Notes under the pieces: generated by a model
Database searches by the model: none
Told to the model about the DNA's origin: nothing
What the model saw: the letters and a program-made list of their open reading frames with translations, nothing else
Program-made: the position numbers and the translations under genes
Source of the DNA: an uncultured Clostridia bacterium
Lineage (GTDB): Bacteria; Bacillota; Clostridia; TANB77; CAG-508
Length of the DNA: 64,000 nucleotides
Assembly: GCA_944391835.1 (NCBI GenBank)
Contig: CALXVA010000001.1
Span: forward strand, 3,897 to 67,896
Reading direction: 5' to 3'
Shown: positions 1 to 64,000 of the stretch, piece by piece
Numbering within the stretch: position 1 is the first letter of the stretch
Layout of the letters: each line of letters opens with the position of its first letter

Positions 1-797
1 GCACGTGGAACTTTATGTTCTGCAATTTGACTTAAATAGTCCCCATCTGTTTGTGCAACCTGACTTAAAAATGATTCTGGAAGTCCAGATACACCACCAG
101 AGATACCATCAATGTTCATGTCTCTTATTTCGTCTATACTACTATATCCTTTGTATTTTTGATAGATTCTTTGTACTACGATGTTGATTTTATCATCTAA
201 TGTTAATACAAAATTTTCTTTTTCATATATATCGCTTACTTCTTGTTCTGTTATTACATAACAAGGTTTTGTCTCTCCATCTAAGTATTTTAATTGTGCT
301 AAGTCATATTTTTTTATTATCTCTGACAAAGCCTCATATCCAAATTCTTGTTTATACATATATAGTATTATATCGAATTTATCTTGTGCTGTTAAAAGTG
401 ATGGTATATCAAAAGGAATTGCCTTTGAAACATTAGTCTCATTTACTCCATATTCTTTATATAATAAATCGTAAATTAACTCTTTTACATATTTCTTATC
501 ATTGACATCTCCATAAGTACAACCTTTTAAAGCTTTTTTCAATTCGTATTTTTTATTTTTCCTTCTTTTTAATTCTTCCTCAGAAAGACCTATATCATAA
601 AGGTTTATTTTTGTTATTTCATCAAGTCTTTTCTTAACAAAAGCTATCATCATGTCCAAAGTATATGTTTTATCGTCAACTTCTAATACATCTTCTTTTT
701 GCTCATTCTTTCTTTTTTTTATGAAATTAATTAGTAACGCAAATGCAATGACGACAACGACTGCTATTAATAATAAGTTTACCATATTTTTTCTCCT
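1..797 (-). CDS. partial CDS running off the window start; N-terminal TM helix; possible Tad/CpaF-type secretion ATPase N-terminal region
   Basis: own translation of minus strand from ATG at 797-795 preceded by AAGGAG: MVNLLLIAVVVVIAFALLINFIKKRKNEQ...; open to position 1 so absent from the ORF track; locus context with the CpaB-like and TadZ-like genes upstream. Confidence 0.3.
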
Positions 798-806
798 TTC
801 TAAGGA

Positions 807-1643
807 TTATATTTTCATCTGTAATTCTTGTAATTTATAAATTATCGCATCATCTGCTCTATTTGCTTCATTAACAAATATGCGATTTCTATCTCCTTCC
901 TCAAGATTTTTTAATCTTAAGAAAAATTCAATAGCTTTTCCCTCTGAGCAAGCTTCAAAATACAATGTGTTATATGGTATTGCTAATATTTGCTTTTTCT
1001 CCTTCATATATCTGGTTACATTTTTTACATTGTATTTTGAATGTGCATCATATCTGCCCATTATTAGTAATATATTTTTTCCTTTATAAAAGTCATTATT
1101 TTCTCTAAGTTCCATGAAGTCATTTATTGTTTTTAGTCTTTGTGTTAGATTTACTACAATTACATCAGATATATTTATAATGTCATCTCTTTCTTTATCC
1201 TGCATTCTGCTACTTAAATCTACGAAAATTAAATCATAATATCGATCTGCTATTCTTAAAATTTCTGGGTACTCATTGCAAATTTTGGTGTATTCACTAT
1301 AATCCTCTGTTCTTGGTGATAATAGAACATCAAGTCTTTCTCTTAAAACTGTTTTAGAATAGTTTCTTACTATATCATTACTTGTTTTATTACTTACTAA
1401 TACTTTTATTAACCCCTCTATTCCAGAGTCAACGCCAATGCTTGCTTTATTATCTGTAACTACTGGTTTGTTAAGTCTTTCAAGTTCCCAATAACAATTC
1501 TCTAAGGTTTGATCTTTAAAGTTAGTTGATACTACTAATATTTTATAGCTATGCTCAATAGCCATCTGTGTTGCAACTGCTATAAGTGATAAAGTTTGTC
1601 CAGTTTCTTTTTGTTCATTACTTTTAAAGGTTATTATTGCCAT
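807..1643 (-). CDS. ParA/MinD-fold ATPase-like protein with degenerate Walker A (TadZ/CpaE-like)
   Basis: 278-aa ORF; MinD-like layout (ILVVSTNFKD, YDLIFVDLSS) but the Walker A position reads SNEQKETGQT; neighbours a CpaB-like gene. Confidence 0.4.
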   Translation of the reverse strand: MAIITFKSNEQKETGQTLSLIAVATQMAIEHSYKILVVSTNFKDQTLENCYWELERLNKPVVTDNKASIGVDSGIEGLIKVLVSNKTSNDIVRNYSKTVLRERLDVLLSPRTEDYSEYTKICNEYPEILRIADRYYDLIFVDLSSRMQDKERDDIINISDVIVVNLTQRLKTINDFMELRENNDFYKGKNILLIMGRYDAHSKYNVKNVTRYMKEKKQILAIPYNTLYFEACSEGKAIEFFLRLKNLEEGDRNRIFVNEANRADDAIIYKLQELQMKI

Positions 1644-1645
1644 TA

Positions 1646-2344
1646 TTAAACTCCTCTTTCTAATTGTTTAAATATTCTTTTCATCTTAGCATATTCATTT
1701 TGGTCGAGTATTTGTTCTACTATATAAATTAGTGCTTCTTTATATTGTGCACTTAATTTTTTAAACTTTATTTTTGCTACTCTTTGATTTTCTGCTATAA
1801 CACTTTGATCGCCTACTTCAAATGGAAAATATATTATTTCTTCACTCCACTGAATTTTATAACCCAGTGCCAAATAATTTAAATAATCATCGTCTTCTTT
1901 TGTTGCTGTTTTTGAAAAACACACTTTAGTCAAGTTTAGTATCTCTGTAATTCCACTTAATATTTCTAATCCTCTTTTTAATGTATATAAATCAAATCCT
2001 GTTACAAAATAGTTTCTTTCCGAATTATCAATTCCAAAATTCACAATACAATCATAAGAATCTATATCTATAAGCGCAATATCATAAGGCAGTTCTGCAT
2101 GAATTGGCATTCCTAAATATTCTTTAATTTCGTTTAAATCGTTAAAGCCTACAGCAACATCTATATCTTCGAAATCAGTCACATAAGCTTTAGTAGGCTT
2201 TATAACTGGTACTATATATTTAGCCTTTTGATTAACAGTTGAATCTATTACTAAAACTTTTTTATCCGTTGCTACCAATATTTTTGCTATGTATAATATT
2301 AAGTCTATTTTGTCATAACATCCTATAAAGCTTATCTTTCTCAT
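1646..2344 (-). CDS. hypothetical protein, second ParA/receiver-like module of Tad-like locus
   Basis: 232-aa ORF 2 nt from the next gene (operonic); N-terminal VLVIDSTVNQ motif is ParA-like but lacks a P-loop. Confidence 0.3.
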   Translation of the reverse strand: MRKISFIGCYDKIDLILYIAKILVATDKKVLVIDSTVNQKAKYIVPVIKPTKAYVTDFEDIDVAVGFNDLNEIKEYLGMPIHAELPYDIALIDIDSYDCIVNFGIDNSERNYFVTGFDLYTLKRGLEILSGITEILNLTKVCFSKTATKEDDDYLNYLALGYKIQWSEEIIYFPFEVGDQSVIAENQRVAKIKFKKLSAQYKEALIYIVEQILDQNEYAKMKRIFKQLERGV

Positions 2345-2359
2345 AATTCCTCCTAATTA

Positions 2360-3298
2360 TTATCCTCCGATAGAATCTATATATGCTTCTCTTTCATCTT
2401 GTAAACTTGTTATCTCATCTTCTGTTTTTTCTACTACATTGTCTGCTGCATCTTCATGATTTACTGCACTTTCTACTCCTGGTCTTACTAAATCGCTATT
2501 TGAATTTAATGTTGTTAATAATGCATTTTTAGCTTCTTGTACAATATTTGGATCTCTTTCGATTAATGCTCTTACTTCATCATTTGGAACATAAGTAACT
2601 GTAGCTGCCTCTTGTATTCCAGCTTCTACATATTTGGTAGTATATAACATAGAACCATTCATTTGGTATGATTCAACGATTGCACAACTTATCATTAAAA
2701 TTTCTTCTTCTGTTAAATCTAGCCAAATGCAATTAGTTGAATCAACACCTGCAAGCTGTGGTATTGTAACTTCTTTATGTGATGTAACTATTAAACTTCT
2801 ACCATCTGGGGTTCTTAATCTTATATCTATATAATCACCTGTTTGTAACTGGCTATTTATTGTTATAACATTATATTCTACACTTCTTAAATCATCTCTT
2901 ACTGTTTCATCCTCATATGTAACATCTGCTGTTAAAACAGTTCCTGGATTCAAATTAACTTTTGCTCTAAGGCCTACTGGAAAAAGTGCCCCCGTTGGAT
3001 CTGCTACTGTATTTCCGTCTGCATCTGTTGTTTGAGAACTATATAGTCCTGATGTATCTGTTGCAATATTTAATTCTACACCTTGAACTTTATCAGATGT
3101 TATTTCTGTTCCAGATTGAACTGGACTAGTAATAACATAGCCATATACTATATGTGATGCTTTTTCTTCTATTTCGCTATTTAATCTAGATATTTGCAGT
3201 ATTAAAAAAGCTATTATTAAACCTGTAATTAATAATGTTACTAAAATTCCTAATAAAAATGAATTGTTTGCCTTTCTTTGCATTGGATTTACTGCCAT
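2360..3298 (-). CDS. CpaB/RcpC-like (SAF-domain) pilus assembly protein with N-terminal TM anchor
   Basis: 312 aa; N-terminal TM (LLGILVTLLITGLIIAFLIL) followed by a beta-rich SAF-like region; position upstream of TadZ-like ATPases. Confidence 0.4.
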   Translation of the reverse strand: MAVNPMQRKANNSFLLGILVTLLITGLIIAFLILQISRLNSEIEEKASHIVYGYVITSPVQSGTEITSDKVQGVELNIATDTSGLYSSQTTDADGNTVADPTGALFPVGLRAKVNLNPGTVLTADVTYEDETVRDDLRSVEYNVITINSQLQTGDYIDIRLRTPDGRSLIVTSHKEVTIPQLAGVDSTNCIWLDLTEEEILMISCAIVESYQMNGSMLYTTKYVEAGIQEAATVTYVPNDEVRALIERDPNIVQEAKNALLTTLNSNSDLVRPGVESAVNHEDAADNVVEKTEDEITSLQDEREAYIDSIGG

Positions 3299-3428
3299 AT
3301 TGAATTCCTCCTTGATTTTGACAAAATACTTTTACATATTTTATTTTACAACATTATTCAAAAAAAAACAATAATATTAGCTTTTTTGTAACAAAAAATT
3401 AATATTATTGTAATATTTTTGTAACATT

Positions 3429-3899
3429 CTATCTTCTTCTACAACAGCAACAGTTTTGCCTTCCTGATGTGGTATTTCTATTTCCTAAAAATAAAACAGG
3501 ATTTGCTTGATTGGTAGTTACTGTGAATTGTGCTCTTGGTAAACTTGAACTGGTTGCCACGTTGTTTGTTGTACTATTATTATTACTATTATTTGTACAA
3601 TTGCAAACACTAGTACAACAATTATTATTTTCTCCTTCTCTATAATTCGAGCACCTATTTATTCTTTCAATTATTTTACATATTATTTTAGTAATAACCG
3701 CCGTAATGTATGAGAGTATAGTATATAGAATAGCCAATATCAAGAAATCTGAACCAAATATTGCATATGTTAAAATTAAGTATATGGCAAAAAATGTTGC
3801 TGCCACCAAAGCAGGACATTTTAATATTTTTAATAAAACTATTGATAATATTATTGTAGCAATTGGTAGTGCTAAAAAAAGTAATAATAATGTATTCAT
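3429..3899 (-). CDS. small polytopic membrane protein with Asn/Cys-rich low-complexity C-terminal tail
   Basis: 156-aa ORF; three predicted TM segments then ...NNNCCTSVCNCTNNSNNNSTTNN...QNCCCC; the tail composition resembles the Cys-rich micropeptides at 26718-26998. Confidence 0.4.
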   Translation of the reverse strand: MNTLLLLFLALPIATIILSIVLLKILKCPALVAATFFAIYLILTYAIFGSDFLILAILYTILSYITAVITKIICKIIERINRCSNYREGENNNCCTSVCNCTNNSNNNSTTNNVATSSSLPRAQFTVTTNQANPVLFLGNRNTTSGRQNCCCCRRR

Positions 3900-3973
3900 A
3901 AGACCTCCATTTGAGCAGTTAAATGCTCTAATACGTTTTATATATCTTATGTAATTGCATTATTATTTGTTAC

Positions 3974-4217
3974 TAGAACATAAATTTTGTTAATTTCTTA
4001 TTACAAATTTAGCCGAGTAGGTATGTGTATTTTTTTATTTATATTTCCGTCCCCCAACTGCGTACAAACTGTATAAACAAAAACTAAAGTTTTGTTTAAC
4101 AGTTTGTAAACTTGTCGGTCCCCACCTTAAGACTTCAATATAAATAAAAAAATACACATACCTACTCGGTTTAAATATAAAGAAACTAAAGAAATTAACA
4201 AAATTTATGTTCTAGTC
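3974..4217. repeat. ~245-bp palindromic MITE-like element: ~75-bp inverted-repeat arms (3974-4048 vs 4139-4217) around a central imperfect palindrome
   Basis: left arm actagaacataaattttgttaatttctt...ccgagtaggtatgtgtatttttttatttatat is the reverse complement of the right arm atataaataaaaaaatacacatacctactcgg...aacaaaatttatgttctagt; the centre also has its own dyad caaactgtataaacaaaaac/gttttgtttaacagtttg. Confidence 0.75.
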
Positions 4218-4296
4218 ATAATCTACATGTAATAGCATAAGACCGTGTGGTGGAAGTGTTTTTCCTGCTTTTTTTCTATCTTTGCTTTCTATTATG

Positions 4297-4972
4297 CTAG
4301 GAATTTCTTCTGGTTTTATTTTTCCGTAATCCCACATCTAGTAAGGTTCCGGCTATTATTCTTACCATATTATATAAGAATCCATTTCCCGTTAAGTCTA
4401 TTGCTATATTATCTCCTTCTGTTACTATATTAGCAGAATATATAGTTCTTACACTAGTTTTGCTACTTGTTCCACTAGATTTAAATGCCTTAAAATCATG
4501 TTCTCCTTCAAAATATTTTATTGCTTTTTTCATAGCTTCTACATCTAATTTTATTGGAAAATGATACACTAAGTTTCTATAAATTGCTGTTCCATATTTA
4601 GAATTATCTATAACATATCTATATGTCTTTTTTTTGCAATTAAATCTACTATGAAAGTTTTCGTCTACTTCTTCTGCGGATTTTATTCTTATAGAATTTT
4701 TTACTTGCGAATTTATTGCTATTGGTATTTTTCCTATATCTATATTAGAATTAGTTTTAAAATTAGCTACTTGTCCGAAGCGCGTGCACTCCCGCATCAG
4801 TTCTTCCAGAAGCAATAAGCTCAACTTTTTCATGAGTTATTGCTTCTATAGCTCTTTCTATTTCTCCTTGAATGTTTAATTTGTTTGGCTGTTTTTGCCA
4901 ACCATTAAAATCTTTTCCATCATATTCTATAACAAGTTTAATATTTCTCATTATTTCATCTATTCCTTGCAT
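4297..4972 (-). pseudogene. truA: tRNA pseudouridine(38-40) synthase TruA, split by a +1 frameshift
   Basis: ORF 4763-4972 carries the TruA N-terminus (IEYDGKDFNGWQKQPN...GRTDAGVHA) and ORF 4297-4833 the remainder (GQVANFKT...RTYRY...GEHDFKAFK...NGFLYNMVR) in another frame; junction reads gcg ctt Cgg aca where gcg ctt gga caa (AL GQ) is expected. Confidence 0.75.
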
Positions 4973-4978
4973 TTATTT

Positions 4979-5914
4979 TTATTTGCTTTCTTTCTTTTCG
5001 CTATCTAATTTTTCTTCTTTCTTTTTATCCTTTTTTAACTTTTGCCTATGCTTATTCTCACTTTCTTCATTTCCAAATTTCTTTGTAACTAAATTTTTTA
5101 TTAGAATATTTTTTAAAGCTTCTTCTTTTAAATCTACTATTAAATTACCATCCTTTGCAATAGAGATTTTACTTGTTTCCTCTGATACAACAATAGCTAT
5201 TGCATCAGTTTCTCTTGAAATTCCAATTGCAGCTCTATGTCTTGTTCCTAAGCCTTTTGATATGTTTTTGTCATCAGATAGTGGTAAAATACATGCTGCT
5301 GCAGCTATTTTATTTTTGCTTATCACTACTGCTCCGTCGTGTAATGGTGTGTTAGGTACAAATAAATTAACTAATAGCTGAGGTGATACTTCAGCATCTA
5401 TTTTTACACCAGTATCCATTATGTCGTCTAGTTGTATATCCCTTTCTATTACAATTAGCCCACCTACCTTATTGTTTGATAATTCTTTTGCAGCAATTAC
5501 AACTTTATATATATCTTCCTTTGTTTTTGTTTCTAAACTTTTTTCTAAGCCTATTCCTAAAAATTTAGTAAACTTATTTGTTCCTAATTGTTCTAGTACT
5601 CTTCTTAATTCTGGTTGAAATATTACAATCAATGCAATTACACCATAAGTAGTAAAAATTGTTAAAAACCAATTTAATATTCTAAGTTCAAATATTCCAC
5701 TTAGTATTGTGATTAAAACTATTAATACAATACCTTTTAGTAATTGCCAAACTCTTGAACTTCTTGCTGACTTTATGAATTTATATGCTATATATCCTAC
5801 AATTAGTATATCTAATATAAAAATTATTAGTTTAAATGGATTGTTTGAAATATCTGTTACATATTCTGCTATGCTTTCTCCAAGTCTATTTATATTGGCC
5901 GAAAATACATTCAT
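4979..5914 (-). CDS. cdaA: diadenylate cyclase CdaA (membrane-anchored DAC domain) with Lys/Glu-rich C-terminal tail
   Basis: N-terminal TM region LIIFILDILIVGYIAYKFI...QLLKGIVLIVL resembles B. subtilis CdaA; DAC motifs DGAVVI, LGTRHRAAIGIS; ATG at 5914 with RBS AGAGGA. Confidence 0.8.
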   Translation of the reverse strand: MNVFSANINRLGESIAEYVTDISNNPFKLIIFILDILIVGYIAYKFIKSARSSRVWQLLKGIVLIVLITILSGIFELRILNWFLTIFTTYGVIALIVIFQPELRRVLEQLGTNKFTKFLGIGLEKSLETKTKEDIYKVVIAAKELSNNKVGGLIVIERDIQLDDIMDTGVKIDAEVSPQLLVNLFVPNTPLHDGAVVISKNKIAAAACILPLSDDKNISKGLGTRHRAAIGISRETDAIAIVVSEETSKISIAKDGNLIVDLKEEALKNILIKNLVTKKFGNEESENKHRQKLKKDKKKEEKLDSEKKESK

Positions 5915-5931
5915 ATAATTTCCTCTTTTTT

Positions 5932-6078
5932 CTACATATTTATTAAATAATATACTAGTGTTCCTGCTACTGCAAGTATCATTAACAATGCTAGGATTGC
6001 AGCCATTACTTTGGTTGCAATCTTACCTATATCTCTTTTACTTTTTTGATTTTTTTCTTTTTTATTTGTTTTATCCAT
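5932..6078 (-). CDS. 48-aa small membrane protein (hypothetical)
   Basis: own translation: MDKTNKKEKNQKSKRDIGKIATKVMAAILALLMILAVAGTLVYYLINM; weak RBS; lies between the PPIase gene and cdaA. Confidence 0.3.
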   Translation of the reverse strand: MDKTNKKEKNQKSKRDIGKIATKVMAAILALLMILAVAGTLVYYLINM

Positions 6079-6138
6079 TTTACCTGCCTCAACAATAATT
6101 TATTTAGGTTTTTATTTTAATTGGTTACCTATAAACCA

Positions 6139-7119
6139 TTAATAGTTATAAAGTCCTGAGAATATTGTCGATATATCAAAAGGTACTATTGTTTCTGGTG
6201 CACCATAATCAATTCCATATGTTTCTACTCTTATGCTCGTTATAACAGGCTCTTCTTTTGGTGTATCAGATGCTATTGTTTCACCATCTTCATCCTCTGG
6301 TGCTTCAAAATCCTCATCTACTTCGGTATCTCTATAGTACACCTCCACATTTGCTACTTTTTCTACTACATCCATACCCTCTATTACTTTTCCAAATGGT
6401 GCATATAGTCCATCTAAATCTGTATTATCTGCTGACATTATAAAGAATTGGCACCCTGCTGAATTATATCCTTCTGCTGCATATCCATATGTGCTATAGT
6501 CACTTCTTGCCATAGATATAACTCCTTCTTCATGTTTTATATTATTGTCATTATCTCCATTAGCTATAAATTCTCCTACAATGTTATATTCAGTATTTAG
6601 AAAATCGTCAAACTCTGAATTTACACTTGCATTTTCTTCGTTTTCGTGCTCTTTTTCAAATTCCTTTTTATATTTTTGGAAATCAGAATAAGAATTTATA
6701 GTTGTATTATCGTTTGTAGTATATTCTCCATCATAAAACTCATTCAAAATTTTCTCAAATAATTCCTTATTATTTAAAACTTCGTCTAAATCATATATAT
6801 CGCTAAGTTTAGGAGATGCTGTAGTATCTCCATCTTTTGCCCCTCCCTGTATAACAAAGTCTGGCATTGTTCTATGGAAAGTAGATCCATCATAAAATTC
6901 TCTGTTTGCTAATCTAATAAAATTAGCTACTGTATTTGGTGCTTTATCAGGATATAATTCTACTTTAATTGTTCCATAATCTTCTATTTCTATAGTAGCT
7001 ACTGGATTTGGTATATTCATTGTATATTTTTTATATACTCCGTAACTAGCAAATGCTATACCTACTATAACTAAAATAATTCCTAATATTAATAAAATTC
7101 TAACTAATGTTTTATTCAT
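6139..7119 (-). CDS. cyclophilin-type peptidyl-prolyl cis-trans isomerase with N-terminal TM anchor and acidic insert
   Basis: motifs FHRTMPDFVIQGG and GYAAEGYNSAGCQFFI are typical of cyclophilin PPIases; N-terminal TM helix. Confidence 0.7.
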   Translation of the reverse strand: MNKTLVRILLILGIILVIVGIAFASYGVYKKYTMNIPNPVATIEIEDYGTIKVELYPDKAPNTVANFIRLANREFYDGSTFHRTMPDFVIQGGAKDGDTTASPKLSDIYDLDEVLNNKELFEKILNEFYDGEYTTNDNTTINSYSDFQKYKKEFEKEHENEENASVNSEFDDFLNTEYNIVGEFIANGDNDNNIKHEEGVISMARSDYSTYGYAAEGYNSAGCQFFIMSADNTDLDGLYAPFGKVIEGMDVVEKVANVEVYYRDTEVDEDFEAPEDEDGETIASDTPKEEPVITSIRVETYGIDYGAPETIVPFDISTIFSGLYNY

Positions 7120-7135
7120 CTTTCTATTCCTCTCT

Positions 7136-8200
7136 TTACATTATTAAATTATCAAATACAAATTGTTCTTGCATTCTTTTTAAGGATTGCTTAATAGTCC
7201 TTGCTCTAATTTCTCCTATTCCATCTACTTCATCAAGTTTTGGAATATCTGCAACCAATATGTGTTGGAATGATTTAAAAGTTTTTACTAAGTTTTCCAC
7301 TATAGTGCTTGGCATTCTTGGTATTTTATTTAATATTCTATAACCTCTGGTGTATACACCAACTTCATCATAATTGTCAAAATCCTCATAACCTAATAAA
7401 TTAGCTATTTTATCTGGTTTTATAAGATTCTCATACACAATGTTTTTAAGTTCTAATAGAATTTTTTCTGCATTTCTTTTCTTACCAGGTGCAATATAGT
7501 CTTTAATAATCAAAAGTTCCTCTTTTTCTAAGTCTCCAACAGTTTCATCTAGTTGCATTTCTAATAATCTGCCCTCTTCGCCTAATTCATCTATCGCTCG
7601 TTCAACCTCAGTTGCAATTTTCATTACTAATTCAGCCCTTTGTATTACTGTAATTACATTTTCTAATGTTACAATATCATTAAATTCATATTCATTAAGT
7701 ATATTTATTTTATTATCAAATACTTTCTTATATTTTTCTACAATTTGTAAAGCTTGATTAGCTTTTGAAATAACATCTGCAGAATTTCTTAGCACATATC
7801 TTTCATTTCCTCTAAATAAAGTTATTATACCTCTTCTTTGCGATATACTTATTACTAGAGACCCCGTTTGTTTTGCTGTACGCTCTGCAGTTCTATGTCT
7901 CGTACCAGTTTCTGTTGTATAAATTTCAGGCGATGGTATTAATTGAGTATTCGCATACAAAATTTTCTTAAAATCAGAACTTAATATAATAGCCCCATCC
8001 ATTTTAGCGAGCTCATACAACTTAGCTGGGCTAAAATCTACGTCCAATTTAAAACCACCATCTACCAGCTTTAGAACTTCCTCATTATCTGCTATTGCTA
8101 TCAAAGCCCCTGTTTTGGCATTTAGAATATTCTCTAGTCCATTTCTAATTGGAGTACCAGGTGCTATTAGCTTTAAAACCTCTTCAATTCCTTCTGCCAC
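7136..8200 (-). CDS. disA: DNA integrity scanning protein DisA (DAC domain plus C-terminal HhH)
   Basis: IAPGTPIRNGLENIL...DGAIILSSDFKKILYANTQLIP...TGTRHRTAERTAKQTG is collinear with B. subtilis DisA; ORF-track start 8257 is a GTG reading through a REP element, and the likely true start is the GTG at 8200 after AAAGGAG. Confidence 0.85.
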   Translation of the reverse strand: MAEGIEEVLKLIAPGTPIRNGLENILNAKTGALIAIADNEEVLKLVDGGFKLDVDFSPAKLYELAKMDGAIILSSDFKKILYANTQLIPSPEIYTTETGTRHRTAERTAKQTGSLVISISQRRGIITLFRGNERYVLRNSADVISKANQALQIVEKYKKVFDNKINILNEYEFNDIVTLENVITVIQRAELVMKIATEVERAIDELGEEGRLLEMQLDETVGDLEKEELLIIKDYIAPGKKRNAEKILLELKNIVYENLIKPDKIANLLGYEDFDNYDEVGVYTRGYRILNKIPRMPSTIVENLVKTFKSFQHILVADIPKLDEVDGIGEIRARTIKQSLKRMQEQFVFDNLIM

Positions 8201-8227
8201 TGTAAATTTCACTCCTTTTGTCACCTT

Positions 8228-8270
8228 AGTGCCTGTCACAAAAGTGCCATTTGGCACTTTCAGGGACAGG
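8228..8270. repeat. REP-like element family 1 (nested hairpin CCTGTCAC / GTGCCATTTGGCAC / GGGACAGG)
   Basis: palindrome GTGCCATTTGGCAC flanked by CCTGTCAC and GGACAGG; same architecture at 9653, 10696 and 42004. Confidence 0.8.
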
Positions 8271-8271
8271 T

Positions 8272-9645
8272 TTACCTTAACTGCAATCCCTTTATTGCCT
8301 CATTTATATTTCTGACACCTATTATATCTAATTTATAATTTTCTTTCAAGAGTTTTTTGTTACTTTCTGGTATAATACATTTTTTAAATCCTAATTTTTC
8401 TGATTCCTTTATTCTTTTTTCTATCATATTTACTGCACGAACTTCTCCTGTTAGACCAACTTCACCTATTGCTACAACATCTTGTGGTATGCTAATATTC
8501 CTAAAGCTAGATGTACATGCTAATATAATGCCCAAGTCTACAGCAGGCTCTGCTAATTTTATTCCACTTACAACATTTAAATATACATCTTGTCCTCCTA
8601 AGTTTATGCCTGCCCTTTTTTCTACAACAGCAATTAGAACAGCTAATCTGTTAAAATCTATTCCATTTGCAGTTCTTTTTGGTATTCCAAATACACTTGG
8701 TGTAGTTAATGCCTGTAGTTCAACCAAAAGTGGTCTTGTTCCCTCCATACTAGCTACAATTACCGAGCCAGCAGGATTGTCGTTTCGCTCTGAAATAAGA
8801 ATTGATGATGGATTTGTAATTTCTACCATACCTTCATTTTTCATTTCAAACATTCCTACTTCATTTGTTGAGCCAAATCTATTTTTTACACTTCTTAATA
8901 TTCTGTATGAAAAATATCTTTCTCCCTCTAAGTATAGAACTGTATCTACCATGTGCTCCAATACTCTAGGTCCTGCTATATTTCCATCCTTTGTAACATG
9001 ACCGATTATTATTGTAGTAATTCCATTATCCTTGCACATTCTCATAATTCTTGAAGTAATTTCTCTAACCTGGCTAACAGTACCTGCAGCTGAAGTAATC
9101 TCTTCTGAATACATTGTTTGAATAGAATCTATAATAACAAGTTTCGGATTTACAGACATTATTGTTTCTTGAATATTATCAATATTTGTTTCACCTAAAA
9201 ATAATAAATCATCATTATTAATGTTCAGTCTATCAGCTCTAATCTTTACCTGTTCTGCCGATTCCTCTCCAGAAACGTATAAAACTTTTCCATCGCCTTT
9301 GACCTTATCGCAAAGTTGTAAAATTAAAGTAGACTTACCAATTCCAGGCTCTCCTCCTACTAGCACAAGTGAACCTTTAACCAAGCCTCCTCCCAAGACT
9401 CTATCTAACTCACCTATACCAGTGCTTGTCCTTGCCATTTCTATTCCTTCTACCTCTTTTAACTTACGAGGCATACTTCTCTCTTTGTTTGCACTACTCT
9501 TTCCCCCAGATGTACTTGAGGTATTTGCAACCTTTTCCTCATAAAAACTATTCCACTCATTACATGCTGGACACTTTCCTAGCCATTTTGCAGATTCATA
9601 TCCACAATTACTACACACAAAAATCGTTTTTGCTTTTGCCATCAT
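8272..9645 (-). CDS. radA: DNA repair protein RadA (Sms)
   Basis: zinc finger CSNCGYESAKWLGKCPAC, Walker A GGEPGIGKST, KNRFG motif, Lon-like C-terminus; true start probably MMAKAK after AAGGAGG (track start 9660 is a GTG). Confidence 0.9.
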   Translation of the reverse strand: MMAKAKTIFVCSNCGYESAKWLGKCPACNEWNSFYEEKVANTSSTSGGKSSANKERSMPRKLKEVEGIEMARTSTGIGELDRVLGGGLVKGSLVLVGGEPGIGKSTLILQLCDKVKGDGKVLYVSGEESAEQVKIRADRLNINNDDLLFLGETNIDNIQETIMSVNPKLVIIDSIQTMYSEEITSAAGTVSQVREITSRIMRMCKDNGITTIIIGHVTKDGNIAGPRVLEHMVDTVLYLEGERYFSYRILRSVKNRFGSTNEVGMFEMKNEGMVEITNPSSILISERNDNPAGSVIVASMEGTRPLLVELQALTTPSVFGIPKRTANGIDFNRLAVLIAVVEKRAGINLGGQDVYLNVVSGIKLAEPAVDLGIILACTSSFRNISIPQDVVAIGEVGLTGEVRAVNMIEKRIKESEKLGFKKCIIPESNKKLLKENYKLDIIGVRNINEAIKGLQLR

Positions 9646-9652
9646 TTCCTCC

Positions 9653-9706
9653 TTTGGCACTTAAGTGCCTGTCACCGAAGTGCCATTTGGCACTTTTGGG
9701 GACAGG
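9653..9706. repeat. REP-like element family 1 (with extra GGCAC-TTAA-GTGCC hairpin)
   Basis: tttGGCACttaaGTGCCTGTCACCgaaGTGCCATTTGGCACttttGGGGACAGG. Confidence 0.8.
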
Positions 9707-9712
9707 TTCACT

Positions 9713-10507
9713 TTATTTTTTATTGTTTTCTATTATCCTCATAATTGTTCTTTTACTAATTCCTAATAGCCTAACTATCTGCTCTGTCTGAATTCCTTCA
9801 ATTTGAGTTATTTTATAAATATATTTATTTCTAGTCTCTTTACTATATAATAAAATCTCTAGCAGATTCTCCACTCCGATAACTGTTTTTATATATTGTA
9901 TTGCATCTTCGTCACTCAATTCTCCCTCAGTTTCTAATTCTATTTTCAAGTATTCTTTATTATCAATCTCAGCATTATATTTTATAAACTGTTTTAATGC
10001 TTCTTCCTTAACGTCTCCAAATAGGCTAAGTATAAAATCCGTATCTGTTATGCCAAAATCTTTTTGTCCGATGTATTCTTGGTAACTACTCCATTCATAT
10101 ACATCTATGCTACTCATTTTTGCCTTACATGGATTATTATGTATATATCTTATTAAATTAAATAAGTATTTATCATCATTTACACTAATACTTCTATATC
10201 TATCTTGAAATAAATGTCCGACTCTATTATATTCCTTATTAAAATACTTAGCATATGAAGAACATAATTTATGCATTATTTTAGACATTCTATCATTTTC
10301 ATCATATATTACAAAGTGTACGTGATTAGTCATTAAAACAAAAAGATACACCCTAAAACTGTATTCTTCTTTTGTTTTCTTCAATAGATTTATAAATTTT
10401 TTTCTATCATTTTCGCATGTAAATATATCTTGCTTATTATTTCCTCTAATAATTATATGATATGTTTTAGTAATAGTTTTTAAATTTTCTCGTGCTATAC
10501 GGGGCAT
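9713..10507 (-). mobile_element. IS200/IS605-like Y1 (HuH) transposase with C-terminal DnaA-like HTH; RayT-like REP-associated tyrosine transposase candidate
   Basis: HuH motif LMTNHVHFVI and downstream conserved Tyr region (RYIHNNP); C-terminal HTH (LLGISKRTIMRIIENN); start MPRIAREN at 10507 after AAAGGAG; REP-like elements within ~200 bp on both sides. Confidence 0.7.
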
Positions 10508-10695
10508 TATTTTTTCTCCTTTCATTGTTTTTTATTAGTTTATTTTAGAATATTAAAATCACATTTAACCCCTATATCATATTTTTATTTGAACATAAGC
10601 CACATTAAAAATATAGCACATTTTTTATAAATATGCTATATTTTTCACTAAATATTTACAATTTATTATGTTATCTATACTGTCTAATTGCTCAA

Positions 10696-10746
10696 CCTGT
10701 CCCTAAAGGTGCCAAATGGCACTTTGGTGACAGGCACTAAAGTGCC
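10696..10746. repeat. REP-like element family 1 (inverted orientation relative to 9653 copy)
   Basis: CCTGTCCCtaaagGTGCCAAATGGCACtttgGTGACAGGCACtaaaGTGCC. Confidence 0.8.
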
Positions 10747-12674
10747 AAAATGAACATTGCGTGTGACCATGCAAGACCTATTACCCAATTTGGTTGCATT
10801 GTGTGGTTGTCTATTTGTTCTCCTAAAAATCCATGCTTATTACTGCTATTTATTATAAAATCTATACATTCTTGTGCTTTTTTCTTTTCACCTATTTCTT
10901 TGTAGTACATTGCCATCCATAATGTTGAAATTGCCCAAGGGCTATTTCCTCCTCTATAGTGGTCTCCTTCAAATCTTAGATAGCCTCCTGTGTATGTTCT
11001 AAGTCTCATGTTTATTTTTTCTATTGTGTTGGTTATTTTCTTTTCGTTTGGTTTGTACATTTTAAATGGTACTACTGTTCCTAATACGCTTATGTCTGTT
11101 ACTTCGTCGTTTGTGTTTCTTTTTAATGTTTTTGTGTTTTCGTTATACATATTCGCTTTTATGTATTTGTCCATTTCTTTTTTATAAAAGTCTATCTTTT
11201 TACTTAATTTATTTATGCTTTCTAGTTTTAATCTATTTTTTTCTTCGTATTCTGGTTTTAGAATTTCATACATTTCTAGAATTGCATTAAATGCTGAGTA
11301 GATGCTTGCAAGTGAATATAAATGTACTCCTTCATGCATCTCCCACAAATCATAGCTTACTGGTAGCTTGTTTCTTTCTTCTGTGTGATATGTTTTTTCT
11401 ATTTCATTTTTTACTATATCGCTATCATCATGTAATCCTAAAATGTTGTCCATATATATGCACAAGAATTTTACTGCGCTCTCACACATTTTTAGCATAT
11501 CTTTTAAGAATTTTTTGTCCTTTGTAACTTTATAATGTTCATATGCACCATATACTACTCCTGCTGTTTCGTCTATTTGATATCCCCAGCAAGGTGCTAA
11601 ACGTCCGTCTGTGTAGAATCTTTGTTCCCACATTCCATTTCTGCTTTGTGTGTTTTTGCAAAATACTTTGTAGAATCTTTCTGTTTCTTTATTCATTTTT
11701 AACTTATCGAATGCTCTTGTTATAAATACTGCATCACGTGGCCAACAATATCCATATCTACCACATTGGGTTAGATTTTCATCTACTTCTACTGCTGCTG
11801 CAACTCCTCCTGTTTCTTTGTTTGTTAGCAGTGGAAATAGCAATATGCTCCTTTTATATACCTTATTAAATTTTTTATTATACTCACTATTTTCTTCTTT
11901 TAGTTCTATATTGATATGTTCTTTTACATATTTTTTCCAATATTTTTGTACTGAACTTTGTTCTGCTTCTACGTCTTGCTTTCTAATATTTTCTATGTTC
12001 TTCCACATTTCCTCTGCATTAACTTTATCGTTTTCTAGAATGTATAAATATATAACAAGTTCTTTAGTTTCACCTGGTTTGATAACTCCAAGTTCATAAT
12101 TTATGCTAGAGTCTGAACTCATACCTATATAGTCTTTATCATGTATTACACCACTTTCTATGTTATTGTCTGTATCGTTTAACTGATGTGCATTTATATT
12201 CTTTTTAGAAAACATACACAATGTGTTATTATGACTATATTGCATTAACACATTGTTTTCTATTTTCGAGCCTACCATATTGTTTGGATTTGATAATAGT
12301 TTTGAGTGTACTAAAAAGTTTACATTCAAATCTATTGAGTTGTTATTTTTGAATATATATCTTTTTATCAAAACACTATTTTTCATAGATACAAAATCTA
12401 TTTGCTTAATTTGCAAATTAAAATATGTGTTTTCTATTTCGGTGTTTAATATATTTGTATCTTCTGTATAATACTGATTGTATCTATTGTTTTGGTCTTG
12501 ATGTAAATAAATTATGCAAGAGTCATTTATTTTGACTCCTGTATGAAAAAAATCTAAAAATTGTTTAAAGTCTGGTGTATTGTACATTAACCTTAGCATT
12601 TCACCATGATATGTGAAGCTTGCAGTTATATCTTTTCCTCCAATTATTGCATCATTAAAATACTTGTTTTTCAT
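10737..12674 (-). CDS. glycoside hydrolase family 15 (glucoamylase/glucodextranase-like) protein
   Basis: GH15 hallmarks GYCWPRDAVFITRAF and catalytic-region SYDLWEMHEG; likely start MKNKYF at 12674 after AGGAGAG; the last codons (ILAL*) are read from the REP element. Confidence 0.65.
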   Translation of the reverse strand: MKNKYFNDAIIGGKDITASFTYHGEMLRLMYNTPDFKQFLDFFHTGVKINDSCIIYLHQDQNNRYNQYYTEDTNILNTEIENTYFNLQIKQIDFVSMKNSVLIKRYIFKNNNSIDLNVNFLVHSKLLSNPNNMVGSKIENNVLMQYSHNNTLCMFSKKNINAHQLNDTDNNIESGVIHDKDYIGMSSDSSINYELGVIKPGETKELVIYLYILENDKVNAEEMWKNIENIRKQDVEAEQSSVQKYWKKYVKEHINIELKEENSEYNKKFNKVYKRSILLFPLLTNKETGGVAAAVEVDENLTQCGRYGYCWPRDAVFITRAFDKLKMNKETERFYKVFCKNTQSRNGMWEQRFYTDGRLAPCWGYQIDETAGVVYGAYEHYKVTKDKKFLKDMLKMCESAVKFLCIYMDNILGLHDDSDIVKNEIEKTYHTEERNKLPVSYDLWEMHEGVHLYSLASIYSAFNAILEMYEILKPEYEEKNRLKLESINKLSKKIDFYKKEMDKYIKANMYNENTKTLKRNTNDEVTDISVLGTVVPFKMYKPNEKKITNTIEKINMRLRTYTGGYLRFEGDHYRGGNSPWAISTLWMAMYYKEIGEKKKAQECIDFIINSSNKHGFLGEQIDNHTMQPNWVIGLAWSHAMFILAL

Positions 12675-12755
12675 CTGTTTATCTCTCCTCATTTTATTTT
12701 TGCTATAACATTTTCTTGTCAATCATTAAAATTCTGATTTTTTCTAAAAGGCTTT

Positions 12756-14405
12756 TTAAGCATTTTCTACTATTTTTACTATTTGCGCTTCTAATTCTTT
12801 TAGTCTTTCCTTTATTCTAATTATATCTGCATCTGCATTATCTTTTTCTAGATATTCTTCTTTAACAATAGTAGACATATCTTCCAATTCTTCTTTCAAA
12901 GTGTTCATTCTTTCTAGCACTTCTAATCTTAGGTATCTTTCTCTTGCTTTATTTTCTGTCTTGCCTATCATTGCAATCTCTTCGCCTATTCCATAAGTTT
13001 CTCCATAGTCTGGAATTGTTATTGGAATATTTGTATTTTCCTCTAACTTTTGTTTTAATACTATTTGTCCTTCTGGTTCTCCATGGACTAAAAAGATGTG
13101 CTTTGGTGGAGTGGTAAATGAATATACAAAATTCATAAGCCATTCTTGGTCAGCATGTCCAGAATATCCTTCTATATATTCAATTCTAGCATTTACAGCT
13201 ATTTCTTCTCCAAATATTTTTACCTTTTTTTCTCCATCTACTAATTTTCTACCAAGTGTTCCTGGTGCTTGATATCCTACAAATAGAATTGTACTATTTG
13301 GCTCCCATAAATGATGTTTTAAATGATGTTTTATTCTTCCAACCTCGCACATGCCACTTGCTGATATTATTATTGAAGATTCTTCGCTTGCATTAAGTGC
13401 TTTTGATTCGTCTGCAGTTCTAGTAAATTTTAGTCCATTAAATTCTAGTGGATTATCTCCATCATTTATTATAGCTTGAGTTTCTTCGTTAAATAAATTC
13501 ATATTTTCTTTAAACACTTCTGTTGCAGAGATTGCAAGTGGGCTATCCACATACACTGGGACACTCATCAGTTTTTGGTATTTTTTAGAAAATTCCTCGT
13601 CATCTTTTTTGTCTTTGATTCTATTTAGTTCATACAAAATTTCTTGAGTTCTACCCACTGCAAATGATGGTATAACTACTGTTCCACCTTTTTCTAAAGT
13701 CTCGTATACTACATTCAAAAAGATTTCTGCTTTGTCATCATTTCTCATATGAAGTCTATTTCCATAAGTAGATTCCATTATCAAATAATCTGCATCACTT
13801 ATCATTGTTGGTGGTGATAAAAGAGGAATATCATTATTTCCTAAGTCCCCTGTAAATACAATTTTTTTAGTTTCTCCATTTTCTGTAATCCACACTTCTA
13901 TAATGCTTGACCCTAGCATGTGTCCTGCATCATTAAATCTTGCTTTTATATTTTCGTCTATATCTACTATCTCGTTATATTGCACTGGTCTGAATATTTC
14001 TAAAGATTTTGCTGCATCTTCTGCCGTATATATTGGTGGAATTGTTTTTTCTCCTTTTCTTTCTCTTTTTTTATTCTTCCACTCTGCTTCCATTTCTTGA
14101 ATATGTCCACTATCAGGAAGCATTATTGAGCATAAGTCACATGTTGCTTTTGTTGCAATAACCTCATTTCTATATCCCTCATTATATAGCTTAGGTATTC
14201 TTCCAGAGTGATCTATATGTGCATGTGTAAGTAACATAAAATCTATTTCATCCACATTAAATAAAAATGGTGCTTCATTTTCAAATTCGTCTGCAGCAGA
14301 CCCTTGGTACATTCCACAATCTACTAAGAATTTTTTTCCTGCTCCCTCTACTAAAAAGTTAGAACCTGTTACCGTTTTTGTAGCTCCTAAAAAAGTTACT
14401 TTCAT
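12756..14405 (-). CDS. MBL-fold beta-CASP ribonuclease (CPSF/TTHA0252-like) with C-terminal coiled-coil extension
   Basis: N-terminus MKVTFLGATKTVTGSNFLVEGAGKKFLVDCGMYQG, HAHIDHSG zinc motif, beta-CASP region; ~70-aa Lys/Glu-rich tail. Confidence 0.7.
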   Translation of the reverse strand: MKVTFLGATKTVTGSNFLVEGAGKKFLVDCGMYQGSAADEFENEAPFLFNVDEIDFMLLTHAHIDHSGRIPKLYNEGYRNEVIATKATCDLCSIMLPDSGHIQEMEAEWKNKKRERKGEKTIPPIYTAEDAAKSLEIFRPVQYNEIVDIDENIKARFNDAGHMLGSSIIEVWITENGETKKIVFTGDLGNNDIPLLSPPTMISDADYLIMESTYGNRLHMRNDDKAEIFLNVVYETLEKGGTVVIPSFAVGRTQEILYELNRIKDKKDDEEFSKKYQKLMSVPVYVDSPLAISATEVFKENMNLFNEETQAIINDGDNPLEFNGLKFTRTADESKALNASEESSIIISASGMCEVGRIKHHLKHHLWEPNSTILFVGYQAPGTLGRKLVDGEKKVKIFGEEIAVNARIEYIEGYSGHADQEWLMNFVYSFTTPPKHIFLVHGEPEGQIVLKQKLEENTNIPITIPDYGETYGIGEEIAMIGKTENKARERYLRLEVLERMNTLKEELEDMSTIVKEEYLEKDNADADIIRIKERLKELEAQIVKIVENA

Positions 14406-14481
14406 TCAATTTCTCCTTTCAAACACAAATTTGCTTTTCTTATGTTACTAGAAAAAGTCCATTTTTTTGATACTTTAGTAT

Positions 14482-15972
14482 TTAAATAAACAACTTTATC
14501 TTCTTTTTTATTTTTACATTATCTATATCTATTTTTTTTGTAATTTCTATAATAGTGTCATCATAATATTCAACAGTTAAAACCTTATTTTGATACGAAC
14601 ATTGTATGTTTAAGTTTTGCAAACTAATCATCTTAGTATCAAATATTTCTCTTAAAATTGTATATGTTAAAACCTTATCCTCTGAAAAATTATCCCAGAT
14701 TTTAAGTTCTTGTGCTTTTTTTATTATAAGCTTAATAATTTCTTCAAATTTTGGATTTAAAGCCTCCATGTCTTTCATATATAGATTTTCATTTATTGGT
14801 ATATATCTATAACATCTTATTTTATATATCCAACTAATTAACTTTTCTTTATGCTCTTCATTTATTTTTAGTATTATACTTTTTGCTTGTTCTAAAAATT
14901 CAGTAGCTAGTTCTATCAAAGCTGTATCTTTATTAGTATCTATAATATCATTTAAGAACTTTACTTCTTCTTCTAATTTGCTTTTTTGCTCTACAAATTC
15001 TTTTGGTAAAATTATTTTATTGCATTCTTCTATTTTTTGTATTAAGTCAGCTCTTTCTTTGTCTAATATTCCTGCCAAATAGCTCACACTAAATATTTTC
15101 TGCTTATTAGGTAGTTTTTCGTTTCTAGCATAGTATTCCTTTCTTAGTAGTTCGTTATTATTTAGTAATTTATCTATTCTTTCTATTTCTTTTGAGTAGT
15201 CCTTTTTTTCTTGAGAAATTTGATTTATAAACTCTCTTTTGTTATCAAATAATTTTAGTCTCTCTTGTTTTTGTTTTCTCAAGTTTTCAAAGTTTTCATT
15301 ATATTCCAAATCATTTGCTTCACTTAAATATTTTTTTATAGCCATCTTAGAAATTATATTAAACAATTTTTTTTGATTTTTATTGTTTATACCTTTTCTA
15401 CCATTAACCAATAACATAGTTTGATAAATGTAATTATATTCTATGTCTTTTATTTTACTTCTATCTATATCCCATGACCAACCATTAAAATCTCGTATTA
15501 CCTGAGCCTCCGAATCTACTTTTCCAATTTTTAATAATAAAAATATTGGGGTCTCCATATATTCATAAGGCATTTCAAGCCAAGTCTGCGTTGCATCCAA
15601 AGTTAATATTGCAGTTAATATTACAAGTTCGTTTTGAAAGCACACTATTTCTCCATTTTTTCTGTCTACTTTATATAATAGATTGTTTTTTTCTAAATTT
15701 TCTGCCTCTGGAGTTCCAGATTTTACTAAAAATATTTTTAAACATTTTTCTTTTATTATGTTAAATAAATTTTCTATATATTCTCTTTTAGATGGAACTT
15801 CTACATCTACTACTTCATAATCTTTATATGCATTTTCAATTTTATATAACATACTTAGCAACAAATTTTTCACATCATATGAAAATAATTTGTTTTCTAA
15901 AATCTTCTCTAATTCGTTATTATAATCTTTTATGTCAATGTTTAATTTCGATAGAATTTTACTTTTCTCCAT
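14482..15972 (-). CDS. hypothetical 496-aa Lys/Glu-rich coiled-coil protein
   Basis: long ORF with no motif I can assign; likely co-transcribed with the beta-CASP RNase (77-bp spacer). Confidence 0.4.
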   Translation of the reverse strand: MEKSKILSKLNIDIKDYNNELEKILENKLFSYDVKNLLLSMLYKIENAYKDYEVVDVEVPSKREYIENLFNIIKEKCLKIFLVKSGTPEAENLEKNNLLYKVDRKNGEIVCFQNELVILTAILTLDATQTWLEMPYEYMETPIFLLLKIGKVDSEAQVIRDFNGWSWDIDRSKIKDIEYNYIYQTMLLVNGRKGINNKNQKKLFNIISKMAIKKYLSEANDLEYNENFENLRKQKQERLKLFDNKREFINQISQEKKDYSKEIERIDKLLNNNELLRKEYYARNEKLPNKQKIFSVSYLAGILDKERADLIQKIEECNKIILPKEFVEQKSKLEEEVKFLNDIIDTNKDTALIELATEFLEQAKSIILKINEEHKEKLISWIYKIRCYRYIPINENLYMKDMEALNPKFEEIIKLIIKKAQELKIWDNFSEDKVLTYTILREIFDTKMISLQNLNIQCSYQNKVLTVEYYDDTIIEITKKIDIDNVKIKKKIKLFI

Positions 15973-15995
15973 AAAATTATAATTCCTTCCTACTG

Positions 15996-18398
15996 TTATT
16001 CATTACTGCTCATCTTAAGTTCTTCCCATCTTTCCTTAGTCATAAGCACTTCACGAGGCTTACTTCCTTGGAAACCTGATATTATTCCTCTCTCTTCCAT
16101 TTGATCTATAATTCTTCCCGCTCTAGCATAGCCAACCTTAAAACGTCTTTGAATAAATGATGTAGATGCTTGTCCTGTTTCAACAACAACATCTATGGCA
16201 TCCATAAGCAATGGATCAGTATTATCATCCTCATCTTGGCTATCTATTTCTTTATCTGTACTATTTGAGTTTTCAATTTGTTGTAAAATATCATCATTGT
16301 ATGTAGCTTCGCCATTATTTTTAATAAAGTCAACTATTTTTTCTACTTCTTTATCAGAAATAAATGCCCCTTGTATTCTAGTTGGTTTTGGAGCTCCTGC
16401 TGGATAGAATAACATATCTCCTTTACCTAGTAATTTTTCTGCACCTGCCATATCTAAAATTGTTCTAGAGTCTACTTGAGAAGATACAGAAAATGCAATT
16501 CTTGATGGTATGTTTGCTTTAATTATACCAGTAATTACATCTACAGATGGTCTTTGAGTAGCTATTACCAAGTGCATACCTGCAGCTCTTGCCATTTGTG
16601 CTAGTCTACAAATAGAATCTTCTACGTCTTTTGGTGAAACCATCATTAAGTCTGATAACTCATCAATAATTATTACAATTTGTGGTAATTTTTGTCCTTC
16701 GCCTTCTTCTTCTAAAGCTGCATTATACCCCTTAATGTCTCTTACATTCTTACTTGCAAATAAACTATATCTATTTACCATTTCTTGTACTGCCCACGCA
16801 AGCGCTCCTGCTGCCTTTTTAGGATCTGTAACTACAGGAATAAGCAAATGTGGAATTCCGTTATACACAGAAAGTTCAACCACTTTTGGGTCTACCATTA
16901 CAAGTTTTACTTCACTTGGTTTTGCTTTATAAATTATACTAGCTATCAATGTATTTATACATACAGATTTACCTGAACCTGTAGCTCCTGCAATAAGTAC
17001 GTGAGGCATTTTTGCGATATCTGCAACAACTTCTTCTCCTGCTACATCTTTTCCTAATGCAAATGCTAATTTCGATTTGTGATTTTTAAAACTATCGCTA
17101 TCTATTATATCTCTTAATGGCACAATTTCATTTTCTTTGTTTGGCACTTCAATTCCTACTGCTTGTTTACCAGGTATTGGTGCTTCAATTCTAATAGTTT
17201 CTGCTGCTAAGCTAAGTGCTATATCATCTGCTAGGTTTGCTATTTTGCTTACTCTAACACCTTCTGCAGGTTTTAATTCGTACCTTGTAATAGCAGGTCC
17301 GACTGATACATTTTCAACTTTAGCCGATACTCCAAAGCTATATAATGTTTTTTGTAATCTTGTAGCTGTATCTGCAACAGCTTTTTTGCCACCTTTTATA
17401 GCTTTTTTATCACCTTCTGCTAATAACTGTATTGGTGGAAATTCATAGTGCTCATCTTCTACAGTTAATGTATGTTCTAGTTGTAATACTTGTTTTACTT
17501 TTTCTTCTTTCGTTTCCTGCTCTTCTTTAAACAGATTTGCTTCTATTTCATCTGGATTTGATTTTTCTTTTTCCTCTTTTTTGTCTTTTACTCTACCATT
17601 TATATTAAATGGTATTAGGTCATCATTAGTATGATCATACTTTTTAAGTTTTTTATCTTTTCTTTTTCCGTCATTATCAGAATCATCATTTAAATTTATA
17701 GTTAATTGCTCTGCTAATTGTTCTGCTTCTCTTTTTTGCTCTTCTTTTTCTCTTAATCTACGCTCTTTTTTAGTTTCTTTTCTTTCTTCTACATCTTCTT
17801 GAATTCTAGCAAGCTTAGCTTCTTCTCTCTCTGCTCTTCTTTCTTCTTTTTCTTCTCTTTTTGTATCAATAAAATCTGCAATCATCTCAGCAGGCTTTAT
17901 TCCAAATATAAATACTAGTAATATTGCTCCAATTCCTATACACAAGATTACAGTTCCAATTTCTCCAAGTAACCCTATAAGTCCAAAAGCCATTGCAGTT
18001 CCTATTGCTCCACCACCACTATTAGTTTCTCCTAATTCATATCCTCTTTCTACAACTGATGAAAAATCTCCAGTTTCATCTAAGTTACCGTTTGAAAATT
18101 GAAATACACTAAGTACAGTAGCTATACAAAGTAAAAAAATTCCATACTGTATTAGTTTTGATATTAAATATTCTTTTTCCTCTGAAGTCATATATATAGC
18201 TATTAAAAATGTTCCTATTGGAATTATATATTTTATAGCTCCCATTATTCCACCTAAAATAGGGCTTAAATGTTCTCCTATATAACCTGATTTTGTATAT
18301 ATAAGTATTGCTAGTAAAATACTTATTAAAATCATAACTACTACTGCTACATTTATATCTAATCCCTTTTTTTTGCTTCTTTTTCCTCGTTTTGCCAA
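15996..18398 (-). CDS. ftsK: DNA translocase FtsK/SpoIIIE family
   Basis: N-terminal TM helices, acidic linker, motor domain (GATGSGKS Walker A, ATQRPS), C-terminal gamma domain. Confidence 0.9.
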
Positions 18399-18534
18399 AG
18401 TATTTTCCTCCTTCGAAAATATCTTTTTTTGGTATATCCCTTGGTATTATATCACAAGGTTATATAAAAGCAAACAGAATTTTAAAATTGTAATAAAAAT
18501 GTAACATTTTGTTACTTTTCACAGTTGTTTTAGT

Positions 18535-18737
18535 TATATAGTTCCTAGGCAGTATGTATATTTATCAAATTTTTTTGTTCCTTGGTGTCGCAACCATTTT
18601 ATAATAAAAAGAAAATAAATTTTTCTTTTTATTATAAAATGGTTGCTCCAAATCGCACTCGCTTCAGAGAAGCTCGTTTGGTCGCTTACGCGTCACTACA
18701 AAAATTCTCTAAATATACATACTACCTAGGATAAAAG
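18535..18737. repeat. compound palindromic element: outer 24-bp inverted repeats (TCCTAGGcAGTATGTATATTTA) enclosing a perfect 26-bp-arm AT hairpin (18590-18646) and a GC-rich block
   Basis: 18590-18646 gcaaccattttataataaaaagaaaa-taaat-ttttctttttattataaaatggttgc; outer IR 18542-18565 vs 18710-18733. Confidence 0.7.
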
Positions 18738-18743
18738 TAAAAA

Positions 18744-18776
18744 CGTGGACAAAAAGGAGTGTCCCCTTTGTCCACG
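18744..18776. repeat. REP-like element family 2 (GTGGACAAA..GGAGTGTCCCC..TTTGTCCAC hairpin)
   Basis: cGTGGACAAAAAGGAGTGTCCCCTTTGTCCACg; other copies at 27328, 32119, 32194, 35998, 36076. Confidence 0.8.
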
Positions 18777-18784
18777 TCTGCTAT

Positions 18785-19222
18785 CTACTTTAACTCTTTT
18801 CTATTATTTTGTATTATTTTTAGGGCATCTTCTAGTGCCACTTCAATTCCTGCTAAAATGCCATCTGCATATTCCTCGGTTCCACTTTTTATTTCTCTTG
18901 ACATCTCATTTGCTGTCTCTATTATTTCTACTTTCTTCTCATAAGCTTTTTTAGTAATCTCATGTTCATCTATCATAGATATAATTCTATTTTCTGCTTC
19001 TTTAATTATTTCATCAGCTTCACTCTGAGCTTCAACTAATATTCTTTGTCTTTCTTCTTTTATCCATTTTGCTTGTTTTAGTTCATCAGGTAATTTTAAC
19101 CTTACTTCTTTTATTATATCTAAAATATCATCTTTATTTACTATGCATTTACTTGAGAATGGTACTTTTCTACTTTTATCCAGCATATCTTCTAATGTTT
19201 CCAATAAAGTAAATATTTCCAT
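18785..19222 (-). CDS. hypothetical coiled-coil protein (145 aa)
   Basis: ORF downstream of rsmD; helical Glu/Lys-rich; no confident family assignment. Confidence 0.4.
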   Translation of the reverse strand: MEIFTLLETLEDMLDKSRKVPFSSKCIVNKDDILDIIKEVRLKLPDELKQAKWIKEERQRILVEAQSEADEIIKEAENRIISMIDEHEITKKAYEKKVEIIETANEMSREIKSGTEEYADGILAGIEVALEDALKIIQNNRKELK

Positions 19223-19226
19223 AATT

Positions 19227-19787
19227 TTACTCCTTTCGACTTAAGAATATTAGATAAACTCTGCCATATTTTCTTAAATCATATACTTCTACTTGTAACT
19301 CTTCTAATCCTTTTAACTCTCTTTCTTTTTCATCTGTTTCTATTATTATAATTCCATTTTTTCTTAATAAATCCAAAGAAATAATTTGGTCTACTGCTTT
19401 TAAAGCCAAATCATCCTTATATGGTGGGTCTATAAACACAACATCTATTTTAACATTTTCTTTTTGAAGTTCTTTTAAACACTTTTTATAGTCTTCTTCA
19501 TATACTTTAGATTTATCTAAAAATTTAGTTTTTTCAAGATTTTTATATATCATTTGAGTTGCTTCGTGAGATTTTTCACAAAAAAATACTTTTTTTGCAC
19601 CTCTACTTAAAAATTCTATTCCTATTGCTCCACTACCAGCAAATAAGTCCAGAGCTATACAACTTTCAATTTTTTCCCTAATTATATTAAATAAAGATTC
19701 TTTAACTCTATCTAAAGTTGGTCTTGTTGCAAGACTATCGATTGAATATAACTTTGTTCCTCTTGCTATACCACTAATGACTCTCAT
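19227..19787 (-). CDS. rsmD: 16S rRNA (guanine966-N2)-methyltransferase RsmD
   Basis: motifs LDLFAGSGAIGIE and VFIDPPY. Confidence 0.8.
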   Translation of the reverse strand: MRVISGIARGTKLYSIDSLATRPTLDRVKESLFNIIREKIESCIALDLFAGSGAIGIEFLSRGAKKVFFCEKSHEATQMIYKNLEKTKFLDKSKVYEEDYKKCLKELQKENVKIDVVFIDPPYKDDLALKAVDQIISLDLLRKNGIIIIETDEKERELKGLEELQVEVYDLRKYGRVYLIFLSRKE

Positions 19788-20010
19788 AACTACCTCTACT
19801 GATATATCATATATATATTTTATATTTTATTTTTTATATGTCAATATTTTTTACACAAATGTAATATTTATTTAACAGTTTTGTAATACTGTTATATTTC
19901 TGTAATATTACGCATAATACTTCGTATGTATTATATAATAAACTTTCAAGATTGTAAAGTTATTTATATACTATAAAAAGCTAGGTATATACCTAGCTTT
20001 TGTAAATCTA

Positions 20011-20463
20011 TTAATCATCTTTATTTACATCTTTTATTAACTCTAATTGAGATATTAATAGTGATTCCATTTTTGCTTTATATACATCAAATTGTTTCTT
20101 TAGGTCATCTAATTCTCTTGTTCTAATTGATATTTGTTGTTCTAGTTCCATTAATTGATTCTTTGCTGTTCCTTGTGCATCTCTTACTATTTGCTCTGCC
20201 TCTTGTTTTGCTACTTTTTTTATTTCATCAGCAGTACTCTGAGCCATTACTAAAGTATTTTGCAATGTTGATTCGATATTTTTATATTTTACAAGACTAG
20301 CTTCTAATTCTGATATTTTACCCTTATTTTCGTTTGATTCTTTATATAGCTTTTCATAGTCTACTGTTAATTCATCTAAAAAGTTATCTACCTCTTCTAC
20401 ACTATATCCGTTCATCATTTGTTTTGCAAATTTTTTATTCTCAATATCCAATGGTGTGTACAT
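20011..20463 (-). CDS. divIVA: cell-division protein DivIVA
   Basis: N-terminus YTPLDIENKKFAKQMMNGYSVEEVDNFLDEL matches the DivIVA lipid-binding domain, followed by coiled coil. Confidence 0.8.
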   Translation of the reverse strand: MYTPLDIENKKFAKQMMNGYSVEEVDNFLDELTVDYEKLYKESNENKGKISELEASLVKYKNIESTLQNTLVMAQSTADEIKKVAKQEAEQIVRDAQGTAKNQLMELEQQISIRTRELDDLKKQFDVYKAKMESLLISQLELIKDVNKDD

Positions 20464-20495
20464 ATTGTCCCCCCTAAGCTCTTTATATAACTATA

Positions 20496-20978
20496 TTAAT
20501 TATTTGAATTATTTCTTAGCCATGAAACAGATAATTTATTTTTTATCTCTTCTCTTGCCATTTCATTTGTTATATCATAATTATATGGTGCTACTAAGAA
20601 TATAGAATTTGATACCTTTTGTAAATTTCCATCTAATGCATGAACCGCACCACTAACAACGTCAACTATTCTTCTAGCCACATCTTTATTTACATACTCT
20701 AGATTTACAATAATTGACTTTTTTTCCTTTAATAAATTACATATACTTTCTGATTGCTCAAAAGTAGTTGGTTGACAAATAACCATTTTTACTTGTTGTG
20801 TTTGTGGCAAATTAACTACCTTATTGTTTCTTCTGCCCCAAATTTTTCTATCTTCTTCCTCTTCTTCTTGGTTTTCTATATCTTCATTTTTATCATAATC
20901 TAATTCTTCTGTTTCTTCTTCTTCTTTCTCTGGTAATCCTAACATTCCCCATACTTTTTCCATAATAGCTCCTGACAT
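20496..20978 (-). CDS. sepF: cell-division protein SepF
   Basis: C-terminal SepF domain KKSIIVNLEYVNKDVARRIVDVVSGAVHALDGNLQKVSNSIFLVAP; acidic N-terminal linker. Confidence 0.8.
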   Translation of the reverse strand: MSGAIMEKVWGMLGLPEKEEEETEELDYDKNEDIENQEEEEEDRKIWGRRNNKVVNLPQTQQVKMVICQPTTFEQSESICNLLKEKKSIIVNLEYVNKDVARRIVDVVSGAVHALDGNLQKVSNSIFLVAPYNYDITNEMAREEIKNKLSVSWLRNNSNN

Positions 20979-21125
20979 TCAAATAACCTCCTTAAAATTC
21001 GTCCTTGGTTTCTACTTGTTATAGTATCTATCATTTTTTTAATATTGTCAATAGTTTTTTTATTTTTGTAACATTTTTTTAATATATTTGTAATATATTT
21101 GTAATATTGTTTTGTAACTTATTGA

Positions 21126-22409
21126 TTAGTTAATTAATATTTCGTCATAAATTGCTATATTCGGCATATTTCTTATTTCTGTCGCAGAATATCCTAATTC
21201 AGTTAGTTCATCACTAGTATAATTTGTAACAATTGAATATTTTTCATTTGTTTTTAAAACTTTTACTAGTATTTTATCTTCATATCCAATTCTTGTTCTA
21301 GTTACATATGCAATTTCATTTCCGTTCCTTTCTTCTGTTGATATTGCATTATTTGGTATTCTTAACCCAGAACTGCTCCACCAAATAATACTAAATGAAA
21401 TCTTTCTATATGTAGTTAATTCTTCTACTCCCTCATCTATTTTTAAAGTTAGAATATATTCTTTATCTTCTGTGGTTTTATATTCTATACTCGCCTTTAC
21501 TTCTTTTCCACTAGGTAACCTTATAGTTACTCTATCTCCTACTTCTGCATCTCTTGCATAATCTGAGTCTAGAACACAAACAATATAACATTCGTAATTA
21601 TCTACAATTTTTCCGGCCTCACTACTCATAGGTATAATCTGACCAGTTTTTAGATTTAGCTCTTCTAAAAATTTCTTTGTATATTTTCCAAAGTCGTCTG
21701 TTGTCAAAATATCCTCATATCCATCTACTCTATACGATACTATTCCACTTTTAGTTGCCTCTATGTATTCTTCTCCAGAACTTAATTCATTTTCATATTC
21801 ACTTCTCTGTTCTATCAATTTCTTTAAATATGAACCTGCTGGGCTTTGTTCTCCTGCTATTTTTGATTTTTTACTCATGCTACTAATAATTTCGTCTTTA
21901 TTATTTTGTATTACTGTTAAATCACTTTCTCCATATAAATCATAAATTTTAGAGTCTATCTGATCTTCAAGTGCTTTTGAATCTGATGTAGGAGCCTTTT
22001 CGGTTTCTGCCATGGCTTCATCTATTTTTTCATCTAGATCTTTTATTTTTTCCACTAAATTTTCTTCGTTATTTGAATAATATCTAAAAATTGACTCTCC
22101 TTTTGCAACTTTCTCACCCTCTGTTTTTATTTGCTCAATACCATTTTTATAATTTTCTCCTCTTATAACTTCTTCGTCTCTTATCAAATAACCTACTGCA
22201 ATTTCTTCTTCTCTTACCTGTCCCATTTCAACATATACTGTATCGGTTGGTTTCTGTATTAGTTTAATTACCATATATATTACATATATTAAAATGCATG
22301 CTAATAAAAGCAATAGTATTTTTTTTCTATGCTTTTTTAAAACACTTATTAACTTATTTCTATTTTTTATGTTCTTTTCATTACTTTCTACATTAGTTGT
22401 TTTTTTCAC
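21126..22409 (-). CDS. HlyD-family membrane-fusion-like protein (N-terminal TM, coiled coil, beta-barrel region)
   Basis: TM helix, long coiled coil, C-terminal VGDRVTIRLPSGKEVKASIEY beta-hairpin typical of HlyD/biotin-lipoyl-like folds. Confidence 0.45.
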   Translation of the reverse strand: MKKTTNVESNEKNIKNRNKLISVLKKHRKKILLLLLACILIYVIYMVIKLIQKPTDTVYVEMGQVREEEIAVGYLIRDEEVIRGENYKNGIEQIKTEGEKVAKGESIFRYYSNNEENLVEKIKDLDEKIDEAMAETEKAPTSDSKALEDQIDSKIYDLYGESDLTVIQNNKDEIISSMSKKSKIAGEQSPAGSYLKKLIEQRSEYENELSSGEEYIEATKSGIVSYRVDGYEDILTTDDFGKYTKKFLEELNLKTGQIIPMSSEAGKIVDNYECYIVCVLDSDYARDAEVGDRVTIRLPSGKEVKASIEYKTTEDKEYILTLKIDEGVEELTTYRKISFSIIWWSSSGLRIPNNAISTEERNGNEIAYVTRTRIGYEDKILVKVLKTNEKYSIVTNYTSDELTELGYSATEIRNMPNIAIYDEILIN

Positions 22410-23325
22410 TATATTCCTCCAAAATAATATTTATATTATTTTGTAAATCACCTAATCCATCAAGCCAAATTAAATTATCATATTTTCTGAACCATGTCAA
22501 CTGTCTTTTGGCATATCTTCTTGTTTCTTGTTTTATTTTTTCTATCATTTCTTCTTTAGAAATCTTACCATCTAAATATTCTACAACTTCTTTATAGCCA
22601 AGTCCTTGTAATGCAGTTGGTAATTCTTTGTATTTTGCACATAAATTTTTAACTTCTTCTACTAATCCAGCTTTTATCATAAGATCCACACGCATATTAA
22701 TTCTTTCGTATAATTTTTCTCTTTCCATTGCTATGCCAAATAATAAATAATCGTACTCTGGTTTATTTTTTCTAGACTCTATTTCCAATTGAGTTTTCGT
22801 TTTTCCTGTTGATTTATATATTTCCAAAATTCTAAAGATTCTTTTTTTATCATTATGGCTAATTTTCTTTATAGCTTCTGGGTCAATTAACTCTGCTTTT
22901 TTATAAAGACTTTCTAGTCCCTCTTCTTTTTCAATTTTTTCTAATTCTTCTCTATATTTTAAGTCCACTTCTATTTCGTTATACTCAATATTGTATATAA
23001 GCGATTCTAAATAAAGTCCTGTGCCTCCTACAATTATTGGGATCTTTCCTTTTGAAAATATTTCTTTTATTGCAAAAATTGCATCTTTTTTATAGTCTGC
23101 CACACTATACCTTGTTTTTGGAGAAACACAATCTATTAAATAGTGTTTTATTCCTTGCATCTCCTCTTCTGTTGGCTTTGCAGTTCCAATAGTCATATCT
23201 TTATATATTTGCATAGAGTCACAAGATACAATCTCTCCATTTATTTTCTTAGCTAGTTCTATAGATAATTTTGTTTTTCCAGAAGCTGTTGGACCACAAA
23301 TAACTATAACCTTACATTTACACAT
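22393..23325 (-). CDS. miaA: tRNA dimethylallyltransferase MiaA
   Basis: VIVICGPTASGKT P-loop, DSMQIYKDMTIGTAKPT. Confidence 0.9.
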   Translation of the reverse strand: MCKCKVIVICGPTASGKTKLSIELAKKINGEIVSCDSMQIYKDMTIGTAKPTEEEMQGIKHYLIDCVSPKTRYSVADYKKDAIFAIKEIFSKGKIPIIVGGTGLYLESLIYNIEYNEIEVDLKYREELEKIEKEEGLESLYKKAELIDPEAIKKISHNDKKRIFRILEIYKSTGKTKTQLEIESRKNKPEYDYLLFGIAMEREKLYERINMRVDLMIKAGLVEEVKNLCAKYKELPTALQGLGYKEVVEYLDGKISKEEMIEKIKQETRRYAKRQLTWFRKYDNLIWLDGLGDLQNNINIILEEYSEKNN

Positions 23326-23344
23326 AACTTTCTCCCAAATTTTC

Positions 23345-23965
23345 TTATTCTACTACATTACTTGGTACAGCTTCCACTACATTGTCTGTTTCTGTATTAG
23401 CTTGTTCTGCGTTTTCGTTTGTATATGTATCATTTACTACGTTTGTAGTTTCTACTTCAATTTGATTTGTTGTGCCTGCATTATTTACTATTTCATTTGA
23501 TTGCTCTGTAGATAATTCATTTGTGGTTTCTTGCTGGACTTGATTACTTCTATCTGTAATCATTTTTACAACTTGATTTTGTATATTTTCAAAATATGAA
23601 CATTCAACAATAAGTAAAATTAATAAGATTATTCCCAGTACAATTCCCCTATTTTTTAAGATTGTTCCACTAATTCCTCCATCTTTAAATTTACAATATG
23701 TTCTTGCAAATAGCGGAAGAACAATTATTCCATTAATTGGAACAAATAAGAAAATTATCAAATCTTTTCCCAAGTCTGAAACCTCTGTCATTTCTATATT
23801 TCTTGTACTAATCCAATATACAACTGATGTAAGAATATACATTAATGCGATTCCCATTGCTATAAATATAAGCTTTTCCTTTGAATTTCTATTATTAAGT
23901 GAACGATACATAAGAAGTATTGAAACAACATTTAGAATTAGTATAAATAAAATAATAATCAACAT
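23345..23965 (-). CDS. hypothetical membrane protein with Asn/Thr/Glu-rich tail
   Basis: 206-aa ORF with about four TM segments and a low-complexity C-terminus. Confidence 0.4.
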   Translation of the reverse strand: MLIIILFILILNVVSILLMYRSLNNRNSKEKLIFIAMGIALMYILTSVVYWISTRNIEMTEVSDLGKDLIIFLFVPINGIIVLPLFARTYCKFKDGGISGTILKNRGIVLGIILLILLIVECSYFENIQNQVVKMITDRSNQVQQETTNELSTEQSNEIVNNAGTTNQIEVETTNVVNDTYTNENAEQANTETDNVVEAVPSNVVE

Positions 23966-23978
23966 AATTTATCTCCTT

Positions 23979-26483
23979 TTATCTTCTAGAAAATTTCTTT
24001 TCAATATCTGCCTTAGTCATTCTTATAGCAGTTGGTCTTCCGTGTGGACATGTAAATGGATTTGGAAGAGTTAATAACTTTTTCATTAAACTATCTACTT
24101 CTTCTTTAGTTAATGCCATATTTGCTTTAACTGCTGCTTTGCATGCTACTGTAGCAATAAACTTTTCTTCAATTTCTTGTTTTGCTGTTCTAGCTACAGT
24201 ATTTATCTCGTCCAAAGTTTCCAAAAATAGTTCCTTTGTATCTAAGTCTAAGCATACAGTTGGCACTCCACTTAATTTTATGGTATTCTCTCCAAATTCT
24301 TCTAAATCAAATCCTGCTTTTTCAAAAATATCCATGTTATCTTTTGCTATTTGCATATCTTTGTGGCTTAAAGTAATAATGTCTGGAAGTAGCATTAACT
24401 GTGAATCTTTATTTGTATCGCTATAATAATTTGCTTTTATTTTTTCATACATTATTCTTTCATGTGCTGCATGTTGATCTATTATATAAAGCTCACTATT
24501 CATTTCAATAATTATGTACGTAGAAAAAGCTATACCTATAAATTTGTAATCTGGCACATTGTTTTGAGGTAACTTTTCAAATATTGAAATATTTTCTGCT
24601 GTTTTCAAATCTGCTTCCTCAACTTTATATTCTGTATTTTCTTCTTCTACTTTCTTCTCTTCTTTTTTTGGTTTACCAAAAGTTAATGCATACATTTCAT
24701 CAAAATTTTTATAGTCTGGGTCTAGTTTTAGCTCATCTAACTTATGCATTTTTTCATTTATTTCGTTTATATCTATTGTTTTTGTAGCATCTGCAGTTTT
24801 AGATAAGCTTTCATTAGTTTGATTTGTTCCTTCTATACCATTTGCACTATTGCTATTTGTTTCTATAACATTTGTGCTGTCAATATTTAGCATATTATTT
24901 TCTAATGCTGGTTTTGATATTTCTGCGTTTTCTGCTACTAGATTAGAAGTAGTGCTATTACTACTTTCTTTAGAGGTATCTACTGTATTACTGTTATTTT
25001 CATAACTATTTATTCCGTTTTTATTGTTATAAATTTGAGCAATAAAATTTTGTGTCTCATCTACCTCTTTATTTTTTTCTATTTCTTGTTCTTTTTTTCT
25101 TCCAAATAAACCAAACAGCCCTCCTCTTTTATGCTCTTTTTTCTCTTCTTCGTCTTCTTGAAAAAATATATCTAAATTACTTATTCTAGATGTTTCATCT
25201 AACATTTCGGTTTTAGCATCTTCCTGTTTAATTGTTTTAGTTTCTACTTGAGACTCTGTTTTATTTTCAAATTGATTTACTTTATTTATAACTTCTGTAT
25301 CAATTGAATTTTGCTCTTCTACATTTTTTAAATTGCCAAATTGATTTAGACTAGTTTCTAACGTGTTTTTTACACCAAAACTATTACTGCTACTTGTATT
25401 TGTAAAAGAGTTAAATGTATTTGTTCCTAGTTTCCATGCATCTTTTGATTGTATCTGCTTATCTAATTCGATCTTGGTTTTATCTGGTACTAAGTCCTCT
25501 TTTAATAAACTATCCTTTATAGCATGGTAAATTGCCTTAAACACTTGATTTTCATCTTCGAATCTAACCTCTAATTTTGCAGGATGTACATTAACATCTA
25601 CCTTTTTAGGGTTCATTTCCATATTTAACACTAAAAATCCGTATTTTCCTATTGTAAGTAATCCTTTATAGCTCTGCTCTGCCGCACTAGTTAAAATTTT
25701 ATCTTTTATATATCTTTTATTTACGAAGAAAAGCTGGTTAGACCTATTTGAACGTGCTATAGCTGGCTTTCCCACTACACCTGTTATATTTATATCTTCA
25801 TATGTATAATTTACATCTATAACATTTTCAGCAACATCTTTACCATAAATACTATAAATAACAGATTTCATGTCTCCATTTCCAGAAGTTTGTATTATTA
25901 CTTTCCCTGAATTTACAAGTTTTATAGATATTTCTGGATGAACAAGTGCGATTCTTGTAACTACATCTTCTATGTAACCTGCCTCGGTAAAATCTTTCTT
26001 TAAAAATTTATATCTTACAGGAGTATTATAGAATAGGTCTGTTATAGTAATAGTACTTCCTTGAGGGCAACCTGCATCCTCTACATTTATAATCTCTCCA
26101 CCTTTAACTTCTACCCTTTTACCAATTTCATTATTTGCTGTTTTTGAAATTAATTCTACATGACTAATAGCTGCAATACTTGCTAATGCCTCACCTCTAA
26201 ACCCCATAGAAGTTACAGTTTCTAAGTCTGATGCTTCCCTTATTTTACTTGTTGCATGTCTTTCAAATGCCATTTCCATATCGTCTGGTAAAAAGCCTTT
26301 GCCATTATCTGTAATTCGTATATATGTTATTCCACCATTTTTGGTTTCTATATTTATTTTATTTGCTCCTGCATCTATTGAGTTTTCTACTAGCTCCTTT
26401 ACTACTGAAGCAGGTCTTTCTATAACTTCACCCGCTGCTATTTTATTTATTGTTAAGTCATCTAATAAAACTATATTACCCAT
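23979..26483 (-). CDS. mutL: DNA mismatch repair protein MutL (long linker)
   Basis: GHKL ATPase N-terminus LDDLTINKIAAGEVIERPASVVKELVENSIDAGA; C-terminal dimerisation domain with FTCPHGRPT; no mutS adjacent. Confidence 0.9.
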   Translation of the reverse strand: MGNIVLLDDLTINKIAAGEVIERPASVVKELVENSIDAGANKINIETKNGGITYIRITDNGKGFLPDDMEMAFERHATSKIREASDLETVTSMGFRGEALASIAAISHVELISKTANNEIGKRVEVKGGEIINVEDAGCPQGSTITITDLFYNTPVRYKFLKKDFTEAGYIEDVVTRIALVHPEISIKLVNSGKVIIQTSGNGDMKSVIYSIYGKDVAENVIDVNYTYEDINITGVVGKPAIARSNRSNQLFFVNKRYIKDKILTSAAEQSYKGLLTIGKYGFLVLNMEMNPKKVDVNVHPAKLEVRFEDENQVFKAIYHAIKDSLLKEDLVPDKTKIELDKQIQSKDAWKLGTNTFNSFTNTSSSNSFGVKNTLETSLNQFGNLKNVEEQNSIDTEVINKVNQFENKTESQVETKTIKQEDAKTEMLDETSRISNLDIFFQEDEEEKKEHKRGGLFGLFGRKKEQEIEKNKEVDETQNFIAQIYNNKNGINSYENNSNTVDTSKESSNSTTSNLVAENAEISKPALENNMLNIDSTNVIETNSNSANGIEGTNQTNESLSKTADATKTIDINEINEKMHKLDELKLDPDYKNFDEMYALTFGKPKKEEKKVEEENTEYKVEEADLKTAENISIFEKLPQNNVPDYKFIGIAFSTYIIIEMNSELYIIDQHAAHERIMYEKIKANYYSDTNKDSQLMLLPDIITLSHKDMQIAKDNMDIFEKAGFDLEEFGENTIKLSGVPTVCLDLDTKELFLETLDEINTVARTAKQEIEEKFIATVACKAAVKANMALTKEEVDSLMKKLLTLPNPFTCPHGRPTAIRMTKADIEKKFSRR

Positions 26484-26717
26484 TTTATTCCTCCATTTGA
26501 GCTAATTTTAGTTTAACAAAATTTTATTAATAGTCTTCCTTTTTGTTTATTCCATAGAATTATATCATTAAACTACGCTTTTTGTATAGTTTTTTACAAA
26601 ATTTTCACAAAATATATTTCTAATTACTTTGTAACCCTTTTTTTAGTTTTGAATAATATATACCATACGAAAGAACTTCATAAATACATTTAAAAAGTTT
26701 TATAAGGAGGTAAAGAA

Positions 26718-26840
26718 ATGGGAAATTGTTGTTGTAATAATAGCGAACTTTTATGGTTCATAATCCTATTCTTGCTACTCTTCTGTTGTGGAGGTAACAA
26801 CTGTTGTAGTAACTCATGTAACAATTCTTGTGGTTGTTAA
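26718..26840 (+). CDS. 40-aa Cys/Asn-rich micropeptide with central hydrophobic helix (YjcZ-like tiny TM protein candidate)
   Basis: RBS AAGGAGG 8 nt before ATG; MGNCCCNNSELLWFIILFLLLFCCGGNNCCSNSCNNSCGC. Confidence 0.6.
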   Translation: MGNCCCNNSELLWFIILFLLLFCCGGNNCCSNSCNNSCGC

Positions 26841-26878
26841 TTACATTAAAGTTTTAAATTTGAAAGGAGGGGAATTTT

Positions 26879-26998
26879 ATGCCAGAAAATAGAGGATGTG
26901 GATGCGGTTTTGGATTTGGTGATGATTGCTGCTGGATAATAATCGTATTAATATTATTATGTTGTTGCTGTGGTGGTAACAGAGGTGGATGTTGCTAA
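26879..26998 (+). CDS. 39-aa Cys/Gly-rich micropeptide with central hydrophobic helix (paralogue of 26718 gene)
   Basis: RBS AAAGGAGGGG; MPENRGCGCGFGFGDDCCWIIIVLILLCCCCGGNRGGCC; followed by terminator. Confidence 0.6.
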   Translation: MPENRGCGCGFGFGDDCCWIIIVLILLCCCCGGNRGGCC

Positions 26999-27020
26999 TT
27001 AATTAACAATAAGACAAAAT

Positions 27021-27060
27021 AAAATCGTAGAGTGAAGTTTCTCTACGATTTTATTTTGTT
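27021..27060 (+). terminator. rho-independent terminator after the micropeptide pair
   Basis: aaaaTCGTAGAGtgaagtttCTCTACGAttttattttgtt. Confidence 0.7.
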
Positions 27061-27246
27061 TATCTTCTTTTATTATCTTCTTTTCTTCTATTTTCTTTTC
27101 TTCTGTCATGTTCTACTTCTACTTGTTTTTTTCTTCTATCTGTTTTACTTTTCCTTCTGTCTTCAAACATTTTTCCTTCTTTATCTACTATCATAAGTGC
27201 CTCTCCTTTATTTATATTTTTTATTTTATATTTCTACTGTCAAACA

Positions 27247-27321
27247 AAAGTGGCTGGGGTACTGTGATTCGAACACAGGAATGTCGGAGTCAGAGTCCGA
27301 TGCCTTACCGCTTGGCGATAC
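27247..27321 (-). tRNA. tRNA-Gln (anticodon CUG)
   Basis: reverse complement folds as cloverleaf: acceptor TGGGGTA/TACCCCA, anticodon stem TCGGA/TCCGA, loop CTCTGAC, T-arm CTGTG-TTCGAAT-CACAG, discriminator G, encoded CCA. Confidence 0.85.
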
Positions 27322-27327
27322 CCCAAT

Positions 27328-27358
27328 GTGTGTGGACAAAAGGGTCACTCCAATTTGT
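27328..27358. repeat. REP-like element family 2 abutting the tRNA 5' end
   Basis: GTGGACAAAAGGGTCACTCCAATTTGTCCAC. Confidence 0.75.
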
Positions 27359-27420
27359 CCACAAAATTTTTTTTAAATGATTTCTAAAGTCTGTGCATAT
27401 TCGAAGACGAAATGCCTTTC

Positions 27421-28975
<1,555 letters not shown>

Positions 28976-28980
<5 letters not shown>

Positions 28981-29782
28981 TGTGTTTTAAAATCTGACTC
29001 CTTACACTATTCCTCTGCTCTTCAATTTGCTCCACATAAGTTTTTGGTTTACTTGATTTGTCATCTTTGGCTTTTAGCAAATTTTTAAGTTTTTTCTTTT
29101 CTTTTATTTTATATGTATAGTGCTGTTCAGCAAAATTATTTTTAGCTTGCCTTTCTATCTTCTGCATTTCTGTTTCAGGAATGTACTCCTGTTCTTTTCT
29201 TTCCCTATTATAGTCAACTATTTTTTTAACTGGATTTTTATATATTGCTTCTGAATATTTTTCTATGTCCGGTCTAAAATATATGGTCTCATTTACATAG
29301 TTTCTTATAAGCTTTCTCTCCTTACGTGTAAATGCCTCGTCTGGTAATCCTAAGTTGTTATATTTCCATATAATATGCCTATCCATATTAGAATATTTTT
29401 TATAATTAATTTTTTCGTAATTATATTCTATTTCAAATTTTAAACCTTCTATTCTTACTGTTACACTTGTCCATAATCTATGCTTCTCTTTTTTAAATAT
29501 TTCCCATATTTTTTTTATTTGAGTATATAATTTTCCTACTAGTTTTATGTATTCTTCTTCATTTAAGCTAAATTTATTTGGTATTTCATAAACATTTACA
29601 GGATTCTTTTTTAAGATTCCTCGTGGAAAATAATAAAAGAATAATTCTCCTGTTTCTATTCCCTCCATTTTCTCTTCTACAGAAGCATATAAGTATATTC
29701 TATCCCATTTTTCTGGTATTAGATAAAATAATTGTTTCTGTAATTCAGAGTATACCTTTCTTATCTCTGAATTTTGTATCAT
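28976..29782 (-). CDS. DUF600 (YezG/EsaG-type) immunity-protein homologue with ~110-aa C-terminal extension, inserted between gpmI and eno
   Basis: collinear with staphylococcal DUF600 proteins: IPEKWDRIYLYASV, FFYYFPRG, VYEIPNKF, LYTQIKKIWEIFKKEKHRLWTSVTVRIEGLKFEIEYNY, WKYNNLGLPDE. Confidence 0.7.
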
Positions 29783-29804
29783 ATATTCCTCCAGTCTTTT
29801 CTAT

Positions 29805-31334
29805 TTATTTTACTATAATACTCTCTCCTGTCATCTCCTCTGGTTTTTCTAATCCCATTAGTTCTAACATTGTTGGAGCTAAATCTGCAAGTTTTCCTTC
29901 TTTTAATTTTGCGTCATCTTTTCCTACTAGTATAAGTGGTACTGGGTTAGTAGTATGTGCTGTATGTGGCTCTCCTGTTTTATAATCTAACATTTGCTCG
30001 CAATTACCATGATCAGCTGTAATTAACATTACACCATCATTTTTTCTTATTGCTTCTACCACTTTTCCCACACATTCATCTATTGTTTCTACTGCCTTAA
30101 CTGCAGCTTCTAAGTTTCCTGTATGTCCTACCATATCTGGGTTAGCATAATTTAGAATTATGCAATCATATTTTTTTGAGTTAATTGCTTCTAATACTTT
30201 GTCTGTTACTTCGTATGCACTCATTTCTGGCTTTAGGTCATATGTTTCAACTTTTGGTGATGGAACTAATATTCTATCTTCTCCTGGATATTGCTTTTCT
30301 TCTCCTCCATTAAAGAAAAATGTAACATGTGCATATTTCTCTGTTTCTGCTATTCTTAGTTGTGTTAAACCTTTTTGGCTTATATATTCTCCAAAAGTAT
30401 TTTTTAATGTTTCTGGTTTGAATGCTATTTTTACATTTGGCATTGTTTCGTCATATTGTGTGAAACATACATAATCCAAATCCATTTTTTTAGTTTCGAA
30501 TTCATTAAAGTCTTTATCTACTATTGCTCTTGTTAATTCTCTTGCTCTGTCTGGTCTAAAGTTAAAGAATATTACAGAATCATTTTCTTCTATTTTTGCT
30601 ATTGGCTCGTTGTTTTGGCATATTACAGTTGGCTCAACAAATTCATCAAATACCTCTTTTTGATATGAACTTTCTATAGCTGTTATTGCTGATGTAGCTT
30701 TAATGCCTTCTCCATTTACTATTGCATCATATGCTTTTTGAACTCTATTCCATCTTTTATCTCTATCCATTGCATAGAATCTACCAGAGATACTTGCAAT
30801 TTTTCCTACACCTTTTTCTTTCATTTTTTCTTCAAGATTCATTATATAGCTTTCTCCTGAAGTAGGTGGTGTATCTCTTCCATCCATAAAACAATGTACA
30901 TATACATTTTCAAAATCTTTTCTCTTAGCAAGTTCCAATATTGCATATAAATGACGATTATGACTATGTACTCCACCATCTGATAATAATCCTAAAATGT
31001 GTAATTTAGAATTATGTTTTTTACAATTTTCTATTGCTTCTACTAATTCTGGATTACTAAAAAAATCTCCATCTTCTATAGATTTTGTTATTCTTGTTAG
31101 TTCTTGATATACAATTCTTCCTGCTCCAATATTAGTATGTCCAACTTCAGAATTTCCCATTTGTCCATCTGGCAAACCAACATTTAATCCACTAGTATAC
31201 ATTTTTGTAGTTGGGCATGTTTTCATTAGTTTATCTATATTAGGTGTATTTGCAATTGCTACAGCATTTGCCTGTGTGTTTTCGTTTATTCCAAATCCAT
31301 CTAATATCATTAACATTGTAACTTTTTTGTCCAT
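29805..31334 (-). CDS. gpmI: 2,3-bisphosphoglycerate-independent phosphoglycerate mutase
   Basis: N-terminus VTMLMILDGFGINENT; SDGGVHSH; HGNCEQM. Confidence 0.95.
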   Translation of the reverse strand: MDKKVTMLMILDGFGINENTQANAVAIANTPNIDKLMKTCPTTKMYTSGLNVGLPDGQMGNSEVGHTNIGAGRIVYQELTRITKSIEDGDFFSNPELVEAIENCKKHNSKLHILGLLSDGGVHSHNRHLYAILELAKRKDFENVYVHCFMDGRDTPPTSGESYIMNLEEKMKEKGVGKIASISGRFYAMDRDKRWNRVQKAYDAIVNGEGIKATSAITAIESSYQKEVFDEFVEPTVICQNNEPIAKIEENDSVIFFNFRPDRARELTRAIVDKDFNEFETKKMDLDYVCFTQYDETMPNVKIAFKPETLKNTFGEYISQKGLTQLRIAETEKYAHVTFFFNGGEEKQYPGEDRILVPSPKVETYDLKPEMSAYEVTDKVLEAINSKKYDCIILNYANPDMVGHTGNLEAAVKAVETIDECVGKVVEAIRKNDGVMLITADHGNCEQMLDYKTGEPHTAHTTNPVPLILVGKDDAKLKEGKLADLAPTMLELMGLEKPEEMTGESIIVK

Positions 31335-31348
31335 TTTCCTATTCCTTT

Positions 31349-32098
31349 CTAATTATAATTTACAATCTTCGCAAATTCTTCTGATTTTAAACTTGCTCCT
31401 CCTACTAGTCCTCCGTCTATGTCGGACATAGTAAATAGTTCTTTGGCATTTGAAGCTTTTACACTTCCGCCATATTGTATTATAACTCTTTTTGCTACCA
31501 TTTGTCCATACATATTTGATATTTTATTTCTTATTGACTTTATAGCATTGTTTGCATCTTCTGATGTGGCTGTTTTTCCTGTTCCTATTGCCCAAATTGG
31601 TTCATACGCAATTATAGTATCAGCTACTTGTTCATCTGTTAATCCCTCAAGCGCTTTTTCAGTTTGAGAAGTTATAATTTCTTCCGCTTTCCCAGCTTCT
31701 CTTTCTTCTAGTGTTTCGCCCACACATACAATAGGCTTTAATCCATATTTGAATGCTGCCTTCAATTTTTTGTTTACAGTCTCATCTGTTTCTGCAAAAT
31801 ACTGTCTTCTTTCAGAATGCCCTATTATTACATATTCTACTCCTATAGCTTTTAGCATTTGTCCAGAAACTTCTCCCGTATACGCACCACTTTCTTCCCA
31901 GTGCATATTTTGTGCACCTATTTTGATATTTGTGTTTTGTGCTGTAAGTAACGCATAAAACAAATCTGTATAAGGCACACATAGTATTACTTCGCTTTCT
32001 GTGTCTTTTACAAGAGGTGTTAATTCATCTATAAATCTTATAGCAGCATCAGGTAGCATATTCATTTTCCAGTTTCCTGCAATCACTTTTTTTCTCAT
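31349..32098 (-). CDS. tpiA: triosephosphate isomerase
   Basis: MRKKVIAGNWKMN, IIGHSERR, AYEPIWAIGTG; true start ATG 32098 after AGGAGAG; the track ORF (to 32164) reads through an upstream REP-2 copy. Confidence 0.95.
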   Translation of the reverse strand: MRKKVIAGNWKMNMLPDAAIRFIDELTPLVKDTESEVILCVPYTDLFYALLTAQNTNIKIGAQNMHWEESGAYTGEVSGQMLKAIGVEYVIIGHSERRQYFAETDETVNKKLKAAFKYGLKPIVCVGETLEEREAGKAEEIITSQTEKALEGLTDEQVADTIIAYEPIWAIGTGKTATSEDANNAIKSIRNKISNMYGQMVAKRVIIQYGGSVKASNAKELFTMSDIDGGLVGGASLKSEEFAKIVNYN

Positions 32099-32118
32099 AA
32101 AATTCTCTCCTAACAAAA

Positions 32119-32225
32119 CGTGGACAAAGGGGACTACTGCCTTTTGTCCACGCTTTAATACCATTATATTATTTATATAAATTTTCTATCTTTGTGGACA
32201 AATAGGAGTGTCCCCTTTGTCCACG
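32119..32225. repeat. pair of REP-like family 2 hairpins (32119-32152 and 32194-32225) in the tpiA-pgk junction
   Basis: cGTGGACAAAGGGGACTACTGCCTTTTGTCCACg and GTGGACAAATAGGAGTGTCCCCTTTGTCCACg, opposite loop orientations, separated by an AT-rich ~40 bp. Confidence 0.8.
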
Positions 32226-33502
32226 TCCATAGCTTTACCTTCTTTTTTTTCTTTTTCTGGTTTATCAGTTAAGCATGAAATTCCTGGTAATACTTTACCC
32301 TCTAATAGTTCAAGTGAAGCTCCTCCACCTGTTGAAATATGAGAAAAGTTATCCTCTAAATGTAACTTTTTAATTGCTGCTACAGAGTCTCCTCCACCTA
32401 CTATAGATATAGATTTTGTAGCTGCTATTGCCTCTGCAACTTTTTCTGTTCCTATACTAAACTTTTCTACTTCGCATATTCCAAGTGGTCCATTCCAAAG
32501 AATAGTCTTTTTGTCTTGTAATTCGTTTGCAAATGTTCTAGCTGTTTTTGGTCCAATATCGCATCCTTGCCATCCAGCTGGAATTTCGTTTGAATTTACA
32601 ACTTTATCTGGAGCTGTTTCTAAGAAGCTTATAAATGCTTTTTGTTTTGCTTTTTTGTCTAATTCTTCTTCTGGCTCTGGTTGTTTTGGTGCTACAACAG
32701 TATCTTCTGGAAGAACTATTTTTACACCTGCAAGTTTTGCCTTATTCATTATTTTTTTAGCTTCTTCTATTTTATCTTCTTCGCATAATGAATCTCCAAT
32801 TTCATGTCCTTGTGCTTTTAAGAATGTATATGCCATTCCTCCACCAATTAAGATTTCGTCTACTTTATCAAGTAAGTTTTCTATAACTCCTATTTTATCA
32901 GATACTTTTGCTCCACCTAGTATTGCTACAAATGGTTTTTCTGGATCCTCTAGAGTTCCATTTAAGAACTTAACTTCTTTTTCCATTAAAAATCCTTCTA
33001 CTGCTTCATCTACATGATGAGCTACACCCTCTGTAGAGCTATGTGCTCTATGTGCTGCTCCAAAAGCATCATTTACATAGATTCCATCTGAAAGATTTGC
33101 AAGTTCCATCGCCATTGTATCATCATTTTGTTCTTCTCTTGGGTCAAATCTAACGTTTTCTAATAGGGCAACATCACCATCAGTTAGGCTATTGGTAACA
33201 CTTTTTGCACTTTCTCCTGTAACATCACTTGCAAATTTAACATCTGTATCTAGTAAATCTTTTAATTCTTCTGCTACTGGTTTTAAAGAATATTCTTCTT
33301 TAACTTCTCCCTTTGGTCTTCCTAAGTGTGAGCATAGTATAACTTTTGCTCCATTATCTCTTAAATATTCTATTGTTGGAAGTGCAGCTGTTATTCTTGT
33401 GTTATCTGTTATTTTTCCATCTTTTAAAGGTACATTAAAATCACATCTTACTAGCACTTTTTTTCCTTTAACATCAACATCTCTTACTGTTTTCTTATTC
33501 AT
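32186..33502 (-). CDS. pgk: phosphoglycerate kinase (C-terminus extended ~40 aa by read-through into a REP-2 copy)
   Basis: N-terminus VRDVDVKGKKVLVRCDFNVPL; the usual end ...LEGKVLPGISCLTDK is followed by PEKEKKEGKAMDVDKGDTPICPQR, whose MDVDKGDTPICP is the translation of GTGGACAAAGGGGACACTCCTATTTGTCCAC. Confidence 0.9.
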   Translation of the reverse strand: MNKKTVRDVDVKGKKVLVRCDFNVPLKDGKITDNTRITAALPTIEYLRDNGAKVILCSHLGRPKGEVKEEYSLKPVAEELKDLLDTDVKFASDVTGESAKSVTNSLTDGDVALLENVRFDPREEQNDDTMAMELANLSDGIYVNDAFGAAHRAHSSTEGVAHHVDEAVEGFLMEKEVKFLNGTLEDPEKPFVAILGGAKVSDKIGVIENLLDKVDEILIGGGMAYTFLKAQGHEIGDSLCEEDKIEEAKKIMNKAKLAGVKIVLPEDTVVAPKQPEPEEELDKKAKQKAFISFLETAPDKVVNSNEIPAGWQGCDIGPKTARTFANELQDKKTILWNGPLGICEVEKFSIGTEKVAEAIAATKSISIVGGGDSVAAIKKLHLEDNFSHISTGGGASLELLEGKVLPGISCLTDKPEKEKKEGKAMDVDKGDTPICPQR

Positions 33503-33528
33503 TAATAATCATCCTTTCTATATTTATA

Positions 33529-33716
33529 GAGGCTAGGATAATATTTAAAATATTCGAGAATATGGAATGGAATGTGATTTGAACATACTAATTCTTAAGA
33601 AATTTTTGTAGGGAATCTCGAATTTTTTGAGGGCGCTGCAAAAATTTCGTTAGAATTAGTGTAAAAATCAGCTTGACCGACATATTCGAAAATATTTTTA
33701 ATATTATTCTAGCCTC
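33529..33716. repeat. MITE-like element with ~35-bp terminal inverted repeats between pgk and gap
   Basis: left gaggctaggataatatttaaaatattcgagaatat vs right atattcgaaaatatttttaatattattctagcctc; internal ctcgaattttttgagggcgctgcaaaaatttcg hairpin resembles the family 3 core. Confidence 0.7.
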
Positions 33717-33747
33717 TACTTTATTCCAAACAAAATTACTACAATCT

Positions 33748-34791
<1,044 letters not shown>

Positions 34792-34925
34792 TTAGTATTA
34801 CCTAAACACTCTCATTTTATATCAATTTTTCATAATTTTCAAGTGTTTATTTATTATTTTACATTTATTTTACAATCAAAATGTAAAGAAGCACAAGTAA
34901 GTTTACGACTTATTGTGCTTCTTTA

Positions 34926-35183
34926 TTATAATTCAATATTATCTGTAATTTTAATTTCTTTAAATAAAAAGTTTTTTACCTTTTCTCCAGTTATTTCATA
35001 GAATAAGAAATCATGAACTTTTTCTCCTGTAATTTCTTGTGTCCAAAAGTCATGTACTTCTTGAAAAACTTTTTCTTGCTTTGGTGTTAATTCAAGAGCT
35101 ATATCTTGGCATAAGAAATTTCTTATTTTAGTCCATACACTTACTTCTGTTGGTAAATTGTTTGAATTTACACGATTATCCAT
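34926..35183 (-). CDS. hypothetical 85-aa protein with tandem 14-aa repeat (EITGEKVHDFLFY/EITGEKVKNFLFK)
   Basis: strong RBS AAGGAGGA; occupies the position upstream of gap where cggR usually lies. Confidence 0.45.
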   Translation of the reverse strand: MDNRVNSNNLPTEVSVWTKIRNFLCQDIALELTPKQEKVFQEVHDFWTQEITGEKVHDFLFYEITGEKVKNFLFKEIKITDNIEL

Positions 35184-35367
35184 ATTTAACTTCCTCCTTC
35201 GTGGTCTAAATAATAATTATTACCATATTTATACTACATTTCTTTTTATAAATCAAGTAAAAAGTTTGAATATTATTATTTTAATTCTCTGTAATACTTT
35301 ATTTTTAAGCTTCTTCAAAATTTTTTACAATTTTATTACATGTTTGTTACAAAAATATTACATATAA

Positions 35368-35922
35368 TTATATTTCCATTTGTCTGCCTAAAAAAGTAGC
35401 TGCTGACTGTACAACTTTTTGCTCCACTTCAGACATTTTTGTGCTTTTGTCCTTTGCCAAAAGAATTACGGTTCCTATTGTATCTCCATCTGATATTATT
35501 GGGTATACTACTTGTGAATTGAATTTTCTTTCTCTATTATCATTTTTCGTAATTGGTACTGATATATCATTATTTTCTTTGCTAGTATATTTTTCTTTAT
35601 CTTCCATTATTTTTTCTAATTCTTCACTTATACCTTGCTCTAAAAATTCTTTTTTAGGTCCACCAGATACTGCTATTACTGTGTCTCTATCTGTTATACA
35701 AGCAATATGCCCGGTAGTTTTAGCAAGTGTCTCTGCATATTCTGTTGCAAATTCTGAAAGTTCACCTATAGGTGAATATTTTTTTAGTATAACTTCTCCC
35801 TCTTTGTCAGTAAATATTTCTAAAGGATCTCCTTCTTTTATTCTTAAGGTTTTACGTATTTCTTTTGGTATAACTACTCTACCTAAATCATCTATTCTTC
35901 TTACAACACCTGTTGCTTTCAT
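35368..35922 (-). CDS. spoVT: stage V sporulation protein T (AbrB-type N-terminal domain plus GAF)
   Basis: MKATGVVRRIDDLGRVVIPKEIRKTLRIKEGDPLEIF is near-identical to the Bacillus/Clostridium SpoVT N-terminus. Confidence 0.9.
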   Translation of the reverse strand: MKATGVVRRIDDLGRVVIPKEIRKTLRIKEGDPLEIFTDKEGEVILKKYSPIGELSEFATEYAETLAKTTGHIACITDRDTVIAVSGGPKKEFLEQGISEELEKIMEDKEKYTSKENNDISVPITKNDNRERKFNSQVVYPIISDGDTIGTVILLAKDKSTKMSEVEQKVVQSAATFLGRQMEI

Positions 35923-35997
35923 AATTTTCCTCCTTTTAAATTTTATGTCTATTCTTATTATTACAAAAGAGGAAAATTTTATTCAAGTTTTTTTAAT

Positions 35998-36107
35998 TGT
36001 GGACAAGAGGGACACTCCTTTTTATCCACACTTTAAATTTTTACATGATTTACTATTTATGATAGTGTAGTGACTGTGGGCAAGAAGGAGTGTCCCTCTT
36101 GTCCACG
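35998..36107. repeat. pair of REP-like family 2 hairpins (35998-36030 and 36076-36107)
   Basis: GTGGACAAGAGGGACACTCCTTTTTATCCAC and GTGGGCAAGAAGGAGTGTCCCTCTTGTCCAC with complementary loops. Confidence 0.75.
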
Positions 36108-36112
36108 ATTCA

Positions 36113-38101
36113 TTACTCAGTAATTTCAGCTTGTTCTACTTGGCTTCCTTGTTCTACTTTGTATTCTTTTATTACATTTCCAAGCTCATCAGCAAAATCT
36201 TGAAGTATAACTAATTTTATTGTTGGTTGTTTTCCATCTATATAATCATCCATTACTTGTTTTAATTTTTTCAAATTTGGTAATTCATCTTGCAACTTTT
36301 CCCCAAATCTTTTTGCTCTATCCATAAGTTTTTCTTTTATAGTTACTATATCTTCGTTACTAGCACATGAGATTCTTTGGAACATTTGAAATACATCGTA
36401 ATATCTAAATATTGGAACCTGCATGCATTCCTTATCAAATTTGTCATAGAATTGTTCCATTTTCATTGGTATATATTTAAATATTTCTTCTGCCTTTTCT
36501 TTGTACATTTTGTCTTCAAGCTGTGCATTAATATTATTAAAGTGGTTTAAAATTTCTTCCATATCTTCCGATTTATCTTCTTCTATCGCTAAACTTGCAA
36601 GTTCCTCTTCTACGTTAGGGCAATAGCTTGAAGTTAATGAAGATATATTCATTCCATTTAAGAAAACGCTTTTTATTGTTCTCATATCATAATCTATAAG
36701 ACTTTTTCTTACAAAGTGAGCAAAATATGCAAATAGTTTTACTACGTTTATAAGCTCTATGCGTCCATTTTTTACGTCATCCAACACTTCAGTTACTACT
36801 CCACTAAATTGATCATCAGATATTTTCCAATACTCTTCTGTAAGAAGTCTCTTATAACCTGGTAATTTATCCGTGTCAACAGTATTTATTATGGCCTCCA
36901 TATCTCTTTTAAATACTTTCATGTCAAATATACGTGTACGCACATATAGTTCTATAAATTTGAAGAATCTATATTCAGCTTTAAAGTTATAGTAGTAGTT
37001 ATTATCAAATTCTTTAATATAGAATTGCCTGTTATCCATAAATACTCTTGAAGAAACAAGTATAGCTTTGTATTCTTCGTTGTCATTAATATTTACAAAT
37101 TTGTCTTTTGTAATTTTACCTGCCTTAATTTCAAAAGATATAGCAATTGTAAATATTAGCATTGTTTGCAATACTCTATGATTTGTATTTGGATATGATT
37201 TATTAACTTCATCAAAAATTTTCTTAAAATTAGTTAATGAATGTTTTAGAATTCTTAAATTTCTAGTTCCACTCTTATTAAATGTAGAAATAATAAGGTT
37301 GGTATTTTCTCTTAAGAATCTAATTAAGTCTGGACAATTTTCATATCTCATTAAAAGTCCGTTTATTATATACGTAAATTCTGGTGCATACTCAAAGGTT
37401 TCACCAATTAACTTTTCTTTAATTCTTTCATAGTCGTTTGCTTTATCAAAAACATATTCAATAGTATCACGAATTCTCTCAACCATTGGCTTGTCTGTTT
37501 TTATATTAAGCTTATTTTCCTTGTCTAAAAGATATGTTGCTATAAATGTTTTCATTTCTAGGTTACTATTTTTTAGTTTTGTAGATAGTTCTTTTTCATT
37601 ACATATAATTATTGTTTTTATGTGGTCATGTTCAACAAAATTATTAATATAACCTAAAATATCAATAACATCCACATTTGCTCTTTCCAAATCATCAAAG
37701 CATAAAACTTTATCGTCTGTAGAAAAGAATTGACCATAATCTATTCTATCTCCATTTTGTGTAACACCAAAAAAGTTTGCCATATCAAGACCTGTTTTAG
37801 CATATTCTGGTATGTTTTTTACTCCACTTGCGTCCATAAACTTTTTTAAGTTTTTATCCATAAGTTGAGTTGTCTCAATAAATATTTTTTTACTTATTTC
37901 TTCTAGGTTTGATATACCATATAATGACATATATATTGCAGTATATCTTTTTCCATTTAATTGCATTGATTCTATTTTTGGCCTTATTTTATTATTCCAA
38001 AAATAGGTTTTTCCACTTCCCCATTCACCATTTATCATTATGGCATAATCTGTATAGTCTGATCTTATATAGTCTAAAATACTCTCAACTAAATCTTCCA
38101 T
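36113..38101 (-). CDS. KAP-family P-loop NTPase
   Basis: N-terminal Walker A INGEWGSGKTYFW and Walker B-like LCFDDLERANVD in KAP arrangement, then long helical region; flanked by REP-2 pairs. Confidence 0.65.
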   Translation of the reverse strand: MEDLVESILDYIRSDYTDYAIMINGEWGSGKTYFWNNKIRPKIESMQLNGKRYTAIYMSLYGISNLEEISKKIFIETTQLMDKNLKKFMDASGVKNIPEYAKTGLDMANFFGVTQNGDRIDYGQFFSTDDKVLCFDDLERANVDVIDILGYINNFVEHDHIKTIIICNEKELSTKLKNSNLEMKTFIATYLLDKENKLNIKTDKPMVERIRDTIEYVFDKANDYERIKEKLIGETFEYAPEFTYIINGLLMRYENCPDLIRFLRENTNLIISTFNKSGTRNLRILKHSLTNFKKIFDEVNKSYPNTNHRVLQTMLIFTIAISFEIKAGKITKDKFVNINDNEEYKAILVSSRVFMDNRQFYIKEFDNNYYYNFKAEYRFFKFIELYVRTRIFDMKVFKRDMEAIINTVDTDKLPGYKRLLTEEYWKISDDQFSGVVTEVLDDVKNGRIELINVVKLFAYFAHFVRKSLIDYDMRTIKSVFLNGMNISSLTSSYCPNVEEELASLAIEEDKSEDMEEILNHFNNINAQLEDKMYKEKAEEIFKYIPMKMEQFYDKFDKECMQVPIFRYYDVFQMFQRISCASNEDIVTIKEKLMDRAKRFGEKLQDELPNLKKLKQVMDDYIDGKQPTIKLVILQDFADELGNVIKEYKVEQGSQVEQAEITE

Positions 38102-38178
38102 TCGTTTCTCCTTTCTTACAATTTGGATTAATCATCCTCATTTTATTTCTTTAGTATTTTCTCACTGGACCCTACTAT

Positions 38179-38856
38179 TTAGTCCTTTGCCAATGTCAAT
38201 ATTCCAAGTTGTTTTATATCTGCCTTTAATATTTCTTTTTTACACGCTTCTATAGTAGCTCCAGTTGTATATATATCGTCAAAAATTAAAATCTTTTTAC
38301 TGTATATTTTTTCTTTGTTTACTAAATCATATACATCTTTCACATTATTTTTTCTTTCTTCCTTGTTTAGGCTACTTTGAACTCTATTATTCTTTGTTTT
38401 AACAAGAACATCTGTAAACATTTTTATTTTTGCTTTTTTAGCTAGTTCTTTTGCAATCAATTCACTTTGATTATATCCTCTTAAAGCTCTTTTTTTATTA
38501 TGCATCGGAACTGGAATTATTATATCATAACTTTTTATAAAATCAAAAGCTTTTTTATTTTTTACAATAAATTCACAAAAAGTTTTGTATAAATACGATT
38601 TATTGTTAAATTTGTATTGGATAATAAGCTTTCGTATTAGTTCTTTGTATTGAAATATATGTAGTCTATCTATATTGTCTTTTATGTAAATTTCGTTTTT
38701 GCTCTTTTCCTTAAATTGTAGATATGCCTTAGAACAAATTGCATATTTATTTAGCTCTTTTCCACATTTTTTGCACAAATATCCTTCTCCTAATTTACCA
38801 CAAACTCCACAACTTGGTAAAAAAATATATTCGAGAGTCTTTTCTAAAAGATTCAT
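38179..38856 (-). CDS. comFC: ComF family protein (double zinc ribbon plus phosphoribosyltransferase domain)
   Basis: CGVCGK...CKKCGK zinc ribbon; PRTase motif ILIFDDIYTTGATI. Confidence 0.75.
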   Translation of the reverse strand: MNLLEKTLEYIFLPSCGVCGKLGEGYLCKKCGKELNKYAICSKAYLQFKEKSKNEIYIKDNIDRLHIFQYKELIRKLIIQYKFNNKSYLYKTFCEFIVKNKKAFDFIKSYDIIIPVPMHNKKRALRGYNQSELIAKELAKKAKIKMFTDVLVKTKNNRVQSSLNKEERKNNVKDVYDLVNKEKIYSKKILIFDDIYTTGATIEACKKEILKADIKQLGILTLAKD

Positions 38857-38924
38857 TATTCCTCCTAAAATATTCCCCCGAATATCTATTATTTTCTTTT
38901 ATATCACTCCAATTACGTTTTTAA

Positions 38925-41413
38925 TTACATATTCATCATCTTAAATGCTAATCCTGTATTTCTTTTTTTGTTATCATTATTATTTATCATAAAGTCTATT
39001 ATGTTTTTACTGCCTATAATAATTAGTAATTTCTTTGCTCTAGTCATACCAGTATAAAGTAAATTTCTTGTAAGTAGCATTGGTGCAGTTTGTGAAATAG
39101 GCATTATTACTACATCAAATTCACTTCCGTTGTGCTTTATGAACAGTAATAGCGTATGCATGCTCTATTTGTTCTAACTCACTATATTGATACCATACCT
39201 GTTTATCATCATCAAATTTAATTTTAACTTGCTTATTAAAGTCATCTATTTTTTCTATCGTTCCAAATTCACCGTTGAACACGCCACTTCCACTTTCAAA
39301 AAGCGGTTCTTTACGCTCCCAATATATATCGTAATTGTTTTTAACTTGCATTATTCTATCGCCTTCTCTAAAAAGGCTATCTCCAAATTTTTTCTCTTTT
39401 TTAGATTCTGATAGCGGATTTACAGTACCTTGTAATAATTTATTTAATTCTTTTGTTCCTAAATCGCCTTTTTTAGTTGGAGTTATAATTTGTATATTCT
39501 TAAAGAAATCATAATCGCCATAGTTTTTTAGCCTTTCTCCACTTAAAGATAAAACATTATATAAAATTTTGTCTTTTTGAGTTTCATTTACAAAAAAGAA
39601 ATCTTCAAGAAATAAATTATTCTTTATATTTTCACTATCTTCTTGTCTCTTTTTACTTGTGCTTTCTGTATTTTTTAGGTTATTTACAGTAATACTTTTA
39701 TCAATAATTTCTGGTAATGTATTATCTAAATTTTCTTCATTATTACTATTTTCTATCTCTTCTTTTGTTATAAATCCTTTTCCCTCATTTACTCTATGTG
39801 CGTTTACTATAATTTTGCTTTTAGCAGCTTGTCTAAATATTTTGTTTAACCTAATTGTAGTTATCTTTTCAGATTCAATAATATCTTTTAGAACATTCCC
39901 TGGACCAACTGATGGTAGCTGATCAATATCACCTACTAAAACTAGTTTAGTTCCTTTGTATAAAGCTTTACACAAATAATTCATCAAAAACAAATCTACC
40001 ATCGACATTTCATCTACAATTACTATGTCTCCATCAATAGGTGCAACTGAAATATCTGAATTTATTCCCTGTGTTTCATCCGAAATCTTTCCTATTTCTA
40101 GCAATCTATGTAAAGTACTTGCCTCGTTTCCAGTTGCTTCTGTCATCTTCTTAGCAGCTCTTCCCGTTGGAGCACAAAGTACAGGCTTCATTTCACTATG
40201 CTTAAATATATCTATTATAGTTTTTATTATTGTAGTTTTACCAGTACCAGGTCCGTCCAGTTATAACACAAACATTATTATCATTTATTGCACTTATCGC
40301 TTCTATTTGTTTTTCAGATAGTTCTATGCTAGACTTTTTTTCGAATAATTCTAGTTCTTTATCAAATCTGTCTATTTTTTTTATATTTTTATATTTATCT
40401 AATTCAATTAAACGTCTTGCTACATTTGCTTCTGCCTCATAGTATTGATATAAATATACCCATTCCTCTCCATCTCTTTCTTCAAGTACAATGTCTTCTT
40501 TTGCTTTTAAATTGATAATAGAATCCTCTATATCATTCTCGCTAACCCCAAGTAACTTTTTAACAAATTCAACTAACCCTTCATATCTAGTACAACAATG
40601 ACCATTATATGTCATAAGAATTAAAGCATGTTTAATCCCACTTCTAATTCTTTTTTCATTATTATATTCGAACCCTAAATTAAGAGCCATCTTATCAATT
40701 TGCTCAAAATTAACTTTATTTACCAAATCAACTAAAATATATGGATTACTTTCTATCTCTTCCATTGCATTTACTCCAAGTGCCTTATAAATCTTCTCTG
40801 CATTTTGTGGTCCTATTCCAAACTTGTCTAAAAAACCGACAAGTTGCCAAACTTCCCAGTTTTCTATAAATGTATTTGCTATTTCTATTGCTCTATCTTT
40901 TGTTATCCCCTTAATTTGTGCTAACTTAGCTGGCTCAAACTTAAACACATTTAAAGTATCCTCTCCAAAAGTTTCAACAATATTTCTTGCAGTTGCAGGT
41001 CCAATACCTTTAATTCCACAATTTGCTAGGTAACGTTCTAGCGCCTTTGTAGTTTGAGGCATCATTTTCTCAAAAGTATCTACCTTAAATTGTAGACCAT
41101 ACTCTTGGTGTTCTACAAATTTTCCCATAGCTTTAAGAGTATCTCCAATATTTACAAATGGTAGATACCCTACTATAGTCATTTCTTCGTCCAGATCATC
41201 TATTTCATTAAACTCTTCAGTAATTCCAATTTGATCAGCCATTTCTTTTTTATTTTTTTTAATTATATCTTTATCTAATTTTAGAACAGCTATACAGTAG
41301 CTATTCAAATCATTTTTGTAAATTATTTCAATAACTTCACCTTGTAATTCCAATGTGTATACCTTCTTTTTTGTCATGTTTGGGGACAGGCTCTTTTGCG
41401 ACAAGCTTGTCAT
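38925..41413 (-). pseudogene. recD2: RecD2-like ATP-dependent DNA helicase interrupted by two +1 frameshifts (three ORF pieces)
   Basis: pieces 40238-41413 (HhH N-domain, ends VITGRTWYW*), 39121-40191 (KPVLCAPTGRAAKKM ... AYAITVHKAQRK*) and 38925-39161 (GSEFDVVIMP ... YTGMTRAKK); the shifted frame restores GPGTGKTT and HKAQGSEFD; both lesions are an extra C before GGA. Confidence 0.75.
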
Positions 41414-41426
41414 GTTTGGGGACAGG
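41385..41426. repeat. degenerate REP-like family 1 remnant (duplicated CATGTTTGGGGACAGG)
   Basis: catgtttggggacaggctcttttgcgacaagcttgtcatgtttggggacagg. Confidence 0.5.
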
Positions 41427-41494
41427 TCTGTATTTCTAGCCTGAGCCTATCATTCTGTACGAATTATATCATAATATAAAATCATTTACAATGT

Positions 41495-41851
41495 TTAATT
41501 GGCCTCTTTTATGTTATCAATTACTTCCTTGCATTCTTTCCAATTTACAACTTTTATCTCATCATAGTCTTTACTAAGTTTGTTTAAAATTTTCATAGTA
41601 TCATCAGTAGAATCCAAGTCTGTTACAATCACATCTTTCACACAATCTTCTTTGCCATACATTATCCTAAAGAGTATTGTACGCAAAAATCCTTCTATTT
41701 TATTTTCCTGATTTTTAGCAGCTATTATTATATAGATACCATCTGATTTTAAATTTGTATATGTACAAATATATATAATATTTTTAATAATTTCGAAAAG
41801 GCCATAAAGTGCAAGTGTCCATAATATCCCATTTAATATAAAATCAAGCAT
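41495..41851 (-). CDS. 118-aa ORF resembling the N-terminal fragment of a family-2 glycosyltransferase (possible remnant)
   Basis: TM helix then YIIIAAKNQENKIEGFL ... VIVTDLDSTDDTMKIL, like a GT2 Rossmann N-terminus; REP-1 elements on both sides. Confidence 0.3.
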   Translation of the reverse strand: MLDFILNGILWTLALYGLFEIIKNIIYICTYTNLKSDGIYIIIAAKNQENKIEGFLRTILFRIMYGKEDCVKDVIVTDLDSTDDTMKILNKLSKDYDEIKVVNWKECKEVIDNIKEAN

Positions 41852-42003
41852 TATATTACCTCCAACTTATATTTGTTATATGATTTATTTAATTTACTAC
41901 AATCAAATGATTATTGGTTATAATATAATATGTATTACTGTTAATTTTAGTTAATCGTATATTAAATACTTTCCTCTCGAAAAGCAACACTATTTTCCTT
42001 AGA

Positions 42004-42054
42004 CCTGTCACCAGAAGTGCCAAATGGCACTTTTGTGACAGGCACCTGAGTGCC
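42004..42054. repeat. REP-like element family 1
   Basis: CCTGTCACCagaaGTGCCAAATGGCACttttGTGACAGGCACctgaGTGCC. Confidence 0.8.
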
Positions 42055-42109
42055 AAAAAAAGAAGCAACGTAATTGTTGCCCCCTAAATTTCATTCATCT
42101 TTTTTTATT

Positions 42110-42634
42110 TTAAACTAATTGTAATATAACTACTTCTGCTGCGTCTCCTCTTCTTTGTCCAAGTTTTAGGATTCTTGTGTATCCTCCAACTCTTCCTTCA
42201 TATTTTGGTGCTATTTCGTTGAATAGTTTTGCAGTTAAGTCTATATTCTTTCCATCTTCATCTTTTACTTTGTTTAATGTTTTCATCATTTTTCTTCTTG
42301 CATTTAATCTTGATGGCATATCTTTTTGTCTTTTTTCAGTAGTTTCTTCTCTAACTACTCTTAGATATTCTTTACCGTTCTTGCTTTTTACAAGCTCTGT
42401 TACTTTATTTCCCTTAGCATCTAATTTTGCTTTTGAAACTTTTACATCAACTGTTTCAAAATTATCTTTTTCTTTCATTGCTAATGAAATTAAGCTATCA
42501 GCTATTGCTTTTACTTCTTTAGCTCTAGCTTCTGTTGTTTCTATTTTTCCGTGTAGAATTAAATCAGTAGTTAGAGTTTTAAGCATAGCTAATCTAATGT
42601 CAGTTGTTTTACCTAATTTTCTATTAGTTGCCAC
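42110..42634 (-). CDS. rplQ: 50S ribosomal protein L17 with ~55-aa internal insertion
   Basis: N-terminus [36 protein letters not shown] and C-terminus [18 protein letters not shown] match L17, separated by an extra Lys/Glu-rich segment; total 174 aa where ~120 is typical. Confidence 0.85.
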
Positions 42635-42666
42635 TTTATTTCCCTCCTCTTTATTGTGTTATTGCT

Positions 42667-43614
42667 TTATTCTTCATCTCTTCTAAAATCTAATCCTAAA
42701 GCATGAAGTTTATTAGTTACTTCATCTAAAGATTTCTTTCCTAGGTTTCTAACTTTCATCATATCTGCTTCAGATTTGTTTGTTAAATCTTCAACAGTTG
42801 ATATTCCTGCTCTTTTTAAACAGTTAAATGATCTTACAGATAATTCAAGATCTTCTATTGACATTTCTAATACTCTTTCTTTTTTGTTTTCTTCTTTTTC
42901 AACCATTACTTGAGTATTTTTTGCCGTCTCTGATAAATCTATAAATAATTCTAGATGTCCTGTCATAACCTTTGCAGCTAAACTTAATGCTTCATAAGGT
43001 TTTAAACTTCCATCTGTCCATACTTCTATTGTTAATTTATCATAATCTACTCTTTGTCCAACTCTTGTGTTTTCAACAGAGTAATTTACTTTTTTAACTG
43101 GTGTATAGATTGAGTCTATTGGTAGAACGCCTATTGGTTGATCTGGTTTTTTGTTCTTCTCAGCGTTATTATATCCTCTACCCATATCAGCTGTTAGTTC
43201 CATCTTTAGTGTTCCACCCTCTGAAACTGTTGCTATATGTAAATCTGGATTTAATATTTCTACTGTTCCATCTGTAATGATGTCTCCTGCCTTTACTTCT
43301 CCAGGCTCTCTAACATCTATTCTTAATGTTTTTTCTTCATTTTTGTCTAATTTTAATCTAACGTTTTTTAGATTAATAACTATTTCTGGAACATCTTCTA
43401 CAACATTTGGTATTGTAGAAAACTCATGTAAAACACCTTCTATCTTTACACTTGTAATAGCACTTCCAGGAAGTGAAGATAGTAATATTCTTCTTAGCGA
43501 ATTTCCTATTGTTATGCCATATCCTCTTTCTAATGGTTCACATACAAATTTTGCATAGTTACTATCATTATCAATTTCTAAGCATTTGATATTTGGTCTT
43601 TCAAATTCTATCAT
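42667..43614 (-). CDS. rpoA: DNA-directed RNA polymerase subunit alpha
   Basis: [15 protein letters not shown]-terminal domain [15 protein letters not shown]. Confidence 0.95.
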
Positions 43615-43747
43615 TTTTACCTCCTAATTTTTAGAAGTTAGAGGTTGGTAGTTAAAAAAATTTAACTTTTACCCTACTTCATCATTTATTTAATTTTAGA
43701 AATTCTGCCTTTTTAATTTCTAAATTTTTTCATCTAACTTCTAGCTA

Positions 43748-44374
43748 TTATTTAGAGTAAAGCTCAACTATTAAGTGTTCTTCTACTGGTAAATCAACTT
43801 CTTCTCTTTCTGCTAATCTAACAACTTTTCCACTTAATTTTTCAGCATCTTTTTCAAGCCAAGCTGGAACTGGTCTTGCTATATTTTCTTCCACATTAAC
43901 TTTTATAGCTCCATTGTCTTTTCTTATTTCTCTTACAGAAATTACATCTCCTGCTTTTACTAAATATGATGGTATATCAACTTTATGTCCATTTACTTCA
44001 AAAGCTCCATGTGTTACAAGCATTCTTGCTTGTGCTCTTGAACTTCCGAAACCTAATCTATATACTACATTATCTAATCTACTTTCTAATATTTGAAGTA
44101 ATACTTCACCTGTAATACCTTTTTCTGTTAAAGCCATTTCAAAGTATTTTCTAAATTGTTTTTCACTTACTCCATAGTAAGCTTTAGTTTTTTGTTTTTC
44201 TCTTAATTGAGTACCATATTCAGAAAGTTTTTTCTTCTTTTGACCATTTTGTCCTGGTGCATAATTTCTTCTTGATATGCTACATTTGTCAGTATAACAT
44301 CTTGAACCTTTTAAAAACAATTTTTGTCCTTCTCTACGGCAAATACGGCATTGTTCATCTTTATATCTTGCCAT
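43748..44374 (-). CDS. rpsD: 30S ribosomal protein S4
   Basis: [23 protein letters not shown] zinc finger N-terminus. Confidence 0.95.
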
Positions 44375-44405
44375 TTTTAATTTTCACCTTCCTATATATT
44401 TTTTA

Positions 44406-44801
44406 TTAAACTCTACGTCTTTTTGGTGGTCTACAACCATTATGTGGTATTGGAGTTACGTCCTTAATACTACTAATTTCTAATCCTGCTGATTGTAATG
44501 ACCTAATTGCTGCTTCACGTCCAGAACCTGGTCCTTTAACATAAACTTCTACTGTTTTTAGTCCATGTTCCATTGCTGCCTTAGCTGCTGTTTCAGCTGC
44601 TTCTCCAGCTGCAAATGGTGTACTTTTTCTTGAACCTTTAAATCCAAGTTCTCCGGCACTTGCCCAAGATAATACATTACCTTGAGTATCGCTTATTGTA
44701 ACTATTGTATTGTTAAAACTAGAATGAATATGAGCCATACCTTTTTCGATATTTTTTCTATCTTTTCTTCTAGTTACTTTTTTTGTTACATTTTTAGCCA
44801 T
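44406..44801 (-). CDS. rpsK: 30S ribosomal protein S11
   Basis: [26 protein letters not shown]. Confidence 0.95.
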
Positions 44802-44929
44802 TTTAGTTTTTCCTCCTTTTTAGAATTATTACTATTATGTAAAACTTTTTATTTTTTTATTTTAGAAAACTAATTTTCTTTTTATTCTTTGGTTACAAAA
44901 CAAATCAAAAGCTATTTTATTCTTTCATT

Positions 44930-45180
44930 TGCTTTCATAATTCGAATTAGAAGCGCATCGCTTATAATCAGAATTTCAAAACAAATCAAAAACTATTTTA
45001 TTCTTTCATTTGCTTTCATAATTCGAATTAGAAGCGCATCGCTATAATCAGAATTTCAAAACAAATCAAAAGCAAGTAGTGCTAGGAAAGCTAGCTAAAA
45101 TTTTTGAGATTATACGTATTGTATATCGAAAAAATTTTATGCGACGCTTGACAACGCAATACGAAGCTTTTCATTTGTTT
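44930..45180. repeat. MITE-like family 3 copy (45068-45180) preceded by a tandem duplication of a ~63-bp unit carrying empty TIR pairs (44936-45066)
   Basis: caaaacaaatcaaaagcaagtagtgctaggaaagctagct...ttgacaacgcaatacgaagcttttcatttgttttg with TIR caaaacaaat[c/g]aaaag; upstream ttcgaattagaagcgcatcgct(t)ataatcagaatttcaaaacaaatcaaaaactattttattctttcatttgctttcataa twice. Confidence 0.8.
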
Positions 45181-45182
45181 TG

Positions 45183-45551
45183 CTAGTCTTTTTTGCTCTT
45201 ACTAACCAACTTCCTAGGACCTTTTCTTGTACGAGCATTAGTTTTTGTTCTTTGTCCTCTAACAGGTAAGCCTTTTCTATGTCTTAGACCTCTATAGCAT
45301 CCTATTTCTGTAAGTCTTTTAATATTTAAAGCAACTTCTCTACGTAAGTCTCCCTCTACTTTATAACCTTCCATAGCTTTTCTTATTGCTGCTACTTGGT
45401 CATCTGTTAAATCTTTAACTCTTGTATCTGGATTTACATTTGCTGCTTTTAATATTTTTTGTGAGCTTGTTAAACCTATACCATATATGTATGTTAATCC
45501 AATCTCAACTCTTTTTTCTCTAGGTAAATCAATTCCTGCTAAACGAGCCAT
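45183..45551 (-). CDS. rpsM: 30S ribosomal protein S13
   Basis: [26 protein letters not shown]. Confidence 0.95.
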
Positions 45552-45773
45552 AATTTTTTTAGCACCTCCACTTTGTTTTCTTTTTTTCTTAATTTAAATT
45601 TGTTTTGTTTGGACTTTATTAAAGGTGAAATGCACCGGCCTGCTACCACGCCAGTCTTTAATATGTTTTCAAACAATATATTAAACACAAATTCGATATA
45701 TAACTGTTAGATTATTTTTCTAACAGTTACAGCCGCAATCTAATTTGTGTTATTAACATTTTAATAAATTTTT

Positions 45774-45887
45774 CTATCCTTGTCTTTGTTTGTGTTTAGG
45801 GTTTTCGCAAATAACTCTAATTACACCTTTTCTTTTAATTACTTTACATTTTTCGCATATTGGTTTTACTGATGGTCTTACTTTCAT
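45774..45887 (-). CDS. rpmJ: 50S ribosomal protein L36 (37 aa; not in ORF track)
   Basis: own translation [37 protein letters not shown]. Confidence 0.9.
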
Positions 45888-45941
45888 TTTTTACACCTCA
45901 CTATTTTAGAATTATTTATATATGTTTGGGTTAATCTTAAT

Positions 45942-46160
45942 TTATTTAGCTCTCCAAGTAATTCTTCCACGGTTTAAATCATAAGGAGATAATTCTACTT
46001 TAACTTTATCACCTGGTAGGATTTTAATATAATTCATTCTTAATTTTCCTGAAATATGAGCTAATATTTGATGTCCATTTTCAAGTTCTACTTTAAATGT
46101 AGTATTAGGCAATGTTTCAACAACAGTTCCTTCAACTTCTATAACATCCTCTTTTGACAT
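45942..46160 (-). CDS. infA: translation initiation factor IF-1
   Basis: [19 protein letters not shown]...; track ORF extends 10 codons further upstream. Confidence 0.9.
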
Positions 46161-46233
46161 GATTGTCCTCCATTTTTTATTTTTAGTCAATTATACTATT
46201 TTACATTAAATACCCATATAGTATATAACAAAA

Positions 46234-47004
46234 TTAAACTAATGTCAAGACTTCTGGCTCTTTTTCTGTTATTAAAATAGTATTTTCATAGTGTGCAGAT
46301 AAGCTTCCATCTTGTGTAAGTATTGTCCATCCATCATAGTCTTGATATATATCTCTAGCTCCAGCTATAACCATTGGTTCTATGGCTAATGTCATTCCTG
46401 GTTCTAATCTTACTCCTCTGCCTGCTTTTCCATAGTTTGGTATGCCTGGATCTTCATGCATTTCCCTGCCAATTCCATGGCCTTGAAATTCTCTTACTAC
46501 ATTATATCCATTTTTTTCTACAAATTCGCCAATTGCATGTGATATATCTCCTATTCTGTTTCCTTTTACTGCATATTTAATTCCTTCGAAGAATGCTTTT
46601 TGAGTTATCTCTACCAATCTTTTTGCTTCTTCAGAAGCATTTCCCACTATGAATGTTCTAGCTGCATCTCCATTAAAGCCATCTTTGTATACTACTAAGT
46701 CTATACTTACCACATCCCCATCTCTTATTATTTTTTTATGAGATGGTATTCCATGAATTACCTCATCATTTATTGATATGCATAAGTTTGCAGGAAATGG
46801 AGGTACACCTTTCATACCACTTGGATATCCCTTTTGGGCAGATATTCCTCCATTTTCTTTGATTATCTTTTCGGCAAACTTATCTAATTCCATGGTAGTC
46901 ATGCCAGGTCTAATAACCTTTTCTATTTCTTTGTATACTAATCCTGTAACTCTACAAGCTTCCCTCATCAATTTAATTTCTTTTTCTGATTTTATAGTAA
47001 CCAC
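46234..47004 (-). CDS. map: type I methionine aminopeptidase
   Basis: IKSEKEIKLMREA, metal ligands in DGDVVSIDL / GHGIG / LAIEPM context. Confidence 0.9.
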   Translation of the reverse strand: MVTIKSEKEIKLMREACRVTGLVYKEIEKVIRPGMTTMELDKFAEKIIKENGGISAQKGYPSGMKGVPPFPANLCISINDEVIHGIPSHKKIIRDGDVVSIDLVVYKDGFNGDAARTFIVGNASEEAKRLVEITQKAFFEGIKYAVKGNRIGDISHAIGEFVEKNGYNVVREFQGHGIGREMHEDPGIPNYGKAGRGVRLEPGMTLAIEPMVIAGARDIYQDYDGWTILTQDGSLSAHYENTILITEKEPEVLTLV

Positions 47005-47199
47005 TCTTAACCTCCATTGAATTAGTTAATTTTTTTTACATTTTATTTATAACTAATTGCATCTTCTATTTTATAAGAAAAATTGACTCTTTGCTTAATA
47101 ATTTTGTATTCATAGCAATTTTTCCTATAAAACAAGGTTAGGCTTCCTTGGGCCGTCCGAGTGAAACGAGTGACATATATTTCGCCGTTGCTCCAGAGC

Positions 47200-47874
47200 C
47201 TATCCCTGCGAAATGCCTTTCTTATATTCCTCTAAAAATTTTTTTATATCTTTTACTGCAACATCAACATCTTTTGGATAAATTGTATAAAGTGCATTAT
47301 TTTTTCTATAAAAGTCTACTAAATCTTTAGAATTTTGACGATATATTGCTAGTCTTTTTGTAACTGTTTCTCTATTATCGTCATCCCTCTTTTTAAGCTC
47401 TCCACCACAAATGTCGCATATGCCTTCCTTTTTAGGTGGTTTTGTTTCTTTATTATATATTGCTCCACAAGATTTATTTGAACAGATAAGTCTATTCACA
47501 ACTCTTCTTATAATTTCATCATCTGGAACATCTAATTCTATAGCTACTCTTTTTGCATTAGGCTTATTTTCTTTTAAGAAATTCTTTAATGCTTCTGCCT
47601 GCATAGCTGTTCTAGGAAATCCATCAAGAATTGCTCCATTTTCAACATCTTTTTCCAATAATCTTGTTTTAACTGTTTCTATAACTACATCATCTGGAAC
47701 TAATGCTCCACTTTCCATGTAACTTTTAATTTTTTTCCCAAGTTCTGTTTCTCTACTTATTTGGTCTCTAAATATATCTCCTGTCGAAATATGTGTTAAG
47801 TCCAAATCTTGTGATAATATTTTTCCTATTGTTCCTTTTCCAGTACCTGGAGCTCCTAGCATTACTATGTACAT
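47200..47874 (-). CDS. adk: adenylate kinase (with zinc-binding lid CxxC...CxxC)
   Basis: MYIVMLGAPGTGKGT P-loop (start 47874 after AGGAG), LID CSNKSCGAIY...CDICGG. Confidence 0.9.
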   Translation of the reverse strand: MYIVMLGAPGTGKGTIGKILSQDLDLTHISTGDIFRDQISRETELGKKIKSYMESGALVPDDVVIETVKTRLLEKDVENGAILDGFPRTAMQAEALKNFLKENKPNAKRVAIELDVPDDEIIRRVVNRLICSNKSCGAIYNKETKPPKKEGICDICGGELKKRDDDNRETVTKRLAIYRQNSKDLVDFYRKNNALYTIYPKDVDVAVKDIKKFLEEYKKGISQG

Positions 47875-48042
47875 TGTAATCACAACTCCTAATCTCATTA
47901 ACTTAATTTTGTTATATATTTTAATTTCTATAGACAAATAAATTCGTTCCATTTTTCTACATGTTGTACATTTTTATATTAAATTATTTTTATATATTCA
48001 AATGTACAACATGTAATGGAACTAGTAAAATGTCTTTATATA

Positions 48043-49386
48043 TTATTCTAAGAATCCCTTATAATGTCTCATTACTAATTGAGATTCTAATTGTTGTATT
48101 GTTTCTAATGCAACACCTACAACGATTAATATTGAAGTTCCTCCAAATGCTATATTTATATTTGGTATAAATCTTATAAGCATTGGAAGTATCGCGATTA
48201 TTGCTAGGTATAAACCTCCAAACCAAGTTAATTTACTTATTATTGATGATAAGTAATCCGTTGTTGGTTTTCCTGCTCTTATTCCTGGTATGAATCCACC
48301 ATTTTTCTTTATATTATTTGATACTTCTGCTGGATTAAATGTTGCATAAGTATAGAAAAATGTAAATCCTACTATTAGTAATAAGTATACAATCGCATTT
48401 GCTATTGTGTATCCCCAACCAACTGATGAAGTTGATGAAGCAATAGAGAAATTATATATTACACTCCAAAAACCAGTTTGGCTTGCTATGTCTGGTATAA
48501 ACATTTGTATAATCATTGCTGGAAATGTTAGGAATGATGAAGCAAAGATTATTGGCATTACACCTGCCATAACTAATTTTAATGGTATATGCGTATTTTG
48601 AGCTCCAACCATTTTTCTTCCAACTACTCTTTTCGAGTATTGTACAGGAACTCTTCTTTCAGCTTGTTGTACAAATATAACTGCTGCTATTAATATAATA
48701 GCTCCTATTATAATTCCTAAAGCTATCAATAAACCTGTTGTAGAGAACGATCTTGTTATTGGGTCTGAAGATACTATTGGCATTATCAAATCCCAAATTG
48801 ATGTTACTGCACCAGGTAGTCCAGCTATTATACCTACAAATATAATAATTGAAATTCCATTTCCGATTCCTTTATTGGTAATTTCGTCACCTAACCACAT
48901 AAGTAGAGCAGTACCAGCCATCAATGATATAACAACTGTTGCTCCTGTTATGAAGTTTGTTTCTAAGAATATTCCAGATGAACTATATGATAAGTATAAT
49001 CCTAAACCTTCAATTAAAGCTAAGAATACAGTAAGAATTTTGGTATATTTATTTATTTTCTTTCTGCCTTCTTCTCCTCCCTCTTTAGTTAATCTTTCTA
49101 AAGCTGGGATTACCATGCTAAGTAATTGAATTACTATTGATGCTGTAATGTATGGGCTTATAGACATTGCAAAGATAGAAAATCTTGAGAAAGCTCCACC
49201 TGAAATTAAGTCTATAAGAGCCGCCATACCATTTGTTTCTCCAAAAGCTTCACTTAATGCAAAAGTATCAACTCCTGGAACTGTTATGTAACATCCTAAT
49301 CTAAATATTACAATTAACAATAATGTATATAATAATTTTTTTCTAACATCAGGTGTTTTTAGTGCATTTTTAATGGTTTTAAACAA
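48043..49386 (-). CDS. secY: preprotein translocase subunit SecY
   Basis: 10-TM profile, N-terminus MFKTIKNALKTPDVRKKLLYTLLLIVIFRLG. Confidence 0.95.
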   Translation of the reverse strand: MFKTIKNALKTPDVRKKLLYTLLLIVIFRLGCYITVPGVDTFALSEAFGETNGMAALIDLISGGAFSRFSIFAMSISPYITASIVIQLLSMVIPALERLTKEGGEEGRKKINKYTKILTVFLALIEGLGLYLSYSSSGIFLETNFITGATVVISLMAGTALLMWLGDEITNKGIGNGISIIIFVGIIAGLPGAVTSIWDLIMPIVSSDPITRSFSTTGLLIALGIIIGAIILIAAVIFVQQAERRVPVQYSKRVVGRKMVGAQNTHIPLKLVMAGVMPIIFASSFLTFPAMIIQMFIPDIASQTGFWSVIYNFSIASSTSSVGWGYTIANAIVYLLLIVGFTFFYTYATFNPAEVSNNIKKNGGFIPGIRAGKPTTDYLSSIISKLTWFGGLYLAIIAILPMLIRFIPNINIAFGGTSILIVVGVALETIQQLESQLVMRHYKGFLE

Positions 49387-49821
49387 CTAAATCACCTCAG
49401 CCTTTCCTCCTAAAGCTTCTATTTTTTCAATAGCTGCTTTAGTAAATCTTACAGCTTTAACTGTTAATTTCTTATCTAATTTGCCAGTTGCAAGTATAAC
49501 TATTCCGTCATTTGCTTTGCTAATTATTCCATCTTTAATTAGGCTTTCAGCTGTAACTTCATTTGTTGTTGCTTTATTAAGCATTGTTAAAGTCACTTCA
49601 GTATAGTTATTAGCATGGATATTTGTGAATCCTCTTTTTGGTAATCTTCTATATAATGGTGTCTGACCACCTTCAAAGCCTCTTCTTACTCCACCACCAG
49701 ATCTTGCTTTTTGACCTTTATGACCTCTTCCTGAAGTTTTTCCTAAACCAGAACCAACTCCACGTCCAACTCTAGTTCTAGTTCTATTTTTTTGTGCTGG
49801 CTTTAATTCGTCTAATTTCAT
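49387..49821 (-). CDS. rplO: 50S ribosomal protein L15
   Basis: [37 protein letters not shown]. Confidence 0.95.
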
Positions 49822-49856
49822 CTTGCTACTACACCTCCTATTTTTCTTGATTTATC

Positions 49857-50381
49857 CTATAAAATATCTTCTACTTTTTTTCCTCTTTTTTTAGCTACTG
49901 TTTCAACAGTTTGCATAGATTTTAAACCTTCTATTGTAGCATAAACAACATTTCTTGGATTATTTGTTCCAATTATTTTTGTTCTTATATTTCTATATCC
50001 TGCTAGTTCTAGTACAGGTCTAACACTACCACCTGCGATAATTCCAGTACCTTCTTCAGCTGGTTTTAATAGTACATTAGCACTTCCAAATTTTCCAACA
50101 TATTCGTGTGGTATAGTTGTTCCTACTACTGGAACTGTTACTAAGTTCTTTTTAGCATCTTCAATAGCCTTTTTGATAGCGTCTGGAACTTCGGCTGCTT
50201 TTCCATTACCTACACCAACGTGTCCATTTTCGTCACCAACAACAACTACTGCACTAAATCTAAAAGTTCTACCACCTTTAACAACCTTTGCAACTCTGTT
50301 AATAGCTACAACTTTTTCTTTTAATTCAGATGTATTTTCTGATTGCACTTTTCTTTCCTCCTTTTCTTTTTTAGAATTCAA
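49857..50381 (-). CDS. rpsE: 30S ribosomal protein S5 (only 35 bp to rplO: no rpmD/L30 gene)
   Basis: [27 protein letters not shown]. Confidence 0.95.
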
Positions 50382-50730
50382 GTCCGCCTTCTCTTGCAGC
50401 GTCTGCTAATTCCTTAATAACTCCGTGGTATACATATCCACCTCTATCAAAAACTACTGTTTTGATATTTTTTTCTAATGCTCTTTTAGCAATTAGACTT
50501 CCAACTTCTTTAGCTGCTTCTTTATTAGCATGTTTTGTTTTTACTTCTTTATCAATAGTAGAAGCTTGAGTTAAAGTAACTCCTTTAACATCATCTATTA
50601 CTTGTACATATAAATTGCTGTTACTTCTAAATACACATAGTCTTGGACATTCAGCTGTTCCAGAAATTTTTCTACGTACTCTAGCATGTCTTCTTTGTCT
50701 TTCAGCTTTTCTATCTATTTTTGTAATCAT
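50371..50730 (-). CDS. rplR: 50S ribosomal protein L18
   Basis: [24 protein letters not shown]. Confidence 0.95.
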
Positions 50731-50785
50731 TTTAAAATCTCCTTTCTAACTAAAAGATTTTGCTCTTAGTTTATTTTAGATTATA

Positions 50786-50906
50786 TGTTTAAGTCAAAAG
50801 CGAGTATTGCTAGGCGAACGAATAAAAATTTTTGAGATTGTACGGGGTGTACATCGAAAAAATTTTTATGAAGTTCAACAACGCAAGACGAAGCTTTTCA
50901 TTTAAA
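50786..50906. repeat. MITE-like family 3 copy (rplR-rplF spacer)
   Basis: gtcaaaagcgagtattgctaggcgaacgaataaaaatttttgagattgtacggggtgtacatcgaaaaaatttttatgaagttcaacaacgcaagacgaagcttttcattt. Confidence 0.85.
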
Positions 50907-50909
50907 CAA

Positions 50910-51449
50910 TTATTTTTTACCTGCTTTACCTTCCTTACGTCTAATATGCTCTTCAGCATACTTAATACCTTTTCCTCTATATACTTCTGGTGGTCTTTTT
51001 GTTCTTACAACTGCTGCTGTTTGGCCAACTAGTTCTTTGTCTATTCCTCTTACTGTAATATGGTTAGCATCTGGAACATCAAAAGTAATTCCTGCTGGTG
51101 GATCCATCTCAACTGTGTGAGAATATCCTAAGTTCATTACTAATTTATTTCCTTTCTTTTGAGCTCTGTAACCTACACCATTGATTTCTAAATCTCTTTT
51201 ATATTCATGAACAACACCTTCAATCATGTTGTTTATTAATGTTCTTGTTAAACCATGTAAACTTCTATTAGCTGGTTCATCATCACATCTTGTTATTGTT
51301 AAGACTTTATCATTTAAAGTAACTGTCATATTTTTATGTAAGTCTTTTTCTAATGTTCCTTTTGGTCCTTTTACAGTTATGTGATGTCCATCTATTTTAA
51401 CTTCTACACCTTCTGGTACATTGATAGGTTTGTTTCCTATTCTTGACAT
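50910..51449 (-). CDS. rplF: 50S ribosomal protein L6
   Basis: MSRIGNKPINVPEGVEVKIDGHHITVKGPKG. Confidence 0.95.
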   Translation of the reverse strand: MSRIGNKPINVPEGVEVKIDGHHITVKGPKGTLEKDLHKNMTVTLNDKVLTITRCDDEPANRSLHGLTRTLINNMIEGVVHEYKRDLEINGVGYRAQKKGNKLVMNLGYSHTVEMDPPAGITFDVPDANHITVRGIDKELVGQTAAVVRTKRPPEVYRGKGIKYAEEHIRRKEGKAGKK

Positions 51450-51477
51450 CTTCTTATTTCCCTCCTTCTTTTTTCCA

Positions 51478-51597
51478 GAATTAATGAAAACCTGCGTATT
51501 GCTATGTCAATCTTCGCTTCAAAATTTTCGATGTACATATGTACTATCTCAAATTTTTAGCTTGATTTCCTTGCACTACTTGGTTTTGATTAATTCT
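51478..51597. repeat. MITE-like family 3 copy, inverted orientation (rplF-rpsH spacer), 14-bp TIR gaattaat[g/c]aaaac
   Basis: gaattaatgaaaacctgcgtattgctatgtcaatcttcgcttcaaaattttcgatgtacatatgtactatctcaaatttttagc...gttttgattaattc. Confidence 0.85.
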
Positions 51598-51631
51598 TAA
51601 TTAATCAAATTACATTTTATCAACTTATCTT

Positions 51632-52030
51632 CTACCAAACGTAAGCTAGGACTTCTCCTCCTAGTCCTTCATTTCTTGCTTCTTTATCTGTTTTTATTCC
51701 TTTTGAAGTAGATATAAGAGCTATACCTAAACCATTTAATACTTTAGGTAATTCATCTTTAGATGCATATACTCTTAAACCTGGTTTACTTATTCTTTTT
51801 ATTCCATCAATAACTCTTTTACCTTTTTCATCATATTTTAGAGTTATTCTTAATATTCCTTGACGAGAATCATCTATTTCTTCAAAAGAAGCTATATATC
51901 CTTCTTTAAATAGGATATCTGCAATAGCTCTTTTCATATTTGATGCTGGAACATCAACTGTTTTATGTTTAGAACTATTAGCATTTCTTATTCTTGTTAA
52001 CATATCTGCTATTGGATCTGTTGTATTCAA
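51632..52030 (-). CDS. rpsH: 30S ribosomal protein S8
   Basis: [15 protein letters not shown]. Confidence 0.95.
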
Positions 52031-52094
52031 TTTATTTTCCCTCCTTCTTTTAAAATTGGATTTTGCACATTAAATATTGATTTTCAAGCGAATT

Positions 52095-52280
52095 TTACCA
52101 GCTAGCCTTCTTAACACCTGGTATCTCACCTTTATGAGCTAACTCTCTAAAGCATACACGGCAAATTCCAAATTTTCTGATATATGCGTGTGGTCTTCCA
52201 CAAATTTTGCATCTATTATATTCTCTTGTTTTGAATTTTTGTGGTCTTTGTTGTTTTACTTTTAAAGATTTCTTTGCCAT
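52095..52280 (-). CDS. rpsN: 30S ribosomal protein S14 type Z (zinc-binding, 61 aa)
   Basis: [48 protein letters not shown]. Confidence 0.95.
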
Positions 52281-52351
52281 TTTATTCTCCTTTCCCCAAT
52301 TTTTATATAAAATATTATTTCATTTTTATTTATTTTCTATTGATTGTAAAA

Positions 52352-52472
52352 TTAATCAAAAGCGAGTATTGCTAGGAAAGCTAGCAAAAAAGTTTGAAAT
52401 AATACTTTGTGTATATTGAGAACTTTTTTGCGACGCTTAGGCACGCTAAGTACGAAACTTTTCATTAATTTT
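52352..52472. repeat. MITE-like family 3 copy (rpsN-rplE spacer) with gctag-gaaa-gctagc sub-hairpin
   Basis: aattaatcaaaagcgagtattgctaggaaagctagcaaaaaagtttgaaataatactttgtgtatattgagaacttttttgcgacgcttaggcacgctaagtacgaaacttttcattaatt. Confidence 0.85.
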
Positions 52473-52475
52473 ACT

Positions 52476-53015
52476 CTAGTTTTTAAATGGCATTCCTAAA
52501 AGAGTTAAAAGTTCTCTAGCTTCTTCGTCTGTTTTAGCTGTTGTAACGAAAATTATATCCATTCCTCTAATTTTGTCTATTTTATCATATTCGATTTCTG
52601 GGAATATTAATTGTTCTTTAATTCCCATAGAATAATTTCCTCTACCATCAAATGAATTGCTTGAAACTCCTCTAAAGTCTCTAACTCTTGGAAGTGCTAC
52701 ATTGAATAGTTTATATGCAAAATCATACATTTTTCCTTTTCTTAATGTAACTTTACATCCCATATTTATTCCTTCTCTTATTTTGAAGGCTGCTATAGCT
52801 TTCTTAGCTTTTGTTATAATTGGTTTTTGACCAGTTATAATTGTAAGATCGTTTATAGCATTTTCTAATGATTTAGGATTATCTTTTGTATCACCTAAAC
52901 CTATATTTATAACTATTTTATCTAACTTTGGAACTTCCATAACTGATTTATAGTTAAATTTCTTCATCATTGCTGGTATAATTTCTTTTTCATATTGCTC
53001 TCTTAAAATTTCCAT
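52476..53015 (-). CDS. rplE: 50S ribosomal protein L5
   Basis: ORF 52476-53015, 179 aa, at the L5 position (after L24, before S14) in the conserved spc-operon order; family assigned from position and length, not from a motif read in the sequence. Confidence 0.95.
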
Positions 53016-53042
53016 AAGTTTAAATAGTCCTCCTCTCTTTCA

Positions 53043-53351
53043 TTATTTTAATTTTGCTCCACATTTTTGGCAAACACGTACTTTTTCATTTTTTTCTATT
53101 TTATATTGAACTCTTGTAGCCTTTCCGCATTTTGGACATACTACATTTACTTTACTGCTATGAATAGCACACTCAACTGGAATAATTCCACTTTCTTCTC
53201 CTTGCTTTCTAGCTTTTACGTGTTTTTTTCTTATATTAACACCTTTTACTATTACTTTTTCTGTTTTTGGTATTACTTCTAAAACTTCACCAGTTTTTCC
53301 TTTATCGTTTCCTGATAAAACTTTAACTGTATCACCTTTCTTTATTCTCAT
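53043..53351 (-). CDS. rplX: 50S ribosomal protein L24
   Basis: MRIKKGDTVKVLSGNDKGKTGEVLEV; KOW motif. Confidence 0.95.
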   Translation of the reverse strand: MRIKKGDTVKVLSGNDKGKTGEVLEVIPKTEKVIVKGVNIRKKHVKARKQGEESGIIPVECAIHSSKVNVVCPKCGKATRVQYKIEKNEKVRVCQKCGAKLK

Positions 53352-53435
53352 TTATTTTTCACCTCTTCTTTCAAGTGAGATTTATATTTTATCTTGTATA
53401 CTTTCTGTCTTAAAAAGAAACAAGTATTACTAATT

Positions 53436-53702
53436 TTTTACTCTTGTCTTAAAACGAATTTAGAACGAGTAATGCTAGGCAATTAAAATTTAAAATACCG
53501 GAGGCGTACTTTTTTCCACGCCAAAGAATTTTTAAATTTTAATAACAATTCTTTATTACTGTTATAAATCATTTTATTTAGTAGTCTTTCAAAGAAACAA
53601 GTAGTGCTAGGAAAAATTAATTTCAAAACCGGAGGTGTGCTTTTTGCTACACACGAGGATTTTGGGATTAATTTTGACAACGCAAGACGCCGTTTATTTT
53701 TA
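53436..53702. repeat. two tandem divergent family 3-related elements (about 53440-53560 and 53578-53700) filling a 354-bp rplX-rplN spacer
   Basis: both carry agta(a/g)tgctagg and ccggagg(c/t)gt...loops; the second ends in ttgacaacgcaagacgccgttt like canonical copies; the spurious ORF 53483-53725 lies across them. Confidence 0.7.
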
Positions 53703-53705
53703 AGA

Positions 53706-54074
53706 CTATAATACTTCTGGGGCAAGAGAAAGTATCTTCATATAATCCTTTTCTCTTAATTCTCTTGCAACAGGTCCAAATATACGAGTTCCTCTTGGTG
53801 TTCCATCTTCTCTTATTATAACTGCTGCATTCTCATCAAATCTTACATAAGATCCATCGGCTCTTCTTGTAGGCTTTTTAGTTCTTACTACAACAGCTTT
53901 AACAACGTCACCTTTTTTTACAACTCCACCTGGAATAGCTGTTTTTACAGAAGCTACTATTATGTCACCAATTCTAGCATATTTTCTATATGATCCGCCT
54001 AGACATCTGATACACATAATTTCTTTTGCGCCTGTATTATCTGCTACTTTTAATATAGATTGTTGTTGTACCAT
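53706..54074 (-). CDS. rplN: 50S ribosomal protein L14
   Basis: [23 protein letters not shown]. Confidence 0.95.
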
Positions 54075-54092
54075 CTTATTTTTTCCTCCTTA

Positions 54093-54356
54093 CTATTTAA
54101 TTACTGCCTTCTCTAATATTTCAACTACTCTCCATCTTTTATCTTTTGATAGAGGTCTAGTTTCCATTACTCTTACTTTATCTCCAACTTGGCATTCATT
54201 TTTTTCATCATGAGCTTTTAATTTATATGTTCTTTTTTGAACTTTACCATATGTTTTATGTTTTTCGTTCATTTGAACAGATACAACTACTGTTTTGTCC
54301 ATCTTGTCTGATGAAACGATACCAACCATTTCTTTACGAAGATTTCTTTCTTCCAT
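54093..54356 (-). CDS. rpsQ: 30S ribosomal protein S17
   Basis: [21 protein letters not shown]. Confidence 0.95.
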
Positions 54357-54375
54357 GTTAAATCTCCTTTCTTAA

Positions 54376-54576
54376 TTATTTATTTTCTGCTAATTTTCTT
54401 TCAGTTAAAACTGTTTTTATTCTTGCTATGTCTTTCTTAACTTCTTTTATTTTCATAGGATTATCTAATCCATGAGTTGCTAAGCTAAATCTTAGTTTAA
54501 ATAACTCTGATTTTAATTCTCCTAATTCTTTTTCTAAGTCAGGTGAAGACATTTCTTTTATTTTATTTATCTTCAT
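54376..54576 (-). CDS. rpmC: 50S ribosomal protein L29
   Basis: [38 protein letters not shown]. Confidence 0.9.
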
Positions 54577-55006
54577 CTATTTCACCACCTATTTCAGTTT
54601 CCTTTTGTACAAATTTGCACTTTACAGATAGTTTGTTTGCAGCAAGTCTTAAAGCTTCTTTTGCAACGTCTTCTGTAACGTCTGCAAGTTCAAACAATAT
54701 TCTACCTGGTTTTACATTTGCTACCCAAAATTCAACAGCACCTTTACCTTTACCCATACGAGTACCAATAGGTTTTCTTGTAATTGGTTTGTCTGGGAAT
54801 ATTTTTATCCAAACTTTACCACCTCTTTTAATGTAACGTGTCATTGCAACACGGGCAGCTTCTATTTGGTTTGATGTGATTTGACCAGCTTCTAAAGCTT
54901 GTAATCCATATAATCCATCTGTTACTCTATTTCCTCTTGTAGCTTTTCCTCTATTTCTACCTTTTTGTTGTTTTCTATATTTTGTTCTTTTTGGTATTAA
55001 TGGCAT
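54563..55006 (-). CDS. rplP: 50S ribosomal protein L16
   Basis: [25 protein letters not shown]. Confidence 0.95.
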
Positions 55007-55668
55007 TATTTGTCTCCTCCTTCCACTACTTTCTTTTTAGTAGGAAGAACTTCTCCTTTATATATCCAAACTTTTACACCGATTTTTCCATAAGTTGTAT
55101 CTGCTTCTGCAAATCCATAATCTATATCAGCTCTTAAAGTTTGAAGTGGAATAGTTCCTTCTTTATAGAATTCAGTTCTAGCCATATCCGCTCCACCTAA
55201 TCTACCAGATACTGCAGTTTTTATTCCTAAAGCACCTGCTTTCATAGTTTTTTGCATACATTGTTTCATAGCTCTTCTGAAAGATATTCTTCTTTCTAGT
55301 TGTCCTGCTATATTTTCTGCAACTAATTGAGCATCTAAGTCTATATTTTTAACCTCAACTATATTTAAGTTTACTTCCTTCTTAATCATTTTTTCAAGCT
55401 CTGCTTTTAAGCTTTCAGCTAAGTTTCCACCTTTTCCTATTATAATTCCTGGTTTAGCTGCATAAACATTCACTCTAACAAATTTAGCTGTTCTTTCAAT
55501 CTCTATTTTAGAAATTCCAGCTGCATATAATTTTTTCTTAACATACACACGGATTTTATGATCTTCTACTAGGTAATCTCCAAAATCTTTCTTGTCTGCA
55601 TACCATTTAGAATTCCAGTCTTTTATAACACCAACTCTTAATCCATGTGGATCCATTTTTTGTCCCAT
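55006..55668 (-). CDS. rpsC: 30S ribosomal protein S3
   Basis: [24 protein letters not shown]; KH domain. Confidence 0.95.
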
Positions 55669-55695
55669 TTTGTAAATGTCCTCCTTTCCTTTCTA

Positions 55696-56055
55696 CTAAT
55701 CTCTCTCTTTTAATATTATTGTTACATGGCTTGTTCTTTTTCTAATTCTAACTGCTGAACCTTTTGCTGCAGGTCTTATTCTTTTTAATGTTGGACCTTG
55801 GTTTGCAAATATATCAGCAACATATAATTTTTCATGAGCCATGTGATGGTTATTTTCAGCATTTGCTATAGCTGATTTTAATAATTTTTCTAACATTTCT
55901 GATGAAGCTTTTGGTGTGTATTTTAAAATTGCTAAAGCTTCATTTATATCTTTACCTTTAATTAAATCTGCTACAATTTTAACTTTTCTTGAAGAAATTC
56001 TAGCATATTTAAGAGTAGCTTCTGCTTGTGGTATTATTTCTTGCTTTGCTTCCAC
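55696..56055 (-). CDS. rplV: 50S ribosomal protein L22
   Basis: AEATLKYARISSRKVKIVADLIKG. Confidence 0.95.
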   Translation of the reverse strand: MEAKQEIIPQAEATLKYARISSRKVKIVADLIKGKDINEALAILKYTPKASSEMLEKLLKSAIANAENNHHMAHEKLYVADIFANQGPTLKRIRPAAKGSAVRIRKRTSHVTIILKERD

Positions 56056-56088
56056 TTCTCATTCCCTCCTTAATTTATTATCTCTATC

Positions 56089-56370
56089 TTACTTTGTTGT
56101 TGTAGTTGTTTTCTCTCCTGAATGTCCTTTAAATGTTCTTGTTGGTGCAAACTCACCTAATTTATGTCCTATCATTTCTTCTGAAATATATACTGGTACA
56201 TGTTTTCTTCCATCATGTACAGCTATTGTATGTCCAACCATTTGTGGATATATTGTAGAAGCTCTAGACCATGTCTTTATTACTTCTTTTTTTCCACTTT
56301 CATTCATTGCTTCAATTCTTTTTAAAAGTTCTGGTGCAACAAATGGAGCTTTTTTGCTTGATCTTGACAT
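56089..56370 (-). CDS. rpsS: 30S ribosomal protein S19
   Basis: [20 protein letters not shown]...[16 protein letters not shown]. Confidence 0.95.
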
Positions 56371-56395
56371 TTAACTATTCCTCCTTTATAAGATT

Positions 56396-57223
56396 TTATT
56401 TTCTTCTCTTAACCATGAATTTATCTGTTCTATTATTTTTCTTTCTTGTCTTATATCCAAGTGCTGGTTTACCCCAAGGTGTCATTGGTCCTGCGTGTCC
56501 AACTGGAGCTCTACCTTCACCACCACCATGTGGGTGATCTACTGGGTTCATAACAGAACCTCTAACTGTTGGTCTCCATCCCATGTGTCTTTTTCTACCA
56601 GCTTTACCAAGTTTAACATTTTCATGTTCTTGGTTTCCAACTGTACCCACTGTAGCTTTACATACAGACATTACAAGTCTCATTTCTCCTGATGGTAATC
56701 TTACGTGAGCATATTTTCCTTCCTTAGCCATTAATTGTGCTTCTTGTCCGGCAGCTCTAACTAATTTTCCACCTTGACCCGGATTTAATTCTATGTTGTG
56801 AATCATAGTACCAACTGGTATATTCTCGATTCTCATACAATTTCCTGGTTTAATATCTGCTTTATCTCCAGATATTACTGTTGCACCATCTGTTAATCCT
56901 ACTGGTGCTAATATATATGCCTTTTCTCCATCTTCATATTGAATTAGAGCTATATTTGCGCTTCTATTTGGATCATATTCTATACCAATAACTGTTGCTG
57001 GCATATCTACTTTATTTCTTTTAAAATCAATTATTCTATATTTTTGTCTATTTCCTCCACCTTGATGTCTAACTGTGATTTTACCTTGTGCATTTCTTCC
57101 TGCTTTTTCTTTCTTTGTTGTAATTAAAGATTTTTCAGGAGTTTTTTTAGTAATTTCACTATAATCTAAAACTGTCATGTTTCTTCTTGATGGTGTATAG
57201 GCTTTGAAATGTTTCATTCCCAT
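56396..57223 (-). CDS. rplB: 50S ribosomal protein L2
   Basis: [21 protein letters not shown]...[10 protein letters not shown]. Confidence 0.95.
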
Positions 57224-57237
57224 TTTTTTCTCCTCTC

Positions 57238-57624
57238 TCGAATTTATGAAAAACTTCGTCTTACGTTGTCAATCTTCGCAAATGTTTCCTCGATATACAC
57301 TCGTATTATCTCGTCAACATTATACTCGATTTCCTAGTAATACTCGTTTTTGCTAAATTCTCTACTCTACTTTCTTAATAAATTTACGGATTTTTTCCTG
57401 CTCCGTATTGCAGATAAAATTTATTTTCCGGGTTATTTCCCGATAGTTTTTTACAATTATAAAACGGATTTAAATCACGCCGTCTTTTAACTCCACTTTC
57501 CTAAGACAAATCAAAAATGGTAGATTGCTAGGAAAACAAGTAAAAATTTTTGAGATAGTACTTTGTGTACATCGAAAAAATTTTTATGAAGTTTGACAAC
57601 GCAAGATGCCGTTTTTCATTTGTC
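57238..57624. repeat. 400-bp rplW-rplB spacer holding two family 3 elements in opposite orientation (57238-57353 inverted; 57505-57624 direct) around a further hairpin segment
   Basis: 57238 tcgaatttatgaaaaacttcgtcttacgttgtcaatcttcgc...tcctagtaatactcgtttttg is the reverse complement of the family consensus; 57505 ctaagacaaatcaaaaatggtagattgctaggaaaacaagtaaaaatttttgagatagtactttgtgtacatcgaaaaaatttttatgaagtttgacaacgcaagatgccgtttttcatttgtcttaag with 17-bp TIR. Confidence 0.85.
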
Positions 57625-57972
57625 TTAAGCTCCCATAAATTCATCAATAGAATCTTTATACTTCTTACTTAATTTAACTTCTTTTCCACCTTTAGCAAGG
57701 TAAGATTTTTCTGAAGCATTTGTATCTATTGTAACGATTGCTTTTTTCCAGTCAGATGTTTTTCCAACATTTCTTCCAACTCTTTTTTCTTTTCCTTTAA
57801 CCATTACTGTATTAACATTTAATACCTTAACTTCAAATAATTTTTCTACAGCATTTTTTATGTCTATTTTTGTAGCTTTTTTATTTACTTTAAAAGTGTA
57901 CTTTCCTTCTTGTATTCCATCGCTACTTTTTTCAGTAACAACTGGAGCTATTATTATATCTTCTGCCACCAT
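57625..57972 (-). CDS. rplW: 50S ribosomal protein L23 (with ~20-aa C-terminal extension)
   Basis: [24 protein letters not shown]; 115 aa against the usual ~95. Confidence 0.9.
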
Positions 57973-58595
57973 TATGCGTACACCTCCTCTAATTTTTTAA
58001 CAGTATCTAATGTAATAACAAGATTTTTGTATTTTAATAAATCATATACATTTATTGTATTTACTAGAGTTGTTTTTACTCCTTCAATATTTCTTGCTGA
58101 TTTTTGTACTGTTTCATTCTTTTCTGGTAATAGGATTAATGTTTTTCCTTCTACCTTTAGGTTGTCTAAAGCTTTAACCATTTCTTTAGTTTTAATTTCT
58201 TTTAATGGTAAGCTATCTACAACTACTAATTCTTTTTCTAATACTTTTGAGCTTAAGCAAGATTTAATTGCTAATCTCTTTTCTTTCTTATTTACAGTAT
58301 ATTTGTATGAACGAGGTTTTGGACCTAAAGCTATACCACCTTTAATCCATTGTGGAGCTCTAATGCTTCCTTGTCTTGCTCTACCTGTTCCTTTTTGTCT
58401 CCAAGGTTTTCTACCACCACCACTAACTTCTGCTCTTGTTTTAGTGCTTTGTGTACCTTGTCTTTGATTAGCTAAAAAGTTAACTAAAACGCTATGTACA
58501 ACAGCTTCATTTGGTTCAATACCAAATATTTCGTCTTTTAAGTCAACTGTGCTAACTTTTTTACCTTGTATATCATATACATCTATTTTAGGCAT
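57972..58595 (-). CDS. rplD: 50S ribosomal protein L4
   Basis: [34 protein letters not shown]. Confidence 0.95.
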
Positions 58596-58613
58596 TTCGT
58601 TTCTCCTCCTTCT

Positions 58614-59246
58614 CTATTTTGATTTTACACTTGATTTTAATTTTAGTATTGCACCTTTTGCTCCTGGCACACTACCTTTAACTAATATTACGTTTTTGTC
58701 TAAATCTACTCTTACAACTTCTAGGTTTAATATTGATATTGTTTGAGCTCCCATGTGTCCTGGTAATCTCTTACCTTTGAAAACTCTACCTGGTGTTGAT
58801 GTTGGTCCCATTGAACCTGGTCTTCTATGATACATAGAACCATGTCCCATTGGTCCTCTAGATTGTCCATGACGTTTAATAACACCTTGGAAACCTTTTC
58901 CTTTTGAAGTTCCTTGAATATCTATTTTATCTCCAGCTGTGAATATGTCAGCTTTTAATTCTTGACCAACTGTTAAACCTTCTACTGAATTTAATCTAAA
59001 TTCTCTTAAATGTTTTTTAGGTGTAACATTTACTTTTGTAAAATGTCCTTTTGCAGGTTTTGTTAATTTCTTTTCTTTGATATCTCCAAATCCTAATTGA
59101 ACTGCTTGATATCCATCTGTTTCTACTGTTTTTACTTGTGCTACAACACAAGGTCCAGCTTCTATAACTGTTACTGGAATAACTTTTCCTGACTCATCAA
59201 ATATTTGAGTCATACCGATTTTCTTTCCGATTAATCCTTTATTCAT
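58614..59246 (-). CDS. rplC: 50S ribosomal protein L3
   Basis: [33 protein letters not shown]. Confidence 0.95.
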
Positions 59247-59322
59247 TTTTTCCTCCTAACTATTGGCTGATATATTGTATTGCATTTTAAAAATGTTATA
59301 CCAGCTTGGTTTTGATTAATTC

Positions 59323-59655
59323 TTATAACTTAATTTCTATATCTACACCTGCTGGTAAATCTATTTTCTTTAGATTGTCAACAGTTTTTTGTGTAGGATA
59401 AAGAATATCAATAACTCTTTTGTGTGTTCTCATTTCAAATTGTTCTCTTGAATCTTTGTGTTTGTGTGGAGAACGTAAAATTGTTATAACTTCTTTTTCT
59501 GTTGGTAATGGAATAGGACCAGATACTTTTGCTCCTGTTTTTTTAGCAGTATCTACTATTATTTGAGCAGACTGTTCTAAAACAACGTGATCATAAGCCT
59601 TTAATCTTATTCTAATTTTTTCGCTTGTTACAGCATTTTCCTTCTTTGTTGCCAT
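59323..59655 (-). CDS. rpsJ: 30S ribosomal protein S10
   Basis: [39 protein letters not shown]. Confidence 0.95.
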
Positions 59656-59891
59656 TTAAAAATTCCCTCCTTAATATAATTTATTAGTCGGTCGGAAGTT
59701 ATAAACGCACCCTGGTGTTTTGAATGTCACCAATATAAAAACCCAAGTTATGCATGATTTTCTTGGGATAAGTGCTTGATTTTATACTTACCGCCTTGGT
59801 CTTTGCCACGACATACTCCATAAGAGTTCCCTCCATCAACGCTTAGAACCCCAAGCATTGTGTAGCCACATCTTACTTCATCGCCAAATTC

Positions 59892-59920
59892 ATGCTTAAA
59901 TATTATATAATGAATAAAGC
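59892..59920 (-). promoter_or_regulatory. sigma-A-type promoter of the S10 operon (TTGACT-17-TATAAT) followed by a ~230-nt structured leader (59656-59884)
   Basis: minus-strand read: TTGACTtttggctttattcattaTATAAT; the leader is noticeably more GC-rich than surrounding spacers and has several stems (gcttgggg...cccaagaa). Confidence 0.6.
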
Positions 59921-59958
59921 CAAAAGTCAACACTTTTGGCTAATTTTTCTAAAATTAC

Positions 59959-59987
59959 CCCCTCCCTATTGAATTTTACTTCCATTT
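59959..59987 (+). promoter_or_regulatory. candidate sigma-A promoter for asnS (TTGAAT-17-TATAAT)
   Basis: ttgaattttacttccattttatgtataat ~45 nt upstream of the asnS ATG; leader too short for a T-box. Confidence 0.5.
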
Positions 59988-60035
59988 TATGTATAATAGT
60001 CCCATACATTTTAAATTAAGAAGGGATGATGTATT

Positions 60036-61427
60036 ATGGATACTACTTTAGTAAAAAACTTGTACAGAAACATTGATGAGTACGACCAAAAAGAAGTTAA
60101 GCTATCTGGTTGGGTACGTACATTAAGAGATTCTAAAAATTTTGGATTTATTGAATTAAATGATGGAAGCTTTTTTAAAAACGTTCAAATCGTTTTTGAT
60201 GATAAATTAAATAATTTTGAGGAAATTAGAAAATTGTCTATTAGTTCTTCTATAATAGTAGAAGGACAAGTTGTAAAAACAGAAAATGCGAAACAACCTT
60301 TTGAGATAAAAGCTAGCAAAATTGATGTAGTAAATCTAGCAGATTTAGATTACCCACTTCAAAAGAAAAAACATTCTTTTGAATACTTAAGAACTATTGC
60401 ACATTTGCGTCCAAGAACAAATACATTCAATGCAGTATTTAGAGTAAGGTCTGTACTTTCTTATGCAATACACAAATTCTTTCAAGAAAAAGGATTTGTA
60501 TATGTTCATACTCCAATAATTACAGGTAGTGACTGTGAGGGTGCCGGAGAAATGTTTAGAGTTACTTCATTAGATATGGACAACCTACCTAAAGCAGAAG
60601 ATGGAAGTGTAGATTTTTCTCAAGACTTTTTTGGAAAATCTTCTCATTTGACAGTTAGTGGACAACTTGATGTAGAAACTTTTGCACATGCATTTAGAAA
60701 TGTGTATACATTTGGGCCTACTTTTAGAGCCGAAAACTCAAACACTGTAAAGCATGCTGCAGAATTTTGGATGATAGAGCCAGAAATATGCTTTGCAGAT
60801 TTAAACGACGATATGGATTTAGCAGAAGAAATGATTAAGTACATTATTACTTATGTTAGAGAAAATGCTCCTGAAGAAATGGAATTCTTTAATAAGTTTA
60901 TTGATACAGGATTATTTGAGAAATTAGATAATGTAGTAAATTCTGATTTTGGAAGAATTACATATACTGATGCAATTAAAGAACTAGAAAAAGTAAACGA
61001 CAAATTCGAATTTCCTGTTCACTGGGGAACTGATATTCAAACAGAGCATGAAAGATATTTAAGTGAAGTTGTATTTAAACGTCCTGTATTTGTTACAGAT
61101 TACCCAACCGAAATTAAAGCCTTTTATATGAAGCAAAATTCTGATGGAAAAACAGTTGCCGCAGCTGATTTATTAGTTGCAGGAATCGGAGAAATAATTG
61201 GTGGTAGCCAAAGAGAAGATGATTTTGAAAAACTATCTAAGAGAATGAAAGAATTAAACCTTTCTGAAGAAGATTATTGGTGGTACCTAGACTTACGTAA
61301 ATATGGTAGTTGTCCACATTCAGGTTTCGGTTTGGGATTTGAAAGAATGATGATGTATTTAACAGGTATTCAAAATATTAGAGACGTGCTACCTTTCCCA
61401 AGGACACCAAAGAATTGCGAATTTTAA
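60036..61427 (+). CDS. asnS: asparagine--tRNA ligase
   Basis: N-terminal OB fold [25 protein letters not shown]; class II motifs [25 protein letters not shown]. Confidence 0.9.
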
Positions 61428-61460
61428 TGTTAAAAATTTGATATATATATAATTTATAGT

Positions 61461-61497
61461 ATGGGGCAGATATTTTCTGCTCCATTATTATTTTTGT
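61461..61497 (+). terminator. rho-independent terminator after asnS
   Basis: atGGGGCAGAtattttCTGCTCCattattatttttgttt. Confidence 0.6.
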
Positions 61498-61679
61498 TTA
61501 TGTCTGTTTTCTATCTATAAAGCCTTTTTTCATTCATTTACCAAAATTCACATCAAATAAAATTTTCTAAAAGCCCTGTAATTTGCCTTTTTCCCCTATT
61601 AGTAGTATAATATAAGTATGCTATATTTTTATAGTTGTATAGTGAACAGAAACACCAAATAAAGAAATGAGGTAACAAC

Positions 61680-62162
61680 ATGAGTGAAATCTACAAAATT
61701 GAGCTACCCTTGTATCGTGACGTTCCTCGGAGTTTTCGGAGTTTCATCTCCGAACTCTCCAAATCCGATGTAGAGCTCTGCAACTTGGCCAATTACATGG
61801 TCAAGTTTGAAACCACCACAAAAGGTGAAGAACGTTTGACGTTCTATCCGTTTCTCAGCACGGCTGACGAAAAGCTAAAAAAGGCATCAATACCTGTCAG
61901 AATGTTGTGTAACAACTTGAAACTTCCTACTGTTAGGGAGAGAAAGCAAATCAGCCTGTTCGCGACGAAATTCAACATGCTCTCATCAGTGGTGGGAGCT
62001 CGAAGAAGCCGGAAGTGCGTCTTCCGAATCGGAATTACCGAAATCACCCTCGAAAATGAGGGTAAGTACCCAAAGGCCAAAGCTATACTAACCGTCATTT
62101 TTGAGACAAAGGAATTGGCTTTGTCTATGGCTGTCGACAACCTATTTAAGGTCCTCAGCTGA
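61680..62162 (+). CDS. hypothetical 160-aa protein encoded by a compositionally foreign (much more GC-rich) segment
   Basis: RBS GAGGT; codon usage (CTC, TCC, GTC, CGG, GCC) unlike every other gene in the window; no family recognised. Confidence 0.55.
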   Translation: MSEIYKIELPLYRDVPRSFRSFISELSKSDVELCNLANYMVKFETTTKGEERLTFYPFLSTADEKLKKASIPVRMLCNNLKLPTVRERKQISLFATKFNMLSSVVGARRSRKCVFRIGITEITLENEGKYPKAKAILTVIFETKELALSMAVDNLFKVLS

Positions 62163-62202
62163 ATCTCTGTTCACCCAGGTAGCTTATTAGTTTAAGCGCC
62201 CG

Positions 62203-62245
62203 AAAAACCACCATACTTTCATAGTATGGTGGCTCTAATTTTTAT
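62203..62245. terminator. bidirectional rho-independent terminator shared by the foreign ORF (+) and spoVG (-)
   Basis: aaaaaCCACCATACTttcatAGTATGGTGGctctaattttta; T-run on + side, A-run on the other. Confidence 0.7.
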
Positions 62246-62250
62246 ATTTA

Positions 62251-62535
62251 TTATTCTGCTGAATTGTTTTCAGCTTCAGGAGCTTCATAAGCTTCTAATA
62301 TAGCTTTTTGAATTTTCTCTCTTGTCTCTGGATTTATTGGATGAGCTATATCTTTGAATTCTCCGTTTGGAGTTTTTCTGCTAGGCATAGCTATAAATAA
62401 TCCATCTTGACTCTCGATAACTTTTATGTCGTGTACAACGAACTCATTATCGAATGTTACAGAAGCAACAGCTTTCATTCTGTTCTCTGAATTTACTTTT
62501 CTTAAACGTACATCTGTTATTTGCATATTGCGCAC
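62251..62535 (-). CDS. spoVG: septation protein SpoVG
   Basis: [65 protein letters not shown]. Confidence 0.9.
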
Positions 62536-62769
62536 CTCTTTCTTAAAGTTTTAAAAATATTTGTACATTAGTTGTCATTTGTGACTATTTTCTATGTACT
62601 ACTATATTATTCTCCAAAAACATTTTTTTTCCTTCTATTTTTTATATTTTTCTACAAATTATTTATTTCACAAAATCCCACTTTTATCATATACTATATT
62701 GAAAATATTCAAAAAAAAGTATATAATAGGTATGATTTAGGCTTTATATAAGTATAGGGAGTGTTCAAA

Positions 62770-64000
62770 ATGATAGAAATTGAAGATTTAAAACCATATA
62801 AACACATACACCTTATAGGAATTGGTGGAGTAAGCATGAGCGGTATTGCAGAAATTTTACATGCTTGTGGCTTTATAGTTACAGGTTCTGATGCTTCTCA
62901 ATCAGAGAATACAGATAGACTTATAAAAAACCATATTCCTGTTAAAATAGGTCATGATTTAGAGAACTTGGAAAAAGCTAATTTAGTTGTTTATAGCGCT
63001 GCTATAAACAAAGACGATGTAGAATTAGTTAGAGCTAAAGAATTAAATATTCCTATGATAGAAAGAGGTACTTTTTTAGGAATACTAACAAAATCTTTTA
63101 AGAATACTATCTGTGTTTCAGGTACTCATGGAAAAACAACTACAACTTCTATGATTTCGTTATGTTTTTTGGAAGCTGGAAAAGATCCCTCTATCCAAGT
63201 AGGTGCTTATTTAAAACAATTAGATGCAAATTATAGAGTTGGAAAAAGTGACTACTTTATAATAGAAGCTTGTGAATATGTAGAAAGTTATTTAAAACTA
63301 TTTCCAAAAGTTGAAGTTATTTTAAACATAGACAATGATCATTTAGATTATTTTGGAAGCTTAGAAAATATTGTTACATCATTTAGTAATTACATAAAGC
63401 TTATACCCGATGATGGACTTTTAGTTATAAACTGGGACGATGATAATTGCAGAAAGATTGCCAAATATACTAATGCTAAAGTATTAACATATGGCATCAA
63501 AAATGAAAATGCAAATTTTGTTGCTAGAAATATTGTTTTTAATAATAACGGATTTCCTACTTTTGATGTATATTATAACAATACATTCTATAAAACAATA
63601 ACATTGTCTATTCCTGGAATGCATAATGTTATGAACGCACTTGCTTGTATTGCAGTATGTTATAATTACGGTTTGGAAAGGGAAGATATAAAAAATGCAT
63701 TATTAAAATATACAGGTGCACATAGAAGGTTTGAGTATAAAGGTAGTTTCAATGATGTAAATGTCTATGATGATTATGGCCATCATCCTACTGAAATTAT
63801 CGCTACTTCAAATGCTTTAAAGCAAAAAAAGTACAATAAATCTTGGGTAATTTTTCAACCTCATACATATAGTAGAACTAAAAATTTACTAAACGATTTT
63901 GCAAAAGCTCTAATAAATTTTGATAACATAATAGTTACAGATATTTATGCAGCTAGAGAAAGCAATACTTACAATATATCTTCTAAGGATTTAGTAGATA
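62770..64000 (+). CDS. murC: UDP-N-acetylmuramate--L-alanine ligase MurC (5' partial; runs past window end)
   Basis: own translation: IHLIGIGGVSMSGIAEIL, CVSGTHGKTTTTSMIS, HHPTEI; no stop before 64000. Confidence 0.85.
   Translation, partial: MIEIEDLKPYKHIHLIGIGGVSMSGIAEILHACGFIVTGSDASQSENTDRLIKNHIPVKIGHDLENLEKANLVVYSAAINKDDVELVRAKELNIPMIERGTFLGILTKSFKNTICVSGTHGKTTTTSMISLCFLEAGKDPSIQVGAYLKQLDANYRVGKSDYFIIEACEYVESYLKLFPKVEVILNIDNDHLDYFGSLENIVTSFSNYIKLIPDDGLLVINWDDDNCRKIAKYTNAKVLTYGIKNENANFVARNIVFNNNGFPTFDVYYNNTFYKTITLSIPGMHNVMNALACIAVCYNYGLEREDIKNALLKYTGAHRRFEYKGSFNDVNVYDDYGHHPTEIIATSNALKQKKYNKSWVIFQPHTYSRTKNLLNDFAKALINFDNIIVTDIYAARESNTYNISSKDLVD

What the first reader, a model, noticed from the sequence alone, without database searches (positions are those of the whole stretch)
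8228..10746. REP-like nested-hairpin repeats clustered around an IS200/RayT-like Y1 transposase (candidate REPtron) in a Firmicute
A ~50-bp element is built as CCTGTCAC(C) - GTGCCA(A/T)(A/T)TGGCAC - (G)GTGACAGG, often with an extra GGCAC-NNNN-GTGCC hairpin. It occurs at 8228, 9653, 10696 and 42004, with a degenerate copy at 41385. Three of these lie within ~250 bp of a single-copy HuH Y1 transposase (9713-10507) that has a C-terminal HTH and no recognisable IS ends. This is the REP/RayT arrangement, in which a domesticated tyrosine transposase is associated with its cognate hairpin repeats. That system is described mainly in Proteobacteria, so a Clostridia-like instance with a different repeat sequence would be notable.
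Basis: partly seen in the sequence, partly recalled or inferred. Interest (0 to 1): 0.7.

Follow-up and report, generated by a model that had tools for sequence, protein, structure and literature searches.

The report
Domesticated transposase with dispersed hairpin repeats
A single-copy, vertically inherited relative of the REP-associated tyrosine transposases sits next to the DNA-repair gene radA in an uncultured gut Clostridia bacterium. It is bracketed by inverted copies of a 56-base hairpin repeat that is also scattered tens of times around the genome. This is a clear new example of an already described type of system, not a new kind.

Summary
Four full copies of a ~56-nt nested-hairpin element lie at 8217, 9653, 10694 and 42003, with a partial array at 41372-41428. 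Its 14-nt core occurs 4 times against 0.02 expected by chance.

Two copies form 93%-complementary inverted repeats around a 264-aa HUH/Y1 gene (9713-10507). That protein is closer to REP-associated tyrosine transposases than to IS200 transposases: NCBIfam 64 against 23 bits, and the best structural match is 4ER8. It also has a C-terminal helix-turn-helix region.

- **Not an insertion sequence.** Every contig with this exact protein shows the same GH15-Y1-radA-disA neighbourhood. Orthologues down to about 45% identity sit at the same locus. dN/dS is 0.14-0.26.
- **Repeats track the gene.** Each lineage has its own flanking inverted repeats: a lineage-specific perfect hairpin followed by a conserved TTT-GGGACA motif. 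Copies also occur at other intergenic sites.
- **Dispersed.** Related genome bins carry 6-19 exact-core copies.

This matches the published TIRYT/"TIRtron" class (TnpA_REP subclass 2.1, RAYT Group 1). That class has the GGGGWSAS repeat motif and has already been reported in Clostridia. The element has no GTAG tag, so it is not a classical REP.

Verdict: a new member of a known kind. One unexplained extra: one end of the element almost always abuts a ribosome-binding site or a stop codon.

The parts
9713..10507 (-). Single-copy HUH/Y1 gene (264 aa; an upstream in-frame ATG at 10525 would give 270 aa). RAYT-like catalytic core (residues ~15-145) plus a helical C-terminal HTH region (~199-263).
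   Evidence: Pfam Y1_Tnp 59.7 bits and HTH_23 19 bits. NCBIfam REP_Tyr_transpos 64.5 bits against IS200 23 bits. AF2 pLDDT 87, best PDB fold match 4ER8 TnpA_REP. Invariant Y121/N125/P126, H62/H64 conserved in at least 90% of 25 homologues. dN/dS 0.14-0.26.
9653..9708 (+). Downstream inverted repeat of the Y1 gene (full element). The GGGGACAGG end lies 5 nt from the Y1 stop codon. The TTTGGCAC end directly abuts the radA Shine-Dalgarno sequence (CCTCC at 9648-9652 on the + strand).
   Evidence: I3, D9; z -4.8.
10694..10750 (-). Upstream inverted repeat of the Y1 gene (full element), 187 nt before the ATG. The GH15 ORF ends inside it: its TAG stop codon (10737-10739) sits in the loop GGCAC-TTTAG-TGCC.
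   Evidence: (I3, 93% complementary to 9653-9708).
10607..10663 (-). Conserved promoter-like block TTGTAAATATTTAGTG followed by the palindrome AAAAATATAGCA-N14-TGCTATATTTTT, between the upstream repeat and the Y1 start. Candidate promoter or operator (inferred).
   Evidence: Aligned in 7 of 9 lineages, including ones with only 43-50% protein identity.
8217..8272 (+). Full element filling the whole radA-disA spacer. It overlaps the radA stop codon by 1 nt at one end and lies 1 nt from the disA SD (GGAG) at the other. Its 5' small hairpin is degenerate (GTCAC in place of GGCAC).
   Evidence: D9, I1; z -4.2. An element occupies the same position in L007 and L058.
42003..42058 (-). Dispersed full element 31 kb from the Y1 gene, immediately after the terminator-like hairpin and T-run downstream of the ORF at 42110-42634.
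   Evidence: D10; z -5.1. An orthologous copy is present in L056.
41372..41428 (+). Partial array without the central GTGCCA/TGGCAC hairpin: two TGTTTGGGGACAGG modules separated by a small GCGACAAGCTTGTC hairpin. The same module arrangement extends many full copies in relatives.
   Evidence: (right flanks).

Best explanation
This is a 'TIRtron'. It is a chromosomally fixed, domesticated HUH/Y1 enzyme of the TnpA_REP (RAYT) lineage that carries a C-terminal HTH (the TIRYT / subclass 2.1 / RAYT Group 1 type). It is bracketed by two inverted copies of its cognate DNA element.

The element has three parts: a lineage-specific perfect 6-8-bp hairpin, a short T-rich spacer, and a conserved GGGAC(A) motif (the published GGGGWSAS motif). 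In this lineage it has two additions: an outer stem (CCTGTCAC / GKGACAGG) and a small 5' hairpin (GGCAC-N4-5-GTGCC).

By analogy with E. coli TnpA_REP and IS608/ISDra2 TnpA, the enzyme most likely binds the folded hairpin on single-stranded DNA, for example at the replication fork. It would read the adjacent GGGAC motif and use Tyr121 with the HUH metal site to cut and rejoin the strand. Over evolutionary time this would copy or homogenise the element at other intergenic sites, giving tens of copies per ~1.5-Mb genome.

Shown here: the anatomy, single-copy status, synteny, purifying selection, dispersal, the coordinated change of repeats with the gene's own flanks, and compensatory hairpin changes between lineages. 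Inferred: binding, cleavage and mobilisation by this protein, and which strand is active.
For: **Protein**
- Y1_Tnp fold with HUH and Y-x3-NP.
- Scores better against the RAYT model than the IS200 model in all 25 homologues scanned.
- The only PDB profile hit (E = 0.016) and the best fold hit (E = 7.7e-6, TM 0.70) are both 4ER8, TnpA_REP bound to a REP hairpin.
- HTH_23 or HTH_28 matches in the C-terminus of 5 and 2 of 25 homologues, as described for subclass 2.1.2 (PMC6006769).

**Domestication**
- The 6 places shown from the 21 contigs read for the exact protein all have the GH15-Y1-radA-disA neighbourhood.
- Orthologues at 72, 60, 52, 46 and 45% identity sit directly upstream of radA-disA. 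A 43% one keeps the GH15 neighbour.
- dN/dS is 0.14-0.26.
- Plasmid and phage collections hold only homologues of 37% identity or less.

**Cognate repeats**
- Every lineage has 38-71-nt inverted repeats around the gene.
- Five lineages have five different perfect central palindromes, each 2-5 nt before a conserved (T)nGGGACA. The palindromes are GTGCCA/TGGCAC, TTGCTCC/GGAGCAA, CCGACAT/ATGTCGG, AGGGGCA/TGCCCCT and TGCGACA/TGTCGCA.
- GGGGACAG at 9698 fits GGGG[AT][CG]A[CG] (PMC3733652).

**Dispersal and enrichment**
- 19, 16 and 6 exact-core copies occur in three related species-level genome bins. Three of the four window copies lie within 2.6 kb of the gene.

**Coordinated change**
- Copies within a genome are 84-93% identical to each other, against 81-86% for copies at the same position in the sister species.
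- The G-to-T change GGCAC to GTCAC is present in both arms of all three L007 copies.
- In L065 the Y1 flanks and the copy after disA switched hairpin type together. The copy after mreB kept the type seen in L062.
Against: - No activity has been shown for any subclass 2.1/TIRYT enzyme. Quentin et al. 2018 found no REP-like structures near these genes and left the role of the HTH open.
- Copy number is modest (tens). Many copies lie at orthologous sites in three species, so recent transposition is not demonstrated. Homogenisation by gene conversion would give the same pattern.
- In the L007 lineage the central hairpin is disrupted in all copies (fold z -0.7). That is awkward if the hairpin is essential.
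- The protein is below NCBIfam's curated RAYT cutoff (64.5 against 80 bits), and there is no GTAG tag.
- About three quarters of copies have the TGGCAC end within a few nt of an SD or a stop codon. This hints at selection for a host function, or at target choice that the simple model does not predict.
- Orientation relative to the flanking genes is not clearly biased (20 to 11).
Confidence: 0.6

Rival explanations
1. It is an ordinary autonomous insertion sequence (IS200/IS605-like, or an IS bounded by inverted repeats), and the dispersed copies are its MITEs. The locus would be just one recent insertion.
For: The gene plus its 56-nt, 93%-complementary inverted repeats (9653-10750, 1.1 kb) looks formally like a small IS. 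Pfam names the domain 'Transposase IS200 like'.
Against: - One Y1 gene in 64 kb.
- The exact protein is always in one neighbourhood.
- Orthologues down to ~45% identity sit at the same locus.
- The IS200 model scores 23 bits against a cutoff of 55.
- There is no tnpB partner; the neighbours are GH15 and radA.
- No close homologues occur on plasmids or phages.
Confidence: 0.03
2. The repeats are host cis-elements, such as mRNA 5'/3' stem-loops, translation modulators, terminator helpers or nucleoid-protein sites. They would be spread and kept by selection or by another mechanism, and their presence around the Y1 gene would be incidental.
For: - About 75-80% of copies have one fixed end 0-6 nt upstream of an SD, or overlapping or abutting a stop codon.
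- Copies are conserved at orthologous sites in three species while the flanks diverge.
- Palindromic elements would fold in the transcript in either orientation.
- From my own knowledge (Liang, Rudd and Deutscher, Mol Cell 2015; not in the held library): E. coli REPs within about 15 nt of stop codons modulate translation.
Against: - In eight Y1 lineages examined the gene is bracketed by an inverted pair of that lineage's own element type.
- The dispersed copies switch type together with those flanks.
- No Rfam family matches.
- This reading is not exclusive: classical REPs are both RAYT-linked and used by the host.
Confidence: 0.12
3. The Y1-HTH protein no longer moves DNA. It would be a sequence- and structure-specific DNA-binding or nicking factor working with the adjacent recombination/repair genes radA-disA, or an autoregulated regulator. 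The repeats would be its binding sites.
For: - Linkage to radA-disA persists over deep divergence.
- A conserved C-terminal HTH is present, and a conserved palindrome lies in the gene's own upstream region.
- Copies lie in front of radA, disA and an addA/UvrD-like helicase gene.
- Copy number is low and positions are old.
Against: - The catalytic His and Tyr residues are conserved in all or nearly all homologues, which argues for retained nuclease/ligase chemistry.
- The other genes next to copies are unrelated housekeeping genes (by their N-terminal sequences: era, trpS, rpe, rimO and others), so no coherent regulon appears.
- Coordinated replacement of hairpin type at dispersed sites needs some DNA transaction.
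Confidence: 0.15

Closest known systems
TIRtron / TIRYT (Di Nocera, De Gregorio and Rocco 2013, PMC3733652). Quentin et al. 2018 (PMC6006769) tentatively equate it with their TnpA_REP subclass 2.1, to which 291 of 292 RAYT Group 1 sequences (Bertels et al. 2017, PMC5581495) are assigned.
   Same: - RAYT-like Y1 core with Y-x3-NP and a C-terminal HTH (HTH_23/HTH_28 type).
- The gene is bracketed by long inverted repeats carrying GGGG[AT][CG]A[CG].
- The repeats are partly self-complementary and form a moderately abundant dispersed family. Group 1 flanking 16-mers average ~12 copies per replicon; here the count is 6-19.
- Group 1 has been reported in Clostridia.
   Different: - Here the central hairpin is shown to change by compensatory substitutions between lineages while the GGGACA motif stays constant.
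- The locus is fixed next to radA across a whole clade. By contrast, horizontal transfer was suggested for Group 1 / subclass 2.1.
- This lineage added an outer stem and a small 5' hairpin.
- One end of the element hugs gene boundaries.
- Placement in a tree with the published reference sequences was not done.
E. coli REPtron: TnpA_REP (RAYT Group 2 / subclass 2.2) with REP/BIME sequences (Ton-Hoang 2012, PMC3333891; Messing 2012, PDB 4ER8; Corneloup 2021, PMC8266576)
   Same: - Single-copy domesticated Y1 gene flanked by inverted cognate palindromes that are dispersed in intergenic DNA.
- It is the best structural relative.
- The recognition logic is a hairpin plus a conserved adjacent motif.
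- The enzyme and its repeats co-evolve.
   Different: - No GTAG tag; the conserved motif is GGGAC(A), 3' of the hairpin on the strand as written.
- The protein has an extra ~120-aa HTH-bearing C-terminal region.
- Tens of copies, not hundreds.
- Sequence similarity to 4ER8 is marginal (E = 0.016 with a profile, 16% identity).
REPIN-RAYT systems of Pseudomonas and enterobacteria (Bertels and Rainey 2011, PMC3116915)
   Same: - A vertically inherited single-copy RAYT.
- Its flanking repeats form a within-genome population that evolves together with the gene.
   Different: - REPINs are doublets of two short inverted REPs, present in hundreds of copies.
- Here the unit is a single ~56-nt nested palindrome, sometimes extended by GGGACAGG modules, in tens of copies.
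- The RAYT group is different.
IS200/IS605 transposases (IS608, ISDra2)
   Same: - HUH/Y1 fold (ranks 2-26).
- Presumed chemistry on single-stranded hairpins.
   Different: - Not multi-copy.
- Symmetric inverted ends instead of asymmetric left and right ends.
- No tnpB partner.
- The IS200 model score is far below its cutoff.

Membership tests
TnpA_REP / RAYT (class 2 Y1 HUH enzymes) | HUH motif and the Y-x3-NP catalytic tyrosine motif | tested here: met
   H62-V-H64 and Y121-I-H-N-N125-P126. Y121, N125 and P126 are invariant, and H62/H64 are conserved in at least 90% of 25 homologues. The Y---NP signature of class 2 is described in PMC6006769.
TnpA_REP / RAYT (class 2 Y1 HUH enzymes) | Scores above the curated family threshold (NCBIfam NF047646, REP-associated tyrosine transposase) | tested here: not met
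   64.5 bits against a cutoff of 80. It is still the best family, well ahead of IS200 (23 bits against a cutoff of 55).
TnpA_REP / RAYT (class 2 Y1 HUH enzymes) | Fold closest to the solved TnpA_REP | tested here: met
   AF2 model pLDDT 87. Foldseek top hit 4er8_A, E = 7.7e-6, TM(target) 0.70, ahead of ISDra2 and IS608. It is also the only PDB profile hit.
TnpA_REP / RAYT (class 2 Y1 HUH enzymes) | Single copy and vertically inherited (not IS-like) | tested here: met
   One copy in the window. One neighbourhood for the exact protein. The same locus in orthologues down to ~45% identity. The whole-genome copy number for the window's own species could not be counted.
Classical REP / REPtron (GTAG-type) | GTAG (or CGTC) tetranucleotide at one foot of the palindrome | tested here: not met
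   No GTAG or CGTC at either foot in any of the 43 distinct copies listed. The conserved flank is (T)nGGGACA.
Classical REP / REPtron (GTAG-type) | Gene flanked by inverted copies of a palindrome that is dispersed in intergenic DNA | tested here: met
   Arms 9653-9708 and 10694-10749 are 93% complementary. Related genome bins hold 6-19 exact-core copies each. Copies are intergenic or overlap gene ends by at most 16 nt.
TIRYT / TIRtron = subclass 2.1 / RAYT Group 1 | Long terminal inverted repeats bracketing the gene | tested here: met
   56 nt here, and 38-71 nt in six other lineages.
TIRYT / TIRtron = subclass 2.1 / RAYT Group 1 | GGGG[AT][CG]A[CG] motif in the inverted repeats | tested here: met
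   GGGGACAG at 9698-9705. The upstream copy has AGGGACAG (7 of 8). Other lineages have GGGGACGG, GGGGACAC or GGGACA.
TIRYT / TIRtron = subclass 2.1 / RAYT Group 1 | C-terminal HTH domain (Bac_DnaA_C, HTH_23 or HTH_28) | tested here: inconclusive
   HTH_23 at 19.2 bits, below the 24.6 cutoff, over residues 237-261. HTH_23 matches 5 of 25 homologues and HTH_28 matches 2 of 25, at E of 0.01 or better. AF2 predicts a confident all-helical C-terminal region.
TIRYT / TIRtron = subclass 2.1 / RAYT Group 1 | Clusters with the published subclass 2.1 / Group 1 reference sequences in a tree | not tested
IS200/IS605 insertion sequences | Multiple near-identical copies, asymmetric left/right subterminal hairpins, often a tnpB partner, and an IS200 model score above its cutoff | tested here: not met
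   Single copy. Symmetric inverted ends. Neighbours are GH15 and radA. NF033573 scores 23 bits against a cutoff of 55.
Any of the above | The enzyme binds and cleaves or rejoins its cognate single-stranded hairpin | not testable with these tools
   This needs purified protein and oligonucleotide assays.

The most novel reading that the evidence does not exclude
The Y1-HTH enzyme and its hairpin/GGGAC elements could be a host-integrated system rather than a fading selfish one. It has been locked next to radA-disA throughout a clade of small-genome Clostridia. It would install and keep homogeneous a structured element exactly at gene boundaries, 0-6 nt upstream of Shine-Dalgarno sites or across stop codons, where the element tunes translation or mRNA stability. 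That would give subclass 2.1 TnpA_REP proteins, whose function is unknown, a concrete substrate (hairpin plus TTT-GGGACA) and a cellular role.
Probability: 0.12. Interest if true: 0.7.

Novelty: new member of a known kind. Interest (0 to 1): 0.35.

Why it matters
The biochemical function of HTH-bearing RAYT relatives (TIRYT / subclass 2.1) is unknown. The 2018 phylogenomic survey reports them in 14.9% of the strains it sampled and found no hairpin substrates next to them.

This clade offers an unusually clean natural experiment:
- one gene at one fixed locus;
- short cognate repeats whose hairpin changes by compensatory substitutions while a GGGACA motif stays constant;
- dispersed copies that switch type together with the gene's own flanks.

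That directly nominates the substrate for in vitro work. It also adds a Clostridia example of long-term, vertically inherited transposase-repeat coexistence. It does not change the known picture of how such systems are built.

Tried and rejected
- **Rfam.** The whole window at gathering thresholds, and 8100-10900 at E up to 5, gave no family for the element and only one tRNA.
- **PDB by single sequence.** Only chance hits. A profile was needed.
- **GTAG/CGTC tag.** Absent.
- **Covariation within the window-type family.** Uninformative. The collection pattern fixed the inner stem, and the other stems show only single-sided changes. MAFFT put two lineages one column out of register, so hairpins were scored directly instead.
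- **Orientation bias relative to flanking genes.** 20 to 11, not convincing. Replication direction is unknown for these contigs.
- **Precise insertion target.** The bases 5' of TGGCAC are only T/A-rich (TT or AA). The spacing to CCTCC varies from 0 to 15 nt, so no defined target sequence emerged.
- **Outward promoter in the element.** None seen by eye.
- **Cassette replacement of Y1.** Y1 in the BRZ_GQ__bin4 bin is only 60% identical although radA is 98% identical. I considered replacement of the Y1 cassette. However, dS varies from 0.18 (radA) to 0.76 (disA) to 1.09 (Y1) across the region, so mosaic recombination of the neighbourhood explains it as well.
- **Six pattern hits in Xanthobacter, Proteobacteria and Chloroflexota.** They share only the inner palindrome and were set aside as unrelated.
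- **Whole-genome copy count for the window's own species.** Not possible. No genome bin in the collection is the same species; the best matches are 90-92% nucleotide identity.
Full report
**1. Observation**

The region was read directly. The element has this layout: TTTGGCAC-N4-GTGCC | TGTCAC-N4-GTGCCA-TT-TGGCAC-N5-6-G(G/T)GACAGGT.

- Full copies lie at 8217-8272 and 9653-9708 (written strand +), and at 10694-10750 and 42003-42058 (written strand -).
- The site at 41372-41428 is a partial array. It has two TGTTTGGGGACAGG modules around a small GCGACAAGCTTGTC hairpin and lacks the central palindrome.
- The 14-nt core occurs 4 times against 0.02 expected. CCTGTCMC occurs 11 times against 0.83 expected.
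- As single-stranded DNA the copies fold into the nested hairpin with z-scores from -2.5 to -5.1.
- A profile search found no further copies in the window.

**2. The gene**

The ORF at 9713-10507 (-) encodes 264 aa.

- Pfam Y1_Tnp scores 59.7 bits. A weak HTH_23 match lies at residues 237-261.
- NCBIfam ranks the REP-associated tyrosine transposase model first, at 64.5 bits against a curated cutoff of 80. IS200 scores only 23 bits against a cutoff of 55. The same order holds for all 25 homologues scanned.
- An alignment of 25 homologues shows H62-x-H64 conserved in at least 90% of them, invariant Y121-x3-N125-P126, and a conserved WSSY motif.
- An AlphaFold model (pLDDT 87) has the Y1 core followed by a helical C-terminal region.
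- Its best match among solved structures is 4ER8, E. coli TnpA_REP bound to a REP hairpin, ahead of ISDra2 and IS608 transposases. 4ER8 is also the only PDB hit of the family profile.
- It is the only Y1 gene in the window.

**3. Not an insertion sequence**

- The exact protein was found on many metagenomic contigs. The index lists it in 100 blocks, and 21 contigs were read. All 6 places shown carry GH15-Y1-radA-disA-PPIase.
- Orthologues at 72% (L007), 60% (L039), 52% (L058), 46% (L062, L065, L067) and 45% (L069) identity all sit directly upstream of radA-disA. A 43% orthologue (L070) keeps the GH15 neighbour.
- dN/dS is 0.14-0.26, against 0.02-0.04 for radA and disA. The gene is therefore under purifying selection, though looser than for the housekeeping neighbours.
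- Plasmid and phage collections hold only distant homologues, at 37% identity or less.

**4. The repeats belong to the gene**

The two copies next to the gene are 56-nt inverted repeats, 93% complementary. Their GGGGACAGG ends face the gene and their TTTGGCAC ends face outward.

All of the other lineages with a complete locus have their own inverted pair of 38-71 nt. In L039 the upstream copy is rearranged.

Laid side by side, most share one plan: [GGGAC(G/A)G] - spacer - central palindrome - T-rich spacer - GGGACA.

The central palindrome differs in each lineage and is perfect in at least one flank of each:

| Lineage | Central palindrome |
|---|---|
| window | GTGCCA / TGGCAC |
| L062 | TTGCTCC / GGAGCAA |
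| L065 | CCGACAT / ATGTCGG |
| L067 | AGGGGCA / TGCCCCT |
| L069 | TGCGACA / TGTCGCA |

In every case it lies 2-5 nt before a conserved (T)nGGGACA. This is the pattern expected for a hairpin read by shape with an adjacent motif read by sequence.

**5. Dispersal**

- A scan of one genome per species with the window-type core found 19, 16 and 6 copies in three 'uncultured Clostridia bacterium' genome bins, and one copy in Candidatus Neoclostridium roslinense. Six further hits were unrelated.
- From the contig lengths listed, I estimate these bins at roughly 1.5 Mb. That is about one copy per 80-90 kb, against three copies within 2.6 kb at the Y1 locus.
- Other lineages also carry their own element type at further intergenic sites, for example after mreB and after disA in L062, L065 and L069, and as an inverted pair in L070.

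**6. Coordinated change**

- Copies within the window are 84-93% identical to each other. They are only 81-86% identical to the copies at the same three positions in the sister species L007.
- L007 carries GTCAC in place of GGCAC in both hairpin arms of all three of its copies.
- L065 has a new hairpin type in both Y1 flanks and in the copy after disA. Its copy after mreB keeps the type seen at all these sites in L062.
- So some process spreads changes between the Y1 flanks and the distant copies. It could be mobilisation and replacement, or gene conversion.

**7. Placement relative to genes (observed, not explained)**

- The TTTGGCAC end is almost always at a gene boundary. In 17 of the 45 copies in the three bins plus the window, it lies 0-6 nt upstream of the GGAGG of a gene reading away from it. 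At least three more are the same but were cut off by a locus end.
- In 15 of the 45, a gene reads into the element and stops at or inside it. Often the stop is a TAG in the loop GGCAC-TTTAG-TGCC, as for the GH15 gene here.
- The other end of the element lies at variable distances from the next gene.
- The genes next to copies are unrelated housekeeping genes. Named from their N-terminal sequences only, they include radA, disA, an addA/UvrD-like helicase, era, trpS, rpe and rimO.
- No defined target sequence was found 5' of the element.

**8. Comparison with what is known**

- Di Nocera et al. 2013 described RAYT-like genes flanked by long inverted repeats, which they named TIRtrons and TIRYTs. 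Many of those repeats share GGGGWSAS, some are self-complementary, and some form moderately abundant families (PMC3733652).
- Quentin et al. 2018 placed 20 of those 26 proteins in TnpA_REP subclass 2.1. This subclass is defined by a C-terminal HTH of the Bac_DnaA_C, HTH_23 or HTH_28 type. They reported no REP-like structures near these genes and left the function open (PMC6006769).
[quoted passage not shown] 2017 to subclass 2.1. Bertels et al. report Group 1 in 21 bacterial classes including Clostridia, with flanking 16-mers at about 12 copies per replicon (PMC5581495).
- The window locus meets the features of this class that could be tested: inverted repeats, GGGGACAG, an HTH-type C-terminus and moderate copy number.
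- It fails the GTAG criterion of classical REPs.
- Mechanistic inference rests on E. coli TnpA_REP, which cleaves and rejoins single-stranded REPs in vitro (PMC3333891, PMC8266576).

**9. Verdict**

The system belongs to an already described class that is already known in Clostridia, so the novelty claim is too strong. Four things add something:

- cross-lineage compensatory evidence for a hairpin-plus-GGGACA substrate in this class;
- deep fixation next to radA;
- the coordinated switch of repeat type;
- the hugging of gene boundaries.

These make it a good model system, not a new kind of system.

Noticed in passing
window 18745-18775, 27332-27362, 32120-32151, 32194-32224, 35999-36029, 36076-36106: A second intergenic palindromic repeat family of ~31 nt, GTGGACAAA-(loop)-TTTGTCCAC. 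In four copies the loop contains GGGGACAC or GGGACAC, the first of which fits the GGGGWSAS motif, in either orientation. Six more copies occur in the loci fetched from related genome bins. It may be a second substrate or relic of the same Y1 system, or an unrelated terminator-like repeat.
   Followed up: partly
window 10607-10663: A promoter-like block (TTGTAAATATTTAGTG) and the palindrome AAAAATATAGCA-N14-TGCTATATTTTT lie upstream of the Y1 gene. Both are conserved in lineages whose Y1 proteins are only 43-50% identical, which is better conservation than the inverted repeats themselves show. It is a candidate autoregulatory operator for the C-terminal HTH.
   Followed up: partly
window 28848-28976, 45053-45181, 50781-50908, 52343-52428, 53667-53695, 57499-57626: A family of 86-98-nt direct repeats (63-86% identical) containing TTGCTAGGAAAGCTAGC and TTGACAACGCAAGA, spread over the half of the window that holds the ribosomal-protein gene cluster. 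Its nature is not determined.
   Followed up: no
window 3967-4221, 18543-18731, 33527-33718: Three long intergenic inverted-repeat structures (arms of 32-59 nt, 75-95% complementary, spanning 190-255 nt). Two share a GTATGT(G/A)TAT-like core. They may be another MITE-like family.
   Followed up: no
window 10737-10752 (and L007 9778-9800): The GH15 glycoside-hydrolase ORF runs 15 nt into the upstream inverted repeat and ends at a TAG in the loop of its small hairpin. The same is true in the sister species. The element therefore supplies the last codons and the stop codon of a conserved gene.
   Followed up: yes
L039 3966-7410 compared with window 7136-10507: Synonymous divergence between the window and the BRZ_GQ__bin4 bin is strongly mosaic: dS is 0.18 in radA, 0.76 in disA and 1.09 in Y1. 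Y1 is only 60% identical in protein although radA is 98.5% identical. This suggests recombination within the locus, or fast evolution of Y1.
   Followed up: partly
L029, L035, L040, L045, L052 (Xanthobacter and Proteobacteria genome bins): A conserved ~60-nt sequence, GCAGTGCCGCATGTCACGATAGTGCCATTTGGCACTATTGCCGGAG, recurs in several Xanthobacter genomes. It shares only the inner GTGCCATTTGGCAC palindrome with the Clostridia element and is unrelated to this finding.
   Followed up: no
L002 and L004, 15776-20795: In some strains of the window species a prophage-like block replaces the truA-side neighbourhood about 5 kb downstream of disA. The block has an integrase, an S24 repressor and an SMC-like gene.
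   Followed up: no

Follow-up and report, generated by a model that had tools for sequence, protein, structure and literature searches.

Two small adjacent genes, W1 and W2, in a 64-kb stretch of DNA from an uncultured Clostridia bacterium (the window) encode Cys-rich micropeptides, each with a single predicted transmembrane helix. Profile comparisons place them in what appears to be a Cys-rich, two-paralogue clostridial superfamily that is distinct from the YjcZ family and absent from Pfam, NCBIfam and PDB, and they are preceded by a conserved promoter that resembles mapped clostridial sigma-K promoters. We propose, with about an even chance of being right, that W1 and W2 are late-sporulation membrane micropeptides that act in the spore envelope.

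The positions of the two genes and of the elements around them are listed in Table 1. A first-pass annotation of the same DNA had described two open reading frames of 40 and 39 codons, each with a strong ribosome-binding site and both sharing one terminator; the two frames were found exactly where it had placed them, AAGGAGG is present before each gene, and the terminator downstream of W2 is the only one, the 38-nt gap between W1 and W2 being devoid of any. This terminator consists of a single 21-bp hairpin followed by a T-run (-26.6 kcal/mol, z = -8.8 vs shuffled sequences). W1 and W2 lie on the strand opposite to all their neighbours and adjoin mutL. No known leader or riboswitch was detected in the 5' UTR when the whole window was compared with Rfam, the sole match being the tRNA, and neither W1 nor W2 matched the plasmid collection. 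Judged by these signals, i.e. a promoter of their own (described below), strong ribosome-binding sites and a terminator, the two genes form an operon.

Table 1. Features of the W1-W2 operon and of its surroundings (positions in the window)
Feature	Position	Strand	Description	Basis
W1 gene	26718-26840	+	40 aa, Cys/Asn-rich, single-helix peptide, core ELLWFIILFLLLFC	ORF list
W2 gene	26879-26998	+	39 aa, Cys/Gly-rich, single-helix peptide, MPENR family	ORF list
-35 element GTAAC	26631-26635	+	sigma-K type (AC at 26634-26635)	6.15 bits; fixed-distance conservation in 89-93 of 111 loci
-10 element AATAATATA	26652-26660	+	variant of CATAnnnTA, 16 nt after AC	9.1 bits, sigma-K matrix
Conserved block CATACGAAAGAAC	26664-26676	+	at predicted transcription start (~26665)	cross-locus consensus
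Ribosome-binding site of W1, AAGGAGG	26704-26710	+	7 nt 5' of ATG	sequence reading
Ribosome-binding site of W2, AAGGAGGGG	26864-26872	+	contains AAGGAGG	sequence reading
Bidirectional intrinsic terminator	27012-27061		common to the W1-W2 operon and the convergent small basic ORF	both-strand terminator scan
mutL	23979-26483	-	operon neighbour	
44-aa basic ORF	27060-27194	-	operon neighbour	
tRNA-Gln	27251-27325	-	operon neighbour	
Enolase	27421-28722	-	operon neighbour	

W1 (MGNCCCNNSELLWFIILFLLLFCCGGNNCCSNSCNNSCGC) contains 10 Cys and 8 Asn, and W2 (MPENRGCGCGFGFGDDCCWIIIVLILLCCCCGGNRGGCC) contains 10 Cys and 9 Gly. Cys thus makes up about 25% of the residues and occurs in CC, CCCC and CxC runs beside the helix. 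Both peptides have the same plan: one short hydrophobic helix (core W-III or LWFIILFLLLF) is bordered on its N-terminal edge by an acidic residue and a Trp, and on its C-terminal edge by a Cys cluster followed by GGN(R/N), after which comes a tail rich in Cys, Gly and Asn. The AlphaFold2 model of W2, in which confidence is low (mean pLDDT 59.7), contains one helix at residues 16-30 and disordered ends on both sides. The first-pass description of tandem transmembrane micropeptides with a hydrophobic helix agrees with these predictions of a single helix, and the genes are genuine (see below). A lipoprotein reading was tried and rejected: the Cys runs have no lipobox, the residue at position -1 being Leu or Phe (sequence reading). 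Neither peptide matched any Pfam, NCBIfam or PDB entry.

Peptide-level conservation in relatives, which the first-pass annotation had suggested looking for, proved to be extensive. A degenerate DNA pattern (MPENR...CCCG) run against one genome per species detected at least 120 loci, nearly all of them in MAGs of uncultured gut Clostridia from humans, rabbits and ruminants; at least two of the carrier genomes are small and circular (1.57 and 1.8 Mb). Among the matches listed, the MPENR peptide (MPENRGCGCGFGFGDDCCWIII...CCCCGGNRGGCC) is encoded in all 111 sources (110 loci and the window), in 74 distinct sequences, and W1 is found 31-85 nt upstream of W2, on the same strand, at 41 of the 110 further loci (42 of 111 with the window, about 40%). 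Where enough flanking sequence was available, again among the matches listed, W2 stands alone at 59 loci and is accompanied by W1 at 30-31. Altogether, the second peptide is present in more than 100 species-level genomes of uncultured gut Clostridia. A word-indexed search with W1, a short and low-complexity query, gave one match (P0001), located on a metagenome contig with the same layout as the window: mutL (-), then the W1-like gene, then the MPENR peptide. The same type of search with a two-sequence W2 profile gave 67 proteins, none of which is named or carries a Pfam domain, and cluster look-ups of the close homologues yielded no names. Genes for 40-aa peptides are routinely missed in annotation, which creates a blind spot.

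Codon differences between homologues are about threefold more often synonymous than non-synonymous, for W2 (8570 vs 2558) as for W1 (61 vs 21), an excess showing that purifying selection acts on both frames. Hardly any variation is seen in the W1 core, [ED][IL]LWFIILFLLLFC, among 38 distinct homologues; the tails vary, and the number and spacing of their Cys residues differ widely between species. Synteny with mutL is kept in the main-lineage loci examined (L001, L122-L124). Chance open reading frames are excluded by the W2 homologues at 110 further loci and by the synonymous codon excess; W1 and W2 are, on this comparative evidence, real, coding and strongly conserved genes. Outside the housekeeping genes, few features of more than 100 species of uncultured gut Clostridia are conserved as well as this family.

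The W1 and W2 families are related to each other (hhalign 96.6%, E = 6e-10), the alignment running from the acidic residue and the Trp through the helix to the Cys/Gly segment. This profile match identifies them as paralogues; no further paralogue was found within the 64-kb window. When 1.84 billion representatives were searched exhaustively with a profile, 101 matched at E<=1e-3. Those at greater distance are either single peptides, MADERGGFGFGFGADWIWIIIIIIIIICF... for example, or two-helix fusions starting with MSDLAAT..., and their sources include Ruminiclostridium and Lachnospiraceae MAGs. NCBI records give one distant relative the name 'chorion class high-cysteine HCB protein 13'; this was the sole informative public name found for a relative, and it is misleading. 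A metagenome scan for WIWIIIII revealed two- or three-gene arrays in bioreactor communities, in which W1-like members that keep the helix (…AILFFIILFLLLFFD…) are followed by W2-like members (…GFGTNWIWIIIIILVIILLFP…). W1 and W2 belong to a wider set of tiny transmembrane peptides, whose genes occur singly or in arrays of up to three in other Clostridia. Some members of the bioreactor arrays have no Cys at all (L128), and for this reason a thiol-based core function cannot hold for the entire superfamily.

In the neighbourhoods examined, the relatives stand alone, usually opposite in strand to the flanking genes, and no enzyme gene recurs beside them. The neighbours checked for a maturase gene encode MutL, a tRNA, enolase, PEPCK, GroEL and similar products, and no maturase gene was found. 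This bears on the resemblance of W1 and W2 to the SCIFF ranthipeptide precursors ('six cysteines in forty-five residues'), which are also about 45 aa long, Cys-rich and widespread in Clostridia. Size and Cys content could suggest that W1 and W2 are RiPP precursors (sactipeptides, ranthipeptides or SCIFF-like peptides) whose Cys are cross-linked by a maturase encoded elsewhere. We consider this highly improbable: SCIFF peptides have no hydrophobic helix and are always encoded beside a radical-SAM maturase, whereas W1 and W2 have the helix and no maturase gene beside them; the NCBIfam models of SCIFF and of other RiPP precursors were not matched; no radical-SAM enzyme, protease or exporter gene was present in the neighbourhoods examined; and conservation of the peptides is highest in a hydrophobic helix, a feature not typical of RiPP cores.

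A role in metal handling was weighed on the same data. At the membrane, the Cys clusters would bind Zn, Cu, Fe or an Fe-S cluster and would load or buffer metals or redox equivalents, in late sporulation or in vegetative cells, without any structural function. The abundance of Cys in runs beside the helix speaks for it, as does the fact that the helix-flanking Cys are the best-conserved polar positions of the family, and metal transport is represented among the sigma-K targets of C. difficile by feoA and the cation efflux protein CD0902. Still, this role appears unlikely to us, as neither peptide matched any metallothionein or metal-binding family, tail Cys vary in number and spacing between species, distant relatives have few Cys or none, and the neighbourhoods examined contain no gene for a metal transporter or chaperone.

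Comparison of the upstream regions revealed a conserved block, GTAAC-N16-(C/A)ATAnTATA, which precedes the operon with fixed spacing in about 90 loci. The consensus of pair-type loci is tTGTAACactTTTTT...GAATAaTATATA.CATAc.AAagAa and that of single-type loci is GTAACAcaTTTT...cATAtTATATAtcATACAAAggAa; at single-gene loci the box homologous to the -10 reads CATATTATA. In about 1 Mb of loci the strict form of the motif was counted 97 times, every time before the W1/W2 operon and never away from it, and for this reason a regulon was sought with the position matrix described below. More than 90 species have retained the promoter.

In C. difficile, mother-cell promoters have in common a CATATTAT-type -10 and are distinguished by their -35, which contains AC for sigma-K vs ATA for sigma-E (PMC3789822). 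Many of the start-site-mapped sigma-K promoters, a set that includes those of cotA, cotE, CD1067, CD1891, CD3613 and feoA, carry GTAACA, and several have AATA-type variants of the -10 (PMC3789822, Table S7). In the window promoter the -10 starts with A, not with the usual C. Position matrices were made from 25 sigma-K and 47 sigma-E promoters of C. difficile; the 25 sigma-K promoters were aligned by us, the colour marking of the boxes being absent from the text copy of the table. The window promoter scored 15.25 bits with the sigma-K matrix, which ranks it fourth among 127,938 window positions, and 1.19 bits with the sigma-E matrix. Across 106 loci, the median of the best upstream score was 16.4 bits for sigma-K vs 8.0 bits for sigma-E. 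For comparison, the 99th percentile of control segments with the sigma-K matrix was 13.0 bits, a value exceeded by 93% of the 106 loci, and the training promoters themselves had a median of 15.4 bits on their own matrix. By these scores, the promoter matches mapped clostridial sigma-K promoters as well as they match each other, and a sigma-E reading (1.2 bits in the window, median of 8.0 bits across loci) was rejected.

The promoter features expected of a sigma-K regulon member, an AC in the -35 and a CATAnnnTA-like -10 with proper spacing and distance from the gene, are found in the window promoter. The first-pass annotation had also pointed to a possible sporulation-type -10, CATACGAA at 26664-26671. 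As a -10 this box has negative scores with both matrices (sigma-K, -7.3; sigma-E, -4.0), and its CATAC falls at the predicted start of transcription, which we place at about 26665 because in C. difficile transcription starts 13-14 nt downstream of where the -10 begins. The type of promoter was thus probably right and its location wrong, the sigma-K-type match being at GTAAC/AATAATATA instead. Similar elements were observed upstream of distant relatives: AC-N16-CATATTATG in L125 (12.0 bits), GTAACA-N-AATAGTATG in L127 (12.8 bits) and GTAACAC...GAATATTATA in L128; in L126 the match is weak by matrix (7.0 bits) and AC-N16-CATAAGATA was recognized by eye.

Alternatively, sigma-A or a sigma factor of the ECF type might recognize the GTAAC box, in which case W1 and W2 would be vegetative or stress-induced envelope peptides, unrelated to the spore, that modulate the properties of the membrane or a protein within it. 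A weak sigma-A-like site is indeed present (TTGTAA-17-AATAAT, 9 of 12 matches), but the TTG of its -35 is not conserved whereas GTAAC is, and a sigma-A scan gave 7 sites vs 5.4 in shuffled sequence, hence no excess. Bacillus ECF sigma factors recognize -35 elements of the type TGTAAC/GAAAC, and 'AAC' -35 boxes, which GTAAC resembles, are typical of ECF factors; however, no CGT-type ECF -10 was found, and distant relatives retain AC-N16-CATA, not AAC. Moreover, the -10 is a CATATTAT box, canonical for mother-cell sigma factors (PMC3789822). The housekeeping character of the flanking genes, the lack of any sporulation gene within the window and the apparently small size of the hosts' genomes, in which sporulation might have been lost, are more favourable to this explanation, which we nevertheless hold to be improbable. 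Sigma-K remains a prediction from the promoter sequence, and it is the assignment that we retain below.

Three of the four best matches to the sigma-K matrix in the window, including that of the peptide operon, sit correctly upstream of a gene. The second, GTAAC (3973-3969)-N17-CATAAGATA (3951-3943), is upstream of gene 3429-3899, which encodes a DUF2651 membrane protein with an Asn/Cys-rich tail ending in CCCCRRR. The third, TTAAC (41954-41950)-N17-CATATTATA (41932-41924), is upstream of gene 41495-41851, whose product is a membrane protein of 118 aa that contains part of a GT2-like domain. The fourth match is antisense inside rsmD and is probably due to chance. The two further sites upstream of genes, both canonical for the sigma-K type, are indirect evidence that this organism has a working sigma-K-type regulon. 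In the first-pass annotation, the peptides had been likened to the tail of the 3429-3899 protein; the shared Asn/Cys-rich composition is real, but homology was rejected (hhalign probability 0.5%), the likeness being compositional only.

Only housekeeping functions were recognized in the rest of the window (FtsK, RsmD, DivIVA, SepF, MiaA, MutL, glycolysis genes and a ribosomal protein cluster), and a scan of about 40 window proteins revealed no sporulation gene (spo0A, sigE/K/F/G, spoIVA etc.) in these 64 kb. The host lineage possibly belongs to the GTDB order TANB77. Some spo0A-positive MAGs fall in this order (PMC11536998). This indirect statement was the only one found in the literature on TANB77 sporulation, the TANB77 genome papers examined making no mention of spores.

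Tiny transmembrane peptides under sigma-K control are already known: yjcZ of B. subtilis is a member of the sigma-K regulon (PMC517825), and the sigma-K-type promoter predicted for W1 and W2 would be a feature that they share with it. The first-pass annotation had noted a likeness to the YjcZ family of Bacillaceae (TIGR01732 'tiny_TM_bacill', PF09680 YjcZ_2) and proposed an HMM comparison. The likeness is one of design. Like YjcZ proteins, W1 and W2 fall within 30-60 aa, are often present as several paralogues and have a Gly-rich N-terminus, one very hydrophobic transmembrane helix and a short Gly-rich tail (sequence and AlphaFold2). It does not extend to family membership. First, neither W1, nor W2, nor 20 close and distant relatives matched TIGR01732 or PF09680, even at E<=10 (curated cut-offs 21.35 and 21 bits, respectively), while a positive control, a YjcZ-like sequence, scored 47.5 bits with PF09680 and 43.1 bits with TIGR01732. 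This control retrieved 346 proteins; all 120 listed carry PF09680, and most of the named ones are called 'YjcZ family sporulation protein'. Second, hhalign comparison with 24 real YjcZ proteins gave 6.5% over 11 columns for the W1 family and 10.4% over 4 columns for the W2 family, covering part of the helix only. Third, YjcZ proteins contain hardly any Cys, their tails are of the Tyr/Gly type and their core is GFALIVVLFILLIIVG, in contrast with the Cys content and the cores of W1 and W2, and they occur in Bacillaceae whereas W1 and W2 occur in Clostridia. In conclusion, W1 and W2 are built like YjcZ but, by profile comparison, do not belong to its family.

The first-pass annotation had considered spore-associated, metal-binding or membrane-active functions, all of them putative. 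If W1 and W2 act in the spore envelope as proposed, RNA polymerase carrying the late mother-cell factor sigma-K would synthesize, late in sporulation, a bicistronic mRNA of about 400 nt extending from about 26665 to 27061. The peptides would insert into the mother-cell and outer forespore membranes. They would be oriented N-out, C-in, because of the positive-inside rule (acidic residues precede the helix and Arg follows it), and the CCCCGGNRGGCC tail would thereby face the site of coat assembly. The nearly invariant W1 helix may pack against W2 or against itself, and the thiol-rich tails may be cross-linked by disulfide or metal bridges, either mutually or to Cys-rich coat or exosporium proteins; the cross-linked peptides would then serve as membrane anchors or as structural elements of the spore envelope. 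The occurrence of stand-alone arrays with no linked enzyme gene, also in distant relatives, speaks for such a role. We extend it only tentatively, and with more doubt than confidence, to the idea that W1 and W2 found a large, unnamed, Clostridia-wide superfamily of sigma-K-controlled transmembrane micropeptides, whose paralogues would hetero-oligomerize via their helices and whose thiol tails would form a disulfide- or metal-cross-linked layer tying the outer forespore membrane to the coat.

The proposed role would parallel, on the one hand, that of the sigma-K-controlled tiny transmembrane YjcZ of Bacillus and, on the other hand, that of the Cys-rich, sigma-K-dependent surface proteins of clostridia. 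CdeC and CdeM, which belong to the latter, resemble W1 and W2 in their high Cys content and in the late mother-cell synthesis that is predicted for the peptides, and the promoter of C. difficile CdeC (CD1067), AGTAACA-N-CATAGTAT, has the same architecture as the W1/W2 promoter. However, CdeC and CdeM are soluble exosporium or coat proteins of about 19-45 kDa, in contrast with transmembrane peptides of 40 aa, and no sequence similarity was found. SpoVM and CmpA offer a precedent of similar size: these mother-cell micropeptides of 26-37 aa act at the outer forespore membrane, where they organize coat assembly in Bacillus. W1 and W2 share with them the micropeptide format, mother-cell synthesis and location at the outer forespore membrane being only proposed in their case. 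SpoVM is an amphipathic surface helix made under sigma-E, whereas W1 and W2 would be Cys-rich transmembrane helices with a sigma-K-type promoter, and there is no sequence relation.

Tiny hydrophobic single-helix peptides with strong ribosome-binding sites and a late mother-cell-type promoter, encoded in arrays of one to three paralogues, could also be membrane-permeabilizing, holin- or toxin-like products made at the end of sporulation for mother-cell lysis and spore release. We regard this as quite unlikely. No holin or lysis family was matched in PHROGs, where W2 matched weakly a family of unknown function (phrog_16490, E 9.5e-4) and W1 matched none; there is no evident antisense RNA or antitoxin partner; the tails are Cys/Gly-rich, in contrast with the charged tails usual for type I toxins and holins; and strict synteny together with purifying selection across more than 100 species better fits a housekeeping developmental role.

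With a spore-envelope role, W1 and W2 would extend the few micropeptides that act in spore morphogenesis (SpoVM, CmpA and YjcZ) by a class that is transmembrane and Cys-rich. The nearly invariant LWFIILFLLLF helix provides a simple system in which to study sequence-specific helix-helix recognition. If the sigma-K reading is right, the locus would be a compact and easily recognized sign of sporulation in bacteria that have never been cultured. The universal presence of the peptides, with an intact sigma-K-type promoter, in an uncultured gut lineage whose genomes are apparently small would then mean that these organisms still form endospores, which would bear on their transmission between hosts and on their isolation and culture, by ethanol or heat selection or with germinants.

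The bidirectional terminator of the peptide operon is common to a 44-aa, very basic ORF in convergent orientation (see table). Family searches with this ORF gave no match. Its N-terminus, MIVDxxGxxFEDRRK, and its (D/E)RRK repeats are kept in at least 18 related genomes, as detected by tblastn, and its convergent placement is identical in both related loci checked (L030 and L042). A sigma-A-like sequence is present for the region of this ORF.

Other sigma-K-type promoters were found in the window with the matrix derived from 25 mapped C. difficile promoters. The highest score of the entire window is that of the promoter preceding the gene of a 118-aa protein. A textbook promoter of this type precedes the gene of a DUF2651 membrane protein, whose Asn/Cys-rich tail ends in CCCCRRR; the first-pass annotation had remarked that this tail shares the composition of the peptides. 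Homology of the DUF2651 protein to the 40-aa and 39-aa micropeptides, W1 and W2, was rejected on comparison.

Features of the window and of a related locus
Feature	Position	Strand	Details
44-aa very basic ORF	27060-27194	-	MIVDKEGKMFEDRRK...DRRK...RRKEDNKRR
Sigma-A-like sequence	27243-27216		TTGACA-16-AAAAAT
DUF2651 membrane protein	3429-3899	-	PF10852, 25.9 bits
Its sigma-K-type promoter	3973-3943	-	GTAAC-N17-CATAAGATA, 15.3 bits
118-aa protein	41495-41851	-	N-terminal membrane helix, partial glycosyltransferase-2-like domain
Its promoter	41954-41924	-	TTAAC-N17-CATATTATA, 17.1 bits
RecD2 helicase, apparently split	39121-40191 and 40238-41413	-	Two adjacent ORFs, model match
549-aa beta-CASP/MBL ribonuclease	12756-14405	-	'type VII CRISPR-associated Cas14' model, 465 bits
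Two-helix fusion, P0136	L126 8001-8213		N-terminus MSDLAAT...

The two RecD2 ORFs match different halves of the model, one the N-terminal and the other the C-terminal; the gene may be truly split, frameshifted or a pseudogene. The score of the beta-CASP/MBL ribonuclease is well under the 800-bit cut-off of the Cas14 model. This protein probably belongs with RNase J/aCPSF-like housekeeping nucleases rather than with Cas proteins.

W2 (26879-26998) weakly matched phrog_16490, a phage family of unknown function (E 9.5e-4, 19.9 bits), its residues 4-37 being aligned with positions 21-53 of the 286 in the profile.

Two-helix fusion forms of the peptide are encoded in other genomes. P0136, the example whose source was checked, comes from a Lachnospiraceae MAG, and its relatives P0067, P0135, P0148 and P0149 are fusions that also start with MSDLAAT. 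The name given to P0136 in NCBI records, 'chorion class high-cysteine HCB protein 13', refers to insect eggshells and is clearly wrong here. A further tiny transmembrane peptide, MYYPGYPYYGNDNGSNWSWIWIIIIIIFFIFFFNYGGNNNNCCCNKNKCN, whose head is rich in Tyr and Pro and whose tail is rich in Asn and Cys, is almost identical across many contigs (L133, L183, L197-L203, L219, L227 and L242), at least some of them from human gut metagenomes. No sigma-K-type box was found when these loci were scanned with a simple pattern.

Three-gene arrays are present in L143, L196, L206, L212, L214 and L235, some of which come from bioreactor metagenomes. Two W1-like genes (…CAILFFIILFLLLFFDNR… and …CALLFFIILFLLLFTNNR…) are followed by a W2-like gene (…GFGTNWIWIIIIILVIILLFP…EGYYKE). 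These arrays show that the paired architecture predates the gut lineage.

Follow-up and report, generated by a model that had tools for sequence, protein, structure and literature searches.

A long-form DUF600/EsaG-like protein encoded beside cofactor-independent phosphoglycerate mutase in uncultured gut Clostridia

Proteins of the DUF600 (YezG-like) family have so far been known, and annotated, only as immunity proteins against T7SS nucleases. EsaG of Staphylococcus aureus protects against the T7SS nuclease toxin EsaD, and YezG of Bacillus subtilis against YeeF, another toxin of this kind; nuclease-toxin immunity is the sole function of the family that has been established by experiment (PMC9616950). 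In a 64-kb stretch of DNA from an uncultured Clostridia bacterium (the whole of this stretch is referred to as the window), a gene for a protein of this family lies amongst genes for glycolytic enzymes. What does a protein with the fold of a toxin antagonist do in such a place? An earlier note on this DNA had proposed that the gene was an orphan immunity gene, inserted into the glycolytic operon. The protein encoded by the ORF at 28976..29782 on the minus strand is called X throughout.

Gene X and its surroundings

The gene, the regions of the protein that it encodes, and the neighbouring genes of glycolysis are as follows.

28976..29782, minus strand: coding sequence of X, a long-form DUF600/YezG/EsaG-like protein; ATG start, 268 amino acids plus stop codon
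29288..29782, minus strand: EsaG-like alpha/beta domain of X (residues 1-165), supported by profile match to EsaG (8GUO) and by Foldseek
29198..29287, minus strand: conserved post-domain segment of X (residues 166-195), with a predicted extra beta-strand at 173-179
29048..29197, minus strand: charged, Lys/Glu-rich linker of X, variable in length (residues 196-245)
28976..29047, minus strand: conserved C-terminal helix of X and stop codon (residues 246-268), TY.EQIE.QRN.V[KR]SQIL[KN]H[ILM]
29788..29792, minus strand: ribosome-binding site of X, GGAGG, read from the sequence, 5 nt upstream of the ATG and within the gpmI-X spacer
27421..28722, minus strand: eno (enolase, 433 amino acids), ORF, downstream neighbour of X
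29805..31334, minus strand: gpmI (cofactor-independent phosphoglycerate mutase, 509 amino acids), ORF; Pfam Metalloenzyme and iPGM_N found on orthologues
31349-32164 as listed, minus strand: tpi, ORF; the tpi-homologous region begins at 32101
32186-33502, minus strand: pgk, ORF in the upstream part of the operon
33748-34749, minus strand: gap, ORF in the upstream part of the operon (which spans 31349..34749)

The ORF positions confirm that X lies between gpmI and eno, as had been claimed: the three genes are all on the minus strand, with 22 nt separating gpmI from X and 253 nt separating X from eno. The order of genes on this strand is spoVT, an ORF of 85 amino acids, gap, pgk, tpi, gpmI, X, eno, a tRNA gene and mutL. 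A consensus scan of the operon for promoters and terminators gave no excess of sites over shuffled sequence, and neither promoter-like nor terminator-like sites were found by the same scan on the coding strand of the X-eno spacer. There is therefore no evidence that either X or eno forms a transcription unit of its own, and X appears to lie within the glycolytic operon as one of its internal genes.

The search for a toxin in the window comprised the reading of all ORFs of at least 100 amino acids, Pfam searches with ten ORFs that could not be recognised by eye, and tblastn with the toxin domain Endonuclea_NS_2. Within the 64 kb, these revealed no T7SS, LXG or WXG100 gene, no gene for a nuclease toxin and no second copy of DUF600, so that the earlier statement that no cognate toxin, WXG100 or T7SS gene is nearby holds for the window. 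Most of the window is occupied by housekeeping genes, including ribosomal protein operons, secY, adk, radA, disA, ftsK, mutL and miaA.

Fold, toxin-contact surface and added regions of X

The assignment of X to the DUF600 family, which had been made by eye for the first 150 residues or so, was upheld by profile searches: residues 8-150 match Pfam PF04634 (YezG-like/DUF600) with an E-value of 1e-25 and 91.1 bits, the cut-off being 21.7. The profile search that the earlier note had suggested gave a divided result, in that PF04634 was well above threshold whereas the NCBIfam subfamily TIGR01741 (staph_tand_hypo) scored 56.7 bits, i.e., under its cut-off of 82.05, which sets X apart from EsaG and YezG. 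These two were the only matches of X in Pfam and NCBIfam, respectively. A PADLOC scan of X gave no match, and the tail by itself (residues 166-268) had no significant match in Pfam. A profile built from 69 orthologues matched S. aureus EsaG (8GUO) over residues 5-165 (E 1.3e-10) and, weakly, BH3703 (E 0.02-0.03), a DUF600 protein of Bacillus halodurans known from structural genomics (PDB 2IA1, 3I0T).

The AF2 model of X has a mean pLDDT of 67; confidence is about 70-90 in the domain, except for a conserved loop at residues 56-72, and low in the tail. The model contains the alpha/beta fold of EsaG and BH3703, in which a four-stranded sheet is sandwiched by helices. In Foldseek comparisons, it matched EsaG (8guo_A) with an E-value of 5.8e-10 and a target TM of 0.80, and BH3703 (2ia1/3i0t) with E-values of 2e-8 to 4e-7 and a target TM of about 0.70. 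Behind the EsaG-like domain, the model has a fifth strand at 173-179 (pLDDT about 81-83) and helices at 205-218 and 249-267. Thus, X shares with EsaG and YezG the match to PF04634, the predicted fold and several positions that contact EsaD, but whereas those proteins have about 160 amino acids, X has 268 and adds a conserved strand segment, a charged linker and a C-terminal motif. BH3703, with the same fold as X, is likewise without the long tail.

To inactivate EsaD, EsaG inserts into the sheet of the toxin: a strand of the N-terminal EsaD fragment is captured by Y11 and by the edge strand beta4' (L110, V112, F114), whilst the C-terminal fragment is held by the helices alphaD'/alphaE' (R129, Y146) and alphaB'/alphaC' (K62, Q69, D72, D80) (PMC9616950). 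Several of the positions of X that align with these contacts are conserved, namely Y11, F116/I118/Y120 (aligned with L110/V112/F114), R135 (with R129) and F151 (with Y146). However, the acidic residues D72 and D80 of EsaG align in X with I79 and with a variable K/T position. The residues that were kept may be structural only. Nevertheless, since the contact-aligned residues are conserved and the acidic pair has no match, the alignment suggests that X has plausibly retained a strand-capturing, protein-binding surface, but not the one specific for EsaD.

Conservation is not confined to the domain. In the orthologue alignments, the invariant blocks of the domain are QKQLFYLIPEKWD.IYLYAS, GE.FFYY.P.G, NP.N.YE.P and RHIIW. 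The post-domain segment carries the motifs E.Y[ST]E[AS]IYK.P, which includes the strand at 173-179, and K.I[VL][DE]Y[NE][KR], with E174, Y176, E178, I180, Y181, K182, P184, Y191, N192 and E194 as invariant or nearly invariant columns. The tail as a whole (about 103 residues after the domain, 25 of them K or R and 17 D or E) is indeed the Lys/Glu-rich extension that had been described. At its C-terminus, the columns T248, Y249, E251, Q256, R257, S262, Q263, I264, L265 and H267 are nearly invariant. The length of the protein ranges from 214 to 292 amino acids among 65 orthologues, because the linker varies in length, yet the ending ...[KN][SNT]QIL... is kept despite the differing linkers. A short conserved motif on a spacer of variable length suggests a tethered docking peptide.

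X is under purifying selection. When compared with nine relatives by the method of Nei and Gojobori, dN/dS was 0.08-0.20 for X, 0.03-0.06 for gpmI, 0.006-0.07 for eno and 0.04-0.12 for tpi. Each part of X was found to be constrained by this method, i.e., the domain, the post-domain segment (dN/dS 0.00-0.25), the linker, which has the highest dN within X, and the C-terminal helix.

Position and inheritance of X

If X had been inserted into the operon, then its position should not be conserved in related genomes. A search of 5.8 billion proteins yielded 1344 matches, more than 100 of them full-length (about 265-270 amino acids) and 54-93% identical to X. Three homologues, with 86%, 71% and 54% identity, were located on their contigs, and in every case X lay between gpmI and eno, after gap-pgk-tpi; in the metagenomes, gpmI was directly upstream in all nine places (9/9). 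A scan at the level of species, with one genome for each GTDB species, provided 65 loci, which were collected by searching for X itself. All are from metagenome-assembled genomes (MAGs) of uncultured gut Clostridia, from human, chicken, rabbit, mouse and ruminant samples, with Clostridium sp. CAG:273 and Candidatus Merdicola among them; all relatives of X derive from MAGs or metagenomes. Merdicola is placed by the NCBI taxonomy in Clostridia incertae sedis.

In all 65 loci, gpmI is directly upstream of X, with a gap that is mostly 2-36 nt, and there is one copy of X. Downstream, eno follows directly in about 50 of the 65 loci and is absent from this position in 13, at least eight of which have an unrelated conserved gene pair instead. 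Identity to the window across these loci is 42-93% for X, 77-98% for GpmI and 80-100% for enolase. With gpmI as the upstream gene of X, no match to the Endonuclea_NS_2 toxin domain was obtained by tblastn in the window or in the loci. Tandem strings of non-identical paralogues and variability in presence or copy number were not seen at the X loci, which have a single copy at the same position. Thus, the claim of an insertion was not borne out, as X has the same position in every one of the 65 genomes with a relative, and a comparison of gpmI-eno junctions, in which an insertion was expected to be non-conserved, found X conserved there, on contigs down to 54% identity too. One locus (L074) at first appeared to encode a truncated X, but this was rejected, as the reading frame is broken by one frameshift only, beyond which the rest of X, with its C-terminal motif, is intact.

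What does appear to come and go is a repeat in the spacer between X and eno, where two palindromic elements are found.

28849..28979, no strand assigned: palindromic element 1, about 131 nt, with inverted termini of 30 nt; extends into the end of gene X, covering its last codon and stop codon
28792..28850, no strand assigned: palindromic element 2, a hairpin of about 60 nt formed by an inverted repeat; a near-identical block occurs at the same site in L002 and L010

The arms of element 1 (28849-28878 and 28950-28979) are 87% complementary, and four further copies are present in the window, at 45053, 50781, 52343 and 57499, which are intergenic and lie in ribosomal protein operons. The X-eno spacer varies among relatives from -23 nt (an overlap) to 719 nt. 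In L001, the site is empty: the spacer is 24 nt and the ribosome-binding site of eno comes directly after the stop codon of X. In L002, the same site holds 395 nt, and the X protein is identical to that of L001. Thus, the spacer repeat element, not the gene, is mobile at this site, and it is so independently of X. The suggestion that a copy of a MITE lies beside X is therefore supported in substance, by terminal inverted repeats, by five copies in the window, and by sites that are filled (window, L002, L010) or empty (L001). As RNA, the spacer is predicted to form a pair of long hairpins (-51.3 kcal/mol, z = -5.4), and a T-tract of the kind seen in terminators is absent. The window has a single transposase gene, which is Y1/IS200-like (9713-10525) and is associated with a different repeat family.

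More distant relatives extend the picture beyond this group of species. When 1.84 billion cluster representatives were searched with HMMER, no more than 362 members of the family were found, with long forms (about 190-360 amino acids among the full-length matches) at the top of the ranking and short forms (about 160 amino acids) at E-values of 1e-15 to 1e-20. The close relatives described above are referred to as subfamily A and the distant long forms as subfamily B. Seven genomic contexts of distant long forms, which are 31-38% identical to X and come from DNA with a GC content of 20-30%, were inspected: X follows gpmI in five of the seven and tpi in the other two. The order is tpi-gpmI-X in L078; cdaA...gpmI-X in L081, with a gap of 8 nt and without other glycolytic genes; and gpmI-X-Y-NfeD-Band7 in L083, with a gap of 4 nt. 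In L082 and in L077, the C-terminus of gpmI is followed by X. In L075 and L080, the order is tpi-X, with a gap of 12 nt and no gpmI in between. An alternative genetic code was considered for the split ORFs in L075, L080 and L083 and was rejected, the splits being frameshifts. The GpmI proteins of L078, L081, L082 and L083 are only 27-38% identical to the enzyme of the window. As the gpmI-X arrangement persists although the operons have changed and GpmI has diverged, the conserved unit is the pair rather than the operon.

The distant long forms retain both added regions: the post-domain motif of X recurs in subfamily B, and the C-terminal ending is kept as NQILNF, NQILKYK or NPILKY. In addition, all five subfamily B loci that were fully resolved encode, immediately downstream of X, a conserved membrane protein that is called Y here. 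Y has 147-204 amino acids and an N-terminal transmembrane helix, with pairwise identities of 35-57% (E 6e-24 to 1e-41). It has no match in Pfam, and no homologue of Y was found in the window or in the loci of subfamily A.

As controls, the two nearest short DUF600 proteins that were looked up, P0218 and P0230, were placed in their own contexts. P0218 (164 amino acids) follows an ORF that has an Endonuclea_NS_2 domain (E 3e-41) and overlaps its stop codon, and P0230 (162 amino acids) is in a string of genes for proteins of about 160 amino acids, behind a toxin of 504 amino acids with the same domain. In a neighbour-joining tree of 168 shared domain columns, all of 100 bootstrap replicates split the long forms from the short ones, EsaG being among the latter; subfamily B had a bootstrap value of 98 and subfamily A of 52. 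This split implies a single origin, within the family, of the long gpmI-linked proteins. Thus, X differs from EsaG and YezG not only in length but in belonging to a separate clade, and in occurring as one copy after gpmI rather than beside a toxin or in a tandem array.

Possible functions of X

The gene could nevertheless have been acquired recently, as an orphan immunity gene that came in between gpmI and eno along with the MITE. In favour of this, X is adjoined by a mobile palindromic element, and in model Firmicutes such as Bacillus subtilis gpmI and eno are adjacent. However, X is at the same place in 65 of 65 related species, at identities down to 42%, and the repeats vary independently of it, so that this explanation is extremely improbable.

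The explanation that we prefer is that X binds a protein of its own cell, GpmI being the most probable one, and that its branch of the family has left the context of toxin immunity to become fixed, and vertically inherited, beside gpmI. This is based on the constant position next to gpmI, on purifying selection, on the added conserved modules and on the binding surface that is plausibly retained; judged from genomic context, its probability is somewhat better than even (about 55%). X would be co-transcribed with gpmI, and probably translationally coupled to it. The protein would then bind its partner via the same sheet-edge and helix surfaces with which EsaG grips EsaD, the likeliest candidates being the Mn-dependent phosphoglycerate mutase or else enzymes of lower glycolysis. 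A second contact could be made by the tail and its C-terminal ...QIL motif, or possibly, in subfamily B, by the membrane protein Y. The likely outcome would be that GpmI is regulated, stabilised or localised. Several points can be raised against a partnership with GpmI: the sharing of an operon can serve co-expression alone; in L075 and L080 X comes after tpi; the proven function of the family is immunity to nuclease toxins, and X keeps part of the surface with which toxins are bound; the confidence of the AF2 model is low in the tail; and the relatives all derive from MAGs or metagenomes.

Possibly, X is instead a "public" immunity protein that has become fixed in a strong, constitutive operon, where it guards the cell against Endonuclea_NS_2 toxins (of the EsaD/YeeF type) from competing gut Firmicutes, the position after gpmI serving for expression only. 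X belongs to PF04634 and has the EsaG fold; the one proven function of the family is immunity to nuclease toxins (PMC9616950); the hydrophobic residues aligned with the EsaD-capturing strand of EsaG are kept, and so are R135 and F151; the nearest of the short forms are true toxin partners; and the lack of a toxin nearby in the window is what would be expected of an orphan. On the other hand, immunity genes of polymorphic toxins are typically variable, both in presence and in copy number, and are arranged in tandem arrays that recombine (as at the P0230 locus, and as described in bioRxiv 10.1101/2022.01.07.475358), whereas X is a single-copy gene, syntenic over deep divergence and under purifying selection throughout. 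Further, immunity proteins lack counterparts of the post-domain segment, the tail and the C-terminal motif, gpmI and X stay paired where gpmI is outside the glycolytic operon (L081, L083), and the acidic D72 and D80 of EsaG are not matched in X. Fixed immunity is thus unlikely, though it has to be taken seriously as the main rival. Less probable again, and in our view rather improbable, is a housekeeping role that concerns neither GpmI nor foreign toxins, such as the restraint of an endogenous beta-beta-alpha-Me nuclease or a role as an adaptor, with the operon providing X in proportion to growth. Purifying selection and vertical inheritance would suit such a role, the fold is a generic protein-binding platform, and the constant presence of Y directly after X in subfamily B hints at a partner other than GpmI. 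However, no candidate endogenous nuclease or other recurrent neighbour was seen in the loci of subfamily A, and gpmI is the one neighbour that is constant across both subfamilies (save for tpi in two loci).

If X is a partner of GpmI, then a broader proposal could be made, which is more tentative and, in our estimate, falls short of an even chance. The immunity fold of EsaG and YezG would have been exapted to central metabolism, with long-form DUF600 proteins serving iPGM as dedicated partners, which might regulate it, act as its chaperones or determine its location, across a wide range of uncultured, AT-rich Firmicutes of the gut; the tail with its QIL motif in one subfamily, or Y in the other, would link the enzyme to a further partner. 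Should the link to GpmI be true, it would be a rare documented case of the recruitment of a protein from interbacterial conflict to housekeeping metabolism, and would point to a hitherto unrecognised control of the phosphoglycerate mutase step in gut Clostridia that are abundant but uncultured. A search of the literature found no paper linking DUF600/YezG to a glycolytic operon or to phosphoglycerate mutase.

Irrespective of the partner, the place of X amongst known systems can be described. Like the orphan immunity genes and islands of polymorphic toxins, X belongs to an immunity family and has no cognate toxin nearby; but orphan immunity genes vary, and are frequently found in clusters and on mobile islands, whereas X is a single, syntenic core gene. 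By sequence and by fold X is a member of PF04634, and it shows none of the contextual features of toxin immunity that were tested. The gpmI-linked long-form branch is a distinct subfamily of DUF600, with its own architecture, genomic logic and mode of evolution, and because of these differences the automatic annotation of the long forms in these genomes as "immunity protein" is probably misleading.

Control of the phosphoglycerate mutase step at the level of protein has so far been documented for cyanobacteria, in which PirC (Sll0944), a small protein under the control of PII, inhibits the cofactor-independent phosphoglycerate mutase (PMC8018021). PirC may serve as a precedent for a small, dedicated protein that controls iPGM, the analogy to X being one of function only: no relationship of X to PirC in sequence or fold was detected amongst the Pfam and NCBIfam matches. 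The two also differ in genomic arrangement, as PirC is not encoded beside the mutase in an operon, whereas X adjoins gpmI.

Genes following long-form DUF600 genes

In loci of subfamily B, a distant long-form DUF600 branch that is 31-38% identical to X (the DUF600/EsaG-like protein encoded between gpmI and eno), the gene immediately 3' of the long-form DUF600 gene encodes a conserved, uncharacterised membrane protein, here called Y:

L075:6020-6508, Y gene, directly after the long-form DUF600 gene
L078:6012-6626, Y gene, directly after the long-form DUF600 gene
L081:6009-6503, Y gene, directly after the long-form DUF600 gene
L082:1191-1739, Y gene, directly after the long-form DUF600 gene
L083:2310-2753, Y gene, directly after the long-form DUF600 gene

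The Y proteins of these loci are 147-204 aa long, have a transmembrane helix at the N-terminus, share the motif ...KVP..LWE[ED] and are 35-57% identical in pairwise comparison. Y had no match in Pfam, and no homologue of Y was found in the window. In five other relatives (L050, L051, L069, L071 and L072, at about 5700-7600), a conserved gene pair lies 3' of X instead of eno; its products have lengths of roughly 230 and 333 aa, with the sequences MIYSKEVEEMC... and MA.TFE.YERRI..., respectively.

Additional genes in and around the glycolytic operon

Small genes in or next to the operon are as follows:

34926-35183 (-), ORF of 85 aa that contains an internal repeat (EITGEKVHDFLF / EITGEKVKNFLF), between spoVT and gap
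L004:1955-2200, DUF1653 gene (81 aa), located between gap and pgk
L007:2100-2345, DUF1653 gene (81 aa), located between gap and pgk

At the position of the 85-aa ORF, which might be an operon leader or regulator, ORFs of 83-91 aa without a Pfam match are called in the relatives L001, L004 and L007. The DUF1653 gene is present in some relatives and missing from the window; therefore, the clade's glycolytic operon carries at least two small additional genes. The window also contains:

36113-38101 (-), KAP-family P-loop NTPase, 662 aa, matching PDC-S49, a candidate defence family of PADLOC (E 2e-78), flanked by spoVT and comF-like genes
39121-40191 and 40238-41413 (-), RecD2-like helicase, 391 and 356 aa

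The helicase appears split over these two consecutive ORFs, which may reflect a frameshift or a pseudogene.

Repeat families of the window

The palindromic element of the X-eno spacer has four further copies, all in intergenic gaps of ribosomal protein operons and identically oriented relative to transcription:

45053-45176, further copy
50781-50903, further copy
52343-52428, further copy
57499-57621, further copy

Just upstream of one copy, in the rpsM/rpsK region (44893-45043), a 70-nt sequence occurs twice in tandem, at a distance of 81 nt and with 97% identity. A second family, a GC-richer hairpin of ~34 nt (GTGGACAAA..GGAGTGTCCCC..TTTGTCCAC), sits at the 3' ends of genes:

18745-18778, hairpin repeat
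27332-27365, hairpin repeat
32194-32227, hairpin repeat
35999-36032, hairpin repeat
36076-36109, hairpin repeat

The pgk ORF (438 aa) runs into one such copy, hence its unusual extension at the C-terminus, '...DTPICPQR'. A transposase gene is flanked by REP-like palindromes that are rich in GTGCC/GGCAC, in what looks like a RAYT/REP arrangement:

9713-10525 (-), IS200-like Y1 transposase (PF01797, E 4e-16)
8217-8279, REP-like palindromic repeat
9653-9715, REP-like palindromic repeat
10695-10750, REP-like palindromic repeat
42003-42058, REP-like palindromic repeat

The REP-like repeats at the transposase belong to a different family from the repeat adjoining X.

Follow-up and report, generated by a model that had tools for sequence, protein, structure and literature searches.

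REPs stabilise the mRNA upstream of them, and those lying at most 15 nt from a stop codon reduce translation by stalling ribosomes. ERIC (IRU) elements are 127-bp imperfect palindromes of enterobacteria and yersiniae that are reported to insert at TA, to occur in both orientations and, depending on orientation, to alter how stable the flanking mRNA is. To our knowledge, neither their origin nor their mobilising enzyme has been established, and we know of no concentration of ERICs in ribosomal-protein operons or at stop codons. The Correia (NEMIS) repeats of Neisseria are MITE-like, 100–150 bp long and co-transcribed with their neighbours; they carry well-conserved 26-bp terminal inverted repeats, a TA duplication, an IHF site and promoter elements, and their paired ends form hairpins that are cleaved by RNase III, altering mRNA levels. 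Between the early genes of phage T7, RNase III processing hairpins provide the upstream message with a protective 3' hairpin, and the orientation of the site matters for single-sided cleavage. Integron attC sites and the Vibrio cholerae repeats are imperfect palindromes of 60–140 bp with conserved extrahelical bases, recognised as a folded single strand; attC sites have conserved outer ends (RYYYAAC/GTTRRRY) and a variable centre. The proteobacterial REP/BIME elements and the REPINs mobilised by RAYT transposases (PMC3116915, PMC5581495, bioRxiv 10.1101/2021.07.10.451892) complete the set of closest known systems.

The window, the 64-kb stretch of DNA analysed here, holds eight full copies of a repeat (75–151 bits, E 1e-12 to 5e-28) and two to three fragments (Table 1). 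The same copies were recovered by a repeat finder, a 10-sequence alignment, an nhmmer profile and a covariance model (CM), showing that the dispersed hairpin-forming family proposed in an earlier note on this DNA is real. Each full copy folds into a single ∼125-nt imperfect hairpin (z = −5 to −8.8 against dinucleotide shuffles). Seven full copies lie in the S10/spc/alpha cluster and one before eno; the CM search, run without filters over all 64 kb, gave no copy in the other ∼45 kb and no new site above 23 bits. The repeats enlarge ribosomal-protein spacers that are normally tiny, and NCBIfam assignments proved correct the six gene pairs that the note had listed as widened (rplW/rplB, rplN/rplX, rplE/rpsN, rpsH/rplF, rplF/rplR and rpsM/rpsK). 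Its list of copies is corrected at two places: at 44930-45180 there is one full copy (45047-45194) and the rest is a tandem duplication (44893-45043), and of the 'two divergent' copies at 53436-53702 that at 53572-53720 is complete, whereas that at ∼53435-53560 lacks the second arm.

Table 1. Repeat copies and remnants in the window (strand is that of the CM match; − corresponds to operon sense).
Feature	Positions	Strand	Evidence
Full copy, majority orientation, rplW-rplB spacer	57492..57639	−	CM 139 bits; −36.8 kcal/mol, z −6.4
Full copy, inverted, immediately 5' of the rplB ribosome-binding site	57240..57360	+	CM 104 bits
Full copy, divergent subtype, rplN-rplX spacer	53572..53720	−	CM 75 bits; fold z −6.2
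Decayed copies, 3' of the intact 53572..53720 copy	53395..53560	−	Alignment, fold, L029 comparison; CM 20 bits
Full copy, rplE-rpsN spacer, begins 1 nt past the rplE stop codon	52337..52485	−	CM 124 bits
rpsN-rpsH spacer, 64 nt, no intact copy, arm remnant AAATTCGCTTGAAAATCA	52031..52094	−	Spacer comparison
Full copy, inverted, rpsH-rplF spacer, abuts the rplF ribosome-binding site	51464..51608	+	CM 113 bits
Full copy, rplF-rplR spacer, begins 2 nt past the rplF stop codon	50775..50921	−	CM 146 bits
Full copy, rpsM-rpsK spacer, directly after the rpsM stop codon (TAG-CAAAACAAAT...)	45047..45194	−	CM 151 bits
2 × 81-bp tandem duplication, 97% identical	44893..45043	−	Repeat finder, sequence; CM 22 bits
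Full copy, glycolytic operon	28841..28989	−	CM 124 bits; fold z −6.5

Six of the eight window copies have the majority orientation. The earlier statement that copies occur in both orientations holds for the window (two of eight inverted, 51464-51608 and 57240-57360) but misleads for the family: of 100 copies located between co-directional genes among the matches listed, 96 point the same way, and inverted copies are confined to two junctions. Apparent convergent or divergent placements were mostly due to spurious antisense ORFs within the same operons. Counted from the last base of the stop codon, the first paired base lay between −30 and +3 in 63 of 95 copies (among the matches listed); the commonest positions were 0 (26 copies) and −2 (10 copies), and the median distance from the element to the next start codon was 91 nt. 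As can be seen in the window, the rplW stop codon falls inside the basal stem (GC-TTAAGACAAAT...ATTTGTCTTAGG), the rplN stop codon lies within the stem of a copy with a different central hairpin (CCGGAGGTGTGC...), and the hairpin base of the glycolytic copy, placed between a TIGR01741-family gene (28976-29782) and eno (27421-28722) in the order gap-pgk-tpi-pgm-(TIGR01741-family gene)-element-eno, touches the upstream stop codon. In tandem arrays the stop-proximal copy is intact and distal copies are increasingly truncated. Beyond the intact rplN-rplX copy, ∼53435-53560 retains one arm and the central hairpin, and 53395-53450 is a further arm fragment, both absent from the related locus L029; the 81-bp duplication repeats only the terminal arm at the 3' (sense) end of the element, with its flank, two further times, and is decay or duplication debris 3' of the intact rpsM-rpsK copy.

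The hosts are housekeeping operons, the majority serving the translation apparatus (S10/spc/alpha, rpsL-rpsG, rpsG-fusA, nusG-rplK, rplK-rplA, rplJ-rplL and infC-rplT). Other host junctions are grpE-dnaK, accB-fabZ, pta-ackA, hydB-hydA, pyrH-frr, rimM-trmD and queA-tgt, and the same core also follows grpE, accB, pta, hydB, pyrK and a nifU-like gene. Some partner identities were confirmed by family scans; the names EF-G, DnaK, FabZ, Pta/AckA, HydA/B, PyrH/Frr, RimM/TrmD, IF-3/L20, QueA/Tgt and L1 come from reading the translations by eye. Promoter-like or terminator-like sites were not in excess in the elements, and the ftsK-radA-truA region of relatives (3 × ∼20 kb) held no copies.

The unit is a ∼125-nt imperfect palindrome in which a ∼100-nt core keeps its sequence, down to fixed mismatches and internal loops, and a basal stem of 7–14 bp is free in sequence and always complementary. 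The outer repeat does differ from copy to copy, as had been noticed earlier: 84 copies among the matches listed have 66 distinct arms (median 9 Watson–Crick pairs), and within the element variability is greatest at the outermost bases. Over 37 base pairs, 95.7% of cells were paired, compared with 76.4% in shuffles and 38–54% in slid controls. Compensatory double changes, almost only Watson–Crick, were found at 34 of the 37 pairs (472 cells in all), and the rplN-rplX copy itself differs from that of L029 by one (TAGTCTT/AAGACTA against TAATCTT/AAGATTA). G-U pairs on the mRNA strand occupied about 14 of 2402 cells, while about 34 cells would be G-U on the opposite strand, and in 109 of 117 copies among the matches listed the fold of the mRNA strand was less stable than that of its complement (mean difference 7 kcal/mol). 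RNA-level selection on the sense strand would predict otherwise; the pattern fits either a constraint acting on the DNA or recent copying from a master that is itself constrained.

Clear family members were found outside the window, in at least 85 species-level gut MAGs labelled Clostridia, Clostridium sp. (CAG:508/567/575/273) or Bacillota; the loci were those reached through one central-hairpin pattern among the matches listed, and all genomes are MAGs. The host group, uncultured gut Clostridia, is probably order TANB77, family CAG-508. Rfam 15, leaders and attenuators included, gave no match and no description was found in the literature searched, in keeping with the claim that the element was undescribed.

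Filled and empty sites both occur among relatives. L029, the closest relative (96–98% identical to the window), lacks the rplE-rpsN copy, the rpsH-rplF copy and the second rplN-rplX copy. The rplE-rpsN site is empty (21–48 nt spacers) in 13 of 18 related operons, L029 included; the inverted rpsH-rplF copy is common to the window and L103, and that before rplB has orthologous inverted copies in L029, L030, L083 and L097. The junction most often filled is rplF-rplR (13 of 16 operons by nhmmer, with L112 added by the CM), and seven related operons carry a full copy at rpsN-rpsH. Empty orthologous spacers (e.g. TAATTTATACAAAAAGGAGGG, TAATTAGATTTTTATAAAGAAGAAAGGAG, TAAATCCAATTAAAAGAAGGAGGG) contain no dyad, contrary to the suggestion that each copy sits inside a pre-existing one. 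Copies missing in close relatives, together with deletion remnants, indicate that copies are dispensable. Dozens of species carry the element at the same junctions, and each junction has its own outer stem, so part of the distribution is old and vertically inherited, not fresh colonisation; the colonisation seen by the earlier note is supported by empty sites but tempered in part by positional conservation, which it had named as counting against it.

Cores at one junction were 93–96% identical where third-codon identity was only 0.32–0.62 and synonymous sites were saturated (grpE-dnaK, accB-fabZ, pta-ackA and hydB-hydA). Core subtypes are independent of the junction: near-identical cores occur at different junctions and in different species, copies of one junction form no clade in the core phylogeny, and different subtypes occupy the same junction despite coding sequences 97–99% identical (L106 versus L015/L021; L028 versus L073). 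Copies are gained, lost, tandemly duplicated and subtype-swapped on the time scale of species divergence.

The MITE label was not borne out. Comparison with empty orthologous spacers gave no direct target-site duplication, no transposase or parent IS adjoins any of about 140 copies (among the matches listed), and variable outermost bases are the opposite of transposase-bound terminal repeats. A purely selfish, non-autonomous element could nevertheless move as a folded single DNA strand, served in trans by an HUH/Y1 enzyme (IS200/IS605- or RAYT-type) or another structure-specific recombinase, its RNA effects being incidental; if it inserted strand-specifically where heavily transcribed leading-strand operons expose single-stranded DNA, the orientation and host bias would follow, and selection would retain only insertions just past stop codons. 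We consider this rather unlikely. Strict Watson–Crick pairing with conserved mismatches is typical of protein-recognised folded DNA, and the missing target-site duplication, the subtype swaps between very close relatives, the arrays with the youngest-looking copy beside the stop codon and the many copies found where contigs of short-read MAGs break off, as multi-copy repeats are expected to be, all agree with it. The genome also encodes a Y1 enzyme, but the repeat flanking this RAYT-like gene (9713-10525 in the window), the sole Y1 gene found, is another one, both here and in two of three syntenic relatives, and no 125-nt element lies within ∼10 kb of the gene. Moreover, neutral decay would be expected, yet the orthologous cores noted above remain near-identical and keep the same outer stem; the better-folding strand is the template of transcription and of the leading strand, hence the less exposed one; and phage, plasmid and viral collections yielded no carrier between hosts.

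Alternatively, the host may use the palindrome at the DNA level, in duplex or cruciform form, perhaps as a site for gyrase, topoisomerase or a nucleoid protein, with the RNA hairpin a by-product. REP/BIME elements bind gyrase and IHF, and such a role has been proposed for enterobacterial BIMEs. Symmetrical Watson–Crick constraint with wobble rare on both strands, conserved internal loops that could be protein contacts and confinement to housekeeping operons, presumably the most heavily transcribed, would suit it. We nonetheless hold it improbable: a duplex or cruciform has no obvious need of a fixed orientation to transcription or of a start exactly at the stop codon, and extruding a cruciform from such AT-rich, interrupted stems is kinetically unfavourable. 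Ancient, vertically inherited operon-internal leaders (ribosomal-protein autoregulatory sites or attenuators) that only resemble repeats would account for the recurrent junctions across at least 85 species, the junction-specific outer stems and the strong core conservation, but are very improbable, since the same core follows unrelated genes and so cannot be a site specific to one ribosomal protein, and since clean empty sites, subtype swaps, the missing Rfam match and terminator signature and the lack of per-junction clades all speak against them.

We tentatively favour a lineage-specific hairpin repeat family of the REP/ERIC class that forms an intercistronic module of housekeeping, mainly translation-apparatus, operons. 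Like REP, BIME and REPIN sequences, it is a short extragenic palindromic repeat, many per genome, with two inverted halves forming a hairpin downstream of genes; it is presumably co-transcribed, makes no target duplication and persists vertically in its lineage as populations of similar sequences. Unlike in REPs, its halves are not short palindromes themselves and no GTAG-type tetranucleotide is conserved, this genome's RAYT-like gene is flanked by another repeat family, copies occupy the interior of core operons instead of lying chiefly at their ends, orientation bias and stop-codon contact are much stricter, and the host is a Gram-positive-type uncultured Clostridia clade. With ERIC it shares near-equal size, a whole-element imperfect palindrome, a probably transcribed intergenic location and a long RNA hairpin, but no sequence similarity. 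It resembles Correia in size, hairpin and likely co-transcription, but its termini are its most variable part, without duplication or promoter signal. T7 sites likewise separate the cistrons of a single long, highly expressed transcript and are imperfect hairpins containing internal loops, but are shorter and not a dispersed family, and cleavage of the present element is putative. attC sites come right after the stop codon of every gene, all in one orientation, and conserve structure over sequence; the present element mostly does likewise, but the pattern is reversed (conserved core, variable ends), attC core sites and a nearby integrase are missing, and the canonical ribosomal-protein gene order shows that the flanking genes are not mobile cassettes.

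Considering that the copies lie inside operons without promoter or terminator signal, they would be transcribed as part of the polycistronic mRNA, where each would form a ∼55-bp hairpin insulating adjacent cistrons. The role in mRNA processing or stability proposed by the earlier note is plausible. The hairpin would block 3'-to-5' exonucleases, shielding the upstream cistron, and could provide a double-strand or structure-adjacent cleavage site, as in REP, ERIC, Correia and T7 RNase III sites, with the conserved core as a putative protein recognition site. A plain protective hairpin should work either way round, so that the 96:4 bias needs an extra assumption. Since the stop codon lies in the basal stem, each terminating ribosome would have to open it, so that translation of the upstream gene would govern the state of the hairpin, and the next gene would lose its termination–reinitiation coupling. 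The family looks like a new REP/ERIC-type repeat that may cut long operon transcripts into units.

The earlier note had described a MITE-like repeat family colonising the spacers of a ribosomal-protein superoperon, and its coordinates and gene pairs proved essentially right. A repeat finder, an alignment, an nhmmer profile and a covariance model (CM) of the element, the last of these run unfiltered over all 64 kb, recovered the same copies, including eight full ones scoring 75–151 bits in the CM scan (Table). Since no further site in the 64-kb window scored above noise with the unfiltered CM, the ~15-kb S10/spc/alpha cluster holds seven copies and the glycolytic operon a single one, the other ~45 kb being free of them. 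The window has a GC content of 30% and carries nearly all its genes on the minus strand. According to NCBIfam matches, the long spacers are bordered by L23/L2, L14/L24, L5/S14, S8/L6, L6/L18 and S13/S11, and the glycolytic operon reads gap-pgk-tpi-pgm-(TIGR01741-family gene)-eno. The TIGR01741-family gene ('staph tandem hypothetical') is inserted between pgm and eno, with the element copy directly after its stop codon.

Table. Element copies, other repeats and neighbouring features in the window
Feature	Position	Strand
Full copy, majority orientation (operon sense)	28841-28989	-
Full copy, majority orientation	45047-45194	-
Full copy, majority orientation	50775-50921	-
Full copy, majority orientation	52337-52485	-
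Full copy, majority orientation	53572-53720	-
Full copy, majority orientation	57492-57639	-
Full copy, inverted	51464-51608	+
Full copy, inverted	57240-57360	+
Truncated copy and arm piece	53395-53560	
Terminal-arm duplication, 2 x 81 bp	44893-45043	
GGCAC-type repeat	8213-8279	
GGCAC-type repeat	9646-9715	
GGCAC-type repeat	10694-10753	
GGCAC-type repeat	42000-42064	
Third palindromic family	18745-18778	
Third palindromic family	27332-27365	
Third palindromic family	32194-32227	
Third palindromic family	35999-36032	
Third palindromic family	36076-36109	
Y1 protein gene	9713-10525	-
TIGR01741-family gene	28976-29782	-
Palindromic structure, ~250 bp	3967-4221	
Its nested arms (95%)	4008-4045/4137-4174	
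Its nested arms (94%)	3967-3999/4189-4221	
rpmJ-rpsM spacer	45552-45773	
rpsE to rplO region	49387-50381	
Small hairpin before rplR	50731-50775	
Conserved segment upstream of rplB	57361-57491	

Each full copy in the window folds as a single imperfect hairpin of ~125 nt, with z-scores of -5 to -8.8 against shuffled sequences; the median hairpin span is 125 nt. A structure alignment of 65 representative copies from many species, in operon sense, gave a consensus of 37 pairs in seven helices, with 95.7% of cells paired compared with 76.4% in column shuffles and 38–54% when the partner was slid by 1–3 columns. Two-sided changes were seen at 34 pairs (472 cells in total), although these cell counts overstate the number of evolutionary events because copies of one subtype (a variant of the core) are not independent observations. 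One-sided changes to G-U account for only ~14 cells and A-C cells, which are G-U on the opposite strand, for ~34. A separate tally over 115 copies counted 4903 Watson-Crick pairs, 106 G-T, 41 A-C and 347 others. The strand complementary to the mRNA was the better folder in 109 of 117 copies, by a mean difference of 7 kcal/mol.

Conservation is highest in the interior of the element. The ~100-nt core is conserved, with mismatches and internal loops fixed in both place and sequence, such as a G/G mismatch near the base and an internal loop in which GTTGTCAA faces TCCTA. The outer 7–14 bp are variable even inside one core subtype (84 copies yielded 66 different outer arms; the median number of complementary pairs is nine), and the subtypes themselves differ in the central hairpin, for example GAGATAGTAC versus CCGGAGGCGTAC. 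Because copies of the same subtype at different junctions have no sequence in common 3' of the hairpin, the unit is the hairpin alone and a tail is ruled out as part of it; the extra spacer beyond is often debris of older copies. A mini-ORF (ATGAAAAGCTTCGTCTTGCGTTGT...) is not a defining feature, as its ATG is missing in about one-third of copies (the TTATAAGC and AATCAGCA arm types). By eye, neither a K-turn nor an IHF site nor a LexA box in the conserved loops is compatible with the consensus of the element.

Between co-directional genes, 96 of 100 copies have the same orientation, and most apparent convergent or divergent cases are spurious antisense ORFs in rplJ-rplL, rplW-rplB and similar pairs. 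Inverted copies were seen in two places only, rpsH-rplF and the rplB-proximal position of rplW-rplB, both adjoining the next ribosome-binding site. With positions counted from the last base of the stop codon upstream, the first paired base of 95 majority-orientation copies fell at -30 to +3 in 63 cases, with modes at 0 (26 copies) and -2 (10 copies), indicating that the stop codon usually lies in the basal stem. The remaining offsets belong mostly to second members of tandem arrays or to uncertain ORF calls. The distance from the hairpin to the next start codon is much longer (median 91 nt), and just one of 138 full copies lies within a called ORF, of 79 aa.

Related loci came from metagenome-assembled genomes (MAGs) and were examined as 8-kb blocks with simple ORF calls. 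Up to six ribosomal-protein junctions per genome carry the hairpin, and outside S10/spc/alpha its neighbour genes form 38 clusters. By eye and NCBIfam, these host pairs are S12/S7, S7/EF-G, NusG/L11, L11/L1, L10/L7-L12, GrpE/DnaK, BCCP/FabZ, Pta/AckA, hydrogenase subunits, PyrK/PyrD, PyrH/Frr, RimM/TrmD, IF-3/L20, QueA/Tgt and nifU-like/GGGtGRT. Occupancy inside the ribosomal cluster is very uneven: copies occur at rplF-rplR (13/16 operons), rplW-rplB (6/7), rpsM-rpsK (4/5), rplN-rplX (7/16), rpsN-rpsH (7/17) and rplE-rpsN (5/18), and never at rplX-rplE (0/18), rpmC-rpsQ (0/16) and rplV-rpsC (0/10). Spacer length is alike at never-occupied and occupied junctions. Three ~20-kb stretches of the relatives' ftsK-radA-truA region held no copy. 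The purine-rich strand, presumably the leading one, carries every host operon, so that the orientation bias could stem from the direction of replication or from that of transcription. Unrelated hairpin-forming inserts occupy the rplN-rplX (168 nt, locus L070), rpsH-rplF (158 nt, L001) and rpsQ-rplN (~98 nt, L024 and L001) spacers, suggesting that such spacers are generally permissive or attractive for structured inserts.

Comparison of orthologous spacers in ~25 related operons revealed both filled and empty sites, as the earlier note had anticipated for a mobile repeat. The closest relative, L029, is 96–98% identical to the window and lacks the rplE-rpsN, rpsH-rplF and second rplN-rplX copies, its spacers there measuring 32, 27 and 178 nt, respectively. 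The empty sites contain neither a dyad nor a target duplication, so that the proposed insertion into pre-existing local dyads is ruled out. At some 'empty' sites (L015, L021, L062 and the rpsN-rpsH spacer of the window) an arm of a former copy persists, indicating frequent loss by deletion. In tandem arrays the stop-codon-proximal copy is intact and the distal copies are progressively cut to the 3' (sense) arm, a polarity seen in L040, L111, L103, L004 and L094 and at rplN-rplX and rpsM-rpsK of the window.

Core subtypes cut across junctions. One occurs at nusG-rplK, rplN-rplX, rpsL-rpsG, rplF-rplR and rplJ-rplL in five assemblies, and another at rplW-rplB, accB-fabZ, rplJ-rplL and the nifU-like junction. 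Different subtypes can occupy one junction despite flanking coding sequences that are 97–99% identical (L106 versus L015/L021 at rplF-rplR; L028 versus L073 at rplJ-rplL). Conversely, at grpE-dnaK, accB-fabZ, pta-ackA and hydB-hydA, cores at the same junction remain 93–96% identical while third-codon identity falls to 0.32–0.62. The outer stem tends to be junction-specific irrespective of the core, being AAAA[CT]AAAT with four core types at rplN-rplX and TTTAAAT at rplF-rplR, and it drifts by compensated changes (TAGTCTT/AAGACTA in the window versus TAATCTT/AAGATTA in L029).

A pattern for the central hairpin, the single pattern by which loci were ascertained, was scanned against 185,579 species genomes and matched at least 116 stretches; a clear full element was found in at least 106 stretches from at least 85 species-level assemblies. 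Among the matches listed, the 85 assemblies are all uncultured gut MAGs (human, rabbit, chicken, goat and mouse), labelled Clostridia, Clostridium sp. (including CAG:508, CAG:567, CAG:575 and CAG:273) or Bacillota, apart from single Eubacteriales and Bacilli and two 'uncultured bacterium' entries. Matches in Marinomonas, Bacillus cereus and a Bacteroidia MAG were chance pattern matches containing no element. The host clade probably belongs to the uncultured order TANB77, of which CAG-508 is a major family (PMC11680825) and whose abundance has been linked to the response to cancer immunotherapy (PMC11680825). No element was found in 50,697 phage records, 72,556 plasmids or viral contigs, and phages, plasmids and viruses were rejected on this ground as vehicles of horizontal spread. 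In short-read MAGs (loci L003, L012, L026, L034, L041 and others), many of the matches to the pattern fall no further than ~150 nt from where the contig ends; the repeat probably breaks assemblies of these genomes, also within ribosomal-protein operons.

The element is not a classical MITE, and the label used in the earlier note had to be dropped: its termini are variable, and neither a direct duplication nor, among the loci covered, a parent element was found. Terminal inverted repeats are the best-conserved part of a MITE, whereas here the outermost 7–14 bp are the most variable. In filled versus empty sites no direct target-site duplication was seen, the flanks being inverted (e.g. TTAAGACAAAT...ATTTGTCTTAG), and outer arms such as TAAGACAAAT/ATTTGTCTTA likewise match as inverted rather than direct repeats. 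A palindromic target duplication of TTAA or longer is ruled out for most copies, while a duplicated 2-bp palindrome TA would be compatible with these comparisons. The window and 0.8 Mb of loci contained neither a transposase-encoding parent with the same ends nor a half-element pair bracketing a gene. The element is not an integron attC site either. In attC the outer core sites R''/R' (RYYYAAC...GTTRRRY) are conserved and the centre is variable, the reverse of what we observe, and attC sites adjoin an integrase and a cassette array, whereas the genes flanking the element keep the canonical S10/spc/alpha order and are not cassettes.

Nor is it a terminator or a promoter. An intrinsic terminator or attenuator has a GC-rich stem with an unpaired U tract immediately after it on the transcribed strand, whereas the sequence that follows the hairpin in the sense direction is rich in A; a terminator scan gave seven sites where 4.1 would be expected, and no element hairpin read in operon sense was among them. 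The TTGACA box was rejected as an internal promoter: a -10 box that could serve it is lacking, and such signals are no more frequent than in shuffled sequence. The same core follows unrelated genes, which rules out a leader dedicated to a single ribosomal protein. The element is not a described RNA family: a gathering-threshold scan of the window with Rfam 15 detected tRNA only, a permissive scan of 44800-57700 gave two chance-level matches (E 2.5 and 3.5), neither on an element, and the literature searched does not mention it. In architecture it resembles ERIC/IRU sequences, which are imperfect palindromes of ~120–130 bp from transcribed intergenic regions and form one long hairpin; the present element lies within operons and is presumably transcribed.

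Because the window encodes a Y1 protein, a relation to REPIN/RAYT systems was tested. The 270-aa, IS200-like protein contains a Pfam Y1_Tnp domain and, among NCBIfam models, matches 'REP-associated tyrosine transposase' most strongly, scoring 64 bits where the cut-off is 80. Like REP/REPIN sequences, the element is extragenic, occurs in many copies and persists vertically over long times as a population of similar sequences; its subtype clusters are common to several species. However, the paired, inverted REP units of a REPIN are short palindromes in themselves, whereas the ~55-nt arms of the element pair with each other and are not self-palindromic. The conserved 5' tetranucleotide of REPs is missing, GTAG occurring in some copies only and GTAT being commoner. 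A RAYT gene is flanked by its cognate repeat, whereas the Y1 gene has on either side, in inverted orientation, a palindromic repeat of another family, the GGCAC type (TTTGGCACTT..GTGCCATTTGGCAC..GGGACAGGTT). The gene is single-copy, with homologues 52–72% identical and syntenic (GH15 gene - Y1 - radA - disA) in other gut assemblies; those in L117 and L121 carry GTCAC/GACAGG-kind repeats of the same kind as the window's. No 125-nt element lies near the Y1 gene in the window or in the syntenic loci of relatives. The RAYT-like gene thus shows no link to mobilisation of the element; it looks like the partner of the GGCAC-type repeat, and the two together look like a vertically inherited RAYT/REP system in this Clostridia lineage. 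A third palindromic family (GTGGACAAAAAGGAGTGTCCCCTTTGTCCAC) matches its pattern at eight places in the window and hardly anywhere in related loci. A similar GGGACAAA..CTGTCCCC..GGGACAAA motif lies directly downstream of a RAYT-like gene in L124/L125, so this family may belong with RAYT.

Several further features were noticed at neighbouring sites. The rpmJ-rpsM spacer is 205–311 nt long in 8/8 operons (the window, L022, L032, L041, L043, L062, L089 and L104), contains neither an element copy nor an Rfam match, and could serve the alpha-operon part as a conserved promoter or leader. Upstream of rplB, a segment between the two rplW-rplB copies (..CGGGAAATAACCCGGAAAATAAATTTTATCTGCAATACGGAGCAGGAAAAAATCCGTAAAT..) with two small hairpins is conserved across species at 78–94% coding identity (L029, L030, L071, L083, L097 and L100), and the rplW-rplB spacer of L024, L030 and L083 also seems to hold a small extra ORF. 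A small hairpin just before the rplR ribosome-binding site (ACTAAGAGCAAAATCTTTTAGT; ACTAATGCTGTTACATTAGT in relatives) is present with or without the repeat, also at the empty site of L001, and is thus a separate, native feature. The ~250-bp palindromic structure near the start of the window lies between two genes and has a weak, chance-level CM score. No rpmD (L30) ORF was seen between rpsE and rplO, the spacer of which is 35 nt in the window and 15–225 nt in relatives.

Taken together, a hairpin constrained in structure and sequence sits in one preferred orientation at the 3' boundary of the upstream ORF within operons. The hosts are housekeeping operons, mostly for the translation apparatus and assumed from gene content to be highly expressed, and the hairpin shows both turnover and in-place constraint over deep divergence. 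We tentatively infer, at slightly less than even confidence, that transcription includes it in the operon mRNA, where it functions as an intercistronic structure. As such it would shield the 3' end of the upstream cistron and/or supply a processing site; its basal stem would have to be opened by terminating ribosomes, and it would uncouple translation of the next gene, for which a strong Shine-Dalgarno sequence of its own is always retained further downstream. What chiefly speaks against this reading is the almost purely Watson-Crick pairing and the better folding of the non-mRNA strand, which favour a constraint at the DNA level. One candidate for such a constraint is a selfish element moving as folded single-stranded DNA via a putative strand-specific enzyme; pure selfishness sits poorly with fixed copies that are conserved in place, and we consider this account rather unlikely. 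Another, which we hold to be improbable, is a duplex or cruciform host DNA site; a simple duplex site is hard to reconcile with the strict orientation and with the hairpin touching the stop codon. The readings are not exclusive, as the mode of spread and the reason for retention may differ.

A bolder reading, which we regard as unlikely but worth stating, is that the hairpin is a dedicated, protein-recognised 'operon punctuation', which would be set strand-specifically, and also renewed, at the stop codons of the most-used operons throughout an uncultured gut order. A single putative clade-specific partner would read its sequence-constrained core and would both spread the signal and set relative cistron output. 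This partner could be a ribonuclease or RNA-binding protein that targets the mRNA, or else a recombinase that targets the folded DNA strand. The element would then be a mobile cis-regulatory element kept by its host rather than a parasite.

Few bacterial gene arrays are as compact and conserved as ribosomal-protein operons, in which spacers of 0–30 nt and translational coupling are usual. In at least 85 species of an uncultured gut clade with reduced genomes, a 125-nt hairpin that contacts the stop codon and keeps a single orientation stands out against this layout. In practical terms, the elements probably break short-read MAG assemblies and can serve as a lineage-specific marker. If the hairpin is selfish, even the most constrained part of a genome can harbour a repeat persistently, pointing to a new strand-specific insertion mechanism. 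If it acts on mRNA, these bacteria would provide a natural example of a portable module that sets expression inside operons, and the function of REP/ERIC-type repeats would become testable by comparing its many independent gains, losses and subtype swaps.
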